IMG/VR virus record: IMGVR_UViG_3300041809_000571
Span: 243,841 to 307,840 of that record
Strand: one strand, 5' to 3'
Source: a virus
Length of the DNA stretch: 64,000 nucleotides
Shown: piece by piece, positions 1 through 64,000 of the stretch
How positions within the stretch are numbered: the stretch's first letter is position 1
Layout of the letters: each line of letters starts with the position of its first letter
Position numbers and translations under genes: made by a program
The notes under the pieces: generated by a model
What the model saw: only the letters and a program-made list of their open reading frames with translations
Database searches by the model: none
Told to the model about the DNA's origin: nothing

Positions 1-462
1 ACCGTTGGGATAATGGGAGAAGATGAAGTGAAATTCCATCTGCTGGAACCCTTGGTCAATGGTGCGTTCAATGGCGTCGATATCCAGATGGGTATATTGC
101 TCATCGCAATCCGGCATGGATACCACATCATTGCTCGCCATGGTAGCAGAGTAGTTACGAGCGGCAGCGTAGTCAAAAAGTTTATCACCAGCGGCAACAA
201 TGGGGGTTTCAGGAGGTACGACAAACTGATTGTTGATGGCCTTGGCAAGATTCTCCGGGATGGTGAAGATAAATTTCTCCCCCACCTCAAAAACCGTGAA
301 GCCCAAAGCACGGGCTACAGCCGGGGTATTATCGGTGGACCCAGTGTCCACGAGGACCACCTCGCCGTGAAGCTTCTGAAATTCTTTGAGGGACTTGTGG
401 ATTCTCCAGAGGTTCGGAGCTTCATTTCTTGCTATGAGACAAACCGAAAACTTTACGCCCAT
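1..462 (-). CDS. Glycosyltransferase family 2 (GT-A fold), N-terminal part; gene continues beyond window start
   Basis: Minus-strand translation from ATG at 462 gives MGVKFSVCLIARNEAPNLWRIHKSLKEFQKLHGEVVLVDTGSTDNT...DCDE, the classic GT2 N-terminal signature plus DxD-like motif. The listed plus ORF 13..501 is its shadow. Confidence 0.55.
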   Translation of the reverse strand, partial: MGVKFSVCLIARNEAPNLWRIHKSLKEFQKLHGEVVLVDTGSTDNTPAVARALGFTVFEVGEKFIFTIPENLAKAINNQFVVPPETPIVAAGDKLFDYAAARNYSATMASNDVVSMPDCDEQYTHLDIDAIERTIDQGFQQMEFHFIFSHYPNG

Positions 463-582
463 GATTCTCCATTAACCGGGTTTGGACCGGTTATGGAATA
501 ATACTGTCTTTTGCCCGTTTTGTTTGGCCGCTGTTATTCGGTCCATTCCATGCCCCGGAATAGGCTGCTGTGCGGTGTTACC

Positions 583-1776
583 CTATAAACGTTGCCTATC
601 CACAATGGAGATTGAGGAGACTCCGGGGGAACCCGGTATGTAGTCTACGTACATCCCCATGAAGTCCACATCCACCATCTGGCTATTTGCATCAGTCTTG
701 CGGACCGCTACCGTGGGTGCCCCTAGAAAATCAACCCCTGTCGGGGATGGAAAACAAGGACCTAAATTGTGGGACCAGCCAACTTGGAAATTATTGATAG
801 CGGCTAGACCTTCATTATATCCAAATTCAAAACTTTGTCCACCTGCCACTTGGGAAGGGTTGGAGTCAACCCATACTCCTCCTGCCCGTGCAGTGAGTGT
901 GGGGGTTCCATCGTTGACCACAGCCTGCATGGCATTTATGGTACAGCTTCCGTCTATCTTAGCGGAGGTATAGGAGTTACATACAGCCTTATAATCCTGA
1001 TTTCCCGAGGCACTGAAATTATGTATCTGGCTTGTATTCGTAGCATTGGCATCCGACTTTCCTGCCGGGGGGATATTCTTGACCGCATTGAACAGGTTGG
1101 TTGCTCCTCCCCCTCCTGCCAGCCAAGAACCGGTGGATGAGTCTGCCGCAGCCGGGAGGAGGACAGAACCCCCCGCACCGAGGGTGACAGAAGAGTTGTC
1201 AACCAGTATGTCATCATAGTATGCTTCGAACCCGCCTACAGTGTCTGCGCTGGAACTACCGACGTTGAAAAGTGTCCCGTTAGAGGGGATAATAACTCCC
1301 GTAGTCTGCGAGGCCCATAGTACCCCGTCCACGAATACCTGTGCCCCATTTCCTGCGTTGTACCCAGCGTTCACGGCCATCAGATGCCAACCCCCATCCA
1401 CAGTCATGGCATTAGTGCTGTTGGCGGAATTGAGGGAACCAGCACGGACATAGAGAGTGCCGTTGGGGTTCATGCTCAAGGCTGCCACAGTTGGGCTACC
1501 CACTATAAATAGGTTCACAGCCGTGCCGGGGAGATGCAGCAGCTTGAAATAAAACCGGAAACTCTGGGCAAAGGCTCGTGGAGTTAAGGAGGAATCATAG
1601 AGAAAGTGTTGAGTGAAACCCAACTTTCCCGCTGGCAACTGGATGTGCATCCCATAGTTTCCAGTCCTTGCAGCGGCGGGTATTGCCTCAAGGGTCCCCG
1701 AGCTACCCGTTGTTGACCGTGCGGAACACTCGTAGATGCTTCCCAATTCCCAGCCAAGGATGTAGGTGTTGGACAT
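583..1776 (-). CDS. ConA/LamG-like jelly-roll domain protein (putative fiber accessory/receptor-binding protein)
   Basis: 397 aa. DGGWHLMAVNAGYNAGNGAQVFVDGVLWAS resembles the LamG/concanavalin-like core. Start abuts the stop of the fiber gene, consistent with co-transcription. Confidence 0.45.
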   Translation of the reverse strand: MSNTYILGWELGSIYECSARSTTGSSGTLEAIPAAARTGNYGMHIQLPAGKLGFTQHFLYDSSLTPRAFAQSFRFYFKLLHLPGTAVNLFIVGSPTVAALSMNPNGTLYVRAGSLNSANSTNAMTVDGGWHLMAVNAGYNAGNGAQVFVDGVLWASQTTGVIIPSNGTLFNVGSSSADTVGGFEAYYDDILVDNSSVTLGAGGSVLLPAAADSSTGSWLAGGGGATNLFNAVKNIPPAGKSDANATNTSQIHNFSASGNQDYKAVCNSYTSAKIDGSCTINAMQAVVNDGTPTLTARAGGVWVDSNPSQVAGGQSFEFGYNEGLAAINNFQVGWSHNLGPCFPSPTGVDFLGAPTVAVRKTDANSQMVDVDFMGMYVDYIPGSPGVSSISIVDRQRL

Positions 1777-4700
1777 TTACGCCTTCACGATGAACAAGTC
1801 AAGGTTCAGCCTTGTGACAGTTCCCGCAGAGTCTAGGTTGAACTCCAAGACATCTCCCGCCAAAAGAGAGGTGGTCCATGTCCCGATGTTAGTGCTGGTA
1901 TTAAACTGTTGAGGTCCTGTTAGATTTGGCGGGGCAGAAGCTACGATGCTGACAGTAGTAGGGAGCGATGCATAGGCACACTTCTTGACGGTAATCTGAG
2001 CAGTGCCGGAGGCATTCGCCAGCATAGTCCACCCAGTTATCGTGGCATTGTAAGGAACCTGTATGTACCCATACGAACCCGTTGAGGGGACTGACCCCTT
2101 CCCGTCGATAGTGAGCGTGATGATTTGATTCTGTGGAGAATATATCAGGACCACATTCTGCCAAGTCAACCCCGCAATGGTGGAGCCTGCAAAGCTGGAG
2201 ACATTGGCAATATCTTGAGCAATCCGCTGGGAAGGACCAGCCTCAAAAGCCATGCCGAGAATCGTTATCACTGGGGTTGTATTTGCGCAGTAAACTCCCG
2301 CAATCACGTTATCTGAACCGTCGCTATTGTTGAAGACCGTATTCCCGACGAGCTTTGTGTTCGAAGCGGCGGCAGCGATGTACCAACCATATTCCGTGGG
2401 GCTGTCAGCGTAGCAATTAGTCCAAGTACTGAATTGAGAGTTGTCGTAGAAACAAACAGCCATGGGGTTGGCGCTGGCCGGTGCTCCACCATAGGCATGG
2501 ATGTCGGTAAACCAGCAAGCACCTGTGTCGGTTCTGACACCCGTGGCGCATCCTACAATGACAGCAGTGTCAACACGATTGTCGGTAATAGCCCCCGTAC
2601 AGTATACTCCCGCACCAGCAGCGGTAGTCGCTGCATAAACATGGACATTTTCCAAATAGCATTCGAATCCACCCGACCCGTGAACCGGGAAGTCCGTAAT
2701 GTCCCCAATCAGGAAGCCATTGGTCGTTGGGTACTTAACGTAGGTGTCTTTGATGGTGAAGTGCCTGCACGAGCGTACATATACCCCATTTGCGGCCAAG
2801 GCATTGCAATTAATCACGCCCCCGACCATGTTTGTACCCGGAAGGTTGACTGCTACCGTAGGCCCGACGATTAGGACTGCGTCCATAGCAGAGGAAGCAA
2901 TGAGTTGTGCTCCGGGGTCCATGACTAGGTTAACATTGTAAGGTATGATGATATGACTGGCCAGCAGGAATTGACCGGCTGGGACATAGACAGTACCACC
3001 TGAACTGAATGCCGCTGCCGCTGTCATAGCTGCATTGAATGCGACAACGTTATCAGTGCTTCCGTTCCCCACAGCCCCGTAATTCAAGACGTTAAATGGG
3101 TAGTCTACGAGGGGGCCATTTGGCCCCGTCCACCCGGTGTAGCCTGTATATCCTGTGGGTCCGGTATAACCGGTAACTTGAGGTCCCGTATATCCTGTGT
3201 ATCCACTGATTCCCATAGGTCCCGTATAACCCGTGGGTCCGGTTCCTCCCGGTCCTGTCGGACTGGTATAACCCGTGGGTCCGGTTCCTCCCGGTCCTGT
3301 CGGACCGGTATATCCGATGTATCCTGTATAACCGGTATACCCGGAGTAACCGGTTGGTCCTGAGTAACCCGTGGCTCCGGTATAACCTGTGTAGGCTCCG
3401 GGTCCTGTATACCCGGTATAGCCTGTAAATGCTCCGGGGCCAGTGGGACCGAGGGGTCCAGTATATCCTGAATAACCAGTATAACCAGAGGTACCTGTAT
3501 ATCCAGTATAACCTGTAAAGTTACCGGGACCGGTGGGACCCGTTGGACCGGTGTAACCAGTAACACTCGGGCCTGTGTATCCGGTGTACCCACTCTGACC
3601 CGTATAACCGCTCGGACCTGTGAAACCTGTGCTGCCGGGTCCTGTGTACCCCGTAAAACCAGTGAAGTTGCCTACACCCGTGGGACCCGTGTAACCCGTG
3701 GCTCCATCCGCTCCTTGATGCCCGATAGGTCCGGTGTAACCGGTGTCGCCTTGGAATCCTCGATAACCGCTATAACCCGTGTATCCGGTGAAACCCGTAA
3801 AGTTACCGGGACCAGTTGGACCGGTTGAACCCGTGTACCCCGTAACGGCGGGTCCGGTGTAGCCAGTCGGCCCACTCGGGCCGGTGGGGCCGGAATACCC
3901 CGTATACCCTGTAATGGTGGGTCCAGTGTATCCGGTCGGTCCAATGGGTCCAGTCGGCCCTGAATACCCCGTAAAAGCTCCGGGGCCGGTAAATCCCGTG
4001 TATCCCGTAAAACCCGTGAAATTGCCCGGACCGGTGGGTCCGGTCGTACCTTGCGGTCCCGTGTACCCCGTCCAGCCTGTAAAGTTGCCGGGGCCGGTAT
4101 AGCCCGTAGCTCCACTATAGCCGGTGAATCCTGTGAAATTACCCGGACCGGTTGGACCGGTTGTACCAGTCGGTCCAGTATACCCCGTTATCGAGGGTCC
4201 AGTGTATCCTGTGTAACCGGTTCTTCCGGTGTAACCGGTGTAACCCGAGTAACCGGTAAAATTGCCCGGACCGGTTGCTCCCGTATATCCGCTGTATCCC
4301 GTAGCTCCCGTGAAATTCCCCGGACCGGTAGGTCCTGTAGCCCCCGAATATCCCGTAAATCCTGTGAAATTTCCGGGTCCAGTCGGACCGGTGTAGCCGC
4401 TCGTTCCCGTGTAACCCGTATAACCTGTAAATGCTCCGGGACCAGTGTATCCCGTATATCCAGTGATACTGGGGCCGGTGTAACCGGTGACCCCCGCCGT
4501 CCCGGCTCTGCCGGTGTACCCGGTAGCTCCCGTGGGTCCCTGAAAACCTTGATACCCGCTGTAACCTGTGGCTCCCGTGGCTCCGGTATAACCCGTAAAA
4601 TTACCGGGACCCGTGGGGCCGGTTGCCCCGGTCGGTCCCAAATTTCCGCTATAGCCGGTATAGCCCGTGAAATTACCGGGACCCGTCACCCCCGTGTACC

Positions 4701-5556
4701 CTGTAAACCCTGTGAAATTCCCCGGCCCGGTGGGGCCGGTGAACCCACTGGCTCCCGTAAAACCCGTATACCCGGTTGCTTGTGGTCCCGTATAGCCCGT
4801 GAAGCCTGTGTACCCCGTGCTCTCAGGTCCAGTATAGCCGGTATACCCAGTTGGCCCAATCGGTCCTGTATACCCTGAATATCCGGTAAAATTGCCCGGA
4901 CCGGTGGGTCCCTGCTGACCGGTGTACCCGGTCATTCCGGTGTAACCCGTGTCCCCGCTATAACCTGTAAACCCTGTGTATCCAGTGAAGTTCCCCGGTC
5001 CCGTGGGTCCAATTGAACCAACAGGCCCGGTGTACCCAGTAAAACCCGTGAAGTTTCCGGGGCCAGTGGGGCCGCTGTCCCCCGTATAGCCCGTGAAACC
5101 GGTAAAATTGCCCGGTCCAGTAGGTCCGGTCGTTCCTGTATATCCTGTTATGCCGGGTCCAGTAGGTCCGGTCGGCCCAGAATCACCCGTGTAGCCGGTC
5201 GGACCCGAATATCCGGTAAAATTGCCCGGACCGGTGTAACCCGTGAAACCGCTGGGGCCGCTGTAGCCGGTATACCCTGTAAAGTTTCCCGGTCCTGTGG
5301 CACCGAGCGGGCCGGTGGGTCCGGTCGTGCCGGTCACACTTTGGGCAATAAGACCCCACCACGTGGAGCCGACGAAGGGGGTGTTACCCCGGTTGTTGTT
5401 CTGGAGAGAAATCCACGAGGAACCGTTGTAAGTGAGGGCGTTGCCAAACTGATAGGTGATGGTATTATTCCACGGCTTCACATACGTGACGAGGATGCCG
5501 TCGATAGTGAAAACGGAGTTGGGGCTGACCGGGTCTATGACTCTGATAGCTGGCAT
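1777..5556 (-). CDS. Collagen-like repeat tail fiber with C-terminal pectate-lyase-like right-handed beta-helix (putative depolymerase fiber)
   Basis: 1259 aa. About 780 aa of G-X-T triplets ([13 protein letters not shown] units), then a C-terminal [42 protein letters not shown] stretch typical of the Pectate_lyase_3 / tailspike beta-helix. The nucleotide sequence is highly repetitive (ccggtaaaattgcccggaccggt units). Confidence 0.8.
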
Positions 5557-6119
5557 TATCTCAGTCGGGGAGGCCAGTGAATCCGCTTGCTCTTCTTTTC
5601 AGCAAGCGAGGGGTAGTCGTTCTCCGCCTCCCAGTCCCTTGTAAGATTTGTCGGGTTTTTCACATTCTGGTGCTGCTCGAACGGCTCTGCCGTGTCGTCA
5701 ATGTTCTTCTGGTTCTCCCGATTGGCAATCGCCTCTGAACCGTTGAAAATCTCTCCCTGCGTCTGCCCCGAGACATCGTACCCGTATGCCTTCTTGCTGC
5801 GCTGGAGGGCCGCTACGACGTTCTGGAGCTTCCAGACGGCGTGTAGCTGGCTATCCGCCGCTGCGCCCCAATCTCCCGACTTGGCGAAGGCATTAGCGGT
5901 CTCCATATCCCAGCGAGCAAAGCGGATATCTCTGGTCAGCCGACTCTTGGGGGGAATCTTTGCCGATACGGTATTGATGGCGGAGCCAAGATGCTGACGG
6001 GCTTCGAGATAAGCGGCACGGTCGTTTCTTGTGTCACCCGAGAGAAGGGAGTAGAGGGATTCCAGATAACCGGGTTCAGTCAGGACAGCCGTCTTCGGAC
6101 ACAACAGCGGGTTGCGCAT
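5556..6119 (-). CDS. hypothetical protein
   Basis: 187-aa ORF. Stop overlaps the ATG of the fiber gene (ATGA-type overlap). No recognisable motif. Confidence 0.4.
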
Positions 6120-6162
6120 AGTTTTCCCTCTAAATAGAATCTGAAAAGACGGAACTTACTGG

Positions 6163-6519
6163 TTAGGCTTGGGGTGGGGGAGTAGCGGAGGAGGCAACAT
6201 CTACAAGTGTCTGAAAGATTGGGTCTTTCGACAGTGGCTCGGGAGCCGGGGTGGAGGGCGGTTCAGGAGGGGGAGCGGGGGGAGCTTTCACGATGGGGTT
6301 ACCCTCAAGGTCGGTCACCGTGGCGGTGATGTCAATGACCTGTGGGCGTTGAAGCAAGCGGAGGACGACCCCATTACGTTGCAGGTCTTGATACTCACGT
6401 ATCCCGGAGCCGGGCGGAATGGTCTGCACCTCGGCGAGAGAAACGAAAATTTCATACTCTCCCCCGGCGAGGTGGGTTCCATATTTCTTGATGATAGCAG
6501 CGACCGTGGCGGGGTTCAT
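6163..6519 (-). CDS. hypothetical protein, Pro-rich C-terminus
   Basis: 118-aa ORF; 4-nt overlap with the downstream metallophosphoesterase ORF. Confidence 0.4.
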   Translation of the reverse strand: MNPATVAAIIKKYGTHLAGGEYEIFVSLAEVQTIPPGSGIREYQDLQRNGVVLRLLQRPQVIDITATVTDLEGNPIVKAPPAPPPEPPSTPAPEPLSKDPIFQTLVDVASSATPPPQA

Positions 6520-7262
6520 CTCTCGAACACCACTGGAGGGTAGGGACCCATCTGCTTGCGCTCGTGGGGGTAGCCATAAGGGTTACAAACCACGGGCGTT
6601 TCTACGAACATGGTTCGATTGGGAAGGTGGGTATGTCCGTAGACCCACAGGGCGGGCTGGGCGATGCCAATGACGGGGTCCATGTTACAGACGAAAAACC
6701 GGTTGAGGGCGTCTCCTTGGAATACAGGAGCGACGGCGGTGTAGGAGGGGACATGGTGCGTGAGGACGACGGTGTCTCTCTTGATATGATTTTTTGCGGC
6801 TTCCACAAAATAGGAGTTGCTGGCGTATACCCATTTTTTGAACCCCTTGATGACGAGAAAATCAGACAGACCGTCTTCGTACATGAGGTTGCGGGAACTG
6901 TAGGGAAACCACATCGTACCGCCAAAGAAGTGCTGACCGTCGATGGTCACAGAGGTGTCCCGGAGCCAGTGGAAGTTGGAAGGCAGAGCGGCTTCAATGA
7001 GTGCCTCCACCGTCTCCTTGTCTCCATGGTAGTACTCGTGGTTACCGGTCACATAAAGCACATGCCGGGCCTTGCTGCCGAGGAATTCAAAGATGTCCCG
7101 GATGGTGGTCTTGCTTTTAGGAAAGGGCTTGGAGCAGGGGACTACGATGTCGCCGGGGAGGAGTAGGAAATCAAGGTCCGGCTCGAACGTCAGCTTCTCA
7201 AGCATTTTGAGAGGGAAGGCGTGGAACTCGGTGTGCAGGTCGGACATCAATTGAAATTTCAT
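6516..7262 (-). CDS. Calcineurin-like metallophosphoesterase
   Basis: Motifs LLLPGDIV, VTGNHEYY, VLTHHVPSY and YGHTHLPN match the MPP signature (GDxxD / GNHE / GHTH). Confidence 0.8.
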   Translation of the reverse strand: MKFQLMSDLHTEFHAFPLKMLEKLTFEPDLDFLLLPGDIVVPCSKPFPKSKTTIRDIFEFLGSKARHVLYVTGNHEYYHGDKETVEALIEAALPSNFHWLRDTSVTIDGQHFFGGTMWFPYSSRNLMYEDGLSDFLVIKGFKKWVYASNSYFVEAAKNHIKRDTVVLTHHVPSYTAVAPVFQGDALNRFFVCNMDPVIGIAQPALWVYGHTHLPNRTMFVETPVVCNPYGYPHERKQMGPYPPVVFER

Positions 7263-7454
7263 CGTCTGCCTTATAATACTGAAAAACGTAGGTGTTTATT
7301 GCTTGCAACCTATACCAGTCTCCCGTGTGGGCGGCTATTTTACGTTCCTCCAAAATGGTGGACCACGGGGTATCTTCAAGGAGATTAAAGTTTTCTTGCG
7401 TCATGAAAGGCAGGAGACAGTCGGGGATTGTATCCACATATTGCATTGGATAGT

Positions 7455-7531
7455 TGGAGCGGGCGATGGGATTTGAACCCACGACATCCAGCTTGGGAAG
7501 CTGGCGTTCTACCGGACTGAACTACACCCGC
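7455..7531 (-). tRNA. tRNA-Gly(CCC), solitary, CCA encoded
   Basis: Hand-folded cloverleaf: acceptor GCGGGUG/CGCCCGC, D-stem GUUC/GAAC, anticodon arm CCAGC-UUCCCAA-GCUGG, T-arm GUGGG-UUCAAAU-CCCAU, U73, CCA. Confidence 0.7.
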
Positions 7532-7540
7532 ATATATAAG

Positions 7541-7572
7541 GGTTCGGTAGCCTGTCTATACAAACAGGCTAC
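7541..7572. other. 9-bp stem-loop (GTAGCCTGT / ACAGGCTAC) followed by TGTTTTG on the plus strand; possible terminator or processing hairpin between the vWA gene and tRNA-Gly
   Basis: Perfect 9-bp inverted repeat with an 8-nt loop, read directly from the sequence. Confidence 0.35.
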
Positions 7573-8204
7573 TGTTTTGCCGCCTTCCGTTGGGCGGAAG
7601 TGAACGACGCCTTGAGACCACGCCGGACGGCGCTGGTGTTGGCGCTTACGGCGAGGTACACTTCCTGAGTGGAAGCGGAGTTGTTGTTGTAGGTCATGGA
7701 GGTATCGGCGGAGATGTTGAACCCCTTGGCGGTCAGAACGGCGTCCTGATTGGCTCCCAAGAAGATGAAGGTCCAGTTGTACTTCTCTGTCTGGTGCTTC
7801 ACCATGTTCGCCACATTTTCCTTCGTGAATTCCTTGCTGGCGTTCTCATGACCATCCGTGAGGATGACGATGATGACTTTCTCCGGGCGCTCCTCTTCCG
7901 GCATCTTTTCCAGCCGCTCACCAACCTCGATAATCGTCCACCCCATGGCGTCATGCAGGGGGGTGTTCTCCCGTGGGGAGAAGGTGTCCTTGGTCAGATT
8001 TGGAACGTCCGCCAAAGGTGCGTCGATGACGATTTCGTGGGGGTCAATGGAGTCAAACTGGACCAACAGGAGATGGGCTTCGCCGGGCTGCTGCTTCTGC
8101 CCATTGATGAACTCGTTGAAGCCGTCGATGGTCGCATCCTTGACGATGCTCATGGAACCGGAACGGTCTAAAACTACGGCGATAAATGCGGAATCGGATT
8201 TCAT
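7569..8204 (-). CDS. von Willebrand factor type A (vWA) domain protein
   Basis: MIDAS-like DRSGSMS near the N-terminus and IIVILTDGHEN in the vWA fold. Strong RBS AAGGAGG upstream of the ATG at 8204. Confidence 0.7.
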   Translation of the reverse strand: MKSDSAFIAVVLDRSGSMSIVKDATIDGFNEFINGQKQQPGEAHLLLVQFDSIDPHEIVIDAPLADVPNLTKDTFSPRENTPLHDAMGWTIIEVGERLEKMPEEERPEKVIIVILTDGHENASKEFTKENVANMVKHQTEKYNWTFIFLGANQDAVLTAKGFNISADTSMTYNNNSASTQEVYLAVSANTSAVRRGLKASFTSAQRKAAKQ

Positions 8205-8615
8205 ATGCCTCCTTGAATTTGGACGGGGACCAACAAGTCAGCGTCGTGGGTCCTAATCAATAATCGCAACAACAGCGACCACAAACGACCAATCACAACT
8301 ACCAACTAAAGTAAGGTTCGACCCGATAGGGTAGCCTTGTTCACCATCCTACAATCTTTATCGTCGGCGGAATTGGAAGTGAGCCGACTATCCGCACTCT
8401 TCTTGCGGCCCCCGGTAACTAATACTGCTGGAGAACCTCATAGAGCTTGTTGCAGAGGTTCTCCAGCTTGCCTCGATTGGAATGAGAAGGGGCGGGAACC
8501 TGTGGTCGGGTTGCGTCCAAGATAAACTGCAAGCACGAATGGCAACCCGCTGCCTCTTCCCTATCGAGAGTGATGGTAACCGACTTCCTGAGTTTGACGG
8601 TCAACGTAGCCTCCG

Positions 8616-8955
8616 TTAACGTCGCTTTTTCGGAACACTGCTGACGCCCACGGCGGGGGTAAGCTCGCCGAGGACATCCTCATCCATCTCGTAACCAATG
8701 ACCGGAGTCTCTGCGTTGGTCGCCTTGATGGCGGCGTCCAGCTTGCGCAGTTCACGGGACAGGTGGGAAATCAGGCTGTCCAGAGCCACGACATCGTAAA
8801 GCGGATTGACTGTCTCTGGGGTGTCACCCTTGAGGCCACGATAACTGGTCCGGCTGGCAGAATTCTCGTTGCGCAGACTGATGAGTTCCTGATGCCGCTC
8901 TTGCAGGGTCTTCTTCCAAGTCAATGCCTCATTGATGGTGATTTGCTTTGTTGCC
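8616..8955 (-). CDS. hypothetical protein (113 aa)
   Basis: Internal start MATKQITINE... is preceded by AAAAGGAGAACCA. The longer 203-aa ORF to 9227 has an implausible low-complexity N-terminal extension. Confidence 0.45.
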
Positions 8956-9696
8956 ATTGGTTCTCCTTTTGAGTTGGTGCGTGACTCACGTTCTAACGCC
9001 ACGGCGTAGTGAGCGCAAACAGAGGGAGTTGCCGCCCGCTCCAGTGGCTCGGTAAAAGAGTTACTAGCTCGGCTCCCATTGCTGAGTAAATCCGTGGTCA
9101 AGCAGCGCTGATTCGCATCACGCACCAAGCTATAATACTGAAAATTTTGTGGACCTATAAGCGGAGTTCTGTGCCTCTTGCGAGGTGACAACCATTCGTC
9201 TAGGGCGGCCATTACTGGACGCCTCAAGCTCTCAACCCGAGGGTTATAGCGAACCGAGCAGGTTCATCCCCTCCTATTCGAGATTGCTCCCCGTGAAGAT
9301 TGCCCGTTTCACCCGGACTTAACCGGCTCGTCTCTGTTGCTCTAATTGTCGCAGTATTGCTACTGCGCCGGGGCGTTACCCCGCACGGTGCTCTGTGTAG
9401 CTCCGACTTTCCTCTCCCCCTTGCGGGGCAGTAGTTGTCCAGTCCACAAACTTTTTCCAAACTTAGGGTTATTGGGAGCGAAGATTCCCTTGGAGCCATC
9501 CGGGTCAAGGGCCTTCAAGGTCAGATAATAACTCATGCTCCCAATGCTCACGCCGTCACCTTACACCCACAAGGTTCATAATCCTGTTGCCAGCCGGGCG
9601 GTATACTCTTCATCCACCCCTTGACCTTGACCCTTACGGTACATGGCTTTTTGTGCTTACGGTGTTTGCATTTAGAACATTTGGCGGAGGCCATAC

Positions 9697-9909
9697 TTAC
9701 CCACCCAACGGTTCAGCCCCTAAAGACATTGCAAGGGCTGTAATTTTATTAACCGTCAACGTCGCCAAGTCCAAAGTTTTACCCATCATCTCAATTTGGG
9801 CTTGAGTCCACGTGGATGCATCAACGGCGTCGTTATTCCAAGAGATTTGGAGTTTACCCCTTGCTGAAACTAATTGCTTACGAACCTCTAAGATTCCTTC
9901 TAACGTCAT
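9697..9909 (-). CDS. small hypothetical protein
   Basis: ATG at 9909 (MTLEGILEVRK...) lies about 25 nt downstream of the GGTGGTATTATATAG promoter-like motif. The listed GTG start at 9939 overlaps that motif. Confidence 0.3.
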   Translation of the reverse strand: MTLEGILEVRKQLVSARGKLQISWNNDAVDASTWTQAQIEMMGKTLDLATLTVNKITALAMSLGAEPLGG

Positions 9910-9971
9910 TTGAAACCCCCAAGACAAAAGTACCCACACTATATAATACCACCGAGAGTCAAAAATGATGG

Positions 9972-10640
9972 TTATTTAATTTCTCTTGCTTTTTCATAGA
10001 CCGCTCGAATGCTCGCAAAGCGTTCTCTGGTAGACAGGGTATGCGGGTGGTAGGTGATGATATCGTTTTCCGGGAGGGGCATCCTCCCCTCCGTCATACT
10101 ATAACGGTCGTCATGCTCCGTGGGGCAGACGCTATTGAACGATAATGTTGCCCATACCCACCAGTCCTCGACATTGTAACAACGGGTGTCCCTTGAACAA
10201 GGCGCTGAGGCGAGGAACTCCAACGCCCTCCTGCTAAGCCAGTACCCGGAGCCTCCATAGGGCTGGTTGTTTCCCCCCACTCCCCGTTGTCCTATATGGT
10301 CATGCCCCTCGAATCCCGAGCGGAGCAGACGGGGAACGCAGGCATAGGTGTCAACATCACATTTGAAAGCGTGGTCATAGCCGTGGGCTACCACCCACTG
10401 GTATGCAGCTTGGACCTTGGACGAGAGGTCCGCATACGTGTCGGAAACATCTAATGAGACCTCATCGTCATCTGCATTCTCTAGTCTAGGATTACCTAGA
10501 AAAAAGCGATAATCAACTGGGCACCCCATCAACCATGTTTCCCTGAGTTGCTGCTGCCAATGACGATGGGCATGGCAACTCATGATGGATATCAGCGGTT
10601 GCAACTGCTCACCCCCACCCTTAAGTGGTTTCCATACCAA
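9972..10640 (-). CDS. Putative Fringe-like (GT31-type) glycosyltransferase
   Basis: Acidic DxD-like ADDDEVSLDVSD plus PYGGSGYWLSRRALEFL resembling the Fringe GGAGFCISR motif. Weak, motif-level only. Confidence 0.4.
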   Translation of the reverse strand: MVWKPLKGGGEQLQPLISIMSCHAHRHWQQQLRETWLMGCPVDYRFFLGNPRLENADDDEVSLDVSDTYADLSSKVQAAYQWVVAHGYDHAFKCDVDTYACVPRLLRSGFEGHDHIGQRGVGGNNQPYGGSGYWLSRRALEFLASAPCSRDTRCYNVEDWWVWATLSFNSVCPTEHDDRYSMTEGRMPLPENDIITYHPHTLSTRERFASIRAVYEKAREIK

Positions 10641-10643
10641 ACC

Positions 10644-11066
10644 CTATGCGCTTCCTACGGCAAACACATTCAAGTAGGCACGATAAATCTCGTAAGCGGC
10701 ACTGTTACCACTCGTACATCTTACACGAAGGTCATAAACGTCTCCTTCGTTCATGATGTCAAGACCCCCTACGGAAATGGGGAACCCTGTGGGGTCAGAG
10801 TTCTCAGCAATCAGATAATTCATCAAACTGCCATTTTTGAATACGGCCAATTGAAAATCCCCACTTCCAGTAACCGCCGTTACAAAAACAGCAATCATTA
10901 CGGGAACCGCAAAAGACACGGTTGAAGTAAGGGAACCCGTCGTGGTGTTCCCAGTCATTCCTGAGTTTTGAACGACGGTCCACGAAGCCTGCTCAAACTG
11001 ATACCACGTATCTTCCGTGTCCAAGGAAAGAGTCTGATACCCTGTAGCTGTCTCACCGTATGTCAT
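10644..11066 (-). CDS. hypothetical protein (possible beta-sandwich fiber-tip protein)
   Basis: 140-aa ORF with no clear motif. Confidence 0.35.
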   Translation of the reverse strand: MTYGETATGYQTLSLDTEDTWYQFEQASWTVVQNSGMTGNTTTGSLTSTVSFAVPVMIAVFVTAVTGSGDFQLAVFKNGSLMNYLIAENSDPTGFPISVGGLDIMNEGDVYDLRVRCTSGNSAAYEIYRAYLNVFAVGSA

Positions 11067-11156
11067 AAAATTCCCCCTTAAAATAAATTCTTCTTCCTAT
11101 AACCACTTTGAAAGTCTAAACTTTCAATCTCTTTGGACAGGAGGCATATCAGACCT

Positions 11157-11606
11157 ATGTCCAAAAGATTAACCTACGCTTATACGGCAGGACTCATTGA
11201 CGGCGAGGGGACCATATCTCTCGTTTACAAGTACAAAAGCAATCCCTACCGCTGGCCGACCATAACCGTGCCAAGCTGCACAAAGGAACTCACCGACTTC
11301 CTGAAAAATCAATTTGGCGGGTGTATCTCCAACAAGAGGCCGGACAAGGTGGGACATACACCCTCAAAGACATGGCGACTCGCCGGGGACAAATCCTTAG
11401 CACTTCTTAATCTACTCCTTCCTTACCTTAAGGAACCCGATAAGATAAGGCGGGCAAAGTTGCTGATTGATAAATACAAGAGGTTGACGCCAAGGAATGG
11501 AAGGTACACTACGGAACAACGTATCAAAAAGTTGGAATTCGAGCATCAGTTCTTGGAGGGAGGAAAGACGAGCCGACAGACCACCCGTATACGCTGGGCA
11601 AGTTAG
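11157..11606 (+). CDS. LAGLIDADG homing endonuclease (single-motif, I-CreI-like size)
   Basis: LTYAYTAGLIDGEGTISL motif. ATG at 11157 follows GGAGG; the ORF-track start at 11133 is TTG. The stop lies 2 nt from the tmRNA 3' end on the opposite strand. Confidence 0.75.
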   Translation: MSKRLTYAYTAGLIDGEGTISLVYKYKSNPYRWPTITVPSCTKELTDFLKNQFGGCISNKRPDKVGHTPSKTWRLAGDKSLALLNLLLPYLKEPDKIRRAKLLIDKYKRLTPRNGRYTTEQRIKKLEFEHQFLEGGKTSRQTTRIRWAS

Positions 11607-11607
11607 T

Positions 11608-11961
11608 TGGTGGAGGCGACGGGGAGTTGAACCCCGTGTCCGAAAAGTGTCACAACAAGAAGACTACACGCTTATCCTGCTTCGTACTGCTCTTTGCCAT
11701 GACTCTGCTGAAACAGGCATATCAGAACCACGGTGCAAGCCTTCATCTCGCCGGATATCGGCTACATCCCCGGTCGCAGCCTCTCTATCGGCGCTTGGCC
11801 TCTACCCGACAGGCTAAAGCAGAGCAAGCGTGCCTAATCTAGCGATTAAGCAAATGCATATTGCGCTGTGGCAATTGCGTTGTTAACCCTTGTTACGGGC
11901 AGGGTAACCTCCCGGCGTGCCTTCCTGTAATGAGCGCTCCCGTCGAAACCAGAACGCCCCC
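11608..11961 (-). ncRNA. ssrA: tmRNA (ssrA-like transfer-messenger RNA), about 354 nt, CCA encoded
   Basis: Minus-strand 5' end GGGGGCGUUCUGGUUUCGACGGGA matches the tmRNA consensus GGGGnUGAUUCUGGAUUCGACGGG. The 3' end GGACACGGGGUUCAACUCCCCGUCGCCUCCACCA is a tRNA-Ala-like T-arm/acceptor with G3:U70, A73 and CCA. A candidate internal tag frame reads AAC AAC GCA AUU GCC ACA GCG CAA UAU GCA UUU GCU UAA (...NNAIATAQYAFA*). Confidence 0.8.
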
Positions 11962-11963
11962 AC

Positions 11964-11980
11964 ACTTACATAATACCACC
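11964..11980 (-). promoter_or_regulatory. Extended -10-like promoter motif GGTGGTATTATGTAAGT, 3 to 19 nt upstream of the tmRNA 5' end
   Basis: TGG-TATTAT sits immediately 5' of the mature tmRNA 5' end, and the same motif family recurs at other gene starts. Confidence 0.5.
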
Positions 11981-12006
11981 AACTACGAGCTTTCGTTGGT
12001 TTTTAC

Positions 12007-12100
12007 TTGGTCCCGGTGTTGGGAGTCAAACCCAATCCATGCCCTAATCTGGGGCTTATGCAGTTTATAAGACTGCTCGTTCGGTCGCAAACTTCACCGG
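12007..12100 (-). tRNA. tRNA-like, type II (long variable arm), isotype undetermined (anticodon loop CUUAUAA, UAU?)
   Basis: Acceptor CCCGGUG/CACCGGG, T-arm UUGGG-UUUGACU-CCCAA, A73-CCA, variable arm GCCC-CAGAUUA-GGGC, anticodon stem GCAGU/ACUGC. The D-arm folds poorly by hand. Confidence 0.4.
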
Positions 12101-12104
12101 GGAA

Positions 12105-12181
12105 TTGGCACCGTGGACGGGACTTGAACCCGCTAATGACCGGCTTGAAGGGCCGGTGACTCGGCGCTTTGTCTTCCACGG
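12105..12181 (-). tRNA. tRNA-Glu(UUC)-like (anticodon loop CCUUCAA, C at position 33)
   Basis: Acceptor ACCGUGG/CCACGGU, T-arm GCGGG-UUCAAGU-CCCGU, G73-CCA, anticodon stem CCGGC/GCCGG. Confidence 0.5.
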
Positions 12182-12185
12182 TATC

Positions 12186-12260
12186 TTGGTAGCCCTGCCG
12201 GGACTCTAACCCGGTTCCGCTGGTTGAAAGCCAGCCATCCTAAACCATAGACGACAAGGC
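12186..12260 (-). tRNA. tRNA-Glu(UUC)
   Basis: Acceptor GGCCUUG/CAGGGCU (two G-U pairs), anticodon arm GCUGG-CUUUCAA-CCAGC, T-arm CCGGG-UUAGAGU-CCCGG, A73-CCA. The D-arm resembles E. coli tRNA-Glu. Confidence 0.6.
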
Positions 12261-12412
12261 CAGAAATTTGAGGCTGCGAAATATCCACGTTTGGGAGTAC
12301 AAGGACCGGTAGCAGCCTCGGTTTATCGGTACCCACTACGTGGCTCAGTTTAGACCGCCGTCCTGATACGACCACGATTGAAACCTGCGGTCAAGGTGTA
12401 TCGTGGCCTCGC

Positions 12413-12487
12413 TTGGAGCACCCGGAGAGAATCGAACTCCCGCATAAAGGGTTTGCAGCCCTCTCCCTTCCCACTTGGGTACGAGTG
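12413..12487 (-). tRNA. tRNA-Cys(GCA)
   Basis: Acceptor GCACUCG/CGGGUGC, anticodon arm GAGGG-CUGCAAA-CCCUU, T-arm GGGAG-UUCGAUU-CUCUC, U73 (Cys identity element), CCA. Confidence 0.7.
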
Positions 12488-12570
12488 CAAATTTGGCTCG
12501 CCTACCACTCTCTCAGTGGCTTTGAACCGTGCGGGCAGCTTTCACCGCCGCAGGCTATCTGGCTCGCAAT

Positions 12571-12645
12571 GTGGAGCACCTGAACGGAATCGAACCGTTG
12601 CATAGCTGTTTTGCAGACAGCCGCCTTTCCACTTGGCGACAGGTG
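12571..12645 (-). tRNA. tRNA-Cys(GCA), second divergent copy
   Basis: Acceptor GCACCUG/CAGGUGC, anticodon arm GCUGU-CUGCAAA-ACAGC, T-arm AACGG-UUCGAUU-CCGUU, U73-CCA. Confidence 0.7.
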
Positions 12646-12647
12646 CG

Positions 12648-12881
12648 TTATTCTTCTTCCTCAGCCGACTCCTTACTTAGGTCCACCGGCTGGCGAATCT
12701 TGGCAATCTTTCTTTCGGTGGATACGGAGAGTCTCACGTACTCCACTCGTGCCCAATGGACGGTGTGAACCGCCATCCACCCGACCACCACCCATTTAGA
12801 AAAGATGGTGAAAATCCTGTCGGGGTTGATGCTTATAAACCAAAGCACCACGCACATAAACCAATGCCACAAAGAAATCAT
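12648..12881 (-). CDS. small hydrophobic protein (2 predicted TM helices) embedded in the tRNA array
   Basis: 77-aa ORF MISLWHWFMCVVLWFISI...FTIFSKWVVVGWMAVHTV with a GGGAGG RBS 4 nt upstream. It sits exactly in the gap between tRNA-Cys and tRNA-Glu. Confidence 0.35.
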   Translation of the reverse strand: MISLWHWFMCVVLWFISINPDRIFTIFSKWVVVGWMAVHTVHWARVEYVRLSVSTERKIAKIRQPVDLSKESAEEEE

Positions 12882-12931
12882 CTAGCCTCCCGTCATGCAG
12901 TGTGTTCCCCCAAAGCATGGCGGGGGTGAAA

Positions 12932-13008
12932 CTGGTAGCCCCGGTGGGATTCAAACCCACGGTCTCCGCCTTGAGAGGGCGGCGTCCTTGGTCGCTAGAC
13001 GACGAGGC
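12932..13008 (-). tRNA. tRNA-Glu(CUC)
   Basis: Acceptor GGCCUCG/CGGGGCU, anticodon arm CCGCC-CUCUCAA-GGCGG, T-arm GUGGG-UUUGAAU-CCCAC, A73-CCA. Confidence 0.65.
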
Positions 13009-13079
13009 CATGTCTTAGCAGGGCACGACTGGCTACGATGAGTTTATGTCAGCGGGAAGCCTGATTCTGTGCCCTAAGT

Positions 13080-13155
13080 TTGGTGGACGGGAAGGGAGTT
13101 GAACCCTCAGTCTCTCGGGTGCGAGCCGAGCGCTTTCCCAGTTAAGCTACCTGCC
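13080..13155 (-). tRNA. tRNA-Ala(CGC)
   Basis: Acceptor GGGCAGG/CCCGUCC with G3:U70 (Ala identity) and one A5-C68 mismatch, D-stem GCUU/AAGC, anticodon arm CUCGG-CUCGCAC-CCGAG, T-arm GAGGG-UUCAACU-CCCUU, A73-CCA. Confidence 0.65.
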
Positions 13156-13160
13156 CAAAT

Positions 13161-13290
13161 GCAATCGTGGAGGGAATCGAACCCTCTCTCCTGTTGCAGC
13201 CTGCAAGCCGCTACAGTTCTTCCCCCCGTTACTTCCAAAGCCAGACAGCCTTCGGTCTTGCAGGACCTATTGCCATCTCGGGGGCTGAAA
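13161..13290 (-). ncRNA. Unresolved structured RNA with a perfect tRNA T-arm (GAGGG-UUCGAUU-CCCUC at 13169..13185) but no identifiable 7-bp acceptor partner or encoded CCA
   Basis: The T-arm is seen directly. Searches for a 5' acceptor strand complementary to CACGAUU failed, so this may be a type-II, intron-containing or degenerate tRNA. Confidence 0.3.
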
Positions 13291-13291
13291 C

Positions 13292-13367
13292 TTGGTGCGC
13301 CGAGCAGGACTCGAACCTGCGACCTCTTCCGTGTCAGGGAAGCGCTCTAACCACTGAGCTACCAGCG
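13292..13367 (-). tRNA. tRNA-Val(GAC)
   Basis: Acceptor GCGCUGG/UCGGCGC, D-arm GCUC-AGUGGUUA-GAGC, anticodon arm CUUCC-CUGACAC-GGAAG, T-arm GCAGG-UUCGAGU-CCUGC, A73-CCA. Confidence 0.7.
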
Positions 13368-13468
13368 CAAACGCATGGATTTCCCTACGGTCGCCTAGAC
13401 CCCGTCTGTTTATGTACTGCTTTGCGGGGCACTGCTACTGGTTAGCTCGCTACTAGGGCCATGCGTAA

Positions 13469-13546
13469 AATGGCGGTCCATACGGGATTTGAACCCGTGG
13501 TCTTCTCCGTGACAGGGAGACGAGGACTCCAGACTCCTCCAATAGA
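13469..13546 (-). tRNA. tRNA-Asp(GUC)
   Basis: Acceptor GGUCUAU/AUGGACC, D-stem GAGG/CCUC, anticodon arm UCUCC-CUGUCAC-GGAGA, T-arm ACGGG-UUCAAAU-CCCGU, G73 (Asp-type), CCA. Confidence 0.7.
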
Positions 13547-13552
13547 CCGAAA

Positions 13553-13631
13553 CTTGGCGGTGAGTACGGGATTTGAACCCGTGTTTCTACCGTGACAGGG
13601 TAGTGTCTTAGGCCGGGCTAGACCAACCCAC
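13553..13631 (-). tRNA. tRNA-Asp(GUC), second divergent copy in tandem
   Basis: Acceptor GGUGGGU/ACUCACC, anticodon arm CUACC-CUGUCAC-GGUAG, T-arm ACGGG-UUCAAAU-CCCGU, G73-CCA. Confidence 0.65.
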
Positions 13632-13723
13632 CGTAATCGGACCCTATTAACCCGCTCATGGGCGGAGGCTTTCGCCGGGGCGGCACATAGCACAAATACT
13701 ATCCCGTTCGTATGCCGCTAAAC

Positions 13724-13798
13724 TTGGTGGACCTAAAGGGAATCGGACCCTTGACCTCTCGGCTGCCGACCGAGCGCTCTCCCGCTGAGCTACAGGCC
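13724..13798 (-). tRNA. tRNA-Ala(GGC) (C at position 33)
   Basis: Acceptor GGGCCUG/UAGGUCC with G3:U70, D-arm GCUC-AGCGGGA-GAGC, anticodon arm CUCGG-UCGGCAG-CCGAG, T-arm AAGGG-UCCGAUU-CCCUU, A73-CCA. Confidence 0.55.
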
Positions 13799-13960
13799 CA
13801 CAAAAATTCGGGACAACCGGCTGGTTAGGCTAGTCATCCGCAGGTTCTACTGCTCGGGGTCCCTTTTCAGGGGAACCACCACAGTCCCCCTTACTGAGGG
13901 ACCCTGCTGGTAGAACCTCGCCACTCGTCAGCTTCGACAGCCCTTAGAGTGACTACAATC

Positions 13961-14034
13961 TTGGAGCGGGTGACGGGACTCGAACCCGTCTCTACAGCTT
14001 GGAAGGCTGCGGCACAACCTCTATACCACACCCG
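13961..14034 (-). tRNA. tRNA-Gly(UCC)
   Basis: Perfect acceptor GCGGGUG/CACCCGC, anticodon arm GCAGC-CUUCCAA-GCUGU, T-arm ACGGG-UUCGAGU-CCCGU, U73-CCA. Confidence 0.7.
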
Positions 14035-14125
14035 CAAATCTTGTGAGGACATTGACGCAGCCCCCTGTTTACGTTGACCGGCGTGTCAGAGCCGGTGTCC
14101 TGCCGCTGGACCTCAGCGGACTTAC

Positions 14126-14199
14126 TTGGTGGAGCTACGGGGATTTGAACCCCGATTCCTTGCGTGCAAGGCAAGTGTCCTGCCGTTAGACGATAGTCC
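14126..14199 (-). tRNA. tRNA-Ala(UGC)
   Basis: Acceptor GGGACUA/UAGCUCC with G3:U70 and one A4-C69 mismatch, anticodon arm CUUGC-CUUGCAC-GCAAG, T-arm CGGGG-UUCAAAU-CCCCG, A73-CCA. Confidence 0.55.
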
Positions 14200-14204
14200 C
14201 AAAC

Positions 14205-14279
14205 TTGGAGCGGGCGGTGGGGTTCGGACCCACGACCTCTTCCTTGGCAAGGAAGCATTCTACCACTGAACTACGCCCG
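14205..14279 (-). tRNA. tRNA-Gly(GCC)
   Basis: Perfect acceptor GCGGGCG/CGCCCGC, D-arm GUUC-AGUGGUA-GAAU, anticodon arm CUUCC-UUGCCAA-GGAAG, T-arm GUGGG-UCCGAAC-CCCAC, U73-CCA. The overall sequence closely resembles E. coli tRNA-Gly(GCC). Confidence 0.75.
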
Positions 14280-14351
14280 CAAACCGCCAAGTAGGTTCTT
14301 AACCAATATGCATCGGGTCTTGGACCGTTCCTGCATTACCCTTGGCGAAAT

Positions 14352-14430
14352 ATGGTGCGCCGTGAAGGAATTGGACCTTCGACCTCTCGCTTGTGGAGCG
14401 AGCGCTCTAAACCGGGCTGAGCTAACAGCG
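14352..14430 (-). tRNA. tRNA-Val(CAC) (C at position 33; long D-loop)
   Basis: Acceptor GCGCUGU/ACGGCGC, D-arm GCUC-AGCCCGGUUUA-GAGC, anticodon arm CUCGC-UCCACAA-GCGAG, T-arm GAAGG-UCCAAUU-CCUUC, A73-CCA. Confidence 0.55.
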
Positions 14431-14438
14431 CATCGAAC

Positions 14439-14513
14439 TTGGTACCCACTGAGAGAATCGAACTCCCGACATCCTCCTTGTAAGAGAGGCGGTCTTCCAC
14501 TGGCCTAAGCGGG
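14439..14513 (-). tRNA. tRNA-Val(UAC)
   Basis: Acceptor GCCCGCU/AGUGGGU (two G-U pairs), anticodon arm CCUCU-CUUACAA-GGAGG, T-arm GGGAG-UUCGAUU-CUCUC, A73-CCA. Confidence 0.6.
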
Positions 14514-14526
14514 CAAATCTTGTACT

Positions 14527-14558
14527 AAAAACAAAAAAGGCGGCTTTTCAGCCGCCTT
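14527..14558 (-). terminator. Intrinsic (rho-independent) terminator on the minus strand: GGCGGCU-GAAA-AGCCGCC followed by UUUUUUGUUUUU
   Basis: GC-rich 7-bp stem with a 4-nt loop and an 11-nt U-tract, read on the reverse complement. It lies 13 nt upstream of the first tRNA of the array. Confidence 0.7.
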
Positions 14559-14686
14559 CGGGGGTCCTTGCTTGGATTTTCTATCCAAGCCCTCCCGAAG
14601 GCGAGGTATCGCCTCCCTCACACACTGCGGCGACCGCTTCTATCAAGTCAACCGGGTTTGTGATGGCCGTTTTCATGTTCATCTCG

Positions 14687-14706
14687 CTTCTATATAATAC
14701 TGTCGG
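14687..14706 (-). promoter_or_regulatory. Promoter-like motif CAGTATTATATAG (minus strand), one of two recurring motifs between the NADAR-region genes and the tRNA array
   Basis: Member of the recurring AGTATTATA motif family listed in the findings. Confidence 0.4.
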
Positions 14707-14882
14707 TAGTTCAAAAACTTCAAAAATTTGCGATAGACTTGACGGCGGCTCACTTGCGGGCGTGCAACCAAAGCTGCCTTGGTCTCCCGGTTGGCTCCGG
14801 TCTCACATTCTTATCTGCGAGTCTCCCCTACCAAGTTCCCTTGGCTTCATCCGGGGTATCTTCGGCCCCGACTACGGAGCCT

Positions 14883-14902
14883 CCGTCAAGTCTCTCACTT
14901 AC
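14883..14902 (-). promoter_or_regulatory. Extended -10-like motif CGTGGTATAATGTAAGTGAG (minus strand)
   Basis: TGG-TATAAT, nearly identical to the motif upstream of the tmRNA and of the 9909 gene. Confidence 0.45.
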
Positions 14903-14917
14903 ATTATACCACGAAAT

Positions 14918-15229
14918 TCAGGATTTTGAGGAAAAAAGTTTTCCTTCCTTCGCCCGGATGACATGCTCTCGGAGGTCATTCACCCTGTAGACCCCATACA
15001 TCCACAAAACACCTTGAATAAACCCTATCCACCGATTGACCTTAGCCTCATCATAATGCTCGGCTTTAGTGCCGTTGGCGTAGTTGAACATCTCCTCCAC
15101 CATCCACGCAGCGTGACGGGCCTGCTCGATACCGGGGTGAGGGCTTTTCGGCTCACCCTCAAGCCGTTGGGGCAATATCCACAATCGTTGGAACTCGCTC
15201 CGGTAGAACTCTAACAATTGGTATTCCAC
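14918..15229 (-). CDS. hypothetical protein
   Basis: 103-aa ORF. Its N-terminal 70 nt overlap the NADAR gene, so the true start may be the internal Met (MVEEMF...) near 15103. Confidence 0.35.
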   Translation of the reverse strand: MEYQLLEFYRSEFQRLWILPQRLEGEPKSPHPGIEQARHAAWMVEEMFNYANGTKAEHYDEAKVNRWIGFIQGVLWMYGVYRVNDLREHVIRAKEGKLFSSKS

Positions 15230-15683
15230 CCTGTGCCTCCGCTCGTATGAGCATCAAAATCTTACCTAAGTAGTTGTATTTCTGTTTCTTAGCACACTTG
15301 GCACAAAGGCAAATGCCCCAAAAATTATCGTGCCAATAATTGGTTTCCTCCAACACCATATAGCCGGTTCCCACCAGCTTGAGAAGGAGGAAAGTGTTCC
15401 TAAACTTCTGCCGGACGAGTTCCTCCATGATGTTAATGTTTACACTGTACCAAAGCGGCCACAGATGCCCAGCTTTGGTCAGTTTTTTGGCGAGCTTCTT
15501 TGCTTCGCCGGGGGTCATCCCGACAGCCCGGAACTGCTCCCGGATAGTGGGGTCAAGGAACTTGGCGGCTTGATAGGCGTGCTCTACCGAGGCGTACTCC
15601 AGCCCGTACAGATACACCGGGCAGGGGTAGTAGAAATTGGAACAGAAATCGAGAACCCCGGAGAACGCTATATCACGCCACAT
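15159..15683 (-). CDS. NADAR-domain protein (YbiA/DUF1768 family)
   Basis: Diagnostic NADAR motifs: FCSNFYYPCPVYLYGLEYASVEHAYQAAKF and EETNYWHDNFWGICLC...KYNYLGKILMLIRAE. Confidence 0.8.
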   Translation of the reverse strand: MWRDIAFSGVLDFCSNFYYPCPVYLYGLEYASVEHAYQAAKFLDPTIREQFRAVGMTPGEAKKLAKKLTKAGHLWPLWYSVNINIMEELVRQKFRNTFLLLKLVGTGYMVLEETNYWHDNFWGICLCAKCAKKQKYNYLGKILMLIRAEAQGGIPIVRVLPERVPTIVDIAPTA

Positions 15684-16227
15684 CCTTGCCCTCCTCGTTC
15701 AGTATCAGATAAGGCTTGCGCACATGGGCGCTGAAATACGTCGCCGCCATGAGCGCTTTTTCCAGCCGGGGCTTGGCGGAATCATCAGGGGTGACACTGA
15801 GCGCCCCGAGAGCATAAGGGCTTCCGCAGCCGATTGCCTCAAAGCCATCTACCCGCTCGAATACTTGAAAGTCTCCCTCAAAGCGGAAGATATGCCCCTT
15901 GAAGGCCACGAGGAATATCCCGGTGCTGCTATGCTCATCCTGTTGTGCCATGAAGCCGCCCACATTGAACGTCCGGCGCACCGCCTCAATAAACTCGGTT
16001 GCCATGAACTTTATCAGTGGGACCTTGGGGTCCTTATAGACAGGGGGTTCCAGCTTGTATTGAAGAAGCTGTGTCATACGCATCGACCCCACTGCTCCAA
16101 TCAAGTAGGGTCCATTAAAGAATGCCTTCCTGTTGGTGAGAGTCACCATATCCTCACCATCAGAGGCCGCAGAATCAGCGCCCATCCAAACCTTTCCGTT
16201 CTCAACCACGGCTGCTACACAAGACAT
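15673..16227 (-). CDS. HslV/proteasome-beta-like Ntn hydrolase (peptidase T1 family)
   Basis: MSCVAAVVENGKVWMGADSAAS aligns to the HslV N-terminus [21 protein letters not shown], and IGCGSPYALGAL aligns to HslV IGSGGPYAQAAA. Ser2 (after Met removal) would be the N-terminal nucleophile. Confidence 0.6.
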   Translation of the reverse strand: MSCVAAVVENGKVWMGADSAASDGEDMVTLTNRKAFFNGPYLIGAVGSMRMTQLLQYKLEPPVYKDPKVPLIKFMATEFIEAVRRTFNVGGFMAQQDEHSSTGIFLVAFKGHIFRFEGDFQVFERVDGFEAIGCGSPYALGALSVTPDDSAKPRLEKALMAATYFSAHVRKPYLILNEEGKDVA

Positions 16228-16694
16228 TGCTTCTCCTTTGGGACGCCGACGAAGGCGACTTGCCGAGCTATTTTACTCGGAGGCCACTCTAGGTTAATAC
16301 CAGATAATCGGAGAGTCTGAGTGACATTCACCCCCTCCGCCTCGGGACAGAAATCAGCGACATAATCCTCATGCTCCACGAGAAACGCCGTAACCTTGGC
16401 AGCGAGTTTCTTGCGTGCCCCGGTCTGCCAGTACAGGCAACACCGAAGTTGCCGTTCCGACCACTGCGGATGACGCAACTTCATCCTTCGCATATGGTTT
16501 GCTAAGTCGAATTCATTGATTATAGCGTAAACGGGTTGGGAGGTATCTATCTTATCAACAAACCGAATGCACTCCGGGGGGCACCCTACTTTATGTCCGT
16601 AACATGGACAGCCCTTTGGATGACCGGGGTACGGGAGCAGACAAAGCTTCCCTGAGTCAGGATATAGTGCGATTTGACGCAATTCCACGACCAT
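16215..16694 (-). CDS. hypothetical Cys-rich protein (CxC...C...C cluster, possible Zn-binding)
   Basis: 159-aa ORF with PKGCPCYGHKVGCPPEC and no assignable family. Confidence 0.4.
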   Translation of the reverse strand: MVVELRQIALYPDSGKLCLLPYPGHPKGCPCYGHKVGCPPECIRFVDKIDTSQPVYAIINEFDLANHMRRMKLRHPQWSERQLRCCLYWQTGARKKLAAKVTAFLVEHEDYVADFCPEAEGVNVTQTLRLSGINLEWPPSKIARQVAFVGVPKEKQCLV

Positions 16695-16702
16695 AAGCTC
16701 AC

Positions 16703-16957
16703 CTAAGAGTAATACTTCGCATAACCCCGATTCAGAACCCGCAAATTGCGGTGCCTCTGCTGATTGCTTTTGAGAAAAGAAATCAAGTTGGTCTTAACAC
16801 TGCGGATGTTGTGAATGGGGAAAGGTCCTGCTTTGATGTGATGCAGAAGAAGTATGGCAGTGCCATCCTGTCCAACTTTTTGAATGTCCGCCACAGCTTC
16901 ATCCTTAGAGCGGGGGCAGCATGGCCCCGGATACCGGCAGTTACACTCCGCCTGTCG
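16703..16957 (-). CDS. small Cys-rich hypothetical protein
   Basis: Start placed at the second Met (MRQAECNCRYPGPCCPR...), which follows GGAGGATTTT. The TGGTATACT motif lies immediately upstream. Confidence 0.4.
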   Translation of the reverse strand, partial: RQAECNCRYPGPCCPRSKDEAVADIQKVGQDGTAILLLHHIKAGPFPIHNIRSVKTNLISFLKSNQQRHRNLRVLNRGYAKYYS

Positions 16958-16969
16958 CATAAAATCCTC

Positions 16970-16989
16970 CACTCTCAGTATACCACGTG
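16970..16989 (-). promoter_or_regulatory. Extended -10-like motif CACGTGGTATACTGAGAGTG (minus strand)
   Basis: TGG-TATACT, the same family as the tmRNA promoter, 10 to 25 nt upstream of the RBS and ATG. Confidence 0.45.
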
Positions 16990-17071
16990 CGGGATGGACG
17001 CCGAAGGAATTTTTAGCTTCCGGCAGCGTCCATCGGGGGGCGGGGTACGATAGGGGACTCTACTACGGGGC

Positions 17072-17362
17072 TTAGCCGAGGGTGATTTTACGGATATTAT
17101 CGGCAGCGTTCCCCGCTATTTTGGCATCAAGACTTGTGGCAAGGGTGACTTTAGGAAGCTCCACCTCTACCATGGCGATTTGACTCGCCGCAATGAGCAC
17201 AAACTTGTTCTCCTTTTCCAACTTCTTGAGGAGACCCACACTGGCATACTGCACAATCGCCTGCATGGCGAGAGCCTCAGCATGTTCAGATGGGACGGGT
17301 AACTCCTGCACCTCCGTAGTACCATCCACGAAAGTCAGAACGAACTTAAGAATTGTTTCCAT
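17072..17362 (-). CDS. hypothetical protein
   Basis: 96-aa ORF with AAAGGA upstream of the ATG. Confidence 0.4.
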   Translation of the reverse strand: METILKFVLTFVDGTTEVQELPVPSEHAEALAMQAIVQYASVGLLKKLEKENKFVLIAASQIAMVEVELPKVTLATSLDAKIAGNAADNIRKITLG

Positions 17363-17385
17363 GTGTATCCTTTCAATAACTAATA

Positions 17386-19290
17386 CTACAAGTCACACGA
17401 GCCGTTGGAACAGGCGACTTCCTTCATCGCCGTGGTGTGGTCGTCTTTCTCAAACTCAGGAAGCTTCGACCAGTCAATTTCCGGCATCTTGAGATTTGCC
17501 GCCCGGTACTCCACTTCGGATATCTCCGTGTAGGGAGCCTGCTTGTAGATGTGATTAGTGAACGGCAGGAAGGCTATCCCGCCGATTTGGTCAAAGTGCT
17601 TGTAGACCCATGTAGCCACTTCCAGCCATTCATGGTCCCGGACATAGATGGTCGTACTGGGGTTATGTTCGGTCCAGTGCTGACGGTAAGTGAGGTAGAG
17701 TTCAAGCTGTTCGATAGCGGTCAGCTTGTTCCGAGTGATGGACCCCTCGGGGGAGGCCAAGGGGAAGAAGAATACATCCACATCGTTGGGCTTCGTGACA
17801 TCCGGCTCATTGGGAACTCCACAAGCCTTGAGGAATGCTCCGATGGGATTCTTACGGTCTTCCCGGATAGCCCGCATGAGGTATTCGCTAAACCTCGTGT
17901 GAATGCCCGGCGAGCAGTTGACAAGCTGGCTCACAGTGCCGGACGGCTTGACGCAGGTGACGGCGACACTGGGGGTGATGCCCAACCTTTCCGCCCATTC
18001 CACGTTGGTAGCAACGGCATGTAGACGAAGGTGGTCAAGAAGAACGGTAAGCTCCTTGCCGTTGGTGGAAAGCAGTGGATTGTCCATAATACCCGAGAGT
18101 GAAACGCCCAATAGGCGCTCCTCCTCGGCGTTTTTCTGCCAGTCCTTACGCAGGTACCTAAATTCCGTTAGCGTCGATTGTAGGGTGCCTAGAATCGCCG
18201 CAAGGCGTATTTTACGTTCAAGGCTGGCGGCGTCGTCGGATGGACGGCAGACAACTTCGGTGAGGTTGCACAACCCCTTCGACCGGAGGATGATTTCGCC
18301 GCAAGGGTTGATTCCAAACTCAATACCCTCCCACTTACGGCGACCTACGGACTTGGCTTTCTTGACGGCAGCATCCCGGTTGTAGATGCCCCGTTCCCCG
18401 GACCGGCTCTCACAGAGTGACAACCACTCCCGGATGAAGGTGACCATCTCTGGTTTTTCGGTGTAAACGGCGGAGTTGTTGGCTAAGGCCCGTTGAGGAT
18501 TTTCAATCCACCACTGACCGTTCTTAGCGTTGCGCATCCGGTCATCGGATAGGTTGGAGAGGGATATCATTGCCGACCGGCGCACACCACCTGAAACCAC
18601 GATGTCGGCTACCATACACATGAGGTCATGACATTCGAGGGACGTGAGCTTGCGTCCGGCTGCATTCTTGAAAAGTTGGACAGTGAATTTGAAGAGACGG
18701 TCTAGCGGCCCCGGCCCGGATGCTCTGCCGCCGAAAGTCTTAAGCGGCATACCAGCCGGGCGGACAGAGGAGAGGTCCCATTGTGGAATTGAACCACCGT
18801 AGAGCAAGGCGATGAGTTGGCGGAAACCAGAAGCCCAGCCAATTTTTGAATCACGAATCTTGATGATGGTATCAACGGGGTAGAAGTTCTCGGCAACGGT
18901 AGGAAGTTGGTTTACATATTGGCGCTCTACGGAGAAACCTAAGCCTGCACCGCACATACTGATATACATGGCTTCGTCAAATGCACGGGGGTCATCAATG
19001 GCAAGATAAGAGCAGTTATAGGCGGCGACTTCGTCTTTTTCAAGTGCCTTCCCAGCGGTCACCATGGCTCGCATAGAGGGCATTACTTCCAGATTAAGAA
19101 TAGCGTTTTCCAACTCTTTTGAAGTCTCTTCTCGAATATCAGTGGGGATTCTTTTGGATATAAATTCGATGTATCTGTGGACGGTTTCTGACCAGTCTTC
19201 CCGGCGACCCTTTTCGGGAATCCAACGGGCGTAGCGGGATTTGAAAATGTAATTCTGAAACGGCGTAACGGCACCACTCTTCAAAGTCAT
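17386..19290 (-). CDS. Ribonucleotide reductase, single-chain (class II adenosylcobalamin-dependent-like)
   Basis: 634 aa with the RNR active-site region NPCGEIILRSKGLCNLTEV and an overall RNR large-subunit-like sequence. The class assignment (NrdJ-like rather than class I) is inferred from size and single-chain nature. Confidence 0.75.
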   Translation of the reverse strand: MTLKSGAVTPFQNYIFKSRYARWIPEKGRREDWSETVHRYIEFISKRIPTDIREETSKELENAILNLEVMPSMRAMVTAGKALEKDEVAAYNCSYLAIDDPRAFDEAMYISMCGAGLGFSVERQYVNQLPTVAENFYPVDTIIKIRDSKIGWASGFRQLIALLYGGSIPQWDLSSVRPAGMPLKTFGGRASGPGPLDRLFKFTVQLFKNAAGRKLTSLECHDLMCMVADIVVSGGVRRSAMISLSNLSDDRMRNAKNGQWWIENPQRALANNSAVYTEKPEMVTFIREWLSLCESRSGERGIYNRDAAVKKAKSVGRRKWEGIEFGINPCGEIILRSKGLCNLTEVVCRPSDDAASLERKIRLAAILGTLQSTLTEFRYLRKDWQKNAEEERLLGVSLSGIMDNPLLSTNGKELTVLLDHLRLHAVATNVEWAERLGITPSVAVTCVKPSGTVSQLVNCSPGIHTRFSEYLMRAIREDRKNPIGAFLKACGVPNEPDVTKPNDVDVFFFPLASPEGSITRNKLTAIEQLELYLTYRQHWTEHNPSTTIYVRDHEWLEVATWVYKHFDQIGGIAFLPFTNHIYKQAPYTEISEVEYRAANLKMPEIDWSKLPEFEKDDHTTAMKEVACSNGSCDL

Positions 19291-19541
19291 AGGACTCTCC
19301 TGTAGTTTAGCCTGCGGTCCTTCTGTCGGGATTTGGAACGTCTGCGGTCATACTTGCGGCTGTTTATGGGTCCGGTAGTGAAATTGCAAAATTACTTGCA
19401 AACTTCTCCGGGCACAAAAAAATCACAACACCAATGGGGATTTCGAGGAGTGGGGAAAATTGAAGTCAATAGTGGGTTTGAAGTAGTCATGAAAAATATT
19501 TTTTGGGTTCCGGTCACAAGCCCCGGAATAGAATAATACTG

Positions 19542-20012
19542 CTATTTCCAGCAATCACAAAACTCTCTATCGGTAGCAAGACTGTTGGGGTCTCGCCTAT
19601 CTTTCCAGCCTATACCCAAGCACTTTTTGCAGTGCTTATCCGGCTGAGGAACATGCGGGGTATCCCACGGATGGTCTTTGGGGTTGTAGTCGGGTGGTGT
19701 ATCTTCCACCATCCGCCGCCCGTTCCGGCGTACAAACCTAACTGTAAGAACTTGCTCTTTGTACCACTGGTCACACCCCTTGAAGTTGGGGTTAAACAAG
19801 CAGTGGATAGCCCGCCGAATCTCTCTCTGCGGAATGGGTTCATCATCATCCTCATTCCAATCCCCAACCCAAATTTTCCATTTAGCGGAGGGAGAGAATT
19901 TCTGCGTCGGAGAGGAAACAGGGGAATTCACCGGAGAGGAGACAGGAGGAGCAGGTTTCTCTTCCCCCAAAACTTTGAACGTGTTGCTAAGGTCAAACGG
20001 TTGCTGCGCCAT
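19542..20012 (-). CDS. hypothetical protein
   Basis: 156-aa ORF with Cys pairs near the C-terminus (CKKC...CDC). Confidence 0.4.
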   Translation of the reverse strand: MAQQPFDLSNTFKVLGEEKPAPPVSSPVNSPVSSPTQKFSPSAKWKIWVGDWNEDDDEPIPQREIRRAIHCLFNPNFKGCDQWYKEQVLTVRFVRRNGRRMVEDTPPDYNPKDHPWDTPHVPQPDKHCKKCLGIGWKDRRDPNSLATDREFCDCWK

Positions 20013-20019
20013 GTATCTC

Positions 20020-20655
20020 CTATTTCCAGTTTTCTTCTTCCACGGGGGAAGCCGGAACAGCAGATGTTTCCGGTTCTTGCTTTGGTTCTGGTTCTACCCG
20101 CCGAGCCGACTTCCCTTCGGTTCGGTTCGGTTCGGTTATATTAGATTCGGTTGTCCCGAGCGGAAGTGAGTAAGTCACGTCTTTTCTATAGTTTCGGAGT
20201 TTCAAGTTGTACCCGCTCACTGCCAGTTTAGTGCAGGTACAGTACCAGTTCGCTGCCAGACAACTGCCCGGACACTGCCGGACCAGTGCCAGCTTACTGC
20301 CAGTTCGCTGCCCTTTCACTGCCACATGGTCCTTAACCTTATGACCCCATTTGGGGTTCCACAAGATTCCGTTGCAGTCGTTGCACCTGAAAAGGTGGGC
20401 ATACTTGTACAACCACTGGGTGAGCGTCCGGTACCTAACCCCGATGAGTTGCGCTAGCTCCCAAGCATCAGTTGGGAAGGTGCCCAAATACCACTGTTTG
20501 AGGAGCAGGCGAAAGTAGATAAGCTCCGCCTCTTTCTGACGGTCTTTCCGCATCTTTTGAACGTGTAAATCCCCCTCCCAATCCGCCCAATTGATGGGCA
20601 TAATGGGGGGCACTGAGTCTTCGATGGAGTACTTAGCCAAACAACCTCCTATCAA
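20020..20655 (-). CDS. Putative replication initiator / replisome organiser (HTH-like N-terminal region, Cys-rich C-terminal region) containing a phased iteron array
   Basis: 211 aa, directly upstream of the DnaB-like helicase. Its coding region carries about 10 direct repeats of an 11-bp unit. Similarity to the lambda O-type arrangement is inferential. Confidence 0.4.
   Translation of the reverse strand: MIGGCLAKYSIEDSVPPIMPINWADWEGDLHVQKMRKDRQKEAELIYFRLLLKQWYLGTFPTDAWELAQLIGVRYRTLTQWLYKYAHLFRCNDCNGILWNPKWGHKVKDHVAVKGQRTGSKLALVRQCPGSCLAANWYCTCTKLAVSGYNLKLRNYRKDVTYSLPLGTTESNITEPNRTEGKSARRVEPEPKQEPETSAVPASPVEEENWK
20220..20330. repeat. Iteron-like array: about 10 phased 11-bp direct repeats (TGGCAGYR-type on the minus strand), plus (CGGTT)4 at 20118..20137 and an AT-richer stretch at 20138..20210
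   Basis: CTGCC cores start at 20220, 20253, 20264, 20275, 20286, 20297, 20309 and 20320, giving an 11-bp (one helical turn) period. Confidence 0.6.
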
Positions 20656-20684
20656 TAACTTGAGTATATGTTACCTTGATATAT

Positions 20685-22280
20685 CTAAAGTGTATCAGCC
20701 ATCTCGGAATCAATGTTTCTTACCTCCTGAATCACCTGCTTCAACTCCGTGGTCAGGGGGCGTTGTTCTGAGGCGGCAGCACCCTTACGGACGAATGCAC
20801 CTGTCCAAGGAGATATTACCGCAATTTGCGCCAAAGGTTGTGCTCCGACACGCTTTTTTACGCATCCAATTTCAATTTCGTTGCGTTCCGGTGCCTTCAT
20901 TTCGATGTCCGACCATACCGTGAGGATGACATCCATGTCATCTTTCAGTTCGGAAAAAGTGCGGATAGCATCCAGTGTGTAGTGCCCGATTCCCTCTTTG
21001 AAGTCCCCCTTCATAGCTTCCTTGTAGGACTCCTTGGTAATTTGCACGGGACTCATGACGATGATGCCCCGGCTCTCGTCAAACTGGCGGGTGAACTTCT
21101 GGATGCGGTGAATGAGTTCCTTCATCCCTTGGTCTTTCCACCGGGGGTCACCGGGAATCTCCAGCCGGGTGATGTAGTCCAAAAGCAGGAAGTCATAGTG
21201 GTTCTTACTGTGATAGAGCTTGAGCCAGTCTTCAATGGAATCCCAGTCACGATTGGGGAACTCTTTGACTTCGAGCTTGCCCGGCAGGTTCCTTCCATTT
21301 TCGATGTCGAAGCAGATGTCCTGCATGTGCCGGATGTGTTCCGAAGTGACGTTCCGGTTTTCCCACTCTTTGGTGGGAGGGAGGACAAGCTCACCATAGT
21401 CCGGGTGAGAGGAATGCAAGTAAGTCATCACGTCCCAAATTCGCTTGGACGTGTGCTCAGTGGAAACATATAGACCGTTGAATCCTTGGCGTAACCAGTT
21501 GTAGACTATGTAGTTGGCAAGTGTGGTTTTGCCATCATTTGCCTGCCCGACGATGCCGATGAAGCGGTTGTCTGTCTGCTTGCCAATGACCACGCACTTG
21601 TCAACGTTGTCCAGACCAAGCAGCATCCGACCGTTTTCATTCTGCTCGTTCATCAGGTTGGCAAAACCCTCCCGGACTACCTGCATGTTCTGGTGCAGGA
21701 ATCCATCTACAGGCGGTGTATCGTCGGTGTAGTCTTCCAACCACTTCATGCGCAGCCAACGCATGGCAGGAGCGGGACCCCGCTCTTCTTTCTTTTCCCC
21801 CTTCTCAAACCACTTGAAGGAGTCCATACCGTTGGCAATTTTGGAGTATTGGTTAGCAGCGACAGAGTGCCAAGCTCCTCGGACCTTGGAGAAGGCATTC
21901 TCCAGAACCATGAGGGATTCCAGCCCCCGGACAGATTCCGTGGGGGGATTCCATGTGGTCAAGGTATCAAGCTGTTGCAGGGTTTCCGTGGTTTCATCTT
22001 TTTCACCATCCTCACCCCCACGAGAGAACTCCTTGATGTGGTCGGGGTTGGTGACGATGTACCCCTTAACGTCCTGCGGACCCACGGGCAGGCGTTTGAA
22101 GCGGGTGATGTATTTCCATATAGCCTTCATGGTTCTGCTGGTAACCACTTCATCGCTATCTGGCATGTAGTCGATGGTGAAGGAGTACTTGATGGTCCAC
22201 ATCAATTTCTTCTTGTTTTGTAGGACAAATGGGTACAAATCCTGCGTGCAAAGACGCCGGGCAAGCTCAGTAAGATACAT
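20685..22280 (-). CDS. DnaB-family replicative helicase (SF4)
   Basis: Walker A GQANDGKTTLA, Walker B-like FLLLDYITRL and RecA-like IIVMSPVQITKES match DnaB-type motifs. Confidence 0.7.
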   Translation of the reverse strand: MYLTELARRLCTQDLYPFVLQNKKKLMWTIKYSFTIDYMPDSDEVVTSRTMKAIWKYITRFKRLPVGPQDVKGYIVTNPDHIKEFSRGGEDGEKDETTETLQQLDTLTTWNPPTESVRGLESLMVLENAFSKVRGAWHSVAANQYSKIANGMDSFKWFEKGEKKEERGPAPAMRWLRMKWLEDYTDDTPPVDGFLHQNMQVVREGFANLMNEQNENGRMLLGLDNVDKCVVIGKQTDNRFIGIVGQANDGKTTLANYIVYNWLRQGFNGLYVSTEHTSKRIWDVMTYLHSSHPDYGELVLPPTKEWENRNVTSEHIRHMQDICFDIENGRNLPGKLEVKEFPNRDWDSIEDWLKLYHSKNHYDFLLLDYITRLEIPGDPRWKDQGMKELIHRIQKFTRQFDESRGIIVMSPVQITKESYKEAMKGDFKEGIGHYTLDAIRTFSELKDDMDVILTVWSDIEMKAPERNEIEIGCVKKRVGAQPLAQIAVISPWTGAFVRKGAAASEQRPLTTELKQVIQEVRNIDSEMADTL

Positions 22281-22381
22281 GGAAACCCTTCTCGGTGGTG
22301 TGACTGCTGATTTTCATTGCGTATATTCTAAATACCATTTCGATAGTGATTCTACGAAAGATGGCTTCATAGGCCGTTCAT

Positions 22382-22882
22382 ATGGGCAAGCAAACCGACA
22401 CCCCGGACCTCGTGAACGTGGAACTACTGCACTACAAGTTTCAGTTCAAAAAACTCACATGGAGGGAAGAAATGGCTATCCATGTTGACAAGGACAAAGA
22501 CCCCCTCCGGGATATACTGTCCTACGCCTTGGTGCAAGTGTCGGGTTTACTCCCCGTTTCCATAGAAGAATCCAAAAAGGTGATAGCGGCCATTCCAGAG
22601 CCTATCATGACCCGAGTTTGGAAGGTCTACAGAGGGTTGTTACCACCCGCCAAGAAGTTTTCCACCATAGACTTATATCAGGCCCCCAAACCCTCCGCTT
22701 TTATGGGTAAGGTGATGGAGGACGACAACAAGGAAGAGAGCACCCATGATAAGATGGTCCGAGAGATGGAGGCCCGCTTTGGTAAGGCAGAGGTAGCTGA
22801 TGAAGCGGAGTTGAGTCGGAGACTGCTGGAACAGGCCCGTAAAGAAAGACGGATATTTGAAAAGGCTACACCCGATGGCTAA
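22382..22882 (+). CDS. hypothetical protein
   Basis: 166-aa ORF, the first gene of the rightward block after a divergent AT-rich intergenic region. Confidence 0.4.
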   Translation: MGKQTDTPDLVNVELLHYKFQFKKLTWREEMAIHVDKDKDPLRDILSYALVQVSGLLPVSIEESKKVIAAIPEPIMTRVWKVYRGLLPPAKKFSTIDLYQAPKPSAFMGKVMEDDNKEESTHDKMVREMEARFGKAEVADEAELSRRLLEQARKERRIFEKATPDG

Positions 22883-24023
22883 AGAAGACATATCGGCTGC
22901 GGTTTTGGGAACCTCTCCCGCTGGTAGGTGGTTGGGCGGTGGTAGGGATACAGGCGGGGGTAAGACTACCTTGGGGGTGGAGCTTGCTAAGAAGTTGGGT
23001 GAGGGTATCATCAACCGGGCACCCACTCAATATGTGCAAGAGGTACGGGATAAAATCACGGAAGCCTGCGGGGAGCTTATCAGTGTGGGAGCAAGGATAC
23101 GTCCCCTGATGATTGACGGCAAGCAGTGCGGGTGGGTCCGGGGATTTCACGATACGGAGAAGAACCTCCTCAAGCGATGGGTGCCTGACCAGCTTGAGTT
23201 CGTGTCCCAATGCCTCCTTCTCAGCACCACTCTCACCGAGGAGGAGCTAGATTCCCTGTCCTCGATAGAGATACACCGGCTGGTAAAGCTCGTTACAGCG
23301 ATGAGCGACCGGGACGCTTCCCTGTTTCCCTATTTGTCGGCATTCTCCACTACGAGAACTTCCGAGATGCTTTGGCATGGGCACGATAATGCCTTATTCT
23401 CTGATAATCGTTCCATACTTATGCCGAATGGGAGGACGATGCGGATTATGTCGCCGTCCAATCACACCCGGCTTTGGTCAACACTGTGCGTTTACAGGGA
23501 GCAGGCTAAAAAGCGTTTGGATGAGTCTTGGAACGCTGTCATGATTATGCGCCCATGGACGGGAAAGTCTGCGGATGGGCTAGTAGGAGAGCTTAAGGAG
23601 GCCACAAAGCGAATGCGGGTGGATGCTTTGGAGCCATGGGAGGTAGTTGTGGAAACACCGGCTGATAAAGTTCTTGATGATGGGTGGGCACACCTTGAAA
23701 ACATGGAAACGAAAGAAGGCATGATTAAGGAACTCCATGGGATGCTATCCAACGACCGGCACGAGCAGTTGATGACGAGGTTTGAACATCAGCAAATGGA
23801 AGCCGCCGAGCGCCGAAAGCGGGAGATAGAGGGCCTGATTTCCAAGCGGGGAGGAATTGGGATAACCAGTGAGACCATCAGGATTGAGACAGAGGAACAG
23901 GTCATCAAACGGGAGAGAGACCTTATGATGGGTAGGGTGACCCCGGCCCCCGCCAACAGGGAGAAGTCCGACCCCTCTCCCATGGATGTTCGAGAGCGGA
24001 TAAGGAAGTATCAGGAAAGCTGA
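22857..24023 (+). CDS. hypothetical protein
   Basis: 388-aa ORF with no clear motif. Confidence 0.4.
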   Translation: MKRLHPMAKEDISAAVLGTSPAGRWLGGGRDTGGGKTTLGVELAKKLGEGIINRAPTQYVQEVRDKITEACGELISVGARIRPLMIDGKQCGWVRGFHDTEKNLLKRWVPDQLEFVSQCLLLSTTLTEEELDSLSSIEIHRLVKLVTAMSDRDASLFPYLSAFSTTRTSEMLWHGHDNALFSDNRSILMPNGRTMRIMSPSNHTRLWSTLCVYREQAKKRLDESWNAVMIMRPWTGKSADGLVGELKEATKRMRVDALEPWEVVVETPADKVLDDGWAHLENMETKEGMIKELHGMLSNDRHEQLMTRFEHQQMEAAERRKREIEGLISKRGGIGITSETIRIETEEQVIKRERDLMMGRVTPAPANREKSDPSPMDVRERIRKYQES

Positions 24024-24796
24024 GCCAATCCCCGAGCGACCATCAATGCTCTCCTGAAATCATCCAGCCAGAAGGGGTTGTTCCCAAATTTGTAGGAGGC
24101 TTCGGCTCGCTTGACTGCGTTTGCCAGCAGTCCCACCCGTTTCTGATTCAGGGATTGATAGGCATCGTCCGCCGCCTCAAACTTCCTTTCGACCAACCCC
24201 TGTCGCATATTTTCGGATATATTGTCAACCTCCAACTTTGTCACATACGCCTCTTCCATCAGGGTCTTGGCATGGTGTTTGATACCGGCTGCACAGAGGC
24301 AATTGCCGAGCACCATCGCTGCCACAGAGGATGAATAGGTATACTCCGGGGGATGACCGGGGAATAAGGTGTGACCCGTCAATAGGAAGGCTGCAACCAA
24401 TGCCCACCATAGAACCGACAGGAGGCAGGGGGTGAATTTGTAGGTGTGCCGGATTGCCGTCAAGAGGGAAACCACTGCCATCATCAAGGCCCCTATGCCC
24501 AACATACATTCCGGGCCGACCATGGCTCCGAAGATGGTACAGAACATCAGGGTTGAGGTCCGGGGGGAAATCATAATCAGAGGGATGGAGCAGATTGCCA
24601 TCTGCCAACCCGCAGCAAGCACAGGACTTATTGGTTGTCCGGTGATGAACAGATAGACGGGGACCGTCAAGAGGACCAAGAAGAAGAATATGAACATGAG
24701 GCTTGCTTCTATAGCATTGATTACAAGCCTGATGGGTGTCAGTAAGGCATGTAGAGTGCGGGAATCCGCCTGTTGAAGTTCAATGGCCGTTTGCAT
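24011..24796 (-). CDS. integral membrane protein (about 5 TM helices plus a soluble C-terminal domain)
   Basis: Hydrophobic segments are visible in the translation. The second Met (MQTAIEL) follows GGAGGGG, and the GAGGTATACT motif lies upstream. Confidence 0.45.
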   Translation of the reverse strand: MQTAIELQQADSRTLHALLTPIRLVINAIEASLMFIFFFLVLLTVPVYLFITGQPISPVLAAGWQMAICSIPLIMISPRTSTLMFCTIFGAMVGPECMLGIGALMMAVVSLLTAIRHTYKFTPCLLSVLWWALVAAFLLTGHTLFPGHPPEYTYSSSVAAMVLGNCLCAAGIKHHAKTLMEEAYVTKLEVDNISENMRQGLVERKFEAADDAYQSLNQKRVGLLANAVKRAEASYKFGNNPFWLDDFRRALMVARGLAQLS

Positions 24797-24804
24797 ATAC
24801 CCCT

Positions 24805-24822
24805 CCACTTCTAGTATACCTC
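24805..24822 (-). promoter_or_regulatory. Extended -10-like motif GAGGTATACTAGAAGTGG (minus strand)
   Basis: Same motif family as the tmRNA promoter. Confidence 0.4.
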
Positions 24823-24905
24823 AAACTCACGCCGTTTGGGGAGATTTTTTAATGACTGGTGATTTTTACATATTCGACTTTTCTCCTAACTATCAGGGAG
24901 GAACT

Positions 24906-25508
24906 ATGGAAGATACAGTGAAGTCAGCCGGACCCACCCCCAAGACCCTCGAAGACGTAATAGCGGGCCTCCGGGGATTCGGGATTGAAGAGAATATGGA
25001 GATTGTCACGTTTCGGTCTCCCAAAGGAGAAGAAGTGCATCTCCGCCTCGTCAACCTCCCGGTTGATGCCGAGGTAAAGGCTATCATCGCCTGCGAAGAA
25101 CTTAAGGGGTACGCTTGGGTGCAGAACCTTCGAGTGGAGATATTGTCCCGCTCCATCTGCTGGATTGATGGACATGACCTGCTGACCCTGACCCCCGAGC
25201 AACGCATCGTCAAGGACCCCACGGACGGAAAACAGAAGGACATTCAGGTGGTGTTGCGGAACATCATCCGGGATAGTTGGGGACGGGAGATTACCTCCAC
25301 CCTGTGGAAGATTCTGATGGTGCATTCTGACAAGATTGAGAAGCGGCTGCAAGGAGAGTTTCCCGACTCCATGATTATGACCGATGTGGAGCGCCGGTTC
25401 ACTGAGTCGGTAATGCGGGAAATCGAGGCATCCAACAACGTGGTAATCGCCGACACCATTGAAAAGGTCTTTTCGGATAACGAACCGCAAGAAGAGAAAA
25501 AGGCGTAA
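24906..25508 (+). CDS. hypothetical protein
   Basis: Start MEDTVKSAG follows CAGGGAGGAACT. The upstream part of the listed ORF (from 24783) lacks an RBS. Confidence 0.4.
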   Translation: MEDTVKSAGPTPKTLEDVIAGLRGFGIEENMEIVTFRSPKGEEVHLRLVNLPVDAEVKAIIACEELKGYAWVQNLRVEILSRSICWIDGHDLLTLTPEQRIVKDPTDGKQKDIQVVLRNIIRDSWGREITSTLWKILMVHSDKIEKRLQGEFPDSMIMTDVERRFTESVMREIEASNNVVIADTIEKVFSDNEPQEEKKA

Positions 25509-25512
25509 TTGA

Positions 25513-28500
25513 ATGGCTACACCGCCCAACCTAGACCATCTCGTTGATACCCTCAACAAAGTGGATACCATCCTGTCCGCTACCATGACTATGATGGCGG
25601 AGAAGGGTAAGAATTTGGAAACGGTGTTTGACACCATCGGTGAACGAGTCAAAGCGATGGAGGATGACGCAAAGAAGTTTGCTGATGGGGTAGAGGGAAT
25701 CAAGGAGCGGGTCCGGGCGGTTAACGAACTTTTCAAGGATATCAGCAAAAACATGAAGACCTTTAGGACCGCTGAGGATGCCGAAAAGCATCTGAGCCGG
25801 GTCAAGAAGATGGCGGAAGATATCCTCGCCAGCAATAAGGCCACGGTTTCCGAGCAGATATATTTCACCCGAGTGGTTAAAGAGGCTACAGACGCCCTCA
25901 AGAAACTCAATCAACTGGAGAGGTCCCAAAGGGATGACCTCCAGAAGAACGCCGAGCTTGTAGAGAGAATGGCAAGGGGGATGGAGGGCGTATACAACTG
26001 GGCGGAGAAGGCGGGCAAGAGCGTCAAGGGCTTTACCGTGGGTCCAGTCTTGAAGTCCGTCATGGACATCAACCGGATGCTGGGGCGTTCCGGTAGAGTG
26101 GAACAGTTTACCCGGATGGCTCAAGACGCCTATGATACCAAGCAAATTCTTAAGGAGCGGCAGGGCATAAACAAAGAGGAGTTTATGCAGAGGAAAGCCG
26201 CCCTCATCAAGCAGTTTCAAACCACAGGACAGACACAATTTCTTACCCCCGAGGGAGACTTGGATGTCAAGGCCCTCAGTAAGTCTCGTATCGGTCGGAA
26301 GCAAGCAGCCAGCGCTCTATCAGGCCCCAATGCCGGGGTGCTTGACCGGGCCTTACTCAACACTGGGCTTAAACTGGGGGGATTGGACCTCGGTGAAGAA
26401 GGTATGCTCGCTAAGGGAGGTGGTTCTCTCTTGGAGGCCGGGGGTGCAACGGCTGTAGAGGGTGCCGCTACCGGGATGGAGGCGTTTGCAGGTCCAATAG
26501 GGGTCGCTGTCGCCGCCGCTGATATGGTCCGGGGCGTATTCGATGGGGTAATCAAACAGAATCAGGAGATTGAAAAGAAGTTCGGCAGGAGCGGAATCTT
26601 CCTCAATAAGGGGGTATCTCCCCTACAAGCTTTTGCTAATATTAAGAAGAACATGTCAGCCTTTGGAGTCAACACCCTTGGCATCACCAGCGAGCGTCAG
26701 TTTGGGATTGCTCAAGCCATGGCGGAAAGCGGCGTCAACGTGGGGCAGATGGCGACCGCAGGAGGACTCAAGGGGACGGGGGCGGGCCGAGTATCGGATA
26801 TAGTGTTCAAGCAAGCCCGAGGACTCGGGATGGAAGACACGGAATCCGTCAAACTCAGCATGAAGCTTTTGCAGCAAATGCATGTCACGCTGGCAAGCAC
26901 CCAGTCGTTTTTCCAGACTATCGGCAGGGACACCGTGGCCTCCGGTATTGGTATGGAAAAGTACGTCCAGATAATTGACGAGATTACGGGAAAATTCGAC
27001 AACATGGCGAAGTCCTTGGAAGACACAACCACGCTCCTGCGTAGACTGGGAGAGGAGGGCACCAACTCTGCGGAGATGATGAAGGATGCGACCGACTTCC
27101 TTGTTGGCGGGCAGAAGTCGCTTGAGCAGAAAGCCTTCCTGTATACGAGGATGCAGCAACAAGGTGGTATGGGGGCCTTGACCGGCTCATTGGCATTCTC
27201 AGCGAGGTCAGCCGGGAGGGATGTGAAGCAACAGCTTCTTGATGCGATGGAGGAGGTTCTCCCCGCTGCTGATGACCCCGAGGTGAAGGCAAGTCGGCAG
27301 GGATTTGTAGACAGGCTGAACTCTCTTAACTTCTCCAGCGCCGAAGGTGTGGAAGCTGCCGTACAAGCATTTGGTGCTTTGAGGAAGACCCGAGCGGCAG
27401 GACTCAGCAGTAGCAAAATTGGTATGCTGGAAGCAAGGGCTTTGGGGGCGATAACCCTAGCACAGGCTTCAAGGGGTAATGCCGTAAACTTCGCTGCCAT
27501 GAGTGAATTCGTGGAGCCGGGTTCGCCACAAGCCTTGGCACTTCAAATGGCAGCCTTGGGTTCGGGAGCACAGTACGCCGGATTGGGAGGAAAGAAGGGG
27601 GATGCCTTGGGTGACCTTATTGCTCACCCGGAGAAGTTGGCAAAGGGTGTCTCTGCGGCGGTCTTGCATATGGGCGGCGGTACCATCGGGTTGACTGACC
27701 AGAAGAAGATGTTTCAAGGAATCACCGCCATGGGAGAAGCCTCCGATAGTTTGGTTAACCAACTTTTTGAAGGACTCCATCTCACTGACCAGCAGAAACA
27801 TGAACGTCAAGGTGAGCTTAATCATCTCTATGACACGGTATCGGATGTAGCCGAGCAAGCGGGGCTTATGAAGACCGTTAAGGGAGAGACCCCCGAAGAT
27901 AGGAGACAGCGACTCCAGAAAGAGGTTTTATCCGACAGAACGAAACAGAATGATTTGGCTACGGCTTTCAGGGAAACCAGTGGCAAGCACTTGGACATCC
28001 TCACCGGAACGCTGGACAAGAGCAGCGTTGAGAACCTCTCCTTGTTGAACGACAACAAAGAGACCATGGATGAGATGGTCAAGCGCACCGAGGGTGTGGT
28101 AGCCAACACCAGAACTACCAACGATTACCTGTCTGGCATAACCGATGCCTTGAAACTCAAGGGGGCGGGACTCCTTGGTACATTGGTGGATGAGTTTGAA
28201 AAGGTTAACGCCGGTATTCTCAATAAGATAAAAGGACCCACCGATATCAATGCTCCGCTCTCTGGCTCCGACTGGACAAAGTTTGGGGATTTGATGCTGG
28301 GGACCCACGGCAGAGGAAGAGCCGGTGGACCGGGTGGGGATATTGAGAAACTGATGGCGGCTCGTGAAGCCTTGAAGCGGAAGATAGCCGGGCAGGAAGC
28401 GGGTCTCGTTACAGATTTTACAGCAGAGGGGTATCAATCCTCTCATGATGCCTTGGATGAATCCAAGAAACAGTTGGCGGAGCTAAACACCACCATTAGT

Positions 28501-28899
28501 GAAGGAACTGATGCTTGGAATGATGCTTCTGCCGCTGTCCAGAAGTATGGTCAAACGGGAGCCGTTCCCACCTCAGTTGCCAATAGAACGATGGGCAAAT
28601 TGGCGGCGGTTGGAGACTTGGCGGGCAGTGACGCCATCAACAGTCTCCTTCGGGATAAGAGCCTCACCACTCCGCCTAAAGCCCCCACCGTGGAATCAGG
28701 AGCCGTAGCGACCAGCCCCGCTGCTGAGGAGACCGGAGAGAAGGCCGATGAGGGCAAGGGGGCAAAGACAGAGACCCCCGTGGGAGGTGGGGATGAGTAT
28801 AATAGCTACTATGGCCTGAACTATCAAAGCGTTCCCACTTCAAATAGTATGACTTATGGCAATGAGGGCGTCCCCGCTAGCTTGCCGGGTGGGAGGTAA
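25513..28899 (+). CDS. Putative tape-measure / large internal virion protein
   Basis: 1128 aa with a helical, coiled-coil-like N-terminal third and Gly/Ala-rich segments (GGATAVEGAATGMEAFAGPIGVAVAAAD). It lies directly upstream of the SLT-domain protein. Confidence 0.45.
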   Translation: MATPPNLDHLVDTLNKVDTILSATMTMMAEKGKNLETVFDTIGERVKAMEDDAKKFADGVEGIKERVRAVNELFKDISKNMKTFRTAEDAEKHLSRVKKMAEDILASNKATVSEQIYFTRVVKEATDALKKLNQLERSQRDDLQKNAELVERMARGMEGVYNWAEKAGKSVKGFTVGPVLKSVMDINRMLGRSGRVEQFTRMAQDAYDTKQILKERQGINKEEFMQRKAALIKQFQTTGQTQFLTPEGDLDVKALSKSRIGRKQAASALSGPNAGVLDRALLNTGLKLGGLDLGEEGMLAKGGGSLLEAGGATAVEGAATGMEAFAGPIGVAVAAADMVRGVFDGVIKQNQEIEKKFGRSGIFLNKGVSPLQAFANIKKNMSAFGVNTLGITSERQFGIAQAMAESGVNVGQMATAGGLKGTGAGRVSDIVFKQARGLGMEDTESVKLSMKLLQQMHVTLASTQSFFQTIGRDTVASGIGMEKYVQIIDEITGKFDNMAKSLEDTTTLLRRLGEEGTNSAEMMKDATDFLVGGQKSLEQKAFLYTRMQQQGGMGALTGSLAFSARSAGRDVKQQLLDAMEEVLPAADDPEVKASRQGFVDRLNSLNFSSAEGVEAAVQAFGALRKTRAAGLSSSKIGMLEARALGAITLAQASRGNAVNFAAMSEFVEPGSPQALALQMAALGSGAQYAGLGGKKGDALGDLIAHPEKLAKGVSAAVLHMGGGTIGLTDQKKMFQGITAMGEASDSLVNQLFEGLHLTDQQKHERQGELNHLYDTVSDVAEQAGLMKTVKGETPEDRRQRLQKEVLSDRTKQNDLATAFRETSGKHLDILTGTLDKSSVENLSLLNDNKETMDEMVKRTEGVVANTRTTNDYLSGITDALKLKGAGLLGTLVDEFEKVNAGILNKIKGPTDINAPLSGSDWTKFGDLMLGTHGRGRAGGPGGDIEKLMAAREALKRKIAGQEAGLVTDFTAEGYQSSHDALDESKKQLAELNTTISEGTDAWNDASAAVQKYGQTGAVPTSVANRTMGKLAAVGDLAGSDAINSLLRDKSLTTPPKAPTVESGAVATSPAAEETGEKADEGKGAKTETPVGGGDEYNSYYGLNYQSVPTSNSMTYGNEGVPASLPGGR

Positions 28900-28901
28900 T
28901 C

Positions 28902-30461
28902 ATGCCAGCAAATGCCACGCTTGTTGATACGAACGGGTATTTGAGTGCGGGTAATCCCCAGAAGGTTCCCCCCCAGACTCTCCAGAACATTGTCTATACC
29001 GCTGTAGACTCTTATAACAAAGCTAATGGCACCAACATTCCTCCTGCGGTCATGCTGTCAATAGTTCAGAGTGAGTCCAGTGGGGTTCAGAATGCCGTCA
29101 ACCCCAACGACAAGGATTATGGAGCCAACACTGATTATGGTCTTGCTCAAGTTAATCCCACGCAAAACCCCAATTTACTGGTAGATGGTAAACACCTTGA
29201 CCCCAACCAACTGCTTGATAACCCCGACTATAACATCAAGGCCGCTTGTGCGATTTTGAACAACAACATAAAAGCAGCCAATGGAAACGTGGCTCTCGGA
29301 CTTGTTGGATACGCCAGAGGACCTACGGTAATGGCGCAGGCAGCGAGGGGAGATTACACCAATGTTCCACAGGGGACCAAGAATGAGATAGCTAAAATTC
29401 CTCCCGGTACGCCGGGATATGGCACTGACACTTCCAATGCCGCCTCTACTACTTCCGATGGGGGAAACCAGACTCCTCTCAACCACCTTGTCTCTCCGTA
29501 CAACCCTGTCAATTTACAGTCTCCAAGCGTAGACTACACGGCTCTATTCCCGGATGCCATCATCAACACCAACCTCAACAACCTTCCGTGGTATAAAGAT
29601 ACTGGACTTATCACCGGTAACCCCAAGGTCAGGAACTCTATCACCCCCGTGATATTCGAGGTGATGTTGCACGACCGGCAGGATGTGTTTCTTCCCACCT
29701 CCCCTGCGGGGGCAACATCTTCACAGAACTATGCTCCATTGCAGGTCCAGCTTAACGCTTCCATGAAGACCTTCACGGTAAGTTCCAAGCACGTCACCGT
29801 TCCCAAGCGGACCCGGACCGGCTGGCACATCACTATGTGGGGAATGCAAGCGGATGTGATTGAGGGAAACTGCACGACCGGTGTCTTCATGAATCAGTTT
29901 GGACTCACCGACTTTTTCAGCACAGCGTACCCCAGCCCTGACATCTTGCAGGTCCTTTTATCCGGTCTCAATCTTACCAATCTCGGAGGAACACTGCTGG
30001 AGTCCGCCATATCTCCTACAGGCACCCTGCCAAGCTCCTCAGTTAACAATCTCGTCGCTACCAAGACGGGGAGCCAGAATACTCAGGATGCCTTCCGTGT
30101 AGCCGCACAAGACGCCTTTGTGGAGTTTTTGTATCTGTTCAAGATGAACGGAATAAGGTGGTTCTACAACAAGATTAACGAGACGGCTACGGGCACTTCC
30201 GGCAAGCTGGGGTCCCGAGACCAAGTGGATATTGATGCATGGTCCCCCGAACTGGGGATAACTGCTACCCAGCAGAATGGGCGTCTCAATGACGTGATGA
30301 GCCGAGGCTCCGTGCTTATGAAGTTTAAGGGAACCACGTACATGGGATACTTTAAGACCCTTAGTTGGCAGCAAGATGCAGCAAACCCGTTTCAATGGAC
30401 TTTCAATTTCGTCTTTCAGGTGGAGAAAACTTTAGGGTTCGTTTTCAACCCCAGTGCATAA
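28902..30461 (+). CDS. Virion-associated lytic transglycosylase (SLT domain) protein
   Basis: MLSIVQSESSGVQNAVNPNDKDYGANTDYGLAQVN matches the SLT catalytic E-S...GLMQ/AQ motif pattern. Confidence 0.6.
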   Translation: MPANATLVDTNGYLSAGNPQKVPPQTLQNIVYTAVDSYNKANGTNIPPAVMLSIVQSESSGVQNAVNPNDKDYGANTDYGLAQVNPTQNPNLLVDGKHLDPNQLLDNPDYNIKAACAILNNNIKAANGNVALGLVGYARGPTVMAQAARGDYTNVPQGTKNEIAKIPPGTPGYGTDTSNAASTTSDGGNQTPLNHLVSPYNPVNLQSPSVDYTALFPDAIINTNLNNLPWYKDTGLITGNPKVRNSITPVIFEVMLHDRQDVFLPTSPAGATSSQNYAPLQVQLNASMKTFTVSSKHVTVPKRTRTGWHITMWGMQADVIEGNCTTGVFMNQFGLTDFFSTAYPSPDILQVLLSGLNLTNLGGTLLESAISPTGTLPSSSVNNLVATKTGSQNTQDAFRVAAQDAFVEFLYLFKMNGIRWFYNKINETATGTSGKLGSRDQVDIDAWSPELGITATQQNGRLNDVMSRGSVLMKFKGTTYMGYFKTLSWQQDAANPFQWTFNFVFQVEKTLGFVFNPSA

Positions 30462-31647
30462 TATGGCAGACCCAGCAGCAGTAACGACGCCCGCAGTCAC
30501 ACCTCCCGGAACGGCGATAACCACACCCACGGGCGGTTCTATCCCACAGTCTGCCCAAACCAACATCAATGATATGAGCGACATATACGCCGCTCGTCCG
30601 GCATCCTCGGGGATTCCGTCCCAACTTCTTCCTATTCGGGCGGAGAAGCGTTACATCACCAACAATCCCACTCAGAGTATCAAGACCACGGCGGCTAATG
30701 CAACTTCGAGTTCCACCAAAGGGGGTAGCAGGCCGGTGGTCCCCGCTACCAAGGACTTTTACACCACCGCTGCCAAAAGCACGTTTGTAGACTATGTGGT
30801 GGTGAGGATTCCTCACCGAGGGTTGGATACCAACGGGCATTTCAGTCCTCAACTGACCGCCGAGTACCGGTTCCTCATTAACCCCCAGACGGCGACAGTC
30901 TCTCGTAATGCCGAAGATGCCCAGACCTTTGCCCGTGGAGGATGGCAGTTCGGTGTGTGGGGAGAAAGCCTTACGACTATTGCCATGAACGGTCACACCC
31001 CCGGTCAGTACTGGACCTACGGCCTGACCGATGGCTTTGCCTATTTCACAGAGTCTTGGCGCAACCTTCAACAGCTTAACCTGTTCGTGGAGAACAATGG
31101 GTATTGGTTTGAGGGAGAGGAATACAACGAGGGTCCTCTCGCCCCCGGCTACACCCGTAGGCGCATCAAGAAGCACCAAGATGTGCAACTCATCGTGGGA
31201 AACTTCATCTGGCTCGGGATGTTTCAGGATTTCAGTTACACCCTTGATGCCGAGCACCCCTACCGGGCGGTATTCAACTTCACCTTTTTGGCGTGGAAGG
31301 AACGGTTCAGGAACACCTCTCCTTACAATGTGGGACTACCTCCTAATAATGTCGAACGAGGGCACTCTTATGGAGCGTACTCCAATATCGTTACAGAGCA
31401 AAAGCCCAAGGCCCCGGCTGGCACCGCCAATGGGACATCGTTGACATCCGCCCCCGTGACCCAATCTACATCAGCTAGTCCGTCAATCAATCCCAATACA
31501 CCGGGGAACGCTACTGCCCCCGCTACGAATTCGTTTAAGTTTCTCAATCTTAGTGACACTTCGCTGTTTCCCGCTAACTCCTATTCCCCAAACTTGGCGA
31601 ATGGGCTTATACGCAGTTCAGTTTTTAACACGACGGGGAGCGCATAG
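30454..31647 (+). CDS. putative virion structural protein
   Basis: 397-aa ORF in the structural block. Confidence 0.4.
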   Translation: MHNMADPAAVTTPAVTPPGTAITTPTGGSIPQSAQTNINDMSDIYAARPASSGIPSQLLPIRAEKRYITNNPTQSIKTTAANATSSSTKGGSRPVVPATKDFYTTAAKSTFVDYVVVRIPHRGLDTNGHFSPQLTAEYRFLINPQTATVSRNAEDAQTFARGGWQFGVWGESLTTIAMNGHTPGQYWTYGLTDGFAYFTESWRNLQQLNLFVENNGYWFEGEEYNEGPLAPGYTRRRIKKHQDVQLIVGNFIWLGMFQDFSYTLDAEHPYRAVFNFTFLAWKERFRNTSPYNVGLPPNNVERGHSYGAYSNIVTEQKPKAPAGTANGTSLTSAPVTQSTSASPSINPNTPGNATAPATNSFKFLNLSDTSLFPANSYSPNLANGLIRSSVFNTTGSA

Positions 31648-31655
31648 GAGGAAAA

Positions 31656-34613
31656 ATGGCAGACGCAAATTTACCTAGAATCGTCACACCTCCTATCACC
31701 GTGAAATCCGGGCCACTGCCACAGGCTTCTCTGGAGTCAGTGGAGCCGTCTTCCAGCCCCGTAAACATCCAAGAACTTCCACTTACCCAGCGGTCCCAGA
31801 GTGACATCGCCTCGCTTACACCCGCTACAAGAACGAATCAAATCAGGAACATTCTCCAGACAGCGGCAGAGAGGGACATCGTAAAGACCGCACCCGACAT
31901 CGTGGTGTATATCGAGGGGCGTCCCTACCTCATCAACTACTTTATCAATTCTCAGGATGCTAAGAATCAGTCGGACGGAAATTACACCATAGTGAACTTC
32001 AACGACTTCATAGACTCCTTCGCCGTCTCTTATGACGTTGACAACCTTATCCCCTCCGGTTCCATTTCCATGTTCGTTCCCAACAATTTTAAGCGGCTGT
32101 TCCAAGCTCCAGCGGGAGGGGAGAACATCCTTGAAACCATGATGGAGGTGCAGGTCTTCGCCAAGGGGTATTTCCCTTCACCTCGGGGCAACACACTCTA
32201 CTACCGGGTATTCAAGGGGATGATTTCTAACATTGTCTACAACGACATGGGAACACACTTGGCAATCTCCATCAGCATAGCGGGAACCATGCGCTTCCTT
32301 GAGCTTATGCAGATTGACCTCGCCCCGGCAATCACCAGCAACTCGCCGCAGAACTACCTCACCGCCTTCCAGAACAGCATGGCGGGAATGGACCCCTATA
32401 AGCAGCTTGCTGACGTTTTCATGCGGTCCGTCACCCCCGCAGGGTTCCAGTTGAACTCCATTCAGCAGGCCACGCTTAAGACCGGGCAGGCCAACACCTC
32501 CGACTGGGCGAAGGTTGTACACGATGACTACATCCTCCGCTGGCAGGCACGGCTGGTGAATATCGTCCGGGATGTCCGTATCCTCGGATACGACATGAAG
32601 CATTCTCCTATCACCACCACGCAAGACCCCTATCTCCTCCCCAATGTTCTTTCCATACAGGAGGCTGATGCCAAGGGAAACTTGGACCCCGACCTTATCC
32701 GGCAGCGTGGCGACCGCATGACCAAGGAAGCACCCGGAAAGACCCGCTCCGACCCCAATATGTTCATCAACATTATGCGGCGGTATCTTCCCGATATGCA
32801 GATAGGCTCCATCAAACTCTTGGATGGGAAGATAACCTCCCGTATAGACAGAATTCGTGTCCTGCTCAACCTGATTCTCTTTGAGGGATTTCAGGACATG
32901 GATGGTGCCATTGTTTTCAAGCCGCCGTTCTACAACTTGGATGTCACGAATGTTGGTAATCTTAACCCCAACACGCCCGCTCCCAACGCCTCGTATTACT
33001 TTACTGATACCACTAACCCCTTTGTGGTTTATTTGAGTGAGATAGAGTCGGAGACAGAGACCGAAGACGAGCATGGCATCAAGGCTACCCGTGTGGCATT
33101 CCGGGGAGACTGGCTGACTAATTTCCATTTCAACTCGGAGACTGGGGCTACGTTGATGCCCACGGTGGACCATATCGACATCGCCAAGCTCATTAAGTTT
33201 GGGCTTCGAGAGGAACCTGCCCGGCAGATACCCTTCGTGCAATCCAACGACACGAAGACACTTTATGCTTATGCGACCTCGGAACTCAACCGGGCTAATC
33301 GAAGCTACCGGACTTACTCCATCACCATCCCCCTGCGCCCGGAATTACATCTGGGCTTCCCCATGTACTTCCCGCATAAGGACATGTATGGGTATATCAA
33401 ATCAATCAGCATTAACTATCAACAGTCTTCTGCCGCTACGATGTCGGTTACACTAGATACCATCCGCAAGCGTCCCATGATTCCCTCGGTTCGGACGGTG
33501 GGAAACAAACATCTGACTTCCTATACCAGCCAACCCAACCTCGTGTTCCAGTGGACTACTCCGCCAGCATCAACCGTTGGTGCTGTCAATCCTCCCAACT
33601 GGGCCTCCCAAAACGCTGTTCAGCCTTCCACGGGATTGGGTGCGGGGGGGAACAACTCCAACAGTTCACAAGTGGCGCTTAATGGGAATACTGTCACGGG
33701 TCGTCAGCCGCAAGACACCCCGTTTTCGAGCGATGAGTGGGCCTACATCAAACACCAAAAGGAGACCATCGGAAATCTGTGGTCCACCCGGTTTGACACT
33801 CTGAACAAGTGTTTCAGAATTCAGAACGATAGTGCTTCCTCCAGTGATGTTTCGGAGTACAATAAGATAGCCGCCGCTAATGGTGGGATGATTCCGATGA
33901 CCGCCAACAAGCCCTATTTTGACGCCAAATACTGGCTTCCCAAAGGCATCAACTCCGCTTATTACCACAAGATTCTCAACACTCAGCCCTACACCGATGA
34001 GAAGGGGTATGAACTCGTATCTCCTTTCCCATGGGGAAGATGGGCAACACTCACCGATGCATTTAACCAGAGCCGGTTAGGGATACTTACTAATTACGCC
34101 GCTTCTTCCTTTGGGATTGCTAGCGCCAACACCACCGTCAACACCTTCTTGTTTGCGGGCATGGTCTCTCCTGATGACCCAAGTATCGCCGGACAGATGC
34201 TCGCCAGTTTCCCCACTCCTACGCCTAACAGTTTTACTCCCGAGGAGAATGCGGCCATTGCTAACGGTGCTGAGACCGCTTCGCAGGCGGCACAGAACAA
34301 GATAGTGAACTCTCTCTTTGACACGGTTACACAGGATGCCGTCATTGAATTGGTGACACCGCAGCCTAACTACCCCGGCACCGACAGCAGCCTTACTCAA
34401 AACCTCCAGCCGGACCTCCAGCAGGCGCAGACGGCGTTGACAGGTGACCTTGCAACCATCCAGAACGAGGTATCCGTGTTCATCACGGGCGGAGTGGGTA
34501 CCTCCAACACCCAGAACATAAAGCAGTTGAGTGGAACTACGGTCAATCCTAAGACCCCAACACCTTCTTTGCCTCCTTTTCTTAAAAAAGCTTTGAACGG
34601 AGGTAATAGTTAG
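31656..34613 (+). CDS. putative virion structural protein (985 aa)
   Basis: Long ORF with an RBS; no motif identified. Confidence 0.45.
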   Translation: MADANLPRIVTPPITVKSGPLPQASLESVEPSSSPVNIQELPLTQRSQSDIASLTPATRTNQIRNILQTAAERDIVKTAPDIVVYIEGRPYLINYFINSQDAKNQSDGNYTIVNFNDFIDSFAVSYDVDNLIPSGSISMFVPNNFKRLFQAPAGGENILETMMEVQVFAKGYFPSPRGNTLYYRVFKGMISNIVYNDMGTHLAISISIAGTMRFLELMQIDLAPAITSNSPQNYLTAFQNSMAGMDPYKQLADVFMRSVTPAGFQLNSIQQATLKTGQANTSDWAKVVHDDYILRWQARLVNIVRDVRILGYDMKHSPITTTQDPYLLPNVLSIQEADAKGNLDPDLIRQRGDRMTKEAPGKTRSDPNMFINIMRRYLPDMQIGSIKLLDGKITSRIDRIRVLLNLILFEGFQDMDGAIVFKPPFYNLDVTNVGNLNPNTPAPNASYYFTDTTNPFVVYLSEIESETETEDEHGIKATRVAFRGDWLTNFHFNSETGATLMPTVDHIDIAKLIKFGLREEPARQIPFVQSNDTKTLYAYATSELNRANRSYRTYSITIPLRPELHLGFPMYFPHKDMYGYIKSISINYQQSSAATMSVTLDTIRKRPMIPSVRTVGNKHLTSYTSQPNLVFQWTTPPASTVGAVNPPNWASQNAVQPSTGLGAGGNNSNSSQVALNGNTVTGRQPQDTPFSSDEWAYIKHQKETIGNLWSTRFDTLNKCFRIQNDSASSSDVSEYNKIAAANGGMIPMTANKPYFDAKYWLPKGINSAYYHKILNTQPYTDEKGYELVSPFPWGRWATLTDAFNQSRLGILTNYAASSFGIASANTTVNTFLFAGMVSPDDPSIAGQMLASFPTPTPNSFTPEENAAIANGAETASQAAQNKIVNSLFDTVTQDAVIELVTPQPNYPGTDSSLTQNLQPDLQQAQTALTGDLATIQNEVSVFITGGVGTSNTQNIKQLSGTTVNPKTPTPSLPPFLKKALNGGNS

Positions 34614-34614
34614 T

Positions 34615-36981
34615 ATGCCAGTTCCCTCGCTCCAACAGCATATGTACAAGGACATGCCCTCTGCTCCAACCAAGATGTCGGAGCAGTTTCAGGTGTTCCT
34701 TGCGACGGTACAGACCGTGGACTATGAACGGCAGATGTGTACCATCATGGACATGCGGACCCGGCAGGTATATTCCGAAGTTGCCGTCATCCCCTGTACT
34801 TATAGTTCTTACGAGTCTACCGATGTATCTATGCCCGAGAAGGGGTCAACTTGCATTGCCGTGCCCTTGTTCTACATGGGTGGTCATACCCAAATGGCAA
34901 TCCTCACGTGGGCTATGTCCCATATCGCCCGTGCGCAGGATGCCATCGCCATGCGGGAATTAGAAGGCGTAGCGGGAATGAATGAGCGGCGGCGGGGAAA
35001 CTACCGCACGGCGTACCCCGGTCAGCGGACGGCCTCCTTCTCGCAGGGATATACGGAGCGAACCAACCCCGGCTGGGACAAGGCAACCGGTGGATTCGAC
35101 CGGGAGAACGTCAACTCATATAGCCGGACGTGGAGTACCGTCACCTCCCGTCATGTGCGTTATTCCGATGCCGGTCTGAGCTTCGAGGGACCTGCCGTGC
35201 GCCCGGCTGCCAGCAACATTCCCAATCCCACCATCCTGCCGGATGGCACTCGGGATTATTCTCTCTTCCTCCAGCCGGAAGTTCCGCTTTCCTCCCGTTA
35301 TCTCAGCGGTCAGCAGGATGTCACACCGTTTACGGAGAACACCACCCGTGTGCAGGAGTTCGCCCTTGACTATCCGCTGCCCCCCGAGGTGTTGCAGACA
35401 GACCTACTGGATAACGTCCTCGGTACCACGGCTAATCCATGGATACGCACCACGGTCAAGACACAAGGGAAGTTCCAAGTTGACAATGAGACCTACTTTG
35501 CTAATCAGGATTTCGACCACCCCACTGACCCTAATAGCAAGGGATTGGTCGGTCCCACTCTGAATGAAGGCCCTACACCCGCCCGCAAGGGATTTATCGT
35601 AGAGCACAGTGAAGGGACGCTGGTGGGATATAACCTATTTGACGACAGCACCTATGGTCAGGTGCTCAAGCCGGTCCTTTCGGAACTCACTACCAATGCC
35701 GCCCCTAACGGAGGCGGGAGGTTCGGAGCGAATTTTGAGAGTGGATATAACCCCGTGGTGGACAGTACCGACCACATTGAAGCCCGTGTCGCCGCCAGTT
35801 GTTATTCCACCCGGTTCCCCACCGAGTACAACACCACCCGTTGGGATGTGAGCAAGGAAGGGATGCTCATCTTCGAGGTGGGAAGCTCTCTACCCAAGGA
35901 GAATAACCAATTTCAACCTCTCAATGGCTATGAGTATCCTCACGGGGCCGGACGGAGCGTTGAGGGGCACCTTGTAGGCTCATTAAAGCTAGTCGTAGGA
36001 AAAAACCGTGATGAAGAGGACGCCATTGACCTCCAAGCTCTCGGACAATCTATCCTACGACTCGGATGTGACGATACCACGCTCCCCAACTCCGGGAGAA
36101 GCGTGCAGACGCAGATACGAGGTAGTCAGGACGCCGTACAGAATCGGACCCTCCAGTATTGGGATGCCGCCCACCGTAAATTGCAGGGCATCGGCGACTG
36201 CGGTACGCTGACTAACAAGCTGGCGGCGGAAGCCATCAGTCTGCGCATGGCTACAGACGGAGCGGCGGTAGTCCGGCTGGGGGCACGCCGGGACAACGAC
36301 GGAGTAAAGCGGAAGCACATCATCAACGGGTACTCAGATGGACCCGGAAAGCAGTTTGACCCCACGGTTGTTAACTCGCACAGCCCCGGACGGCCTATGT
36401 ATACGCCCAGCGGAGATGCGACTTTCCAATTCCATGATTTGACCACCGCAGGAGCGCCGACCGGCAACAACGGTATGCCCATGGTGCCCTACAACTCTTG
36501 GCTGGGTAACCCCGTTCCCAATGGAATGGATGCTCATGGACAGTCCTTGGACCTCCACGCTGTCCGGGATGTCCTCCTCCGCATTGGTGCCAACAAGAAC
36601 TCCGGGCAGTCTCTCCTTTTGGATTTGGATGGCGGAGTCGTCATAACAACTGGAGCGGATAAGCAAGGCAGGTCACTTACCGGGGCCTTGGCAGGCGGGG
36701 TGGAACTCACCATTGGTCAAAGCTCCGCTAAGAAGGGACTCAGGCTGGAAATCAACGGTGACGTGGATATGATGGTTTACGGTAACATGCACCAACACGT
36801 AACCGGTACTTACACGTTGGAGTGCGCCCAGTTCCGGGGCGTGACAATGACTGAGCATGTTCAGACTGCTCAAAGAATTATTGAGGCGGCACTAGCCCGC
36901 CACACGACCGAGGCTCCTGATATTGTGCATAATCAGGGAAGCTACATCTCGGGAGTCAACGATACGGTGTCAACAGGATAA
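34615..36981 (+). CDS. putative virion structural protein (788 aa)
   Basis: Long ORF tightly coupled (2-nt gap) to the upstream gene. Confidence 0.45.
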   Translation: MPVPSLQQHMYKDMPSAPTKMSEQFQVFLATVQTVDYERQMCTIMDMRTRQVYSEVAVIPCTYSSYESTDVSMPEKGSTCIAVPLFYMGGHTQMAILTWAMSHIARAQDAIAMRELEGVAGMNERRRGNYRTAYPGQRTASFSQGYTERTNPGWDKATGGFDRENVNSYSRTWSTVTSRHVRYSDAGLSFEGPAVRPAASNIPNPTILPDGTRDYSLFLQPEVPLSSRYLSGQQDVTPFTENTTRVQEFALDYPLPPEVLQTDLLDNVLGTTANPWIRTTVKTQGKFQVDNETYFANQDFDHPTDPNSKGLVGPTLNEGPTPARKGFIVEHSEGTLVGYNLFDDSTYGQVLKPVLSELTTNAAPNGGGRFGANFESGYNPVVDSTDHIEARVAASCYSTRFPTEYNTTRWDVSKEGMLIFEVGSSLPKENNQFQPLNGYEYPHGAGRSVEGHLVGSLKLVVGKNRDEEDAIDLQALGQSILRLGCDDTTLPNSGRSVQTQIRGSQDAVQNRTLQYWDAAHRKLQGIGDCGTLTNKLAAEAISLRMATDGAAVVRLGARRDNDGVKRKHIINGYSDGPGKQFDPTVVNSHSPGRPMYTPSGDATFQFHDLTTAGAPTGNNGMPMVPYNSWLGNPVPNGMDAHGQSLDLHAVRDVLLRIGANKNSGQSLLLDLDGGVVITTGADKQGRSLTGALAGGVELTIGQSSAKKGLRLEINGDVDMMVYGNMHQHVTGTYTLECAQFRGVTMTEHVQTAQRIIEAALARHTTEAPDIVHNQGSYISGVNDTVSTG

Positions 36982-39900
36982 TGGGAGCACCTTTCACATC
37001 AGCGCTGCAACAAGCCCAAACGTGGCCCATCAAGGCCCAAGGGGCGGTACAAAGGTTCAAACCCTTCGGTGACCCGAAGATTGAGAACTTCTACCATAAG
37101 TCTCTTGAAGATGGGCGGCAATTGGAGAAGTCTGTCACCGATGCCAACAACTGGATGATGGAAAAACGGGATATCATCCAAAAGCACATTCAACAGGCAT
37201 TCAACCAAGTTAAGTTGGCGACGGATGGTAAGCTGGACAACCCACCTCGGGCGATAAAATATGGCTATGACATCATCACTTTCATGCAGCAAGTCAATCA
37301 GTTTCAGAGTGAGATTATTGGCCTCGTCAGTGCGGCTACCAAGAACATCGGTATCCTTAGTAGCATGGAGCAGAACATCCTCCAGATGGTACAGGCAAAC
37401 CTCAACGCCATAGCCTCCATGCTTCACGATATTTGCAACTGGGCATTACCAGACCTACCCGCCATCCCCAACCTGTTCTCCGATACCATTTGGAAGTGGA
37501 ACGGGTTTAAGTTCTTTCCCCTAGCGAGCTTTATTCCGCACCCGAACTTCGATACCAACTTTGCTTTTGGGCAATGCCAATTGCACGTTCCAAATGTCAA
37601 CATCCTGCGGAATTTCCCCACCACTAATCAAACCTACAACGGGGTTACATTTGGTACACCACTCTTTGTTCCACCTCTTGGTGGTGTCATACCGAACACG
37701 GGAGTCAATCTTTCTGACCCAGTGTTCATCCAGCAGATGAAGAACACAACCACGGTTCCCGTCTACACGCCGGACCAGAGCTACCCCAATTACTTCAACC
37801 CTCAATCATCAATGCAGGGTAGTTTGCCCAACCCGGCGACGGTCATCAGCAACTATCAGATGCCCCCGGCGACCTATGCGGCAAACATTGTCAGCACCGT
37901 GCCCGCCCTAGCGGGTGATGTTATCGAGCCGACCGACCCGGATTACAGCAACCCCAACCTTCCCGTGCGGCAAGCGACCCTTCGTCAGGACCTCACTCGT
38001 TATGTGACTTTGGGGAATGTGGTGGACAGCAACTTTGACCCCAATCTTACCAGCGCATGGGTATTCTATCTTAGCAGTACTCGGAGTGGGCGTGCCGGTC
38101 AGTGGTTGACCAACTTCGAGGCGGCGTATCAAACCTTTGTTCAGCCGTCCGTGGATTACCTTGCCGCCAATCCCATTCCATGGAATCAAGTATTGCCCGG
38201 AGATGTGCTCAATTCCGGCCCGGCAACCTTGCCTCTCATCGTTTCGTTGATGCCCGCAGGCTCGCCCCCGGTACTCACGGAGACACAGGGTAACACCCTT
38301 TGGAGATTGTCTTATGTCGAAGCCGCCGTGCTCGGATATGTTAGAAACACTACGTGGGATGGGTATGCGGATAATAACTACGTTGGGAGTTTCACCCAAA
38401 CGGATTTGGATTATCAGTCCATCCCCACATCCAGTGCTGCTGGAACCACCACAATTTTACTGGGAGAAGGGGAAGCTGACTACCCTGTTTCCTGTACATT
38501 CCCTACTTCAATCGGTAAAAATCTCCTGTCTGTCATTTCGTTAGCGGATACTCGTATCCAGCTTGACACGAAATACCAGAGTGTCCACCCGCAGTATCGC
38601 TACACCTACGACCAGTTCGCTATTGCCAAGCAGGTGGACCGCTTCACGCAGTTCTGGCGGGACTTCAATGCCAACCTCCAGACACTCCTCGTGCAGGACC
38701 CCTACATCATCGGATTTGTGTGTGCCTACGTTGCCAGCTTAGACTCTGCTATTGACCCACTGGGTAACCCAACTGATTACAACACCGTGCTGACCGACGC
38801 CAGCACCCGCAGCCGGACATGGTCTCCGGGTTTCCCGCTTCTCCCCATTCCGACCGCCCCTATCGTTACCTACTCTCAGAGTGCTTTGCAAGACCCCAAT
38901 CAGACCGGCTGGTACGGCACAACGTTGGACCCGGTTGCCTATCTGTCCCGGCCTGACATACAGGGGCAGACCATCCCCGTACAGATGGCGATGCTCTCTT
39001 GCAATCAGTCCGCCGCCAGCCTCATGGCATATAAGGCAAACATTCAGCAGGCATTCTCCGATGCCATTACCACGGTGCAACAGCAGATTCAGGGAGCACA
39101 GAACTTTGGATTTCAGGTGGAGTCAAACGCTGCTTACACGCTCGTCCCCACAGGAGTCTATGGGGCTGAGGTGGTGTTTGACCAAGTGGACTTCGACCTG
39201 ACGGGGTACGTCTCCCTCAGCCCACCCGTTTATACCATCACAGCGCCGGGTGCTTACGCCGTCACGGGGCAGCTTAATTGGGAGGCGGGGGACGCCGGGA
39301 TTAGAACAGTCACCGTTTACGTCCAATATGCCTCTGGGTCTCCTCCGACGCCGGTTGCCATTATTACCGAGTCTTCACCCCTCAATCAAACGGGTCCATT
39401 CATCCTGCCGTTCAGCGGGACCTTCAATTTTAACGTGGGGGATATCTTGACGGTGGTTGCTACCCACGGATTGTCCACTCCCCAGCAGGTGGGACCGGGC
39501 AGCCTGTTCAGTGCTGTCATCTATCAGAACACACCGGACAATACCCCGGTTGCCCCGCCCTCGCCCACCTCGGGAGGAACTCAGACATTGACGGCGGATG
39601 CCGATATGGCAATGCTGACGGCGGTCTACGTGGACGGCTCGGGAGGAGTCGTACCGGTTGACCCCACGGGTGTGACGCCGGGGCCGTCTCTGTCCCCGCC
39701 GTTCTTCTACGATGTGTACCCGTATATCGACGGTGTAACTTTAGCTGATGTCACCACCGGTAACACGGTGACTATCGCTGTGGGCTATGGTTCGGCATTC
39801 CAAATCCCCGGTGCAAACTTCATTCCCGGAGGACTTCTATACGCTGGACCCGGAGGCGTGCTATCTCAAGATTTTAATGATGTTATACTATCTGACTGCA

Positions 39901-40016
39901 AGTGGATAATCGTTGCCGGACGGGCGCTGGACAGTCAGACTTTCCTTTATGAACCTCATATCCCCACAAGGACAATCTTCGCCGACCCCCCGGCTAGCCC
40001 CCCGTTTTCATTTTAG
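36981..40016 (+). CDS. putative virion structural protein (1011 aa)
   Basis: Long ORF with a start/stop overlap to the upstream gene. Confidence 0.45.
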   Translation: MGAPFTSALQQAQTWPIKAQGAVQRFKPFGDPKIENFYHKSLEDGRQLEKSVTDANNWMMEKRDIIQKHIQQAFNQVKLATDGKLDNPPRAIKYGYDIITFMQQVNQFQSEIIGLVSAATKNIGILSSMEQNILQMVQANLNAIASMLHDICNWALPDLPAIPNLFSDTIWKWNGFKFFPLASFIPHPNFDTNFAFGQCQLHVPNVNILRNFPTTNQTYNGVTFGTPLFVPPLGGVIPNTGVNLSDPVFIQQMKNTTTVPVYTPDQSYPNYFNPQSSMQGSLPNPATVISNYQMPPATYAANIVSTVPALAGDVIEPTDPDYSNPNLPVRQATLRQDLTRYVTLGNVVDSNFDPNLTSAWVFYLSSTRSGRAGQWLTNFEAAYQTFVQPSVDYLAANPIPWNQVLPGDVLNSGPATLPLIVSLMPAGSPPVLTETQGNTLWRLSYVEAAVLGYVRNTTWDGYADNNYVGSFTQTDLDYQSIPTSSAAGTTTILLGEGEADYPVSCTFPTSIGKNLLSVISLADTRIQLDTKYQSVHPQYRYTYDQFAIAKQVDRFTQFWRDFNANLQTLLVQDPYIIGFVCAYVASLDSAIDPLGNPTDYNTVLTDASTRSRTWSPGFPLLPIPTAPIVTYSQSALQDPNQTGWYGTTLDPVAYLSRPDIQGQTIPVQMAMLSCNQSAASLMAYKANIQQAFSDAITTVQQQIQGAQNFGFQVESNAAYTLVPTGVYGAEVVFDQVDFDLTGYVSLSPPVYTITAPGAYAVTGQLNWEAGDAGIRTVTVYVQYASGSPPTPVAIITESSPLNQTGPFILPFSGTFNFNVGDILTVVATHGLSTPQQVGPGSLFSAVIYQNTPDNTPVAPPSPTSGGTQTLTADADMAMLTAVYVDGSGGVVPVDPTGVTPGPSLSPPFFYDVYPYIDGVTLADVTTGNTVTIAVGYGSAFQIPGANFIPGGLLYAGPGGVLSQDFNDVILSDCKWIIVAGRALDSQTFLYEPHIPTRTIFADPPASPPFSF

Positions 40017-40041
40017 ACAAATAGCCTGATTGTTTTAACTT

Positions 40042-40055
40042 TTTGCCCGAGATGC
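40042..40055 (+). promoter_or_regulatory. Promoter-like motif ATGCAGTATTGTCC (plus-strand version of the CAGTATTAT family) upstream of the lysis cassette
   Basis: About 107 nt upstream of the RlpA-like gene, in the first sizeable intergenic gap of the structural block. Confidence 0.3.
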
Positions 40056-40161
40056 AGTATTGTCCAACTATGGAATGTAAAACTGTATGCACTCTAGTCA
40101 GCCCGTCTGGACGGAAAGGAGAGTAAGAAAAGGCGGAATTTCGTAGTAAAAAGGAGGAAAT

Positions 40162-40896
40162 TTGAGCAGAATCACTCTATTTCTACTCGTCCTCTTGACG
40201 CTTTCGGGCATTGCCTTGCCAGCTATGCCACAGTCTGCCGAGATAAAATGGGATTCACTCGGACAGGCGTCTTCCTATGGGAAAGAACGTCAAGGGAAAC
40301 TTACTTCCAGTGGGGAAGTGTTTGATTATCACAAACTTACCGCAGCACACCGTACCCTGCCTTTCGGGAGCATCGTGCTCGTAACCAACCTGCGCAACAA
40401 CAAACAGGTGAAGGTGAGGATTAACGACCGTGGACCGGGGATACCCAAGCGCATCATTGATGTCTCCACGGCGGCTGCGAACCGGCTCGGCTTTGACGGA
40501 TTGACAGATGCCAAAATCGAGGTCCTCTATTACGGAGAGGTTACACCGGATTACTTTTACCTCGCTTTGAATTGTAGGGCGGGGCAGCCGGATTGGAAAC
40601 CGTGTGCGTCTCGCTTAACAAGACCACCCGGAGACAGTATTAAACCACAGGAGAGATTTCATGAGAATCCTAGTCTTGCAGGACGACCTGCACAAGTACC
40701 TAGCGTTCGTGGTGGAGTCCTACGCTCGGCGGGGAATCGACCCGGAGGAAGGACAGTCGCTCTTCTATCTTCACAAAGCCATCGGAGCCGCCCGGTTGAT
40801 ACCCGACGACCAAGTAGCCAAAGTGGGCGTCAACGACTCGGGGAACGCCACGTTGTCAGTAGAATCGAAGAACGGGGAGACGGTAGAGGGGGGTAA
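40162..40896 (+). CDS. RlpA-like double-psi beta-barrel (DPBB) protein with a signal peptide (endolysin/lytic accessory)
   Basis: TTG start after AGGAGG. MSRITLFLLVLLTLSGIALPA is signal-peptide-like, and GEVFDYHKLTAAHRTLPFGSIVLVTNLRNNKQVKVRINDRGPG closely matches the RlpA DPBB domain. The C-terminal third is low-complexity and overlaps the next ORF, so the true stop or a frameshift is uncertain. Confidence 0.65.
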   Translation: MSRITLFLLVLLTLSGIALPAMPQSAEIKWDSLGQASSYGKERQGKLTSSGEVFDYHKLTAAHRTLPFGSIVLVTNLRNNKQVKVRINDRGPGIPKRIIDVSTAAANRLGFDGLTDAKIEVLYYGEVTPDYFYLALNCRAGQPDWKPCASRLTRPPGDSIKPQERFHENPSLAGRPAQVPSVRGGVLRSAGNRPGGRTVALLSSQSHRSRPVDTRRPSSQSGRQRLGERHVVSRIEERGDGRGG

Positions 40897-40927
40897 ACCC
40901 CCCGTAGGTGTTACGGAGGTTGACTAA
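40661..40927 (+). CDS. small hypothetical protein (overlaps the 3' part of the RlpA-like ORF in another frame)
   Basis: 88-aa ORF with a good RBS CAGGAGAGATTTC-ATG. Confidence 0.35.
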   Translation: MRILVLQDDLHKYLAFVVESYARRGIDPEEGQSLFYLHKAIGAARLIPDDQVAKVGVNDSGNATLSVESKNGETVEGGKPPVGVTEVD

Positions 40928-41250
40928 TGGGATGCAGTGACCGTTGGGATGACCCTTCGCCGGAAGAACTGGCGAAGGAGAAAAAGGAAGAAGAGTTCCA
41001 AGAATTGGTTGGCGCTCTTCATGGCAGAATCCTAAAGAAGAACTGCGCCACTTTCAGTGCTGAGGAGTTACGGCGGCTTATCAACATGCCCTCGTGCCCC
41101 TTTGCCTACTCCGTTCCCAAGTACACGGAGGTTGACCGGGCTTTCCTGCTACGCATGGAAAAACGGCACGTGGGGGTCATGAGCATGGACCATGAGGCAT
41201 GGATGCGTGACCAAAAGAAAAAGGACAGAGGGTGTCCGGGGATAGGCTAA
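40927..41250 (+). CDS. hypothetical protein
   Basis: 107-aa ORF. Confidence 0.3.
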   Translation: MGCSDRWDDPSPEELAKEKKEEEFQELVGALHGRILKKNCATFSAEELRRLINMPSCPFAYSVPKYTEVDRAFLLRMEKRHVGVMSMDHEAWMRDQKKKDRGCPGIG

Positions 41251-41445
41251 TGGGTGAATTCAAAGACCGATTCGGTTTGGGATGGATGAAACCTCAGCAC
41301 AGACCCACGGTAGAGAAGTGTGTGAAATATCACCTTCCCAGTGGGGATTTGATTATCGCCTCGGAGGCGTGCGGCGGCGTGGTAGAAACCAACATGCGCA
41401 CGGGCAAAAACACCTACGTTGCAGCCACTCTCGGAGATTACATCG

Positions 41446-41901
41446 TTAGGCTGACTGGGGTGATTGAGGTGTGTCCGGTGTCTTGAACTCCGCCTCCTCC
41501 GCTAACCGCCGCCGTAGCAAACCGGCCACTACTTGACTGTTGACGTGGTCCCACTTCTCGAACTCGGCAGCGGCATGAGCGAAGTCTCCCGTGTTGACTA
41601 ACTTTAGCAGGGTTGACACCCGGAGATTTCCCACGCCGCAGTTGAAGGCAAAATCCACCAAGGCATCATACTCACCCTGCGTCAGGGGAATTTTCACCAA
41701 GGCTTGTACACCCGTCTCGGCTACCGCCATATCAGTACGGAGCCAGATTTCTGCCTGTTCCTGCGTGCAGGTCATCCCCGGCCCCACGAGGTGGGTATGA
41801 CCGTATCCTATGGTCCACACACCGCCTGTGTCTTGGTAAGAGGTGAGCCTGCATCCTTCAAACCCCTCTGTAAGCTGTATTCCCTTTTTAGAGTATTGCA
41901 T
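41446..41901 (-). CDS. Phage lysozyme, glycoside hydrolase family 24 (T4 e-like)
   Basis: MQYSKKGIQLTEGFEGCRLTSYQDTGGVWTIGYGHT carries the catalytic Glu in the EGFEG context plus D and T, the canonical GH24 N-terminal signature. Confidence 0.8.
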   Translation of the reverse strand: MQYSKKGIQLTEGFEGCRLTSYQDTGGVWTIGYGHTHLVGPGMTCTQEQAEIWLRTDMAVAETGVQALVKIPLTQGEYDALVDFAFNCGVGNLRVSTLLKLVNTGDFAHAAAEFEKWDHVNSQVVAGLLRRRLAEEAEFKTPDTPQSPQSA

Positions 41902-41917
41902 TTTTCCTCCTCAATTC

Positions 41918-42472
41918 CTACACGGCTATGTCTAAATACGCCGTATCTTGAGTAAAATCTATGTGTACCACCATATGGCTGGCGGAACCCATGGGGGGCG
42001 AAAGCCCAATATCCTCTGCCCCTGCATCCGGCACATACGTCACCGAGATGATTCCATTGGCATAAGCCAGCTTGGAGGGGGTGTACCCTATCAAAGACGA
42101 GGGAAAGTTGGGGTTATTTAGTGCGAAGTTGTTGGTAAGAAGTAAGTTATCCCCCAGAAGAAACGTCATCCACAGCGCCAGAGCCGGGCTGCTCTCATCA
42201 AGAATTGTCAGGTTGGCTCTCCCGAGAAGGACCAGACCGTAGGCCGGGAAGGCCCCAGCCACTCCCCGGTAGGGGCCTGAACCCTCAGAGTACCAAGAAG
42301 CAACAGTGGGAGGCGATAAATCCTCTACGCCGTTCGTATAATGGGAGCCGTTGAAGGCAAAGCCATTGTGCCCGTTCTGCTCGGGAAAGTAAAAAGAGTC
42401 GCTGTTCGACTGCTGGATGAGGGCAGTGGCGACGATGGGTTGAGAAATGTAACCGTATGGGACGACAGCCAT
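41918..42472 (-). CDS. hypothetical protein
   Basis: Start at the internal Met with AAGGA 7 nt upstream. The longer form to 42637 would overlap the tailspike gene start. Confidence 0.35.
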   Translation of the reverse strand: MAVVPYGYISQPIVATALIQQSNSDSFYFPEQNGHNGFAFNGSHYTNGVEDLSPPTVASWYSEGSGPYRGVAGAFPAYGLVLLGRANLTILDESSPALALWMTFLLGDNLLLTNNFALNNPNFPSSLIGYTPSKLAYANGIISVTYVPDAGAEDIGLSPPMGSASHMVVHIDFTQDTAYLDIAV

Positions 42473-42530
42473 TTGAAATCCTTTGACTTTGCTCCTACTA
42501 ATTAGATGGAAAGTCTCGGCGTAGGTGCCT

Positions 42531-45500
42531 ATGTTTGAATATCCTTCGGTGGTTTCCAGAACGTTAGACCCGACCGGCAAAAGTCTTTTGACCGTCGTCG
42601 GATTGCATGACCATGAGATTTCGGACGCCGATGTCAACCTGATACAGGACCTTCAAAGGTTGCAGCGCCAACAGCTTGTAAAGGACAGTCCCGTTACCTC
42701 TGGATTCCTCACATGGAGTCCCATGGTTTTCAATACCACGGTTGCCAACACCTTCACTGTTCCGCAAGCGGATGTTCTCTTCAACGGAGAGGTGGTCACC
42801 ATGACCGGCTCCCTGTCCGCCAATCAGGCCCTTAACCAAGTGGTCCTGCCTGCCCCCCTCTTTTGGACTACCTACACGGCGGATGAACCGGCGAGAATCT
42901 ACGTCGTTTTTCTGGAGCTTTGGTATCAATCACTTGACCCCACGACCGGAGTTGGATACTATGTTGACCCGACCACGAATCTGAATTATTTCTACCCCTA
43001 CGGTTGCGTGACACCCAACGCCGCTTTCCTCGAATCCATCCCGGATGACTCAGTGGACGTATTCAACAACGGACTCTACACGACCCAGCGTGCCCAGATA
43101 CAGTGGCGGCTTAATGTCCAGCGAGTCGGACTTTCCTATGACTTTACCCGTTTCCGTTACGGCATTGACCCCTCGGGTGCCGGAACCAATCAGGCTGTTT
43201 ATGCACAAGCCAGCTTGGCCTCCCCCGTCACCGGCAATACTACCTTCCAATTTCAGAATCTTGGAACCGTGACGGGAGACACTGGCATTTGGCGGGCAGG
43301 AGATGGAGACCCCACCAACCTGTTGGGCACCATGGACGGCTACAGCTACGCTATGCCGGTTGCCGTGGTCTTCCAACGCAACTCTGGTCCCTTCTCCTTG
43401 GGAAGCAACATCTTCGGGTGTGCCAATGCCCTCAACGCCAACTCCGGTCTCATCGTTTATGGTCTCTCGGGACGGTATGATTCTCGTCTGGCAGACCAGA
43501 TATTCGCCGACGATACTGTGGATACACGCCAGTCGGTAAGCCAAGATAGCTGGGACTACGAAAAGCTCATCGGTGAGGGATTCGTGGACCTCATCAGCGG
43601 TAACCTGCGGAGCACTATCGGCAGAGGACAATCGCCCGGCATGAGCGTCTCCGCTCTCGGGTCCACGCTTGACTACTACGTCTCCATGGCCCCCAGTGTA
43701 ATCATCGGTAGCAATACCGTGGGAGCTTGGGATGGTTTCTCCAACGGATTTAGCAGTGACGCTCGGACCTTCTATGTAACCAAGCAAATCAGCATAAACG
43801 GTACTGCCAGCACCCCCGCTAATCCGAATGGCACCTCGGGGACCATCGGTAAGTCCGTGGGTACACCGGGAGCGGCATGGGCGCAGAATGATGCCTTCAC
43901 TGTCAGCCTCCCGGCAAACACCGTGGCAACCATCACCTCAGCCTTTGTGCAGGGATTTAACCTTGTGGGAGGAATCAAGAATTCCATCAACCTTCTTTCC
44001 GGGCAGATTCTCATCACCGGCCTGAACTCAAAGACCATCATCGTATCATTCCCGAACAACCTTTACGGGACACCCTTCGACCCCGGAGCGAACAACCTTT
44101 ACGTTACCCTCGGCATCAGTTACCCGGCTGGCGGAGCGGCAAACCTTATCCAGACTCCCTTCGCTGTGGACGGCGGTATCCTGTATGACTATACCAGTGG
44201 CACGACTCTTCCCGTCTACGGCGTGTCGGAGTACTCCATTCAGACACAGCAAATCTCTTCGGAGGCTTATCAGGTTTGGACATTCAACCCCGAGTATTCT
44301 AACGTAGCCTTCGGGACCCGCATCTATGTGCAGGTCGCCGGTTCCTCGGGAACTCAGCAGACCGTGGCGGGTAGCCCCGTTACAACTTTCATTGTCCCCA
44401 ATCAGAATCTCAATGGGGCTGTCAATGGGTTGTACGTCGTGTCGGCGTTTGACCTCGCCTCGGGCCTATCTTATGCCATCACCTCTCGTACCATAAGCGG
44501 CACCAACTGCATTGTCACCATTCAGGGGGCTGTATCCCTCACCAGTACCGTGGTCATGTCCTTCATGGCGCAGAATACGGCGCAGGCGGCATTCAATGCC
44601 CCGGTGAAGGGCATTACGGAAATCGAGGAGACCGTCCTTTTCGGTAATCTTCCCCCCGCTCTTTCCACTCTCAGGATGGACCCGAGGGTGGTTGTAGAAT
44701 CCATCTCTTACAGCAATGTCACGAATGTCAGCACAGTGGTTCTCGCCGCCAAGGGATGTACCATTAAGGGAATCTCTGGGGATGATGTTATCAAGATGGT
44801 ATGGGCGGTGGGACAATCCAACAACCTTAACGCTGTGCCCATCTCCACGGCAGATTTCAACAACGGTCTGGTCATCATCACCATACCGGGAGTTAACCTT
44901 GACCCGAACAATGGAGGAGCCTACTCTTTCTTTGTCGGCTCCATCCTTCCCGCTTTCGACCCCAACTCCACCTTCACGGTGGAAGAGCGGTATGTTCCCT
45001 ATCAGGGGGAGGGGGTTTTGACTCGTCAGTACGAAATCCTCTACACCATTGATAACGCCCTCATCACTACCAACGGTGCCGGGGCGGCTCCGCAGGTCGG
45101 ACTCTCGGATGTGTACCCGTATAACCGGGAGTTACCCGTTGCCATTCCGCTACCGAGGTTGGTCAGTTGGCCGGATTCCGGTCTCGCCAATATTCCGTTG
45201 GCAACCTTCTTCGATAGCAACTATGTGGCAATGCGGCAGAATAACGTGGAGACTACCTTCGAGGCCCCGCTGCATACTAACGATTTCATCCTGCCCATGA
45301 ACAAGGATATCAGGAAGGTCGTTACCCTCCTACAAGGTGGGACAGGCGGCAGAGGGTTTGGGCAGTCTAATCCCCATGTCGGGTTTGCCATTGCCCCGCC
45401 AACTCCGAAGACGGTACTTGGTCAGAACTTGCAGGCGACCGTTGCTCCCATCGTTCTGTATGTGAACAATGTAAGCGGCAACGACTCCAATGATGGTCTG

Positions 45501-46346
45501 GACCCGACTACGCCGAAGCTCACCATCACAGCGGCAGTAAACAGCCTGCCTCCGGTCCTCCGTCACCCCTGTTCCATTCAACTCATCACCACGGGTATAG
45601 CGTATAACATAACTAGCCTCGCTTCCACTTTGCAGGTAATCGCTCTTGGTGATGGAACACTTCGCACCGCCAAGTGGTACGCTCTTGCTAATCTCGCCTT
45701 CTCCATTCAGGAAGAGGGACGTATCGTCATCACTAGCACGGCGAGTGCTACCAGTCCTATTGTCATCGACGCCACAGGATTCAGTGGGTTCGGCGATGGG
45801 CCGACTTCGGCGTTCTTCGTAGACAACAGCCGGGTGTTGTTCAACAACATCCAGTTCCAAGGATTTGTCAATCCCGCTGTTTACGGTATTGACTCCGATA
45901 TAGAGTTTGTGTCCTGTGTGTTTATCAACAATGCACAGGCGGGTGGGTTCGAGCAGGGATGCGGCGTTATTATGACTGGAGGTTCGGTCAGCTTGCCGAC
46001 TTCCGGCACCGGCTTTGTCTTGTCCCAGTCGGAGCTTACTGTATCCGGTGTGGCCCTTGCCGTAGCGGTCGGGGCTACCCCCGGAGCTTTCTTCATCGCA
46101 GAGCGGTCCTCCTGCACCAACCTATCTATGCACGGAACCGGAGCCGGTCAGGAGACAAACATTGCTCCCAGTACGGTTGTGGCTTACGCTCAGCTTAACT
46201 CCACCATCGTGGCGGACAGCACTTTCCAGACCGCAGGTGCAGCTAATCTGACGGCAAATTCGATATTGTCTCGTTCTGTGACTATCGACCCGTTCAATGG
46301 AGGAATTACCACGGACTCTACTTCGTCAGTGGTTACCCAGATATAG
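42531..46346 (+). CDS. Tailspike-like protein with a C-terminal right-handed beta-helix (putative depolymerase)
   Basis: 1273 aa. YVNNVSGNDSNDGLDPTTPKLTITAAVNSLP is the typical entry motif of pectate-lyase-like beta-helix domains. ATG at 42531 with AGGTG upstream; the track uses GTG at 42525. Confidence 0.5.
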   Translation: MFEYPSVVSRTLDPTGKSLLTVVGLHDHEISDADVNLIQDLQRLQRQQLVKDSPVTSGFLTWSPMVFNTTVANTFTVPQADVLFNGEVVTMTGSLSANQALNQVVLPAPLFWTTYTADEPARIYVVFLELWYQSLDPTTGVGYYVDPTTNLNYFYPYGCVTPNAAFLESIPDDSVDVFNNGLYTTQRAQIQWRLNVQRVGLSYDFTRFRYGIDPSGAGTNQAVYAQASLASPVTGNTTFQFQNLGTVTGDTGIWRAGDGDPTNLLGTMDGYSYAMPVAVVFQRNSGPFSLGSNIFGCANALNANSGLIVYGLSGRYDSRLADQIFADDTVDTRQSVSQDSWDYEKLIGEGFVDLISGNLRSTIGRGQSPGMSVSALGSTLDYYVSMAPSVIIGSNTVGAWDGFSNGFSSDARTFYVTKQISINGTASTPANPNGTSGTIGKSVGTPGAAWAQNDAFTVSLPANTVATITSAFVQGFNLVGGIKNSINLLSGQILITGLNSKTIIVSFPNNLYGTPFDPGANNLYVTLGISYPAGGAANLIQTPFAVDGGILYDYTSGTTLPVYGVSEYSIQTQQISSEAYQVWTFNPEYSNVAFGTRIYVQVAGSSGTQQTVAGSPVTTFIVPNQNLNGAVNGLYVVSAFDLASGLSYAITSRTISGTNCIVTIQGAVSLTSTVVMSFMAQNTAQAAFNAPVKGITEIEETVLFGNLPPALSTLRMDPRVVVESISYSNVTNVSTVVLAAKGCTIKGISGDDVIKMVWAVGQSNNLNAVPISTADFNNGLVIITIPGVNLDPNNGGAYSFFVGSILPAFDPNSTFTVEERYVPYQGEGVLTRQYEILYTIDNALITTNGAGAAPQVGLSDVYPYNRELPVAIPLPRLVSWPDSGLANIPLATFFDSNYVAMRQNNVETTFEAPLHTNDFILPMNKDIRKVVTLLQGGTGGRGFGQSNPHVGFAIAPPTPKTVLGQNLQATVAPIVLYVNNVSGNDSNDGLDPTTPKLTITAAVNSLPPVLRHPCSIQLITTGIAYNITSLASTLQVIALGDGTLRTAKWYALANLAFSIQEEGRIVITSTASATSPIVIDATGFSGFGDGPTSAFFVDNSRVLFNNIQFQGFVNPAVYGIDSDIEFVSCVFINNAQAGGFEQGCGVIMTGGSVSLPTSGTGFVLSQSELTVSGVALAVAVGATPGAFFIAERSSCTNLSMHGTGAGQETNIAPSTVVAYAQLNSTIVADSTFQTAGAANLTANSILSRSVTIDPFNGGITTDSTSSVVTQI

Positions 46347-46355
46347 GATAAACCC

Positions 46356-49300
46356 ATGAGTCTACCACTTCTTCCAGTATCGCCGACCGTCGCCAACATT
46401 GACCAGAACCTTTTGCTGACGGTAAACTGGACTCCGCCCAAGGTCAATGGCGGATACACGCTCTACTCCGGGTGGAACATCTACCTTGCTACCCCGCCGA
46501 ATGCTTCTCCGACTTCCGTCTTCACCACCGGTTTGAGTTTTGGGGGAACGGTAAGCAGTCCGTCCTTTGAAGAGACCTTGCAGGTGGGCGATTATGCCAT
46601 GAGTATGGTTGCAGTATCCTCCGACCTTACTCAATATCAGGACAGCCCCTTCTGGGATGTGTATCACACCTTCCCACCCGCCTTGACCAGCAGTCTCGTG
46701 GCTTTTGACAACAGCACCCTCCTCCTCGGGCAGACCTTAACCATTACTCTCAGCAGCCTTTATGACGGCTCGAATTCAAGCTCATGGCAGGTTTTCTATC
46801 AAGATGGCAGCAGTTCCGGTCCTCTCCCCTTGAGCAACCGGGTAGTCACCAAGATTTTCACTACACCGGGCACCCAGACCATCGTTGTGCAAGTGCTTAA
46901 CGATTTCAGCCTCAACTCCCCACCGGTCAAACTTACCCGGTCCTTCGCTTTTAGCGTCTACGTGATGAACCAGCAGTACAGCGCTGCCCCGGAAACCTCC
47001 ATCACTGGTACCCTCGGTGTCGCCGGGGAACAGGGATTTGAGATTGTCAACAACACCTCCGTGCTGACCGCACCTCAGCCTTTTGAGGTCATTGTCCGCA
47101 GCCTCGTCCGGGACATGATAACGAACGAACTCAAGCTTCTCGTTGCTACAAGCCGTTACAGCAATGCCAGCAGCCTCCTTGGCACCATGGCGCTGGACGT
47201 GTTCCCATTCTCAGGACGCCCGCAAGCACAGGAGCTTTTGGAGCCGTTGACAGAGGTTGTTCCCAGCACAGGCACACTGTCTCCTGTCAGCATCCAAACT
47301 GCCTCCCTACCCAGCAACTCTTATGTTGGTATCCCCATGCTGGATTTCAAGATGGCGGCAGCGGGTGGTAATGCCCCTTATAGTTGGTTTGCGGACGGGC
47401 TTCCTCCCGGCCTCAAGATGAGTATCGACGGAACCATAAGTGGTACTCCCACACAACTAGGCAACTTCACCGTCAACATCTCCGTGATGGATAGCACCAC
47501 ACCGGCATTTATCGCCGAGGGGACATTCACTTTCACTATCCCCACTAATCTTACCATCACTACAACGTCCATTGCTAATGCGACGGTTCTTACTCCTTAC
47601 ACCCAGCAAATGGTGAACACCGGGGGATTGCTGCCATTTACATGGTCCATTCAGGGAGGAGCGTTGCCGGTTGGTCTCACCATCAACCCCGCAACCGGAT
47701 TGATTTCCGGCGTTCCTTGCACCTACAGTCTCACAGACTTTAGCAACCTGTTCTCCGTTACGATACAGGTTCAGGATGCTGTGGGAGCGCTGGCCTCCAG
47801 TACTTTTACGCTAACACTATCTCGTGCGGCCCTTACGGTTGGGAATCCCGACCAATCCGTTATCTACGCCGGGCAGAGTTTCAGGATTGATGTCCCGGTG
47901 TTTGGAGGAGTCCCACCCTACACTCTCAACTCTCCCTCCGATGACCTTAGCTTGGCTTCTTTCAGCCTCATCGACGGAGTAGTGGAAGCGCAGATAACCG
48001 TCCCCAACAACAAGCTGGGAGTACACTACCTGACTATCCCCGTGACGGACAGTGCTACCCCCTCACCCGCTACCGTTGTTGCCAAAGTTTACTACACGGC
48101 TCAGACCGAAGTCAGCAACATTCTCGATACCGCAGCGGCATTCGACCACATCTGGGGATATGCGGAAACCAACCCCCTGACAGAGGCGATATCCGGCACC
48201 TTCCAAGGTTTCGTTCTCAATCAGAATAACAACTTCCCCGTTCCCGGTGGTGACTTTGTCAACCCCAATGGGTTGGCTGTAACAGTCTGCCCAATCACCT
48301 CCGTCAGTCCTCAGTCTCCTCCGGTCGCCGGTCCACTTATCGAAGTCTCTGGCCCGCCTACGAGCTATGGCAACACCGAAGCAGATGTCCCCATCATTCT
48401 TACCAACGGGGTAAATACGGTAGCAACCATTATCCGTACTTTCTCACTCCTCTCCCACAATGACATTGCCTCCTTGGGAGACATCGGAGTGGTGACCAAC
48501 TTTGCCCGTCCTTACATCATCGGGGATGCCGTGGGCCTTAATCCTCAACGTCCATACTTCAATTCCCCACTACTTCCTGCTGGTAGTCCGCCCGAGTCTA
48601 CCTTCACTGTCAGGCTCAAGTTGGGTTCCGCTTTGCCGACAGGTTTGTCTTTGGACCAGATTACGGGCCTAGTCTACGGAAACCTGCTCGCCACATACGC
48701 CCCGGCAACCGTGTTTGAGTACATTGATGCCTCCTCCAACGTTCATGGCACCATCACCGTCAACTGGAATACGGTCCCCAAGGGCAACTCGTTGACTTCT
48801 CATCTCGGAACGGGTAAACTCACAACCTCGTACACGGGGACCATTGTTACCTCCGGTTCGGCTCCCTTGGTATCTGCCACGGTGTATCGTGGTCATCTCC
48901 CGGCTGGCTTAAGTTTTGCTGTTGCCGGTAACACCGCTACTTTGAGTGGGACTCCCACCGAAGCTGGGTATTTTGATTTGTGGATTCAGCTTACCGACAC
49001 ATCGGGGTCTTCTTCCTATCTCTATCAGCGGCTCGCCATTCAATACATCACCCCGCTCACAATCCTGACGAGCACTTTGCAGCCCATCGTAGAGACCGTT
49101 GCCTACTCTCAGACACTTATTGGATACGGGGGAGTTCCTCCTTACACGTGGTCCAGCGATATATTGACCAGTGCCGCTCCCTTGTCTCCTTACATCACTC
49201 TCAATGCTTCTACGGGAGTGCTTTCCGGGACCGTTCCCAACACATTCCCCGAGCCATACAGCGCCAACGTCACTTTTACGCTCACTGATAGCAACAGTAT

Positions 49301-52094
49301 TGTGACTCACAGGGTGATTACTCTCACAGTCAACAGTGCCCTGACTATCACCACCACATCCATTGCTCCCATCACCGCCGCAACCCCGTACACATTCCAG
49401 TTACAGGCGATAGGTGGGATTGCTCCTTACACGTGGCAGCCAGCCGCTCCACTCCCGACCGGCATTACCTTCAACAGTTCTGGCGTACTTTCTGGGACCA
49501 CTACGGATATTGCCTACGGAAGTCAGTCCGTAACTTTTACGGTCCAAGACTCCGTTGCCAACTCCACCAATAATACACTCACTGTTACGGTGGGCGTGCT
49601 TTCTGGTATGACCATTGACTCCAGCGGGGTAGTGCCCATCAACCGGGGAGTAAACTATCTTGGTACCCTCGCAGTTCAAGGCAGCTTCACCACCCTCGTA
49701 TCATGGACAGTGATTGCTGACCCCAACAATCTCTTTGTGGGAGAGGGTGGACCTCTCACCCTTACACCCAGTTCCTCTGATAGTGGAACAACCGCTCGTA
49801 TCACCGGCCTTTATACCGGTGCGCCATTTGCTTCTGACTCCGTTACTTTCCAAGCGGTAGACCTCGGGGGACACTTGGCAACCGCCGTAGTCAATATGTC
49901 TGCTATCACCAATATCGCCATCACCTCCACCTCACCCCTGCCACAGGGGCTTATCAACATTGCTTACAGTCAGCAGCTAACTGCTACCGGAGGAGGCTCG
50001 CCCACAGGTGGTGCGCCCGTGTACACGTGGTCGTCTACGGGTCTTCCGGGAGGTTTCAGCTTGAGTGCTGGGGGCCTCCTAACCGGTACTTCTCCTTCGG
50101 CAATTAACACGACATTCAACGCCACAGTCTCCGATGGAATGTCACCGGCAGACTCCGTTACCGCTCCCTTGCAGTTGGTCATTTCCGCCAGCACACTCGC
50201 TATCACCAACTCTTCTCCTCTACCGGGAGCTACAGCCGGGGTCACTTACTCCAACACCTTCAATGCTTCGGGAGGTTCCGCTCCGTATAACTCTTGGACT
50301 GTTGTCGCCGGGGCCTTGCCTAGCGGCCTGACTCTCAACTCCTCCACGGGAATACTTTCTGGAAAAACCACGGCACCGGGAACCTACACGTTCACCGTTC
50401 AGGTTACGGACAACGCTGGTTCTACTACCCAAAAGCAGTTCAGTCTCACCGTGGCTGTCGGTCTCACCCTTAAGACCGGTATCGACTACGTTAATGGTCT
50501 ATCACTCGGCTCTCTTGGTTATGTGGCAAACGGCAACGTTGACACCATCAATCCCCGTACAAACAAGTCGTTCTACGTTGTGGCCCTTGGGGTCATTGCG
50601 ACACAGACCAGTCAGCTTAGTGCCACTCCTCCCGCAGGATACACTTATGTGGTGGAGTCGGTAAGTGGCGGAGTGGCATTTATCCGCCTGAGTGGACCGT
50701 TCTCTTCGGGAAGTGGCAGCTTCCCCATCACTGTAACCGATGTGGGAGGGGTTAACGCCTCCGCTACATTTACCTATACGGTCTACACCAATGGGGCACT
50801 TCGTACCACTGTAACCAGCGGCAGCATTCCGTCTTACGGCGTACCGCTCTTGCAGGGGGTTAGCGCCACACTGCCCATCTACAACAACCCCAGCAGCCCG
50901 GAGTTTGACTTCCAAGCATACAACAGTCAAACCCCCGATGCCGCTACCGCCGCCACGACAGACTTTACTCTGTCCGGGGATAACAACAACTATCAGGGAC
51001 TCATCAGTTTTGGGTACACCAATCCGAATTTCCAACTCTCTTACAATGGAGGAACTCCGGTATCCGGTTCGGCGGGAAACTCCATGACGCTATCCGACCA
51101 AGACATTGCTTGGTATCAGGGCAGCAACAAATCCTTCGACCTGTTTGCTGTGGGAGGCTCCGGTGGAGGCAAGCAGTTGGGACTTAATTTCCTCTACTTC
51201 TGTAAGCCCACAGTGTCCTCTGTCAGCCCGATTTCGGTCACCATTCCACCTTTGAATTACACCACCAACACGGGTGGTCCTTTCCTGCCTCACTCGGAAG
51301 TGGAACAGACTAATGTTTCCGGCGACGTGGGGTGGATAACTTATGGAAATCTCGGCTCTGGTGGGCAAGACACCATCACCCTCTACAGTTCTAATAACAG
51401 CAATGCCCACATCGCCAAGAACCTGCTCCTGACCAATCTTGGGTTCAATATTCCGAGCAACGCTACCGTCACTAATGTGGATGTCAGCGTTTACCTCACT
51501 CAATCAGCCGGAACGAGCGGGGCTTACACCACCATAAACCTTTTGGGGTGGGCGGCTTCTACCATCAATCAGACCCAAGAAGGTGCGAATGTTGTTCACG
51601 ATTTCAGCTTCTACAGCCCCGCAGGGCTTACCCCGGCAATCGTCAATAGTGCAGGTTTCGGAGCCATTCTATACCTATCCTGCACGCAACAGCCGGGAAC
51701 CGGTGCAGTTCTGCAACTTCAAAGTGTTAATATCTCGGTTACCTATACGGTCCCGAACTATAACAACTTTGTGGTGACCCTCAGTCAGCCCATCTCTCCG
51801 CAGCAACAGGGGGGAAGTGGGGTAGCCTCCTCAATAGGGGTTTCAAGCTGTTCGTTCACCAACGGTGTCTCGGTTATTGCCGTCAATCCAAACTATGGTA
51901 CGGGGGCACTCGCCGGTTGGCTCACAGGGTGGACGATTCAGGCCCAATTCCCGAGTGGAACGGGGACTATCTCCACGGTGCTGAGTATGACGGTCAACGG
52001 CAACTCCACCATTCTAAATGGGACCAGTATCGTTAGCCAGCCCGTCACTTACATCAGTGGCAATGTGGCTACGATAACCGGAACCTACAGTTAG
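46356..52094 (+). CDS. Giant adhesin-like fiber protein with at least 6 tandem putative Ig (He_PIG / cadherin-like) repeats
   Basis: 1912 aa with repeated units such as YSWFADGLPPGLKMSIDGTISGTPTQLGNFTVNISVMD, FTWSIQGGALPVGLTINPATGLISGVP and YTWSSTGLPGGFSLSAGGLLTGTSP, which fit the LPxGL...TGxISGTP pattern of the PF05345-type Ig domain. Confidence 0.55.
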   Translation: MSLPLLPVSPTVANIDQNLLLTVNWTPPKVNGGYTLYSGWNIYLATPPNASPTSVFTTGLSFGGTVSSPSFEETLQVGDYAMSMVAVSSDLTQYQDSPFWDVYHTFPPALTSSLVAFDNSTLLLGQTLTITLSSLYDGSNSSSWQVFYQDGSSSGPLPLSNRVVTKIFTTPGTQTIVVQVLNDFSLNSPPVKLTRSFAFSVYVMNQQYSAAPETSITGTLGVAGEQGFEIVNNTSVLTAPQPFEVIVRSLVRDMITNELKLLVATSRYSNASSLLGTMALDVFPFSGRPQAQELLEPLTEVVPSTGTLSPVSIQTASLPSNSYVGIPMLDFKMAAAGGNAPYSWFADGLPPGLKMSIDGTISGTPTQLGNFTVNISVMDSTTPAFIAEGTFTFTIPTNLTITTTSIANATVLTPYTQQMVNTGGLLPFTWSIQGGALPVGLTINPATGLISGVPCTYSLTDFSNLFSVTIQVQDAVGALASSTFTLTLSRAALTVGNPDQSVIYAGQSFRIDVPVFGGVPPYTLNSPSDDLSLASFSLIDGVVEAQITVPNNKLGVHYLTIPVTDSATPSPATVVAKVYYTAQTEVSNILDTAAAFDHIWGYAETNPLTEAISGTFQGFVLNQNNNFPVPGGDFVNPNGLAVTVCPITSVSPQSPPVAGPLIEVSGPPTSYGNTEADVPIILTNGVNTVATIIRTFSLLSHNDIASLGDIGVVTNFARPYIIGDAVGLNPQRPYFNSPLLPAGSPPESTFTVRLKLGSALPTGLSLDQITGLVYGNLLATYAPATVFEYIDASSNVHGTITVNWNTVPKGNSLTSHLGTGKLTTSYTGTIVTSGSAPLVSATVYRGHLPAGLSFAVAGNTATLSGTPTEAGYFDLWIQLTDTSGSSSYLYQRLAIQYITPLTILTSTLQPIVETVAYSQTLIGYGGVPPYTWSSDILTSAAPLSPYITLNASTGVLSGTVPNTFPEPYSANVTFTLTDSNSIVTHRVITLTVNSALTITTTSIAPITAATPYTFQLQAIGGIAPYTWQPAAPLPTGITFNSSGVLSGTTTDIAYGSQSVTFTVQDSVANSTNNTLTVTVGVLSGMTIDSSGVVPINRGVNYLGTLAVQGSFTTLVSWTVIADPNNLFVGEGGPLTLTPSSSDSGTTARITGLYTGAPFASDSVTFQAVDLGGHLATAVVNMSAITNIAITSTSPLPQGLINIAYSQQLTATGGGSPTGGAPVYTWSSTGLPGGFSLSAGGLLTGTSPSAINTTFNATVSDGMSPADSVTAPLQLVISASTLAITNSSPLPGATAGVTYSNTFNASGGSAPYNSWTVVAGALPSGLTLNSSTGILSGKTTAPGTYTFTVQVTDNAGSTTQKQFSLTVAVGLTLKTGIDYVNGLSLGSLGYVANGNVDTINPRTNKSFYVVALGVIATQTSQLSATPPAGYTYVVESVSGGVAFIRLSGPFSSGSGSFPITVTDVGGVNASATFTYTVYTNGALRTTVTSGSIPSYGVPLLQGVSATLPIYNNPSSPEFDFQAYNSQTPDAATAATTDFTLSGDNNNYQGLISFGYTNPNFQLSYNGGTPVSGSAGNSMTLSDQDIAWYQGSNKSFDLFAVGGSGGGKQLGLNFLYFCKPTVSSVSPISVTIPPLNYTTNTGGPFLPHSEVEQTNVSGDVGWITYGNLGSGGQDTITLYSSNNSNAHIAKNLLLTNLGFNIPSNATVTNVDVSVYLTQSAGTSGAYTTINLLGWAASTINQTQEGANVVHDFSFYSPAGLTPAIVNSAGFGAILYLSCTQQPGTGAVLQLQSVNISVTYTVPNYNNFVVTLSQPISPQQQGGSGVASSIGVSSCSFTNGVSVIAVNPNYGTGALAGWLTGWTIQAQFPSGTGTISTVLSMTVNGNSTILNGTSIVSQPVTYISGNVATITGTYS

Positions 52095-52102
52095 GGGAGG
52101 AT

Positions 52103-52843
52103 ATGGCAGCCGTAGCACCTGTTAAATACTCATACGCCGGACCACCCTTTCATTGGCTGGGGAACTTCGCTCTCTCCCAGTGGCAGTCCTTTCAAAAGTG
52201 GGTCAACAACCGCACGGGGGATGTGGCGGCAATTTCTACCTTCCATCGTATCCGGGCGGAGCAACTTCGCAAAACGGCGGGGGTGCTTGAGCAGTACTAC
52301 TCCACCGTCTACCCCGAGGACCCAGCCTCTCACGACCAAAGTCTTGCCCCTACGTTTAAGAAGCCCATCTGGCAGCCGGGGCAGTATGGGCACTTTAACT
52401 ATTCGGTAGCCAATGACCATCTTCCCATGGTCATGGTCAGCCGGATAAAGAAGGGGGTGCAGCCCGCTCTCGAAAGGGAGTCCGACGCCGTCTACTACAT
52501 GAACCAAGTCCGCTGTCTCATTGAGAAGAATGAAGACGCCGCCCAGTTCTCCAACGACTTCTTGCAGGACCCACCTGCGGATAGCAGTGGAAGCAATCCA
52601 AGAACTCTAACGGAGCTTCTCACCAAGATTAACACCTATTTCAACAAACCAGAGTATCAGACCACTCTAATAGACGACGTGAATGCCGGTAACATGTACA
52701 AAGGACAGCCTTACGGTCGAACCAGTCAGGCTGATGATATGACCCAGTGGGAGTTGGAACAGGCGAATCACGGGCAGCCTGACGACCCCATCAACATCGT
52801 GGATACCGAGAGTATTGACCCCACGACGACTACGGTGACTTAA
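52103..52843 (+). CDS. putative virion protein
   Basis: 246-aa ORF. Confidence 0.4.
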   Translation: MAAVAPVKYSYAGPPFHWLGNFALSQWQSFQKWVNNRTGDVAAISTFHRIRAEQLRKTAGVLEQYYSTVYPEDPASHDQSLAPTFKKPIWQPGQYGHFNYSVANDHLPMVMVSRIKKGVQPALERESDAVYYMNQVRCLIEKNEDAAQFSNDFLQDPPADSSGSNPRTLTELLTKINTYFNKPEYQTTLIDDVNAGNMYKGQPYGRTSQADDMTQWELEQANHGQPDDPINIVDTESIDPTTTTVT

Positions 52844-53622
52844 TGAGCTATGATTACAATACCGGTCTCCAAGCGTGCCCACACACCATTTACGGGGAGA
52901 GGTATGTAATTGATACTACAGATTTTAGGACGCTTCATTATGCCGCCGACCCGGCGCTCAATATGCGTGCTCCTATCAACGGACAAGCAGTCGTGCAGAT
53001 TTTCATCAGCGGGGAAGTGGTTCAGCCCAATGACCCAACCTACGGATACTCCATCCTGTCGGACCCCAACCGGCTGGTGGGCACAACCGCCAACTTTTAC
53101 AAGATTGTCTTCAACAAGCCAGTGCGGTTTTTCATCCCGCTCATCGAAGTCAACTACATCACCTTGCAGGCGTTCTGTCTACGGTGCTCCGCCACGGGGC
53201 AACTCAATGACCTTGTGATTTCTTCCTCCGGGGCCATGCAAAAGGTGTGGGATACCAACAAGTTGACCCAGAAGGTTTTGAAGTTCGTCCTCACCTCCGT
53301 CTGTCCCTTTTATCCCCAGTTCACCTGTGCTATTCGCAGTTACATCGGGCAGAAGTTCGGGGTGACTATTACGGAAGAGGATGTATCCTCACAGATAATG
53401 GATGCTTTGCAGAGCATCAAGCAAGTACAGTCCGCCCAGCGCACCGTGCAGACTTTGAGTTTGCTGGAAATGCTTAAGGACATAGGGAATATCACCATAA
53501 CCATGCCGGACCCGACCAGCATCGTGGCCCAGTGCAGCGTGACTTCTTATGGAACTCCGGTGACCCCTTCATCGGTAACCTTCTCTATAACGTCTAACAG
53601 AAACTTAGTGGGGACTCAATGA
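52843..53622 (+). CDS. putative virion/baseplate protein
   Basis: 259-aa ORF, translationally coupled to the upstream gene. Confidence 0.4.
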   Translation: MSYDYNTGLQACPHTIYGERYVIDTTDFRTLHYAADPALNMRAPINGQAVVQIFISGEVVQPNDPTYGYSILSDPNRLVGTTANFYKIVFNKPVRFFIPLIEVNYITLQAFCLRCSATGQLNDLVISSSGAMQKVWDTNKLTQKVLKFVLTSVCPFYPQFTCAIRSYIGQKFGVTITEEDVSSQIMDALQSIKQVQSAQRTVQTLSLLEMLKDIGNITITMPDPTSIVAQCSVTSYGTPVTPSSVTFSITSNRNLVGTQ

Positions 53623-56600
53623 TACCGCCCAGCTTAGGAAACCCGCTCACGTTCATCGCCCCGGTCATCATGACCGGCAGCCCGCCCGTGCAGATTACTG
53701 CCATGTCGGTGGATAGCAGCATTCTGTCCTTTGTCGTCCAAGGGGAGATATCTTACATCCGCCTTGAGGTGTCCCTCTCCAACGAAGCACTGGTGGTATC
53801 AACCGCCTCCATTTCTGGGGGCATCGCTAACTTTTCGGGAAACGCTACCATCAATCTTGCGGGTGGGGATGTTCCCATTCAGTTTATAGCCCGCAACTAC
53901 GACCCCAGTCAAATAGGTTGGCAGGCAACCACCACCCGTGCCGTGGGGTATGTTTTTGTTGACGACAACGGACAAGTTCAAAAAGCCATAGCTTCCACCG
54001 GTTCCACGGGTAGCAACGAACCAACTGTATTCACGACTGCGGGCGCAAACGATGATTTGTCTGCTATCGTAACGGGCATCGCCATTGCTAATAATCTCCT
54101 CACGGTTACTTCAAACCATAACTTCTCCGTGGGGATGACGGTATCTTTCAACAACCTCCAGCAGGCAACATTCCTTAACGGCATATCCGTAATTGTAGCC
54201 TCGGTGACTCCCACCAGCTTTACCGCCATTTATGCTTATACGGGAAGCTATACCCAGTCCTCGCCGGAATCCGGTACCTCCGGGGTGGTCACACCTGATG
54301 GCAACGTGACGTGGCTCAATGTGGGGCCGTACACCATCTCCCCCACTGTCCAGTTTACCATCATTCCATTTCAGAGCGGGCTGGCCCCGGTCATCGGTCC
54401 TCCCTCGGGAGTAACCGCCTACAAATCGCAAGCAAGCTGTCGCATAGAGTTTCTCCAGCCGCCCTATGCAGGGGCTATCGGCACCAAGGTGATGCTCTCC
54501 ACAGACCCCGCTGGTGTTAATCCACCGTTCGTGCAGTATGGAGATGTCATCCCCCTGACTCAAATCAGCCGGGTAGCCACTCAGGTCACCACCACCAATC
54601 AGACCACCAACTATAACCCCGAGTCGGGTCAAGAGATAATCACTACCACCAACTCTGTCACCACCTACACCTACAACTACGTGGATATTCCTCCTGCTGA
54701 TGTCAATAACGTCACGCAGTTTTACGCCATGCTTTCCACAGTGGTGCAGGATACCACAGACAATGTGGTCTTTGAAAGTCAGCAGAGCGGCCCCGTGACT
54801 TGCGGATTCGTTAACCTGTCTCTCGCCAGCCCCACGGATTTCCTCGCTCTCCAGCGCCAACAGGACATCGCTTCCCGGCTTATCACCCAAATGATTAAGC
54901 TGTACCCCAGCCTTGACCTTACTCCTCGGTCGGAGATGCGGGACCTGCTCATCGACCCAGTTTCCATCGAACTCAGCAATATGAGCGTCCGGGAGTGGTT
55001 CTCTCGGTGCTCGCAATCCATCTCGGCAATAAGCCAGATAGATAATGCCAGTGGAAGTGGAGTCAGTGACCCCTTTGACTCTTCGCCCACCAAGCAACAG
55101 ATTGCCCGTGCTTATGGGTTGACTGCGGATGATACCCAGACTTTCATTGACCAGCAATTCGACCACTTGGCCCAGTCAGTGGGATTGACTCGGGGTGGGG
55201 CTACAAGCTCCGTAGTAACATTGACGTTTTACACCTATACTCAACCCACGACTACCAGCACTTTCCCCACGGGGATAATCTGCGCCACAACGGGAGATGC
55301 CTCCACACCCTCCATCACTTTCCAGACCACGGGTTCAGCATCTATAACCCCGTCTAGTGCGGCGTCCTTCTACAACCCGGTTTACGGATGGTGGGCGGTC
55401 AATGTTCCGGCCTCCTGCCAGACCACCGGCTCCAGCACCAACGTAGGGGCGGGCACCATCAATTCCATAAGCTCCAATGCCCCGGCAGGGTGGTCAGTCA
55501 CTAACCTTGCGGCGGCGGTGTTCGGAGTCGATGACGAAATCAACTCCCACTTTGCTGCTCGCATTGTCAACCGGCAGTTCACCGGAGTGGACTCAGGAAC
55601 TCGCAATGGGTATTACACCACGGCGGCAAGCACGCCGGGCATCGTGGCGGTAGAAGTAGTAGCAGCCGGGGACCTTGAGATGGTTCGTGATTGGGATAAC
55701 ATCCGGCAGAAGCATGTGTATGGATGCGTGGATGTTTATTGCCAAGGTACCTCTTCCTCCGAGGAGGACGACATTGTAGCGTTCGACTACGAGAACACTG
55801 GTGCTCCGGGAGTATACAGCACCTATCTCCCTCTCACACTTGTGTCGGCTACGAACAACCTGCTTAAGTTCCAAGTTGTTAACTCCAATTTCCAAGCCCT
55901 CAACTGGCCTTTGTACCAAGGGGTGGAGCTTATCGTTCAGGGGCTTTCCAACTCCTTCTTCCTTGATATCAGTGAAGCACAGTTCGACACCAACGGCGGT
56001 CACATCATCCTCAATCCCAGCGCCAATGCTTACTATATCTCCGGGAGTGGAGCAACACAGGTCAGAATTCCCTACCCCACGCTCGCCGCTCCAATAAGCA
56101 ACCTCGCCGCCGTGCAGGGTGTGGGATTCAACGGTACCTATCTGTTGAACGCCCGGCTCCAATCCCCGCTAACAGACACCCCCACTAATCAGCCTGTGAC
56201 CAACGTTAACTCAGTCATCGGGCAGACGGACTTTACCGGTACCATTCCCGAGGCGCTTCTTGACCTCGTACACACCTCTGACTTCCTGCTTAACGGTGGG
56301 TCTAATCAGGCGGGGGACATGGTTCAAGTGGTGTCCACTGCCACTACGCCGGTCACTGTGACCCTGACTGCCAGCACAACTACACCCGTAACCATCGGTA
56401 CCGCCATGGACATCACCGTTGACCCCAGTGGTGTTTTGGGGGATGTCCTCTCAGTCCGTTCTTCGGACCTGTCTACCCTGTATGTCAACGGGTCTGATTA
56501 CACCTTGGTGCCAGAGCCGTCTCCTTACGGCACCCCCGCAGGGCCTTATGTCGGCTGCTACGCTACCTACGGCCTTAAAACACTCACCGTGTCCAAGACC

Positions 56601-58085
56601 ATTACAGGTATCTCCATCTCCAACAACATCCTCACCGTAAACTGCATCAACAGCTTTGGAGCAGGAGCGCCTCTCACACTCGCCGGGCTTACATCCGCTT
56701 CTTTCCTCAACGGTCAGAATGTGACCGTGGCGAGTTCCAACGGAACACAGTTCACCACTGTTTACAACCACAACGATTATGCCTTTGCTTCCGATACAGG
56801 AACGGCTACAGGAAGCTCCATCCAGAACAACCAGCAAGTCGTGGTGGGTTTCAATCAGTTTATCCTGCACGAGAACCTCAGCTTCGCTTCCATGGAGCCT
56901 CAGACCCTTAATGGCAGCGTTGCAAACTCCCTTGATAACAACGGGTTTGTGTATAATACGTGGCTTCCCGAGAGTTATGGCCGGTTTGATTTGACGTTGA
57001 ATGGGGCAGCATACAATACGGATGGGACCATCAACCTCACCAACTCCACCGGACTGGTGGGAGCGGGAGTTCCTCATGACAGCCGCTATATCGAAGTCCT
57101 CTATCAGACCAGCGTCAGCCTGCCCGCCTACGAGGTCATGATTGAGAACGTGGACTTTGTTCTTAACGTGGACACGACATCCGGCGCAGTGACCATTGCC
57201 CGCAATCTCGGCACCAATGCGACCAGCCGTATCCCAGACGGTGGGCAGGTGTTGGTGTCTTACTTCTACACCGAAGCATTCACCACGGCGACCGAGTATC
57301 CTTCGTTCGTTCCCATCTTGGTTAACCAGATAAACATCACCAAGGCAGCGGGTGCGAGCGTCCTTGTCAAGGCCATGGTTGCCAATCCTATCGACATCAC
57401 TTTGACGGTGACTCTCAATAGTGGCATCTCGCCGGATACGGTAGACTCCGCTGTGCGCACCGCCATTGACCAAGCGTTGGACAGCGCTACGGGAACTCTG
57501 TATCAGTCCAGCATCGTTTCATTGGTGCAGGCGATAAGTGGCGTCAAGTCGGTGGGAATCCCCCTCATCAAGTGCGCCAAGTCAGATGGTTCTTACGATA
57601 TCGGCTTTGTCATTCCCACGGGCACGCTGTGGACTCCTCTGACGAATGACCCGGCCTTTAGCGGACAAGCGGTGCCCGCCCACAGCTTCATCACCACCGT
57701 TCCCATTCTACCGGATAGCACGGTGCCCAGTGGCGGACCCGCCGAAGCATTTGTGGGATTGCTCTACGAGGGTCAGGCTTACGCCCGTACCTCTTCAATA
57801 AGCAACTTCCTGTCTACCGCTGCCACGCCCTTGGTTTCGTCACAGAACGGTTCTTTCTACATCATCGGTACCAACGACCCCGGCCTTGCTGTGCAATACC
57901 AAAGTGCCTATGCTCAAAAGGTCATCATCACCATCCCTGCGGATACCACTTCCCCTTCTTTGAAGTCTTACTTTGTCACCTTCCAAGTCTTTGGGGAAAG
58001 CTCGGCTAAGGATGTAAATCTATCCAGCACTGAGTATTTCACAGCAGGGCGTGTGACCATCAACTATGTCACGACGGGGAGCTAA
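53619..58085 (+). CDS. giant putative tail/baseplate-associated protein (1488 aa)
   Basis: Long Thr/Ser/Val-rich ORF with no confident domain call. Confidence 0.45.
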   Translation: MIPPSLGNPLTFIAPVIMTGSPPVQITAMSVDSSILSFVVQGEISYIRLEVSLSNEALVVSTASISGGIANFSGNATINLAGGDVPIQFIARNYDPSQIGWQATTTRAVGYVFVDDNGQVQKAIASTGSTGSNEPTVFTTAGANDDLSAIVTGIAIANNLLTVTSNHNFSVGMTVSFNNLQQATFLNGISVIVASVTPTSFTAIYAYTGSYTQSSPESGTSGVVTPDGNVTWLNVGPYTISPTVQFTIIPFQSGLAPVIGPPSGVTAYKSQASCRIEFLQPPYAGAIGTKVMLSTDPAGVNPPFVQYGDVIPLTQISRVATQVTTTNQTTNYNPESGQEIITTTNSVTTYTYNYVDIPPADVNNVTQFYAMLSTVVQDTTDNVVFESQQSGPVTCGFVNLSLASPTDFLALQRQQDIASRLITQMIKLYPSLDLTPRSEMRDLLIDPVSIELSNMSVREWFSRCSQSISAISQIDNASGSGVSDPFDSSPTKQQIARAYGLTADDTQTFIDQQFDHLAQSVGLTRGGATSSVVTLTFYTYTQPTTTSTFPTGIICATTGDASTPSITFQTTGSASITPSSAASFYNPVYGWWAVNVPASCQTTGSSTNVGAGTINSISSNAPAGWSVTNLAAAVFGVDDEINSHFAARIVNRQFTGVDSGTRNGYYTTAASTPGIVAVEVVAAGDLEMVRDWDNIRQKHVYGCVDVYCQGTSSSEEDDIVAFDYENTGAPGVYSTYLPLTLVSATNNLLKFQVVNSNFQALNWPLYQGVELIVQGLSNSFFLDISEAQFDTNGGHIILNPSANAYYISGSGATQVRIPYPTLAAPISNLAAVQGVGFNGTYLLNARLQSPLTDTPTNQPVTNVNSVIGQTDFTGTIPEALLDLVHTSDFLLNGGSNQAGDMVQVVSTATTPVTVTLTASTTTPVTIGTAMDITVDPSGVLGDVLSVRSSDLSTLYVNGSDYTLVPEPSPYGTPAGPYVGCYATYGLKTLTVSKTITGISISNNILTVNCINSFGAGAPLTLAGLTSASFLNGQNVTVASSNGTQFTTVYNHNDYAFASDTGTATGSSIQNNQQVVVGFNQFILHENLSFASMEPQTLNGSVANSLDNNGFVYNTWLPESYGRFDLTLNGAAYNTDGTINLTNSTGLVGAGVPHDSRYIEVLYQTSVSLPAYEVMIENVDFVLNVDTTSGAVTIARNLGTNATSRIPDGGQVLVSYFYTEAFTTATEYPSFVPILVNQINITKAAGASVLVKAMVANPIDITLTVTLNSGISPDTVDSAVRTAIDQALDSATGTLYQSSIVSLVQAISGVKSVGIPLIKCAKSDGSYDIGFVIPTGTLWTPLTNDPAFSGQAVPAHSFITTVPILPDSTVPSGGPAEAFVGLLYEGQAYARTSSISNFLSTAATPLVSSQNGSFYIIGTNDPGLAVQYQSAYAQKVIITIPADTTSPSLKSYFVTFQVFGESSAKDVNLSSTEYFTAGRVTINYVTTGS

Positions 58086-59566
58086 TGGCGACCAATAACA
58101 ATCCCGACCTTCTCTACCTGCTACCGAGGGAATCACTCCTCCTGTTCGAGGATGCCCGTCTGCTCGGCCTGTTGCAGGCTACCGCCAATTACTATCTTCC
58201 GAGGAATGACCAGCCGCAGTGGGGATATCTCCTTCGAGTGATAGCGCAGGAGCTTGCCAAGCTCGAATACGATTATCAGTATGACATTCAGGGGATTCAA
58301 CCACAGTACCTCACTCCTCCCGATATCAAGCGCCGGGATGCCGCCTCCCTTCAAATCAAGAGTGCCTACCCCTACCCGAATCAGTTTGACAAGGGAGATT
58401 TCACCGGATTCGGGGCGTTAGACAACCCCGTGGGCTACCGGGATATGCTCGTTGACCTCATCAATGCTTACGGCATGGGGGCGACCGCCGCAGCTATCGC
58501 CGCCGTCATTTACGCCTACACGGGCAAGACCGTGCAAGTGGTGGAGCTTTACAAGCTCATCGGGCAGGGGGTTTATGACCAGTCCGACCGTAACGCCATT
58601 CAGGTATCGGTGAACGTGGGGGGAAACAATCCTCTGAACAATGTTCTCAGCCTCACCCAGTTGCAGGAGATTGTACAGAATCTATATGGGGCTATCGACC
58701 TAGCCAAGCCCGCTCATGCGGGTTTGGAGTTCACCACAGTATTCACCGAAGCGGAGAACGTCAGTCTCAACATCAATGATATCCTGCGCATTATCATCCT
58801 CCAAGTGGAAAATCCTCCGCTCAGCCCCATGCTGTGGGTAGCACCCCTGTTCGACCCCAAGCACCCCAAGACCACCTTGGCGGCATACGGCAGACATCTG
58901 ACCCCAACACTTTCCCAAGCGGATTGGGAGGCACTCTACTATGTCCCCACTTCCCCGCCAACCCTACTCCCGGCTGAGTGGAACAGTGGAATGACCTATG
59001 CTCGGGGGGCCTTGGTGCAGTACTCCACCTCCAGTCCTCCCGTTCCCAGCTACCAGATGTATCGGGCACTTAAGCGCAACACCAATCAACCGCCGACCAT
59101 TGGTGCGAGTAATGCTTATTGGAAGCTGTTGCCTTCGCCTGCGGTGTGGCAGGCATACTACAGAAACACCTTTGGCATGTACACGGTGGGTATCGCCCCA
59201 TGGACAGCACTGACCACCTATTACACCGGTCAGTTCATCATCGACCCAAACGGTAATCTCCAGATTGCTATAGTAGGGGGAGTTAGTGGAATGACCGCCC
59301 CGGCCTTCTCTACCACGCAAGGGGGAACGGTAACTGATGGTACGACCAGCCCGCCGACCGCCGTGACGTGGGAGTGCCTCGGGACCAACTATCTTGTGGA
59401 TCCCAGTCAGTGGATTCAAATCGGTTGGGTTGCTGGCGGCGTATTCACCCCCACGGGAGAGGTTGCCAATTGGAATGTCAATAACCCCATGGGCCTGCTT
59501 GCCCCGAGGGAGAACACGGTGTGGGAGGTGAAGAGCGATACGCTCAACATCTTCAACGAGGATTAG
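58085..59566 (+). CDS. putative tail protein (493 aa)
   Basis: ORF coupled to the upstream gene. Confidence 0.4.
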   Translation: MATNNNPDLLYLLPRESLLLFEDARLLGLLQATANYYLPRNDQPQWGYLLRVIAQELAKLEYDYQYDIQGIQPQYLTPPDIKRRDAASLQIKSAYPYPNQFDKGDFTGFGALDNPVGYRDMLVDLINAYGMGATAAAIAAVIYAYTGKTVQVVELYKLIGQGVYDQSDRNAIQVSVNVGGNNPLNNVLSLTQLQEIVQNLYGAIDLAKPAHAGLEFTTVFTEAENVSLNINDILRIIILQVENPPLSPMLWVAPLFDPKHPKTTLAAYGRHLTPTLSQADWEALYYVPTSPPTLLPAEWNSGMTYARGALVQYSTSSPPVPSYQMYRALKRNTNQPPTIGASNAYWKLLPSPAVWQAYYRNTFGMYTVGIAPWTALTTYYTGQFIIDPNGNLQIAIVGGVSGMTAPAFSTTQGGTVTDGTTSPPTAVTWECLGTNYLVDPSQWIQIGWVAGGVFTPTGEVANWNVNNPMGLLAPRENTVWEVKSDTLNIFNED

Positions 59567-59604
59567 TAAAACAACTTTCTACCCCTTAATCAGGGAGGAA
59601 GTTT

Positions 59605-60537
59605 ATGTTCATTTATCTTATCGTTAATCACGAGACCGGCAAATACTATGTCGGTCAGCACAAAGGAAGCAATCTTAAGAAGTATCTTCAACAGAAGTTT
59701 CACCATGCTCAGAGGGGAATTTCCGAACGGTCCCATCTTTACAATTCAATGCGAGCGCACCCAGACCCCAAGGTCTGGTCTATTCATGCTCTCCGGTCGG
59801 ATATCCAGACCCGAGAAGAACTTGATGAGACCGAGCGGGACTTCATCAAATTTCTTAGGGCAACTGACCCTGAATATGGCTACAACATCTGCCGGGGAGG
59901 GGAAGGGTTTACCGGACCGCATTCTGCCGAAACCCGTAGGAAAATATCCAAAGCTGGCAGAAAATGGGCATTGGACCCGGCTAATGAAGAAGCTAAAAAG
60001 CTTCGTATAATGCGGTTACATGAAGCAAGAAAGAAGCATAAACGCCCCTCTGAGAATAAAGTTTGCCCGGTATGTCATACTCCATTCTCTGTTCCATTTG
60101 GTTGGAAAAATAGGATATATTGCTCACGATTTTGTTCTCTTCAACGATTAAGAACCACTGAATTTGAACAAGAACGATTGAACAGTCTTCGACAATCCCT
60201 TAAACTACCCAAGTCTCGTATTAATATGTCTACGGCTCAAGCTGTTAGACGAAAAGCGGAAAGAGAACGGGGAGTGAAACCCACCCCGCATATTTGGACT
60301 CAACAGGAACGAATCATACAAGCAGAACGAATGCGGTCCGTTGGTCATAAAAATAAAGGACGTACTTTATCGGACTTTCATAAACATACTATTTCTAATG
60401 CATTAAAAGGGTTAATGCGTGATGAAAAACGGAAAAACTCTCTCGATAAAGGCAGACACACTCGTTGGCATTCCTCACGAGGAGTTGTTAGTAAAGACTG
60501 CCGATTTTGTTTGGAGGGACTTTCCAAGCCTAATTAG
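59605..60537 (+). CDS. GIY-YIG homing endonuclease with a C-terminal Zn-finger / DNA-binding region
   Basis: MFIYLIVNHETGKYYVGQ (GIY...YVG), R...E and YNICRGGEG match GIY-YIG catalytic motifs; CPVCHTPF...YCSRFCS is a zinc finger. RBS AGGGAGGAAG. The ORF is inserted between tail genes and the ART-Nudix gene. Confidence 0.7.
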   Translation: MFIYLIVNHETGKYYVGQHKGSNLKKYLQQKFHHAQRGISERSHLYNSMRAHPDPKVWSIHALRSDIQTREELDETERDFIKFLRATDPEYGYNICRGGEGFTGPHSAETRRKISKAGRKWALDPANEEAKKLRIMRLHEARKKHKRPSENKVCPVCHTPFSVPFGWKNRIYCSRFCSLQRLRTTEFEQERLNSLRQSLKLPKSRINMSTAQAVRRKAERERGVKPTPHIWTQQERIIQAERMRSVGHKNKGRTLSDFHKHTISNALKGLMRDEKRKNSLDKGRHTRWHSSRGVVSKDCRFCLEGLSKPN

Positions 60538-63069
60538 ATGAGTGTAAAGACCAAGACAGCCTACATTTCGCCGACGTTTGCTACGCTGGAGATTTCAGCG
60601 ATGCACACAGGTTTGTCTCCCACCGCTTCCATTGTCCTCGATTTAGGAATCCCCAAGTTCACCACGTTCTCCATCAAGTTCCCCATCCCCGAGGAGACCC
60701 AAGCTTTTCAACAGGTCGCCAGTGAGGCACTGGGGGTTATGTTGGATGAGATGACCGCCTTCATGATATCGGTGGGCTACAAGAAAGAAGTCATCGCCAA
60801 GATTTATGCCCTCACGCTAGCCTGCTACAAGGATTTGGTCGCCAATGACCACCCGGAGAATCGGGAGAAGGACCCCAGTATTGGCTCCGTGCGGGGAGAG
60901 TTTCAAATCCCTGCGGACTTCATCAATGAGACCCAGCGGTATGTGGTGACAGCGGGTAAGAAGGTAGACCGCAGCCCCCGGCAGCGCCGGGTGGAGATTG
61001 TCCCCAAGCGTCCGGTCAACCCCTCCAAGAACGATGTTCTCAAGGCTATCCGGCGCTATCGCTTCCAAAGCATTAAGAGTCAGCCGTTCCCCTTATACCT
61101 CGTGGTCTATGACAACATGGGACAACCCAAGGGTACGCTGACACTGGGGCCGGGCTTCCACAATGAGCTTTTGAAGATGCAGTACAAAAAGAAAGGGGCT
61201 GACCAAGACCCCAACCAAGCCTACAAAGACGCTGTAAGGGCCGGTGGAGGCGTTTGGAAGGGCATCGGAGAGAACGGTCTTGGCGGGTGGATGGTTTATT
61301 TCGATAACGCTGCTACCCGGTCAACCCTCACTTTGGATACCACGGAAGTGACGCCCGAGGCGGTCGCAGCCAAAATTAAGTTGAATCAGGATGCCACGGA
61401 TGAACGAAGGAAGAAAATGGCCGGTCAGTGGGGACCTCGTTCCTATGATGGTGATTCTATTCACGATATATTAGACAGGCATCGGCCCGGATATGACGAC
61501 GTGGGAGACCGGGAGCATTTGGGTTTTGATGAACCCATCCCCGAGGAGCAGTTGCCGTCCCTGTACAAAGAGATTGAGGCACTGGACCTCAGCCAGCCGG
61601 ACATGATGCAGAACTACGTGGGCGTGGTAGTGTTTCTCATAGAGCATGGCACGCTGGTCCCCGATACTCTTCGCCACAAAGCGGCAGAGCTTGCCACGGC
61701 ACTTCTCACCGGCACCAAAGGCGGCGGGCCGGGCGGAGCCGACGAGCGGGGGTGGAAGCTTTGGAAAGACCCAGAGGAGCGCAAGCAGCGGCTTCGGGAG
61801 GAGATTGCCCTCTTGAGCAAGGGTTCTCTCGCCAAGGAAGCACGTTTCCTCCGCATTGATGAGATGCAGGCTTGGGGGACGGGCAAACAGGATGAGTATT
61901 ATGCTCAACACCCGGAGCTTGGCAGTCCGGGAAAGAAGCTGAATCTCATGGTCACCGAGCCGGACGGAACCTCCACTCCGTTAGCTAAAGCGGTGAAGGC
62001 GGACTACGGCCCTGACGCCCGGCGCTGTCCTGAGTGTGGCTCCTCCAATGTTCATACGGTCCCGCACGTGCGAGGCGATGTGACGCATTGTGACGATTGC
62101 CAGCACGAGGCCCACACCTCGTGGTTTAAGGGAGCGGCGGTTCACCCGGAGTATGGGGATAACACCGCTGCCGTAGAAGCCAACCGGCCTTTAGTCGCCA
62201 AGACAAACCTCGAACTTGCGGCGAAGGAGGGTATTGAAACTAAGGGGGAAAGCCTTGTTCTTTACCATGGCACCCGGAGCGCAATCAAGATACGGAATTC
62301 CGGGGTATTTCCCATCGGCACGTACTTTGCCACGACGGAAAAGGAAGCATGGCAGTGGGCTTTGTCGGCTTCCCCGCAGAAGAACCGGGCGGTAGTGCTG
62401 AAAGTCTTGGTGCCAGCGGGCACGGTGTTCCCCAGTGGAGGTGGTGTGAGGTATTTCAGCACTAACGAGCAGATTCCCTACCGTCCCATAGGGGAGCCTA
62501 AGACCGCCGACTATTACGACGAGCAGGGTTTCTGGGCCGGTGAGGGCGGCGGAGCCTCGGGGATTCTCCCGGTCTGCACTACAACGGGTCGTATTTGCTT
62601 TGCATGGCGGTCTCCCGAGGTCCAACAGGGTTCCTGCTGGGGAACTATCGGCGGAGCCATCCAGAGGGGTATGCAGCCCGGTGAGAGCGCCAAAGAGGAA
62701 CTCTGGGAGGAGACGGGGTACAGCGGAGGCATGACCCTCCATCCCGCCTACGTGTTCCAAAGTGGGACATTTCGTTACTTTAACTTCATCGGTGAGACGG
62801 CACAGGAATTCGACTTCCAGCCTCAAAGTGATGCCGTATGGGAGACCGAAGGATTAGAGTGGTTTACACTCCCGCAGGTCCGGGAGTACATGGCAAAAAG
62901 TCCCCATGAGTTTCACAGTGGGGTAATAGCCCTGTTCAAGAATTCGGGGAAGCTTATCGAGCAGATTTGTGCGAAGGCAGCCCCCAAGAAGGGAAAAGGC
63001 GATGGAAAACCAAGCAAGGTTAGAGAGTCCAGCACTGGTAAAGCTCCGGGAGCAGGCGGCACAGCTTAA
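60538..63069 (+). CDS. Multidomain protein: N-terminal unknown region, Zn-ribbon, PARP/diphtheria-toxin-like (H-Y-E class) ADP-ribosyltransferase domain, C-terminal Nudix-like domain
   Basis: LVLYHGTRSAIKIRNSGVF (the H-G-T/S motif of H-Y-E ARTs), GTYFATTEKEA (the Y-F-A motif, compare PARP GIYFADMVSKSANY) and VRYFSTNEQIPY (compare PARP YNEYIVY catalytic Glu) lie at about 62230..62500. The Nudix-like box GGAIQRGMQPGESAKEELWEETGY (REUxEExGU-like, R replaced by E) lies at 62651..62722, and the Zn-ribbon CPECGSS...HCDDCQ at about 62020..62115. Confidence 0.5.
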   Translation: MSVKTKTAYISPTFATLEISAMHTGLSPTASIVLDLGIPKFTTFSIKFPIPEETQAFQQVASEALGVMLDEMTAFMISVGYKKEVIAKIYALTLACYKDLVANDHPENREKDPSIGSVRGEFQIPADFINETQRYVVTAGKKVDRSPRQRRVEIVPKRPVNPSKNDVLKAIRRYRFQSIKSQPFPLYLVVYDNMGQPKGTLTLGPGFHNELLKMQYKKKGADQDPNQAYKDAVRAGGGVWKGIGENGLGGWMVYFDNAATRSTLTLDTTEVTPEAVAAKIKLNQDATDERRKKMAGQWGPRSYDGDSIHDILDRHRPGYDDVGDREHLGFDEPIPEEQLPSLYKEIEALDLSQPDMMQNYVGVVVFLIEHGTLVPDTLRHKAAELATALLTGTKGGGPGGADERGWKLWKDPEERKQRLREEIALLSKGSLAKEARFLRIDEMQAWGTGKQDEYYAQHPELGSPGKKLNLMVTEPDGTSTPLAKAVKADYGPDARRCPECGSSNVHTVPHVRGDVTHCDDCQHEAHTSWFKGAAVHPEYGDNTAAVEANRPLVAKTNLELAAKEGIETKGESLVLYHGTRSAIKIRNSGVFPIGTYFATTEKEAWQWALSASPQKNRAVVLKVLVPAGTVFPSGGGVRYFSTNEQIPYRPIGEPKTADYYDEQGFWAGEGGGASGILPVCTTTGRICFAWRSPEVQQGSCWGTIGGAIQRGMQPGESAKEELWEETGYSGGMTLHPAYVFQSGTFRYFNFIGETAQEFDFQPQSDAVWETEGLEWFTLPQVREYMAKSPHEFHSGVIALFKNSGKLIEQICAKAAPKKGKGDGKPSKVRESSTGKAPGAGGTA

Positions 63070-63739
63070 TGCCGCTGCACGGGGAAAGTGGGGGGAGAAA
63101 GTTCCTCCTCCGATAAAGAAGGGGAACATCACCGTCTACCGCCCGGACACCGGAGAGGTCCTTTACTCCGAGCGCAATATCATCACGTCCATATCCAGTT
63201 GGCTCTTTGCCCAGTTCATGGCGTGTGCCTCCCCCTTGAACCTCTCCCCACCACAGACTCAACCGGTCAGCATCGCTGCTACAGAACCGGCGTGGGGCGT
63301 CTGGGGGTTGGCTCTGGGCGCTGGCAGCCCCACGTGGGCACCAACTACTCAACCCGTGGAAACGGCCACTCAGGTAGAACTCATTCAACCGCTCGCCCGT
63401 GTGCAGTTGAGCCGGGTGAACTTCGTCACTCAGGACAGCAGCGGTAACTGGAACCCGCAGGCGGTGTTGACCACCAACGTGGAGTTTCAGACCACGGTGA
63501 ACAGCACGACCAACAACATCAATCAAGGCATCCGGGAAATGGGCCTCATTGGCGGCGGTATCGCCAACATGGGCAGCTATACCATGTTGACTGCTCCATA
63601 CTTCAACGGCAACCCGTCTTCCTATGCCACGGTGCAGGCCAGTCAGCAAACGGTCATTCTTTTGAATTACAAGACTTTGCCGCCACTGCTTCTGCCGCCC
63701 GGCATCGACATCATTTTCAGTTGGATATTCCAATTCTAG
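63002..63739 (+). CDS. hypothetical protein
   Basis: Start MENQARLES follows AAGGGAAAAGG; the listed longer ORF from 62969 overlaps the upstream gene. Confidence 0.35.
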   Translation: MENQARLESPALVKLREQAAQLNAAARGKWGEKVPPPIKKGNITVYRPDTGEVLYSERNIITSISSWLFAQFMACASPLNLSPPQTQPVSIAATEPAWGVWGLALGAGSPTWAPTTQPVETATQVELIQPLARVQLSRVNFVTQDSSGNWNPQAVLTTNVEFQTTVNSTTNNINQGIREMGLIGGGIANMGSYTMLTAPYFNGNPSSYATVQASQQTVILLNYKTLPPLLLPPGIDIIFSWIFQF

Positions 63740-63748
63740 GAGATTCAT

Positions 63749-64000
63749 GGGGAACATCTTAGCGGTGCAGTTGGGAGAATGGCAGGAGTTGTCGGATGGC
63801 GTAGTTGACACCGGCTATCGTGTCGTTCTCTCTACGCAACGTGTCCAGATGAATGTTCAGACCACCACTTTTTGGGGACAACAGATTCTCATGGCGACTG
63901 GCTCCCCATGGGGGGTGGGAACCGTGGACATTGGCTCCCTTTCGGTCATCGCCCAGTTTAACCTGTTCCTCAATCAGTTCGTAGGCAAGCGCCGGGGATG
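63749..64000 (+). CDS. hypothetical protein, 5' partial (continues beyond window end)
   Basis: ATG follows TAGGAGATTC. The reading frame is open from 63749 (MGNILAVQLGEW) to the window end with no stop; the ORF track omits it because it lacks a stop. Confidence 0.35.

What the first reader, a model, noticed from the sequence alone, without database searches (positions are those of the whole stretch)
20020..22280. Origin-like iteron array (about 10 phased 11-bp repeats) embedded inside the putative initiator gene next to the DnaB helicase, a lambda O/ori-type organisation
CTGCC cores recur at 11-bp intervals from 20220 to 20330, all on the same helical face. They are flanked by (CGGTT)4 at 20118..20137 and a locally AT-rich segment (20138..20210), all inside the 211-aa ORF that precedes the DnaB-like helicase. 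This is the architecture of lambdoid ori-within-O. It pinpoints a probable replication origin and predicts that the 211-aa protein binds its own coding DNA.
Basis: seen in the sequence. Interest (0 to 1): 0.6.

Follow-up and report, generated by a model that had tools for sequence, protein, structure and literature searches.

The report
Phage replication-origin repeats inside initiator gene
A run of ten 11-base repeats inside a small phage gene is kept at the DNA level in every relative examined, and is most likely the phage's replication origin sitting inside the gene of the protein that recognises it, as in phage lambda.

Summary
Ten head-to-tail 11-bp units lie at 20218-20327 (coding-strand unit AACTGGCAGTG), and seven exact CTGCC cores share one phase. 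The array is followed by a modestly AT-rich 50 bp and a (AACCG)n pentamer run. All of this lies inside a 206/211-aa ORF just downstream of a DnaB-like helicase.

All 12 lineages of the protein family with DNA in hand (27-57% identity) carry an 11-bp-phased array at the same gene position, each with its own core. Between the window and its 57%-identical relative, the GGCA core is kept but GTG became CGC in 7 of 10 units. Synonymous recoding destroys the periodicity (0-1 of 2000), and no control segment reaches it (0 of 144).

The protein has a confident winged-helix N-domain, distantly DUF1376/"primosomal"-like, with fold matches to ORC, RepA_N and DnaD winged-helix domains. The array encodes a predicted disordered linker. 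This matches lambda O/ori-lambda and pSK41 RepA_N.

Origin activity and binding are inferred, not shown, and GC skew is uninformative. Verdict: a new variant of a known kind, in an uncultivated phage clade.

The parts
20218..20327 (-). Array of ten head-to-tail 11-bp units. Coding-strand consensus is aaCtGGCAGTG; on the + strand it is CACTGCCAGTT. Proposed iterons (initiator-binding sites). The array is translated in all three frames as residues ~110-146 of the ORF.
   Evidence: Searches give period and phase; 11-bp self-match 0.60 against 0.37 expected after synonymous recoding, 0 of 2000. GGCA core kept in 7-10 of 10 units against the L005 orthologue, while the three 3' bases switch in 7 of 10; the encoded residues 110-135 have pLDDT below 50.
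20165..20214 (-). Modestly AT-rich stretch (60-67% AT) directly after the array. Candidate DNA-unwinding element. It encodes the conserved KLRNYRKDV helix.
   Evidence: 63-77% AT in the same place in 8 relatives, against 44-58% for their genes; the AGAAAaGAtGTG consensus is kept across 11 lineages; third codon positions are as conserved as first and second (0.74/0.76/0.74) over the post-array segment as a whole (gene nt 439-540, which includes this stretch).
20146..20160 (-). Conserved box CTCGGGACAACCGAA (encodes LGTTE), kept at the nucleotide level across the family, including synonymous positions.
   Evidence: consensus CTCGGgACAACCGAA over 11 lineages of 27-57% protein identity; the two Thr codons are ACA then ACC in 9 of the 11.
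20116..20137 (-). (AACCG)4.4 pentamer run, written (TTCGG)n on the + strand. It stays in 5-nt register with the box upstream. Unlike the 11-mers, it is conserved in sequence family-wide as (NAACC)n. Function unknown.
   Evidence: TRF; (AACCA)5.4 in L005; 5-bp periodicity at the same place in the first 8 genes; consensus AACC.AACCgAAcC.AAcC.
20020..20655 (-). ORF carrying the repeats. 211 aa from TTG 20655; probably 206 aa from TTG 20640, after AGGAGG at 20645-20650. Winged-helix N-domain (residues ~10-105), disordered linker (110-135), structured helix (140-170), low-complexity tail. Proposed origin-binding initiator.
   Evidence: define a family of 58 relatives; 17 of 40 members weakly match DUF1376; phrog_9327 'primosomal protein'. 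AF2 pLDDT 75.5; fold matches.
20685..22280 (-). 531-aa DnaB-like (RecA-fold) helicase directly upstream in the same transcription direction. Proposed to be the helicase loaded at the origin.
   Evidence: phrog_19 at 1e-11 and phrog_239 at 5e-10; 24% identity to annotated phage DnaB-like helicases. DnaB_C (weak) in the syntenic gene of a relative; 94% identical to the L005 orthologue although the iterons differ.
19542..20012 (-). 156-aa ORF starting 7 nt after the stop of the repeat-bearing ORF. It has a C-terminal CxxCxGxG...CxC motif. It is related to the C-terminal extension that is fused to the initiator in other lineages, so it is a probable split-off C-domain or partner.
   Evidence: hhalign probability 80.5%, E 1.3e-5 over 83 columns; colinear BLASTP hits at E 0.003 and 0.013; fused 401-aa form after the helicase in L030; orthologue in L005.

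Best explanation
The 212-bp stretch 20116-20327 is a replication origin embedded in the gene of its own initiator.

Proposed mechanism: the winged-helix N-domain of the 206-aa protein binds the ten 11-bp iterons side by side, one per helical turn, forming a continuous nucleoprotein array. This destabilises the adjacent AT-rich 50 bp. The phage's own DnaB-like helicase, encoded immediately upstream, is then recruited there, probably through the initiator's C-terminal tail and/or the 156-aa zinc-finger partner encoded just downstream.

The array lies in codons for a disordered linker, so the DNA can evolve as a binding site while the reading frame stays open.

Shown here:
- The array is real.
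- It is under DNA-level constraint.
- It co-varies with lineage.
- It sits in a linker of a winged-helix protein syntenic with a replicative-type helicase.

Inferred:
- Who binds the array.
- That melting and helicase loading occur there.
- That replication starts there.
For: 1. Conservation of the architecture. All 12 lineages with DNA in hand have period-11/22/33 self-match of 0.51-0.73 at the same gene position. These are the window, L005, L011, L012, L014, L015, L016, L017, L019, L020, L026 and L030, at 27-57% protein identity. None of 144 control segments reaches 0.51.

2. DNA-level selection. Synonymous recoding lowers the 11-bp self-match from 0.47-0.68 to 0.34-0.46, and 0-1 of 2000 recodings reach the observed value in each of 8 genes. 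Codon-position identity is flat in the array and after it, against 0.67/0.85/0.46 in the N-domain. Units that fall in the frame where the consensus would read TGA all deviate there (CGA, TGT, TGT).

3. Specificity switching. Window and L005 arrays align without gaps, 10 units each. GGCA is kept in 7-10 of 10 units, but GTG became CGC in 7 of 10. Each clade has its own core.

4. The helicase is 94% identical between these two phages, while the repeat-bearing protein is 57% identical and its recognition-helix region differs. The variable reader is therefore more likely the ORF's own product than the helicase.

6. Helicase synteny is seen in the window, L005, the P0060 contig and L030; unclassified large ORFs (a 530-aa product cut at the end of contig L013 and a 444-aa cut ORF in L015) sit in the same upstream position in L013 and L015.

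7. Precedent. Ori-lambda lies in the middle of O, with iterons then an AT-rich tract (PMC7466680). The pSK41 ori is four Rep boxes centrally within rep, and the central domain they encode is a dispensable linker (PMC5703833).
Against: - There is no functional data of any kind.
- GC skew does not single out the site. The window's cumulative minimum is at 60.7 kb. The local plateau at 17.5-22 kb coincides with the switch of transcription direction at 22.3 kb.
- The AT-rich flank is weak (60-67% AT). It also encodes a conserved, confidently folded helix rich in Lys/Asn/Tyr, so its composition may partly be a coding effect.
- Contiguous 11-bp units are atypical of origins, whose iterons are usually about 17-22 bp. 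By my recollection, not checked here, they have the geometry of the R1 parC centromere.
- The window protein itself matches no curated family.
- The family-wide conserved (NAACC)n run is not explained by this model.
Confidence: 0.6

Rival explanations
1. The array is a genuine protein-binding site array, but for a function other than initiation. Candidates are a centromere-like partition site (R1 parC has ten 11-bp iterons, from my own knowledge), a packaging (pac) site inside a small-terminase-like gene, or an autoregulatory or roadblock operator for the helicase-initiator operon.
For: Small terminases also have an N-terminal HTH domain and often carry pac inside their own gene (also from my own knowledge). 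DNA-level selection and lineage-specific cores fit any cognate protein/site pair. GC skew gives no origin signal.
Against: No ParM/ParA-like, ribbon-helix-helix, TerS or TerL family is detected in the ORF or its neighbours. The conserved neighbour is a replicative-type helicase. The family's only curated affinities are DUF1376 and 'primosomal protein'. Fold matches are led by replication-initiator winged helices. An AT-rich stretch directly follows the array in every lineage.
Confidence: 0.2
2. It is an origin, but the 11-mers are read by another protein: the 156-aa zinc-finger protein encoded just downstream, or the N-terminal 200 residues of the helicase, as in SaPI Rep or P4 alpha, where the helicase itself recognises iterons next to its gene. 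The winged-helix protein would then act as an organiser or loader, perhaps on the conserved (NAACC)n run.
For: The N-domain of the family is well conserved while the 11-mers are not. The (NAACC)n run and the GGGACAACC box are conserved like the N-domain. The downstream ORF diverges as fast as the array (57% identity) and is fused to the initiator in other lineages. The helicase has an unassigned N-terminal domain of about 200 aa.
Against: The helicase is 94% identical between two phages whose iteron cores differ at 3 of 7 core positions. Several family members lack the zinc-finger extension, and no such ORF was checked beside them. The recognition-helix region of the winged-helix domain does differ between clades that have different cores.
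Confidence: 0.1
3. There is no DNA-level function. The periodicity is a relic of slippage or duplication of an 11-bp unit in a tolerant, Cys-rich linker, or a by-product of an 11-residue peptide repeat.
For: The 33-bp (11-aa) self-match is as strong as or stronger than the 11-bp one in every lineage, clearly so in L012 and L015. The linker length varies among relatives. Cys residues recur in the linker.
Against: A peptide repeat gives period 33, not 11. The 11-bp signal depends on synonymous sites. Units are too diverged (61% matches) for ongoing slippage. The unit number and register are identical, 10 units and gapless, in orthologues of 57% identity, with a concerted 3-base change. Twelve independent lineages keep period 11 with unrelated cores. 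The encoded peptide is predicted disordered.
Confidence: 0.05

Closest known systems
Phage lambda O protein and ori-lambda (lambdoid phages)
   Same: The origin lies in the middle of the initiator gene. The order is iterons, then an AT-rich tract. Extra iterons add residues to the protein. Iterons and the initiator's specificity domain vary together between phages (PMC7466680). In both cases the array begins about 330-350 nt into the gene.
   Different: No sequence relationship to Phage_rep_O was detected. Lambda has 4-6 iterons, which I recall as about 19-bp inverted-repeat sites spaced about two helical turns apart. Here there are 7-15 contiguous 11-bp direct units. The partner gene is a phage helicase placed upstream, not a downstream loader (P) for the host DnaB.
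RepA_N plasmid initiators (pSK41, pTZ2162; PLE RepA)
   Different: No Pfam RepA_N match. RepA_N iterons are fewer and semi-palindromic around a poly-A tract. Here the units are simple direct 11-mers, and there is an additional conserved (NAACC)n run. The element is a large tailed phage, not a Firmicute plasmid.
DUF1376 (PF07120) proteins, e.g. YdaU of the E. coli Rac prophage
   Same: 17 of 40 family members match DUF1376 weakly, and the top BFVD fold hits are DUF1376 proteins. ydaU sits before a gene annotated 'putative ATP-binding protein YdaV', which I take to be DnaC-like. ydaU itself has four AAGCAGATGTTCAA-like 14-mers at nt 353-444 of the gene (spacing 33, 33, 12), with an (ATAAAG)3.3 run at nt 482-501, about 38 bp beyond the last 14-mer.
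   Different: The window protein itself does not reach any DUF1376 threshold. No published function for DUF1376 was found in the library searched. The ydaU repeats are fewer, longer and not contiguous.
parC centromere of plasmid R1 (ParR/ParM)
   Same: Ten direct repeats of 11 bp, one per helical turn, coated by a small DNA-binding protein. This is from my own knowledge and was not retrieved here.
   Different: parC is intergenic, flanks the par promoter, and is read by a ribbon-helix-helix protein encoded beside an actin-like ATPase. None of these features is present here.

Membership tests
Iteron-type replication origin | Several direct repeats of one motif in a fixed helical phase | tested here: met
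   Ten units of 11 bp with seven exact cores in one phase. The same is seen in 11 other lineages.
Iteron-type replication origin | AT-rich unwinding element next to the repeats | tested here: inconclusive
   60-67% AT over about 50 bp in the window and 63-77% in relatives, always directly after the array. It is modest, and confounded by coding for a Lys/Asn-rich helix.
Iteron-type replication origin | Cognate initiator encoded in cis and co-varying with the repeats | tested here: met
   The winged-helix ORF contains the array. Cores differ by clade, along with the recognition-helix region. This is a phylogenetic correlation only.
Iteron-type replication origin | Initiator binds the repeats; replication starts there | not testable with these tools
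   Needs EMSA or footprinting, marker-frequency sequencing or a mini-replicon. GC skew was tried and is uninformative.
Lambda O family (Pfam Phage_rep_O) | Sequence match to the O N-terminal domain | tested here: not met
   Phage_rep_O is not among the families listed for the window protein (0 families) or among the top 25 of 35 families listed for the 40 family members.
DUF1376 (PF07120) | Match to the Pfam model above its curated threshold | tested here: inconclusive
   The window protein has no hit at E<=1. 17 of 40 relatives hit with best E 1e-4. BFVD fold hits to DUF1376 proteins have probability up to 1.0 but E of 0.07 or worse. It is probably a distant branch.
RepA_N (PF06970) | Sequence match to the RepA_N domain | tested here: not met
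RepA_N (PF06970) | Ori repeats within the linker-coding centre of the gene | tested here: met
   The array encodes residues ~110-146. Residues 110-135 have pLDDT below 50, between two confident segments.
R1 parC-type centromere | Adjacent ParR (ribbon-helix-helix) and ParM/ParA genes, with the array around their promoter | tested here: not met
   No such families were found in the ORF or its neighbours. The array is intragenic, and no promoter-like site lies in it.
pac site within a small-terminase gene | Host gene is a TerS next to TerL | tested here: not met
   No terminase family hit in Pfam, PHROGs or NCBIfam for the ORF or its family. The neighbours are a helicase and a ribonucleotide reductase.
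DnaB-like replicative helicase (the neighbour gene) | RecA-fold helicase domain matching DnaB_C or phage DnaB-like families | tested here: met
   phrog_19 at 1e-11 and phrog_239 at 5e-10. tblastn to annotated DnaB-like helicases at E 1e-8. Pfam DnaB_C is only weak, and only in a relative. PDB and NCBIfam give only generic RecA/KaiC P-loop hits.

The most novel reading that the evidence does not exclude
This may be a distinct origin design. A gap-free array of 7-15 initiator sites, one per 11 bp, would build a continuous winged-helix filament. Its 11-bp pitch, longer than the 10.5 bp of relaxed B-DNA, would hold the DNA underwound and so melt the neighbouring AT-rich segment. The family-wide conserved (NAACC)5-7 run beyond it would be a separate, clade-independent landing or priming site for the conserved phage helicase or primase. 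The same DNA is read in all three frames to make the initiator's own linker, so origin specificity and protein sequence are forced to evolve together.
Probability: 0.2. Interest if true: 0.75.

Novelty: new variant of a known kind. Interest (0 to 1): 0.58.

Why it matters
If correct, this pinpoints the replication origin and the initiator of an uncultivated clade of large, tRNA-rich soil and peat phages. A relative lies on a contig of an Acidobacteriota MAG (Terracidiphilus), which is a host hint only. No gene in this module has a curated annotation.

It gives DUF1376-like 'primosomal' proteins a testable role as origin binders.

It supplies a natural series of at least 12 cognate initiator/iteron pairs with different cores, suitable for studying how origin specificity switches.

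It is also a clean example of dual coding. A protein-binding DNA array is translated in three frames into a disordered linker, with stop codons avoided unit by unit.

Practically, the 11-bp/33-bp periodicity plus the GGGACAACC(NAACC)n signature could be used to annotate origins in metagenomic phage contigs.

Tried and rejected
- **DNA similarity to cultured phages:** none. tblastn of the ORF against 50,697 phage records found none.
- **Curated families:** Pfam, PHROGs and NCBIfam gave nothing for the window protein itself.
- **First AF2 model:** built from a 2-sequence alignment, unusable at pLDDT 38. It was replaced by a 40-sequence model.
- **The search for related loci:** With A4 it only re-found near-identical IMG/VR contigs.
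- **P0060 contig:** no DNA available.
- **afdb50 fold library:** unavailable.
- **GC/AT skew as an origin test:** not diagnostic.
- **PWM scan for further copies of the 11-mer in the window:** no second cluster. A weak group at 16852-17018 was looked at and dropped.
- **Rfam:** no RNA family in 19000-23000.
- **Promoter/terminator scan:** nothing in or beside the array.
- **SNPs among four 98%-identical contigs:** too few to be informative. One lies in the array, at a non-core position.
- **Contingency-locus or slippage reading:** rejected. Units are only 61% alike, and unit number is conserved across 57%-identical orthologues.
- **Literature:** no paper on DUF1376 function, nor on the position of Rac oriJ relative to ydaU, was found in the library. 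Weaver et al. 2009 is not held.
Full report
**The observation**

The repeat is real and far beyond chance.
- Tandem Repeats Finder reports a period-11 array of 9.8 copies at 20217-20324, and (TTCGG)4.4 at 20116-20137.
- Exact CTGCC lies on the + strand at 20220, 20253, 20264, 20275, 20297, 20308 and 20319. All seven are in one phase modulo 11, and degenerate cores fill the three other slots.
- The window-wide density predicts about 0.17 sites per 110 nt of one strand.
- In a scan of the whole window, this locus is the top self-match for periods 11, 22 and 33 (0.62-0.64). Other periods that are not multiples of three peak at 0.39-0.52.
- None of 144 control 700-bp segments reaches 0.51 at period 11.

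Three details need correction.
- The 'AT-rich segment' is modest: 60-67% AT over about 50 bp at 20165-20214.
- Both genes are on the minus strand, so the order of transcription is helicase (22280->20685) and then the repeat-bearing ORF (20655->20020).
- The ORF probably starts at TTG 20640, after AGGAGG, giving 206 aa as in the database entry P0001.

**Setting**

The window is part of a large tailed phage with no cultured relative.
- There is no DNA match in 50,697 phage records.
- It carries 15 tRNA genes, a class II ribonucleotide reductase-like gene, and a baseplate/tail module on the + strand.
- The neighbour at 20685-22280 is a divergent RecA-fold, DnaB-like helicase: phrog_19 at 1e-11, phrog_239 at 5e-10, and 24% identity to annotated phage DnaB-like helicases. 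PDB and NCBIfam give only generic P-loop matches.

**The decisive test: relatives**

A word-indexed search found only one distant homologue, P0002 at 57% identity. A full HMMER search of 1.84 billion representatives found 58 relatives, 37 of them at E<1e-10.

The family has four parts:
- a conserved N-domain of about 90 residues;
- a Cys-rich stretch of variable length;
- a conserved motif, KLKNYKNDVxSGLPLGTTEPNxTEPN;
- a variable tail, which in a few members ends in an acidic DDDELA-type or similar peptide (e.g. DDELA, DDELIS, DDDLV).

I obtained DNA for eleven further lineages at 27-57% identity:
- L005, L011, L012, L014, L015, L016 and L017;
- L019, L020 and L026, from a short-linker subfamily;
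- L030, on a Terracidiphilus MAG contig.

Every one has period-11/22/33 self-match of 0.51-0.73 at the same place, just after the N-domain. Eight of the twelve genes also show a 5-bp periodicity about 100-150 nt further on among their top self-match periods, and a (NAACC)n-type run follows the conserved box in the 11 lineages aligned.

The unit differs by lineage:

| Lineage | Coding-strand unit |
|---|---|
| window | TGGCAGTG |
| L005 | TGGCACGC |
| L011 / L014 | G(T/C)GCTCCGA |
| L016 / L017 | TGTG..GGAGA |
| L019 | TGCCAGT |
| L020 | TGCGAGT |
| L026 | TGCAGT |
| L030 | CACGCAG |

The opposite holds.

**DNA-level selection**

- Recoding each array with synonymous codons lowers the 11-bp self-match from 0.47-0.68 to 0.34-0.46. 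Only 0-1 of 2000 recodings reach the observed value, in each of eight genes.
- The window and L005 arrays align without gaps, ten units each. Per unit position, the identities out of ten are 8, 5, 4, 7, 10, 10, 7, 9, 3, 3, 3. The GGCA core is kept whatever the reading frame, and the next three bases changed from GTG to CGC in seven of ten units. That is a concerted change of specificity.
- Codon-position identity is 0.67/0.85/0.46 in the N-domain. It is flat in the array, and 0.74/0.76/0.74 after it.
- Across eleven lineages the post-array DNA keeps AGAAAaGAtGTG...CTCGGgACAACCGAAcc.AACC.AACCgAAcC, including synonymous positions. The two Thr codons are ACA then ACC in 9 of the 11.
- The region is also translated. 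The frame stays open in all twelve genes, and the downstream motif is in frame. The three window units that fall in the frame where the consensus would read TGA all deviate at that spot (CGA, TGT, TGT).

The stretch therefore carries two codes at once.

**The protein**

With a 40-sequence alignment, AlphaFold2 gives pLDDT 75.5.
- Residues 10-105 form a confident helical winged-helix-type domain (pLDDT 85-96).
- Residues 110-135, the part encoded by the array, score below 50.
- Residues 140-170 are confident again.
- The pentamer-encoded residues 172-178 are below 50.

Fold and family matches all point the same way, though weakly.
- BFVD matches are led by DUF1376 proteins and replisome-organiser N-domains.
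- 17 of 40 family members weakly match Pfam DUF1376 (best E 1e-4), and 5 match phrog_9327 'primosomal protein'.
- The window protein itself matches nothing curated.

**Who reads the repeats**

Between the window and L005 the helicase is 94% identical. The repeat-bearing protein is 57% identical and the other neighbours 32-65% (mostly 55-65%). An almost unchanged helicase is an unlikely reader of iterons that differ at three core positions. The winged-helix recognition region does differ (YRTLTQWLYKY against YRTMVTWLGKY), and clades with similar helices have similar cores. This is a phylogenetic correlation, not proof.

The 156-aa ORF that starts 7 nt after the stop (19542-20012) has a CxxCxGxG...CxC motif. 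It is related to the C-terminal extension fused to the initiator in other lineages: hhalign probability 80.5%, E 1.3e-5, with a fused 401-aa form after the helicase in L030. It is probably the initiator's split-off C-domain.

**Mechanism proposed**

By analogy with ori-lambda and with pSK41, the 212 bp at 20116-20327 is most likely the phage origin.
- Ori-lambda lies in the middle of O, with iterons then an AT-rich tract. Two extra iterons add 13 residues to O (PMC7466680).
- In pSK41, four Rep boxes lie centrally within rep, the N-domain binds them, and the encoded central domain is a dispensable linker (PMC5703833; PMC7145576).

In the model, winged-helix domains coat the ten 11-mers, the adjacent AT-rich stretch opens, and the phage helicase encoded upstream is loaded.

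The steps from binding onward are inferred. Confidence is about 0.6 that this is an origin read by its own gene product, and about 0.9 that it is a selected protein-binding DNA array of some kind.

**Against, and rivals**

Points against the origin model:
- GC skew is uninformative. The cumulative minimum in the window is at 60.7 kb, and the local plateau at 17.5-22 kb coincides with the switch of transcription direction.
- The AT-rich flank is weak and encodes a Lys/Asn-rich helix.
- Ten contiguous 11-bp units are unusual for an origin. As I recall it, they match the geometry of the R1 parC centromere.

Rivals considered:
- *Partition or packaging site.* No partition or terminase genes are nearby.
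- *Slippage or peptide repeat only.* This is contradicted by the synonymous-site test, the conserved unit number, and twelve lineages with unrelated cores.

The family-wide conserved (NAACC)n run remains unexplained.

**Comparison and novelty**

The organisation works like lambda O/ori-lambda and RepA_N/pSK41. The protein is a sequence member of neither. It is probably a distant DUF1376 branch.

E. coli Rac YdaU is a DUF1376 protein followed by ydaV, annotated 'putative ATP-binding protein', which I take to be DnaC-like. ydaU also has four AAGCAGATGTTCAA-like repeats at nt 353-444 of its gene, with an (ATAAAG)3.3 run about 38 bp further on. Origins inside the gene may therefore be general to this superfamily. 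No paper on this was found.

I rate it a new variant of a known kind. It is an undescribed initiator family with contiguous one-per-turn iterons translated in three frames, plus a conserved pentamer run, in an uncultivated phage clade.

Noticed in passing
window 19542-20012 (-): A 156-aa ORF starts 7 nt after the stop of the repeat-bearing ORF. It has a DnaJ-like CxxCxGxG...CxC motif. It appears homologous to the C-terminal extension fused to the initiator in other lineages (hhalign probability 80.5%, E 1.3e-5), suggesting a gene fission or fusion.
   Followed up: partly
window 20116-20160 (-), and the same place in L005, L011-L017, L019, L020, L026: The box CTCGGGACAACC and a following (NAACC)5-7 pentamer run are conserved at the nucleotide level across the family, including synonymous sites. 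This contrasts with the lineage-specific 11-mers. Their role is unexplained; a common factor's landing or priming site is one possibility.
   Followed up: partly
window 20685-22280 (-) versus L005 4840-6435: The helicase is 94% identical in protein between the two phages, while flanking genes on both sides are only 32-65% identical (mostly 55-65%). Either the helicase is under very strong constraint or it was recently exchanged.
   Followed up: partly
L018 2472-2620 (E. coli K-12 Rac prophage, ydaU): The DUF1376 gene ydaU has four AAGCAGATGTTCAA-like 14-mers (spacing 33, 33, 12) about 350 nt into the gene, with an (ATAAAG)3.3 run about 38 bp further on, ahead of ydaV (annotated 'putative ATP-binding protein'; I take it to be DnaC-like). 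This may be an in-gene origin. No paper locating oriJ relative to ydaU was found.
   Followed up: partly
window 7455-14514 (-): A cluster of 15 tRNA genes, all on the minus strand: Gly x4, Ala x3, Val x3, Asp x2, Glu x2 and Cys x2, with duplicate Cys-GCA and Asp-GTC.
   Followed up: no
window 1777-5556 (-): A 1259-aa ORF has collagen triple-helix repeats (E 4e-49) and a pectate-lyase-like domain. It accounts for the period 9/18/27/36 DNA self-match at about 3300-5170. Probably a tail fibre or depolymerase.
   Followed up: no
window 59605-60537 (+): A homing-endonuclease-like ORF (phrog_314, E 7e-18) lies between a 493-aa ORF with a head-decoration-like segment and an 843-aa ORF with a NUDIX-like C-terminal part.
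   Followed up: no
window ~28950 and ~60700: Cumulative GC skew has its maximum at 28,951 and its minimum at 60,712, both within runs of co-directional + strand genes. The skew here is therefore not set by transcription direction alone.
   Followed up: no
window 16852-17018: There is a loose group of four iteron-like PWM hits (for example CACTGCCATAC, AACTGCCGGTA) in the 377-bp gap between ORFs 16215-16694 and 17072-17362. They are not phased and are probably chance.
   Followed up: partly
L030 (contig CAZYCV010000001.1, 182 kb, Terracidiphilus MAG): A relative of the helicase-initiator pair lies on a contig binned to an Acidobacteriota MAG. The nearest cultured helicase hit is Tunturiibacter phage Tunturi_5. 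This hints that the clade infects Acidobacteriota.
   Followed up: no

Follow-up and report, generated by a model that had tools for sequence, protein, structure and literature searches.

We identified an 843-residue protein, encoded among the baseplate genes of an uncultured phage genome of ~364 kb, in which a minimal ADP-ribosyltransferase (mini-ART) domain and a Nudix hydrolase domain are joined to conserved modules in a single polypeptide (60538..63069, plus strand; coordinates refer to the window, the whole 64,000-nucleotide stretch of DNA analysed). The protein combines its domains in a new way but belongs to the described class of polyvalent effectors and is not a new type of system. 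It is likely made late, delivered with the virion and active as a multi-effector whose ART and Nudix domains work independently of each other on NAD+/ADP-ribose chemistry.

Multi-domain, virion-delivered polyvalent proteins, among whose modifying domains ART is the commonest, were described in 2017 (PMC5512222), and virion-associated Nudix and ART domains of phages followed in 2022 (PMC9503650). Jumbo-phage fusions of NAD+-using domains with Nudix, Macro or NADAR domains were reported in 2021 (PMC7824862). The initial annotation, which had held that an ART fused to a Nudix domain is not a described phage effector, was thus too strong, especially as gp273 of phage Tunturi_5 pairs a member of the same Nudix subfamily with three ART-PolyVal copies. 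The protein carries two effector-type domains, ART and Nudix, and at least two further conserved modules; its mini-ART, N-terminal module and Nudix domain are shared combinatorially with other proteins, and its gene has a fixed place in a block containing Baseplate_J in four contigs. It illustrates how jumbo-phage effectors may be built, with enzyme cassettes swapped at a few hot spots of a conserved scaffold tied to the baseplate.

Gene and genomic context

The gene starts with ATG and encodes 843 amino acids followed by a stop codon, and we found 19 homologues of its product. The source gene caller had placed the start at 60601; the ATG at 60538 is favoured because homologues conserve residues that precede M22 (S11, P12, L17 and E18). 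The open reading frame and motifs noted initially were all present, including LYHGTRS (aa 575-581), GTYFATTEKEA (aa 594-604), STNEQIPY (aa 641-648), the Nudix-like stretch AKEELWEETGY (aa 718-728) and the four cysteines of a zinc ribbon. A megablast search with positions 58000-64000 against GenBank phages yielded zero matches, and an NCBIfam search returned nothing meaningful. In an AF2 model of the full-length protein built on 20 sequences, pLDDT was below 50 for aa 524-673 and also for the Lys/Gly-rich, low-complexity C-terminal tail (aa 813-843, 62974..63066, plus strand), which is variable across homologues.

The neighbours, all on the plus strand, place the gene among tail and baseplate genes. 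A Baseplate_J-like protein of 1488 aa (53619..58085; PF04865, 54.4 bits) shows 45.7% identity to the Tunturi_5 'baseplate wedge subunit', and the next gene downstream (62969..63739, start uncertain) encodes a protein that from aa 51 resembles the Tunturi_5 'virion structural protein' gp222 (39% identity, E 9e-39) and has a weak BW3TFN match. The gene is therefore not at the end of a structural module, as had been proposed, since it is located inside the baseplate block, two genes past Baseplate_J and followed by a virion-structural-like gene. Four contigs share the same gene order, namely a He_PIG giant protein, two small genes, the Baseplate_J-like protein, a ~480-aa protein, the ART-Nudix gene or its homologue, and the virion structural protein. 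Immediately upstream of the gene in the window is a GIY-YIG/NUMOD3 homing-type endonuclease (59605..60537; Pfam/PHROG), whose gene has a GC content of 43.7% vs 53.6% for the window and is optional at this site, being found in L002 and missing from L005.

Putative scaffold modules

The N-terminal conserved domain (aa 1-221, 60538..61200, plus strand), which we propose as an anchor or scaffold module, shows the strongest conservation within the family, with a mean column identity of 75%. It is similar to the C-terminal part (aa 479-673; 35% identity, E 2e-31) of Tunturi_5 gp224, a multi-domain protein that carries GNAT domains and is encoded at the equivalent genome position. As gp224 is annotated as 'portal protein', we considered a portal link for this module and rejected it, because Pfam and PHROGs detected GNATs in gp224 and no portal domain. 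Searches of aa 1-221 against Pfam, PHROG, PDB profiles and Foldseek gave no significant match, the best being a borderline PDB-profile match (E 0.01).

The middle region (aa 222-487, 61201..61998, plus strand) consists of a small beta domain and a helical domain, for which the full-length model has pLDDT of about 70-90, and contains the invariant motifs AGQWG.RS.D.D..HD and GFDEP. Profile searches of this region against PDB produced no usable match. When the full model was compared with PDB and BFVD by Foldseek, all matches belonged to the Nudix superfamily and none to the N-terminal and middle modules, so that neither the PDB profile nor the Foldseek searches linked the scaffold modules to a known structural protein.

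Mini-ART domain

Residues 543-652 (62164..62493, plus strand) form a minimal ART domain of the H-Y-E type, distantly related to ART-PolyVal (PF18760). We aligned 25 divergent family members, some of them stand-alone proteins 95-140 aa long. H577, G578 and T579 of the strand 1 motif HGT (H577 codon, 62266..62268) are invariant in all 25 sequences; position 596 on strand 2 (Y596 codon, 62323..62325) and position 607, occupied by a second aromatic residue, W607, 11 residues further on, are aromatic in 24 members each. The predicted catalytic glutamate E644 (codon 62467..62469), in an NE motif past the fifth strand, is conserved in 22 members, and two more have Glu one position later; the preceding Asn is found in 20/25. 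In PDB profile searches, H577 was aligned with the HGT histidine of Tpt1 (7kw8), and positions 596 and 607 with both tyrosines of the exotoxin-A-like toxin 9g7o (LYIASDPEVAYGYA). The H and Y positions correspond to catalytic residues of these two enzymes.

An AF2 model computed from the dedicated family alignment had a pLDDT of 93.1 and a split beta-sheet typical of the ART fold, with H577 within one strand (aa 572-579), Y596 within another (aa 596-598) and E644 directly after the fifth (aa 639-642). The ART catalytic triad is defined on strands 1, 2 and 5 (PMC9825190), where the alignment and model place the putative H, Y and E of the mini-ART. By hhalign, the family profile (A3) matched five canonical ART-PolyVal copies with a probability of 96.2% (E 2.6e-9, 59 columns). 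Against PDB sequences no individual match of A3 was significant (best E 0.24), yet the search is still informative, as eight of the ten best sub-threshold matches are ARTs. The initial suggestion that the region belongs to the ART superfamily and bears an H-Y-E type signature thus agrees with the family alignment, hhalign and the predicted structure.

The domain remained below the PF18760 threshold, scoring 16.4 vs 31.2 bits (E 0.016) and matching only positions 2-54 of the 140 in the profile, and the relatives P0021 and P0022 scored 18.8 and 20.4 bits; under the curated criterion, it is a relative of the PF18760 family and does not count as a member. A tblastn search of phages with the mini-ART alone found no match. 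The two families share the H-G-T motif on strand 1, the strand 2 aromatic residue and matching helices, occur together within the giant proteins P0029 and P0035, and are both part of multi-domain phage proteins encoded alongside virion genes. They differ in that the mini-ART (~110 aa vs about 140-200 aa) has neither the long insert of ART-PolyVal nor its C-terminal YDG...[DE]Y.VF.P.Q[IV]K part, and in the third catalytic position, which is Glu (E644, in N-E) in the mini-ART and Asp in ART-PolyVal (H-Y-D; PMC5512222). The same mini-ART is found in giant proteins with SprT-like, canonical ART-PolyVal and PBECR5 domains, and a similar fold is present inside the solved pre-ejectosome chain 9k3a_B. 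The mini-ART sequences represent a newly defined, previously unmodelled H-Y-E ART family of ~110 aa, occurring as stand-alone proteins and in giant phage effectors, which is overlooked by annotation pipelines because it falls below the Pfam threshold.

Nudix domain

The presence of a real Nudix domain (aa 660-812, 62515..62973, plus strand), also part of the initial annotation, is clear from Pfam (PF00293, 32.2 bits vs a cut-off of 21.1), phrog_1198, the Nudix fold and profile similarity to ADP-ribose pyrophosphatase. Foldseek of the full model retrieved exclusively Nudix-superfamily folds, with E down to 4e-5 in PDB and 5e-8 in BFVD, among which no Nudix specificity group stands out. When the corresponding profile (A6) was compared with PDB, the best solved relative was the Thermus thermophilus ADP-ribose pyrophosphatase (E 1.7e-6), followed by the ADP-sugar pyrophosphatase NUDT5 and Dcp2 (E about 0.008); by profile, the ADP-ribose pyrophosphatase subfamily thus contains the closest relatives. 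The substrate is probably a nucleoside-diphosphate-X compound of the ADP-ribose or NAD type.

The Nudix box of the family (G706-Y728, 62653..62721) reads G x5 M x7 E E L x E E x G Y and begins 62 residues past E644, rather than directly following the ART as initially described. Compared with the general consensus, GX5EX7REUXEEXGU, the box fits at G706, E721, L722, E724, E725, G727 and Y728, and E721, E724, E725, G727 and Y728 are invariant across the family. M712, also invariant, replaces the first consensus Glu, and position 720 (Glu in this protein) is His, Glu or Lys in place of Arg. These two departures from the consensus make altered or weak activity possible. ADP-ribose pyrophosphatases have a conserved Pro ~15 residues past the box as a signature; it is absent here, as S-P-G of 1v8i aligns with Q-S-G (S742) and the family has Ser or Asp at this position. 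A profile search for this Nudix subfamily found 50 proteins that are stand-alone or nearly so, and PF18760 was detected in none of them. One stand-alone member adjoins genes for NAD kinase and PRPP synthetase.

Insertion cassette and independent joinings of ART and Nudix domains

The homologue alignment revealed that the zinc ribbon and mini-ART form an optional, lineage-specific insertion cassette of 166 aa (aa 488-655, 61999..62502, plus strand), and that the constant part of the family is the scaffold with the Nudix domain. The cassette is confined to three of the 19 homologues (the window protein, P0001 and P0002). P0003, with ~93% identity to the window protein across the aligned columns, lacks it, as do 15 further homologues. 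The insertion point is immediately N-terminal of the Nudix domain, and the residues ADY are found at each end of the cassette. The zinc ribbon (C497, C500, C518 and C521; 62026..62100, plus strand) was recognised from its CxxC...CxxC pattern and resembles several zinc-ribbon Pfam families only weakly (E 0.02-0.8). We also considered whether the inserts seen in other homologues (P0009, P0011/12, P0015 and P0017) are further ART types and dropped the idea as unsupported, since Pfam was blank and the hhalign probabilities against A3 were 0.2-13%.

On at least three separate occasions, this Nudix subfamily has acquired an ART partner. The cases are the window type; P0005, which has a Pfam-significant ART-PolyVal at another site of the same scaffold; and gp273 of the Tunturiibacter phage Tunturi_5, the closest relative in culture, which is an isolated jumbo myovirus. 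In gp273 (PP885688.1, annotated as 'MutT/NUDIX hydrolase'), a Nudix domain of this subfamily (55% identity) shares one polypeptide with ARTs. The layout of gp273 is different: the Nudix domain is near the N-terminus, three canonical ART-PolyVal copies and GNATs come after it, and scaffold modules, zinc ribbon and mini-ART are all missing; its gene adjoins an InPase/GP88 'minor head protein', a neighbourhood unlike that in the window. This architecture is not discussed in the paper describing Tunturi_5. The cultured pair of Tunturi_5 and Tunturiibacter could be used for testing virion delivery of NAD+/ADP-ribose-directed enzymes.

Proposed function and alternatives

In the mechanism that we propose, aa 1-221 and the middle module would serve as the scaffold, a fixed member of the baseplate block in this jumbo phage clade, to which enzymatic cargo is attached. 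The constant cargo would be the C-terminal Nudix hydrolase, with its metal-binding EUXEE core intact, before which the cassette of zinc ribbon and mini-ART would have been inserted in this phage lineage. The protein would be produced late, together with baseplate proteins, become part of the virion by way of the scaffold module and be brought into the cell at infection. The ART would then mono-ADP-ribosylate a host macromolecule using NAD+, and the Nudix domain would independently hydrolyse a molecule derived from NAD+ or ADP-ribose, such as free ADP-ribose, an immune signal or an NAD cap. We infer independence of the two activities from the cassette being present in 3/19 homologues, with a different ART in a fourth, and from the 50 Nudix proteins that are stand-alone or nearly so. 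This distribution rules out an obligate ART-Nudix pairing as the default reading, and the dedicated writer/eraser pair initially suggested did not survive it, the ART being an optional cassette and the Nudix subfamily mostly stand-alone. With independent domains, which is likelier, the protein is a further member of a known arsenal directed against host NAD+/ADP-ribose biology.

The three or more separate joinings could signal functional coupling instead of independence, with the ART modifying a target and the Nudix domain trimming the attached ADP-ribose or limiting self-modification or toxicity of the ART. The position of the cassette directly before the Nudix domain is consistent with such coupling. 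Legionella SidE, in which a mono-ART and a phosphodiesterase are found in one effector, provides a precedent for combining a transferase with a pyrophosphate-cleaving enzyme, although we know of no homology between its phosphodiesterase and the window Nudix. Moreover, Nudix hydrolases can convert protein-linked ADP-ribose into phosphoribose in vitro (PMC4680915). Most scaffold homologues, however, have the Nudix domain without a detectable ART, none of the 50 subfamily proteins has PF18760, the nearest solved Nudix relatives use free ADP-ribose or ADP-sugars, and the activities assembled in a polyvalent protein are typically unrelated (PMC5512222), which makes coupling unlikely. Its most specific form, which we regard as improbable, is that the ART and then the Nudix domain would act on one host protein or nucleic acid, leaving a phosphoribosyl mark beyond the reach of host macrodomain or ARH-type ADP-ribose erasers, as a virion-delivered counterpart of SidE chemistry. 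If so, the repeated joinings would be selected and not accidental, and the mark would be a new type of modification inflicted by phages. It is similarly improbable that the mini-ART is an NADase, or makes a soluble ADP-ribose derivative, and the Nudix domain degrades the product, with the module draining NAD+ or toggling or quenching an ADP-ribose-based immune signal instead of modifying a macromolecule. This would accord with the similarity of the Nudix domain to ADP-ribose pyrophosphatases, with the NADase activity of some ART clades (PMC9503650) and with jumbo-phage fusions of SIR2, SLOG or ARC to Nudix, Macro or NADAR, which were interpreted as toggles (PMC7824862). Like the window protein, those toggles combine an NAD+-consuming domain and a Nudix domain in one jumbo-phage polypeptide; their partners, as described there, are SIR2, SLOG and ARC domains making soluble signals, and the passages on these fusions that we considered do not mention an ART partner.

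Delivery may also be questioned. The locus could reflect co-expression only, in which case the protein would be a late cytoplasmic enzyme, or one bound to the baseplate and acting outside the cell or at its surface, with phage-protein modification or processing of NAD-capped RNA late in infection among the possibilities. We found no packaging signal, MuF or portal domain by Pfam and PHROG, the scaffold fold had no match in PDB-profile or Foldseek searches, and T4 NudE is reported to be an NAD-RNA decapping enzyme (bioRxiv 10.1101/2024.04.04.588121). Nevertheless, the fixed baseplate-block position in four contigs and the Tunturi_5 equivalent, the occurrence of mini-ART relatives in polyvalent proteins and the similar fold in 9k3a_B argue for delivery, and we think an enzyme that is not injected rather unlikely. 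A baseplate protein with a catalytically dead ART, Nudix domain or both, retained as binding or structural modules, appears very improbable. Such degeneration might be suspected from the Nudix box, which lacks the first Glu and the Arg of the consensus, and from an ART of only ~110 aa that is below the Pfam threshold. Yet H577-G-T is invariant, E644 is kept in 22/25 and the aromatic residues are retained over the 25 divergent members, stand-alone proteins included; E721, E724 and E725 of the Nudix box are invariant, and the co-occurrence of the Glu-to-Met and Arg-to-His/Glu/Lys changes may reflect replacement of a structural salt bridge and not loss of catalysis.

Comparison with other phage and toxin enzymes

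For the virion-delivered effector that we favour, T4 Alt provides a functional model: this ART is synthesised late, travels in the particle and acts at the onset of infection (PMC5512222). T4 Alt, of the R-S-E clade, is packaged in the head, whereas the window ART is of the H-Y-E type, is encoded by a baseplate-block gene and is only predicted to be packaged. The R-S-E site of T4 Alt and VIP2-like ARTs is absent from the mini-ART, which has H577 and not Arg on strand 1 and the motifs H-G-T, Y-F-A and N-E.

Virion-associated phage Nudix proteins of the T4 NudE-like type are, like the window Nudix, encoded with or fused to late or virion genes, and were predicted to hit substrates of the ADP-ribose/NAD type early in infection (PMC9503650). 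The window subfamily differs from them in its atypical box, with Met for Glu and His, Glu or Lys for Arg, and its nearest phage relatives are Nudix proteins of jumbo phages (BcepSauron and phiRSL1). The minimal ARTs TreTu (7zhl), KptA/Tpt1 (9ld3) and AcrIF11 (6kyf) show 13-16% sequence identity to the mini-ART, and their catalytic residues differ from it, with an atypical R-based site in TreTu (PMC9825190) and the H-H-h type in Tpt1.

Identification of a minimal ART and a Nudix domain in one protein

The studied gene (60538 to 63069, + strand) codes for an 843-aa protein. Both this ORF and every motif quoted in the initial annotation were found by reading the sequence: LYHGTRS (aa 575-581), GTYFATTEKEA (aa 594-604), STNEQIPY (aa 641-648), AKEELWEETGY (aa 718-728) and a CxxC...CxxC zinc ribbon (aa 497-521). 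The gene caller of the source contig had chosen M22 as the start; however, residues upstream of M22 are conserved among 19 homologues, and the ATG at 60538 is therefore the better start.

The C-terminal third had been proposed to carry an ART signature. Its match to ART-PolyVal (PF18760) was below the cut-off (16.4 vs 31.2 bits, E 0.016, first 54 of 140 profile positions), and the first full-length model was uninformative for this region (pLDDT below 50). Using aa 485-660 as query in an exhaustive HMMER search of 1.84 billion cluster representatives, we detected 30 proteins at E<=1e-3, nearly all of which matched aa ~540-655; two weak multi-stretch matches (P0043 and P0047) covered only short pieces of this segment. 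The matching proteins ranged from stand-alone forms of 95-142 aa to giants of up to 2,627 aa. Residue counts refer to a 25-sequence alignment of this small domain, designated mini-ART. L-x-H-G-T (H577) and Ala604 were invariant, position 596 was aromatic in 24 sequences (Tyr in 16), a second aromatic residue was present at 607 in 24, and Tyr639, N643 and E644 occurred in 22, 20 and 22 sequences, respectively. The two aromatic positions are spaced by +11, a distance shared with PARP1, exotoxin A and diphtheria toxin.

Profile-profile comparison of mini-ART with five canonical ART-PolyVal copies gave a 96.2% probability (E 2.6e-9) from strand 1 to strand 3. No significant match of the mini-ART profile was found among PDB sequences, though ARTs accounted for 8 of the 10 best; in these sub-significant alignments, H577 was opposite the Tpt1 HGT histidine, and Y596 and position 607 were opposite two tyrosines of an exotoxin-A-like toxin. 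With the family alignment as input, AlphaFold produced a confident model (pLDDT 93.1, pTM 0.86) with H577 in the first strand, Y596 in the second and E644 directly after the fifth; ARTs are expected to carry their third catalytic residue on the fifth strand (PMC9825190). The alignment, the profile match and the model place the region among ARTs, in agreement with the proposed signature, and on this basis it is predicted to be a minimal H-Y-E ART related to ART-PolyVal. By the Pfam criterion it is not a member of PF18760, and it has Glu where Asp is reported for ART-PolyVal (PMC5512222).

The proposed Nudix domain was confirmed by PF00293 (aa 674-788, 32.2 bits vs a gathering score of 21.1), by an agreeing match to PHROG 1198 and by the full-length AlphaFold model, in which this region was confidently modeled and whose Foldseek neighbors in PDB and BFVD were Nudix-superfamily folds only. 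The Nudix box is G706 x5 M712 x7 E720 E721 L x E724 E725 x G727 Y728. Since E721, E724 and E725 are invariant across the family, the metal-binding core is retained, whereas the consensus Glu-Arg pair is replaced at both positions (invariant Met at the first Glu; His, Glu or Lys at the Arg). These changes probably represent a structural variant rather than inactivation. The best PDB match of the family Nudix-region profile was the Thermus thermophilus ADP-ribose pyrophosphatase (E 1.7e-6), followed by the ADP-sugar pyrophosphatase NUDT5 and Dcp2 (near E 0.008). The signature proline of ADP-ribose pyrophosphatases is not conserved in this family (the aligned position is S742), so the predicted ADP-ribose/NAD-type substrate is a lead and not a result; it is supported by the genes for NAD kinase and PRPP synthetase beside one stand-alone member of the subfamily.

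Several other features of this subfamily were observed. One 108-kb contig, L007, carries genes for a B-family DNA polymerase and a DnaB-type helicase; in its region 5257-7435, a stand-alone member is the second gene downstream of an NAD kinase gene, with genes for PRPP synthetase and RNA ligase nearby. Some members (P0080-P0082; locus L008, 7001-7822) are fused with a phospholipase-A2-like domain (PF08398). In the homologue P0019, the Nudix region diverges abruptly past a GGAVKRG motif, as by frameshift or decay.

Domain cassettes in a conserved scaffold

The 19 homologues have three parts in common. The first, an N-terminal module (aa 1-221), is strongly conserved, with a mean column identity of 75%; the others are a middle region and, at the C-terminus, the Nudix domain. 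Five insertion hot spots lie between the three (after aa 137, 221, 289, 431 and 488). The zinc ribbon and mini-ART form a 166-aa cassette at site 488, which among these homologues was limited to the window protein, P0001 (identical to it) and P0002; P0003 did not have it despite ~93% identity to the window protein over aligned columns. A Pfam-significant ART-PolyVal (36.4 bits) was present in P0005 at a different site, 221. Other inserts of the family were considered as further ARTs, which Pfam and profile comparison did not support. When the Nudix region was used as a profile query, another 50 proteins were detected at E<=1e-10; each had 92-278 aa and was stand-alone or nearly so, and PF18760 was found in none of them. 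The homologue architecture and these short proteins indicate that Nudix is the constant enzymatic cargo and ART an optional one.

A-D-Y is present at both ends of the 166-aa cassette (61999-62007 and 62506-62514), a similar ADY[DG]PDA linker opens unrelated cassettes in P0002, P0005 and P0008, and T-A likewise flanks inserts at site 137. These repeated flanks suggest that cassettes may be exchanged by recombination within short conserved linkers. In P0014 and P0015, a small beta domain (window protein aa about 234-285; GGG.F.G...VYF.NP...STLVL...TPEAV) follows, rather than precedes, the helical middle domain, so that the order of modules is permuted inside a single family. The middle region of P0019 (342-kb contig) contains DnaJ-type CxxCxGxG zinc-finger repeats.

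Genomic neighborhood and relatives in Tunturi_5

The source of the window is a 364,142-bp metagenomic contig. Upstream of the studied gene, the same strand codes for an SLT transglycosylase protein, a giant of 1,912 aa in which the He_PIG Ig-like repeat occurs seven times, and a Baseplate_J protein of 1,488 aa (54.4 bits). The order of the He_PIG giant, two small genes, the Baseplate_J-like gene, a gene for a ~480-aa protein, the studied gene and a gene for a ~240-aa protein recurs in four contigs. A GIY-YIG/NUMOD3 homing-type endonuclease gene (59605-60537; GC 43.7% vs 53.6% for the window) ends one base before the studied gene. Such a low-GC gene precedes the studied gene in some of the four contigs; because the same spot is occupied by a similar gene in L002 and empty in L005, the endonuclease gene appears to be a mobile insertion next to a conserved gene. 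The downstream ORF (62969-63739, GTG start as listed) has an overlap of 101 nt with the studied gene. Its true start is uncertain, since the source gene caller placed it at 63356 and similarity to Tunturi_5 gp222 begins only at residue 51.

Among cultured phages, the closest is a 309-kb myovirus of Acidobacteriota, Tunturiibacter phage Tunturi_5 (PMC11924767). The Baseplate_J protein encoded in the window and the baseplate wedge protein of Tunturi_5 share 45.7% identity; the downstream ORF product shares 39% identity with gp222, annotated as a 'virion structural protein'. The final domain of gp224, the neighbor of gp222, is 35% identical to the N-terminal module of the window protein (E 2e-31); gp224 carries GNATs, whereas the window protein carries ART and Nudix. 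In the two phages, the conserved module adjoins one and the same structural gene while the attached enzymes are different, as expected of an anchor with exchangeable cargo, and the N-terminal module may be such an anchor. The annotation of gp224 (L006, the Tunturi_5 genome, 10567-12633) as a portal protein looks wrong: Pfam and PHROGs identified no portal domain in it but a pair of GNAT domains, and a weak ParB-like match and a scaffold-like C-terminal domain were also present.

Two further Tunturi_5 proteins contain related domains. The 1,489-aa gp273, encoded elsewhere in this genome, combines the same Nudix subfamily (55% identity) with three ART-PolyVal copies and GNATs, and gp225 combines a nucleoside deoxyribosyltransferase-like domain with two ART-PolyVal copies. 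The latter (L006 6771-10559) is annotated as a 'MutT/NUDIX hydrolase', yet it shows no Nudix, and this annotation also looks wrong. Proteins with mini-ART relatives additionally hold SprT-like, canonical ART-PolyVal and PBECR5 domains. All of these features typify the polyvalent proteins described by Iyer et al. 2017 (PMC5512222).

Possible function and precedents

We consider it probable, though by no means certain, that this protein is a multi-effector, expressed late and associated with the virion, whose ART and Nudix domains act independently. It would be bound to the baseplate assembly via its N-terminal module and delivered at infection, when mini-ART would use NAD+ to mono-ADP-ribosylate a host macromolecule, and the Nudix domain would hydrolyze an ADP-ribose/NAD-type compound. 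That the protein is instead a late enzyme that is not injected is unlikely, and a sequential mechanism, in which Nudix would trim what ART has written, appears slightly less probable. A small-molecule pair, with ART acting as an NADase and Nudix as the degrader, is quite improbable, and it is very improbable that the domains are dead; H577 and the three Nudix glutamates are invariant in their respective families.

A virion-delivered ART (T4 Alt) and ART-rich polyvalent proteins (PMC5512222), virion-linked phage Nudix, Macro and NADAR proteins (PMC9503650) and NAD+-using domains fused to Nudix in jumbo phages (PMC7824862) have already been published. The initial annotation regarded an ART-Nudix fusion as not a described phage effector. 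This holds insofar as no explicit description of such a fusion was found in the available portions of the literature on phage ART and Nudix effectors, and gp273 is not discussed in the Tunturi paper (PMC11924767); nevertheless, the combination is present in a deposited genome, as gp273, and related classes are published. The novelty is modest but real. It comprises a compact ART family missed by current models, the insertion of mini-ART as a cassette beside Nudix in a scaffold that is linked to the baseplate and has defined hot spots, and the repeated joining of ART and Nudix in the same phage group.
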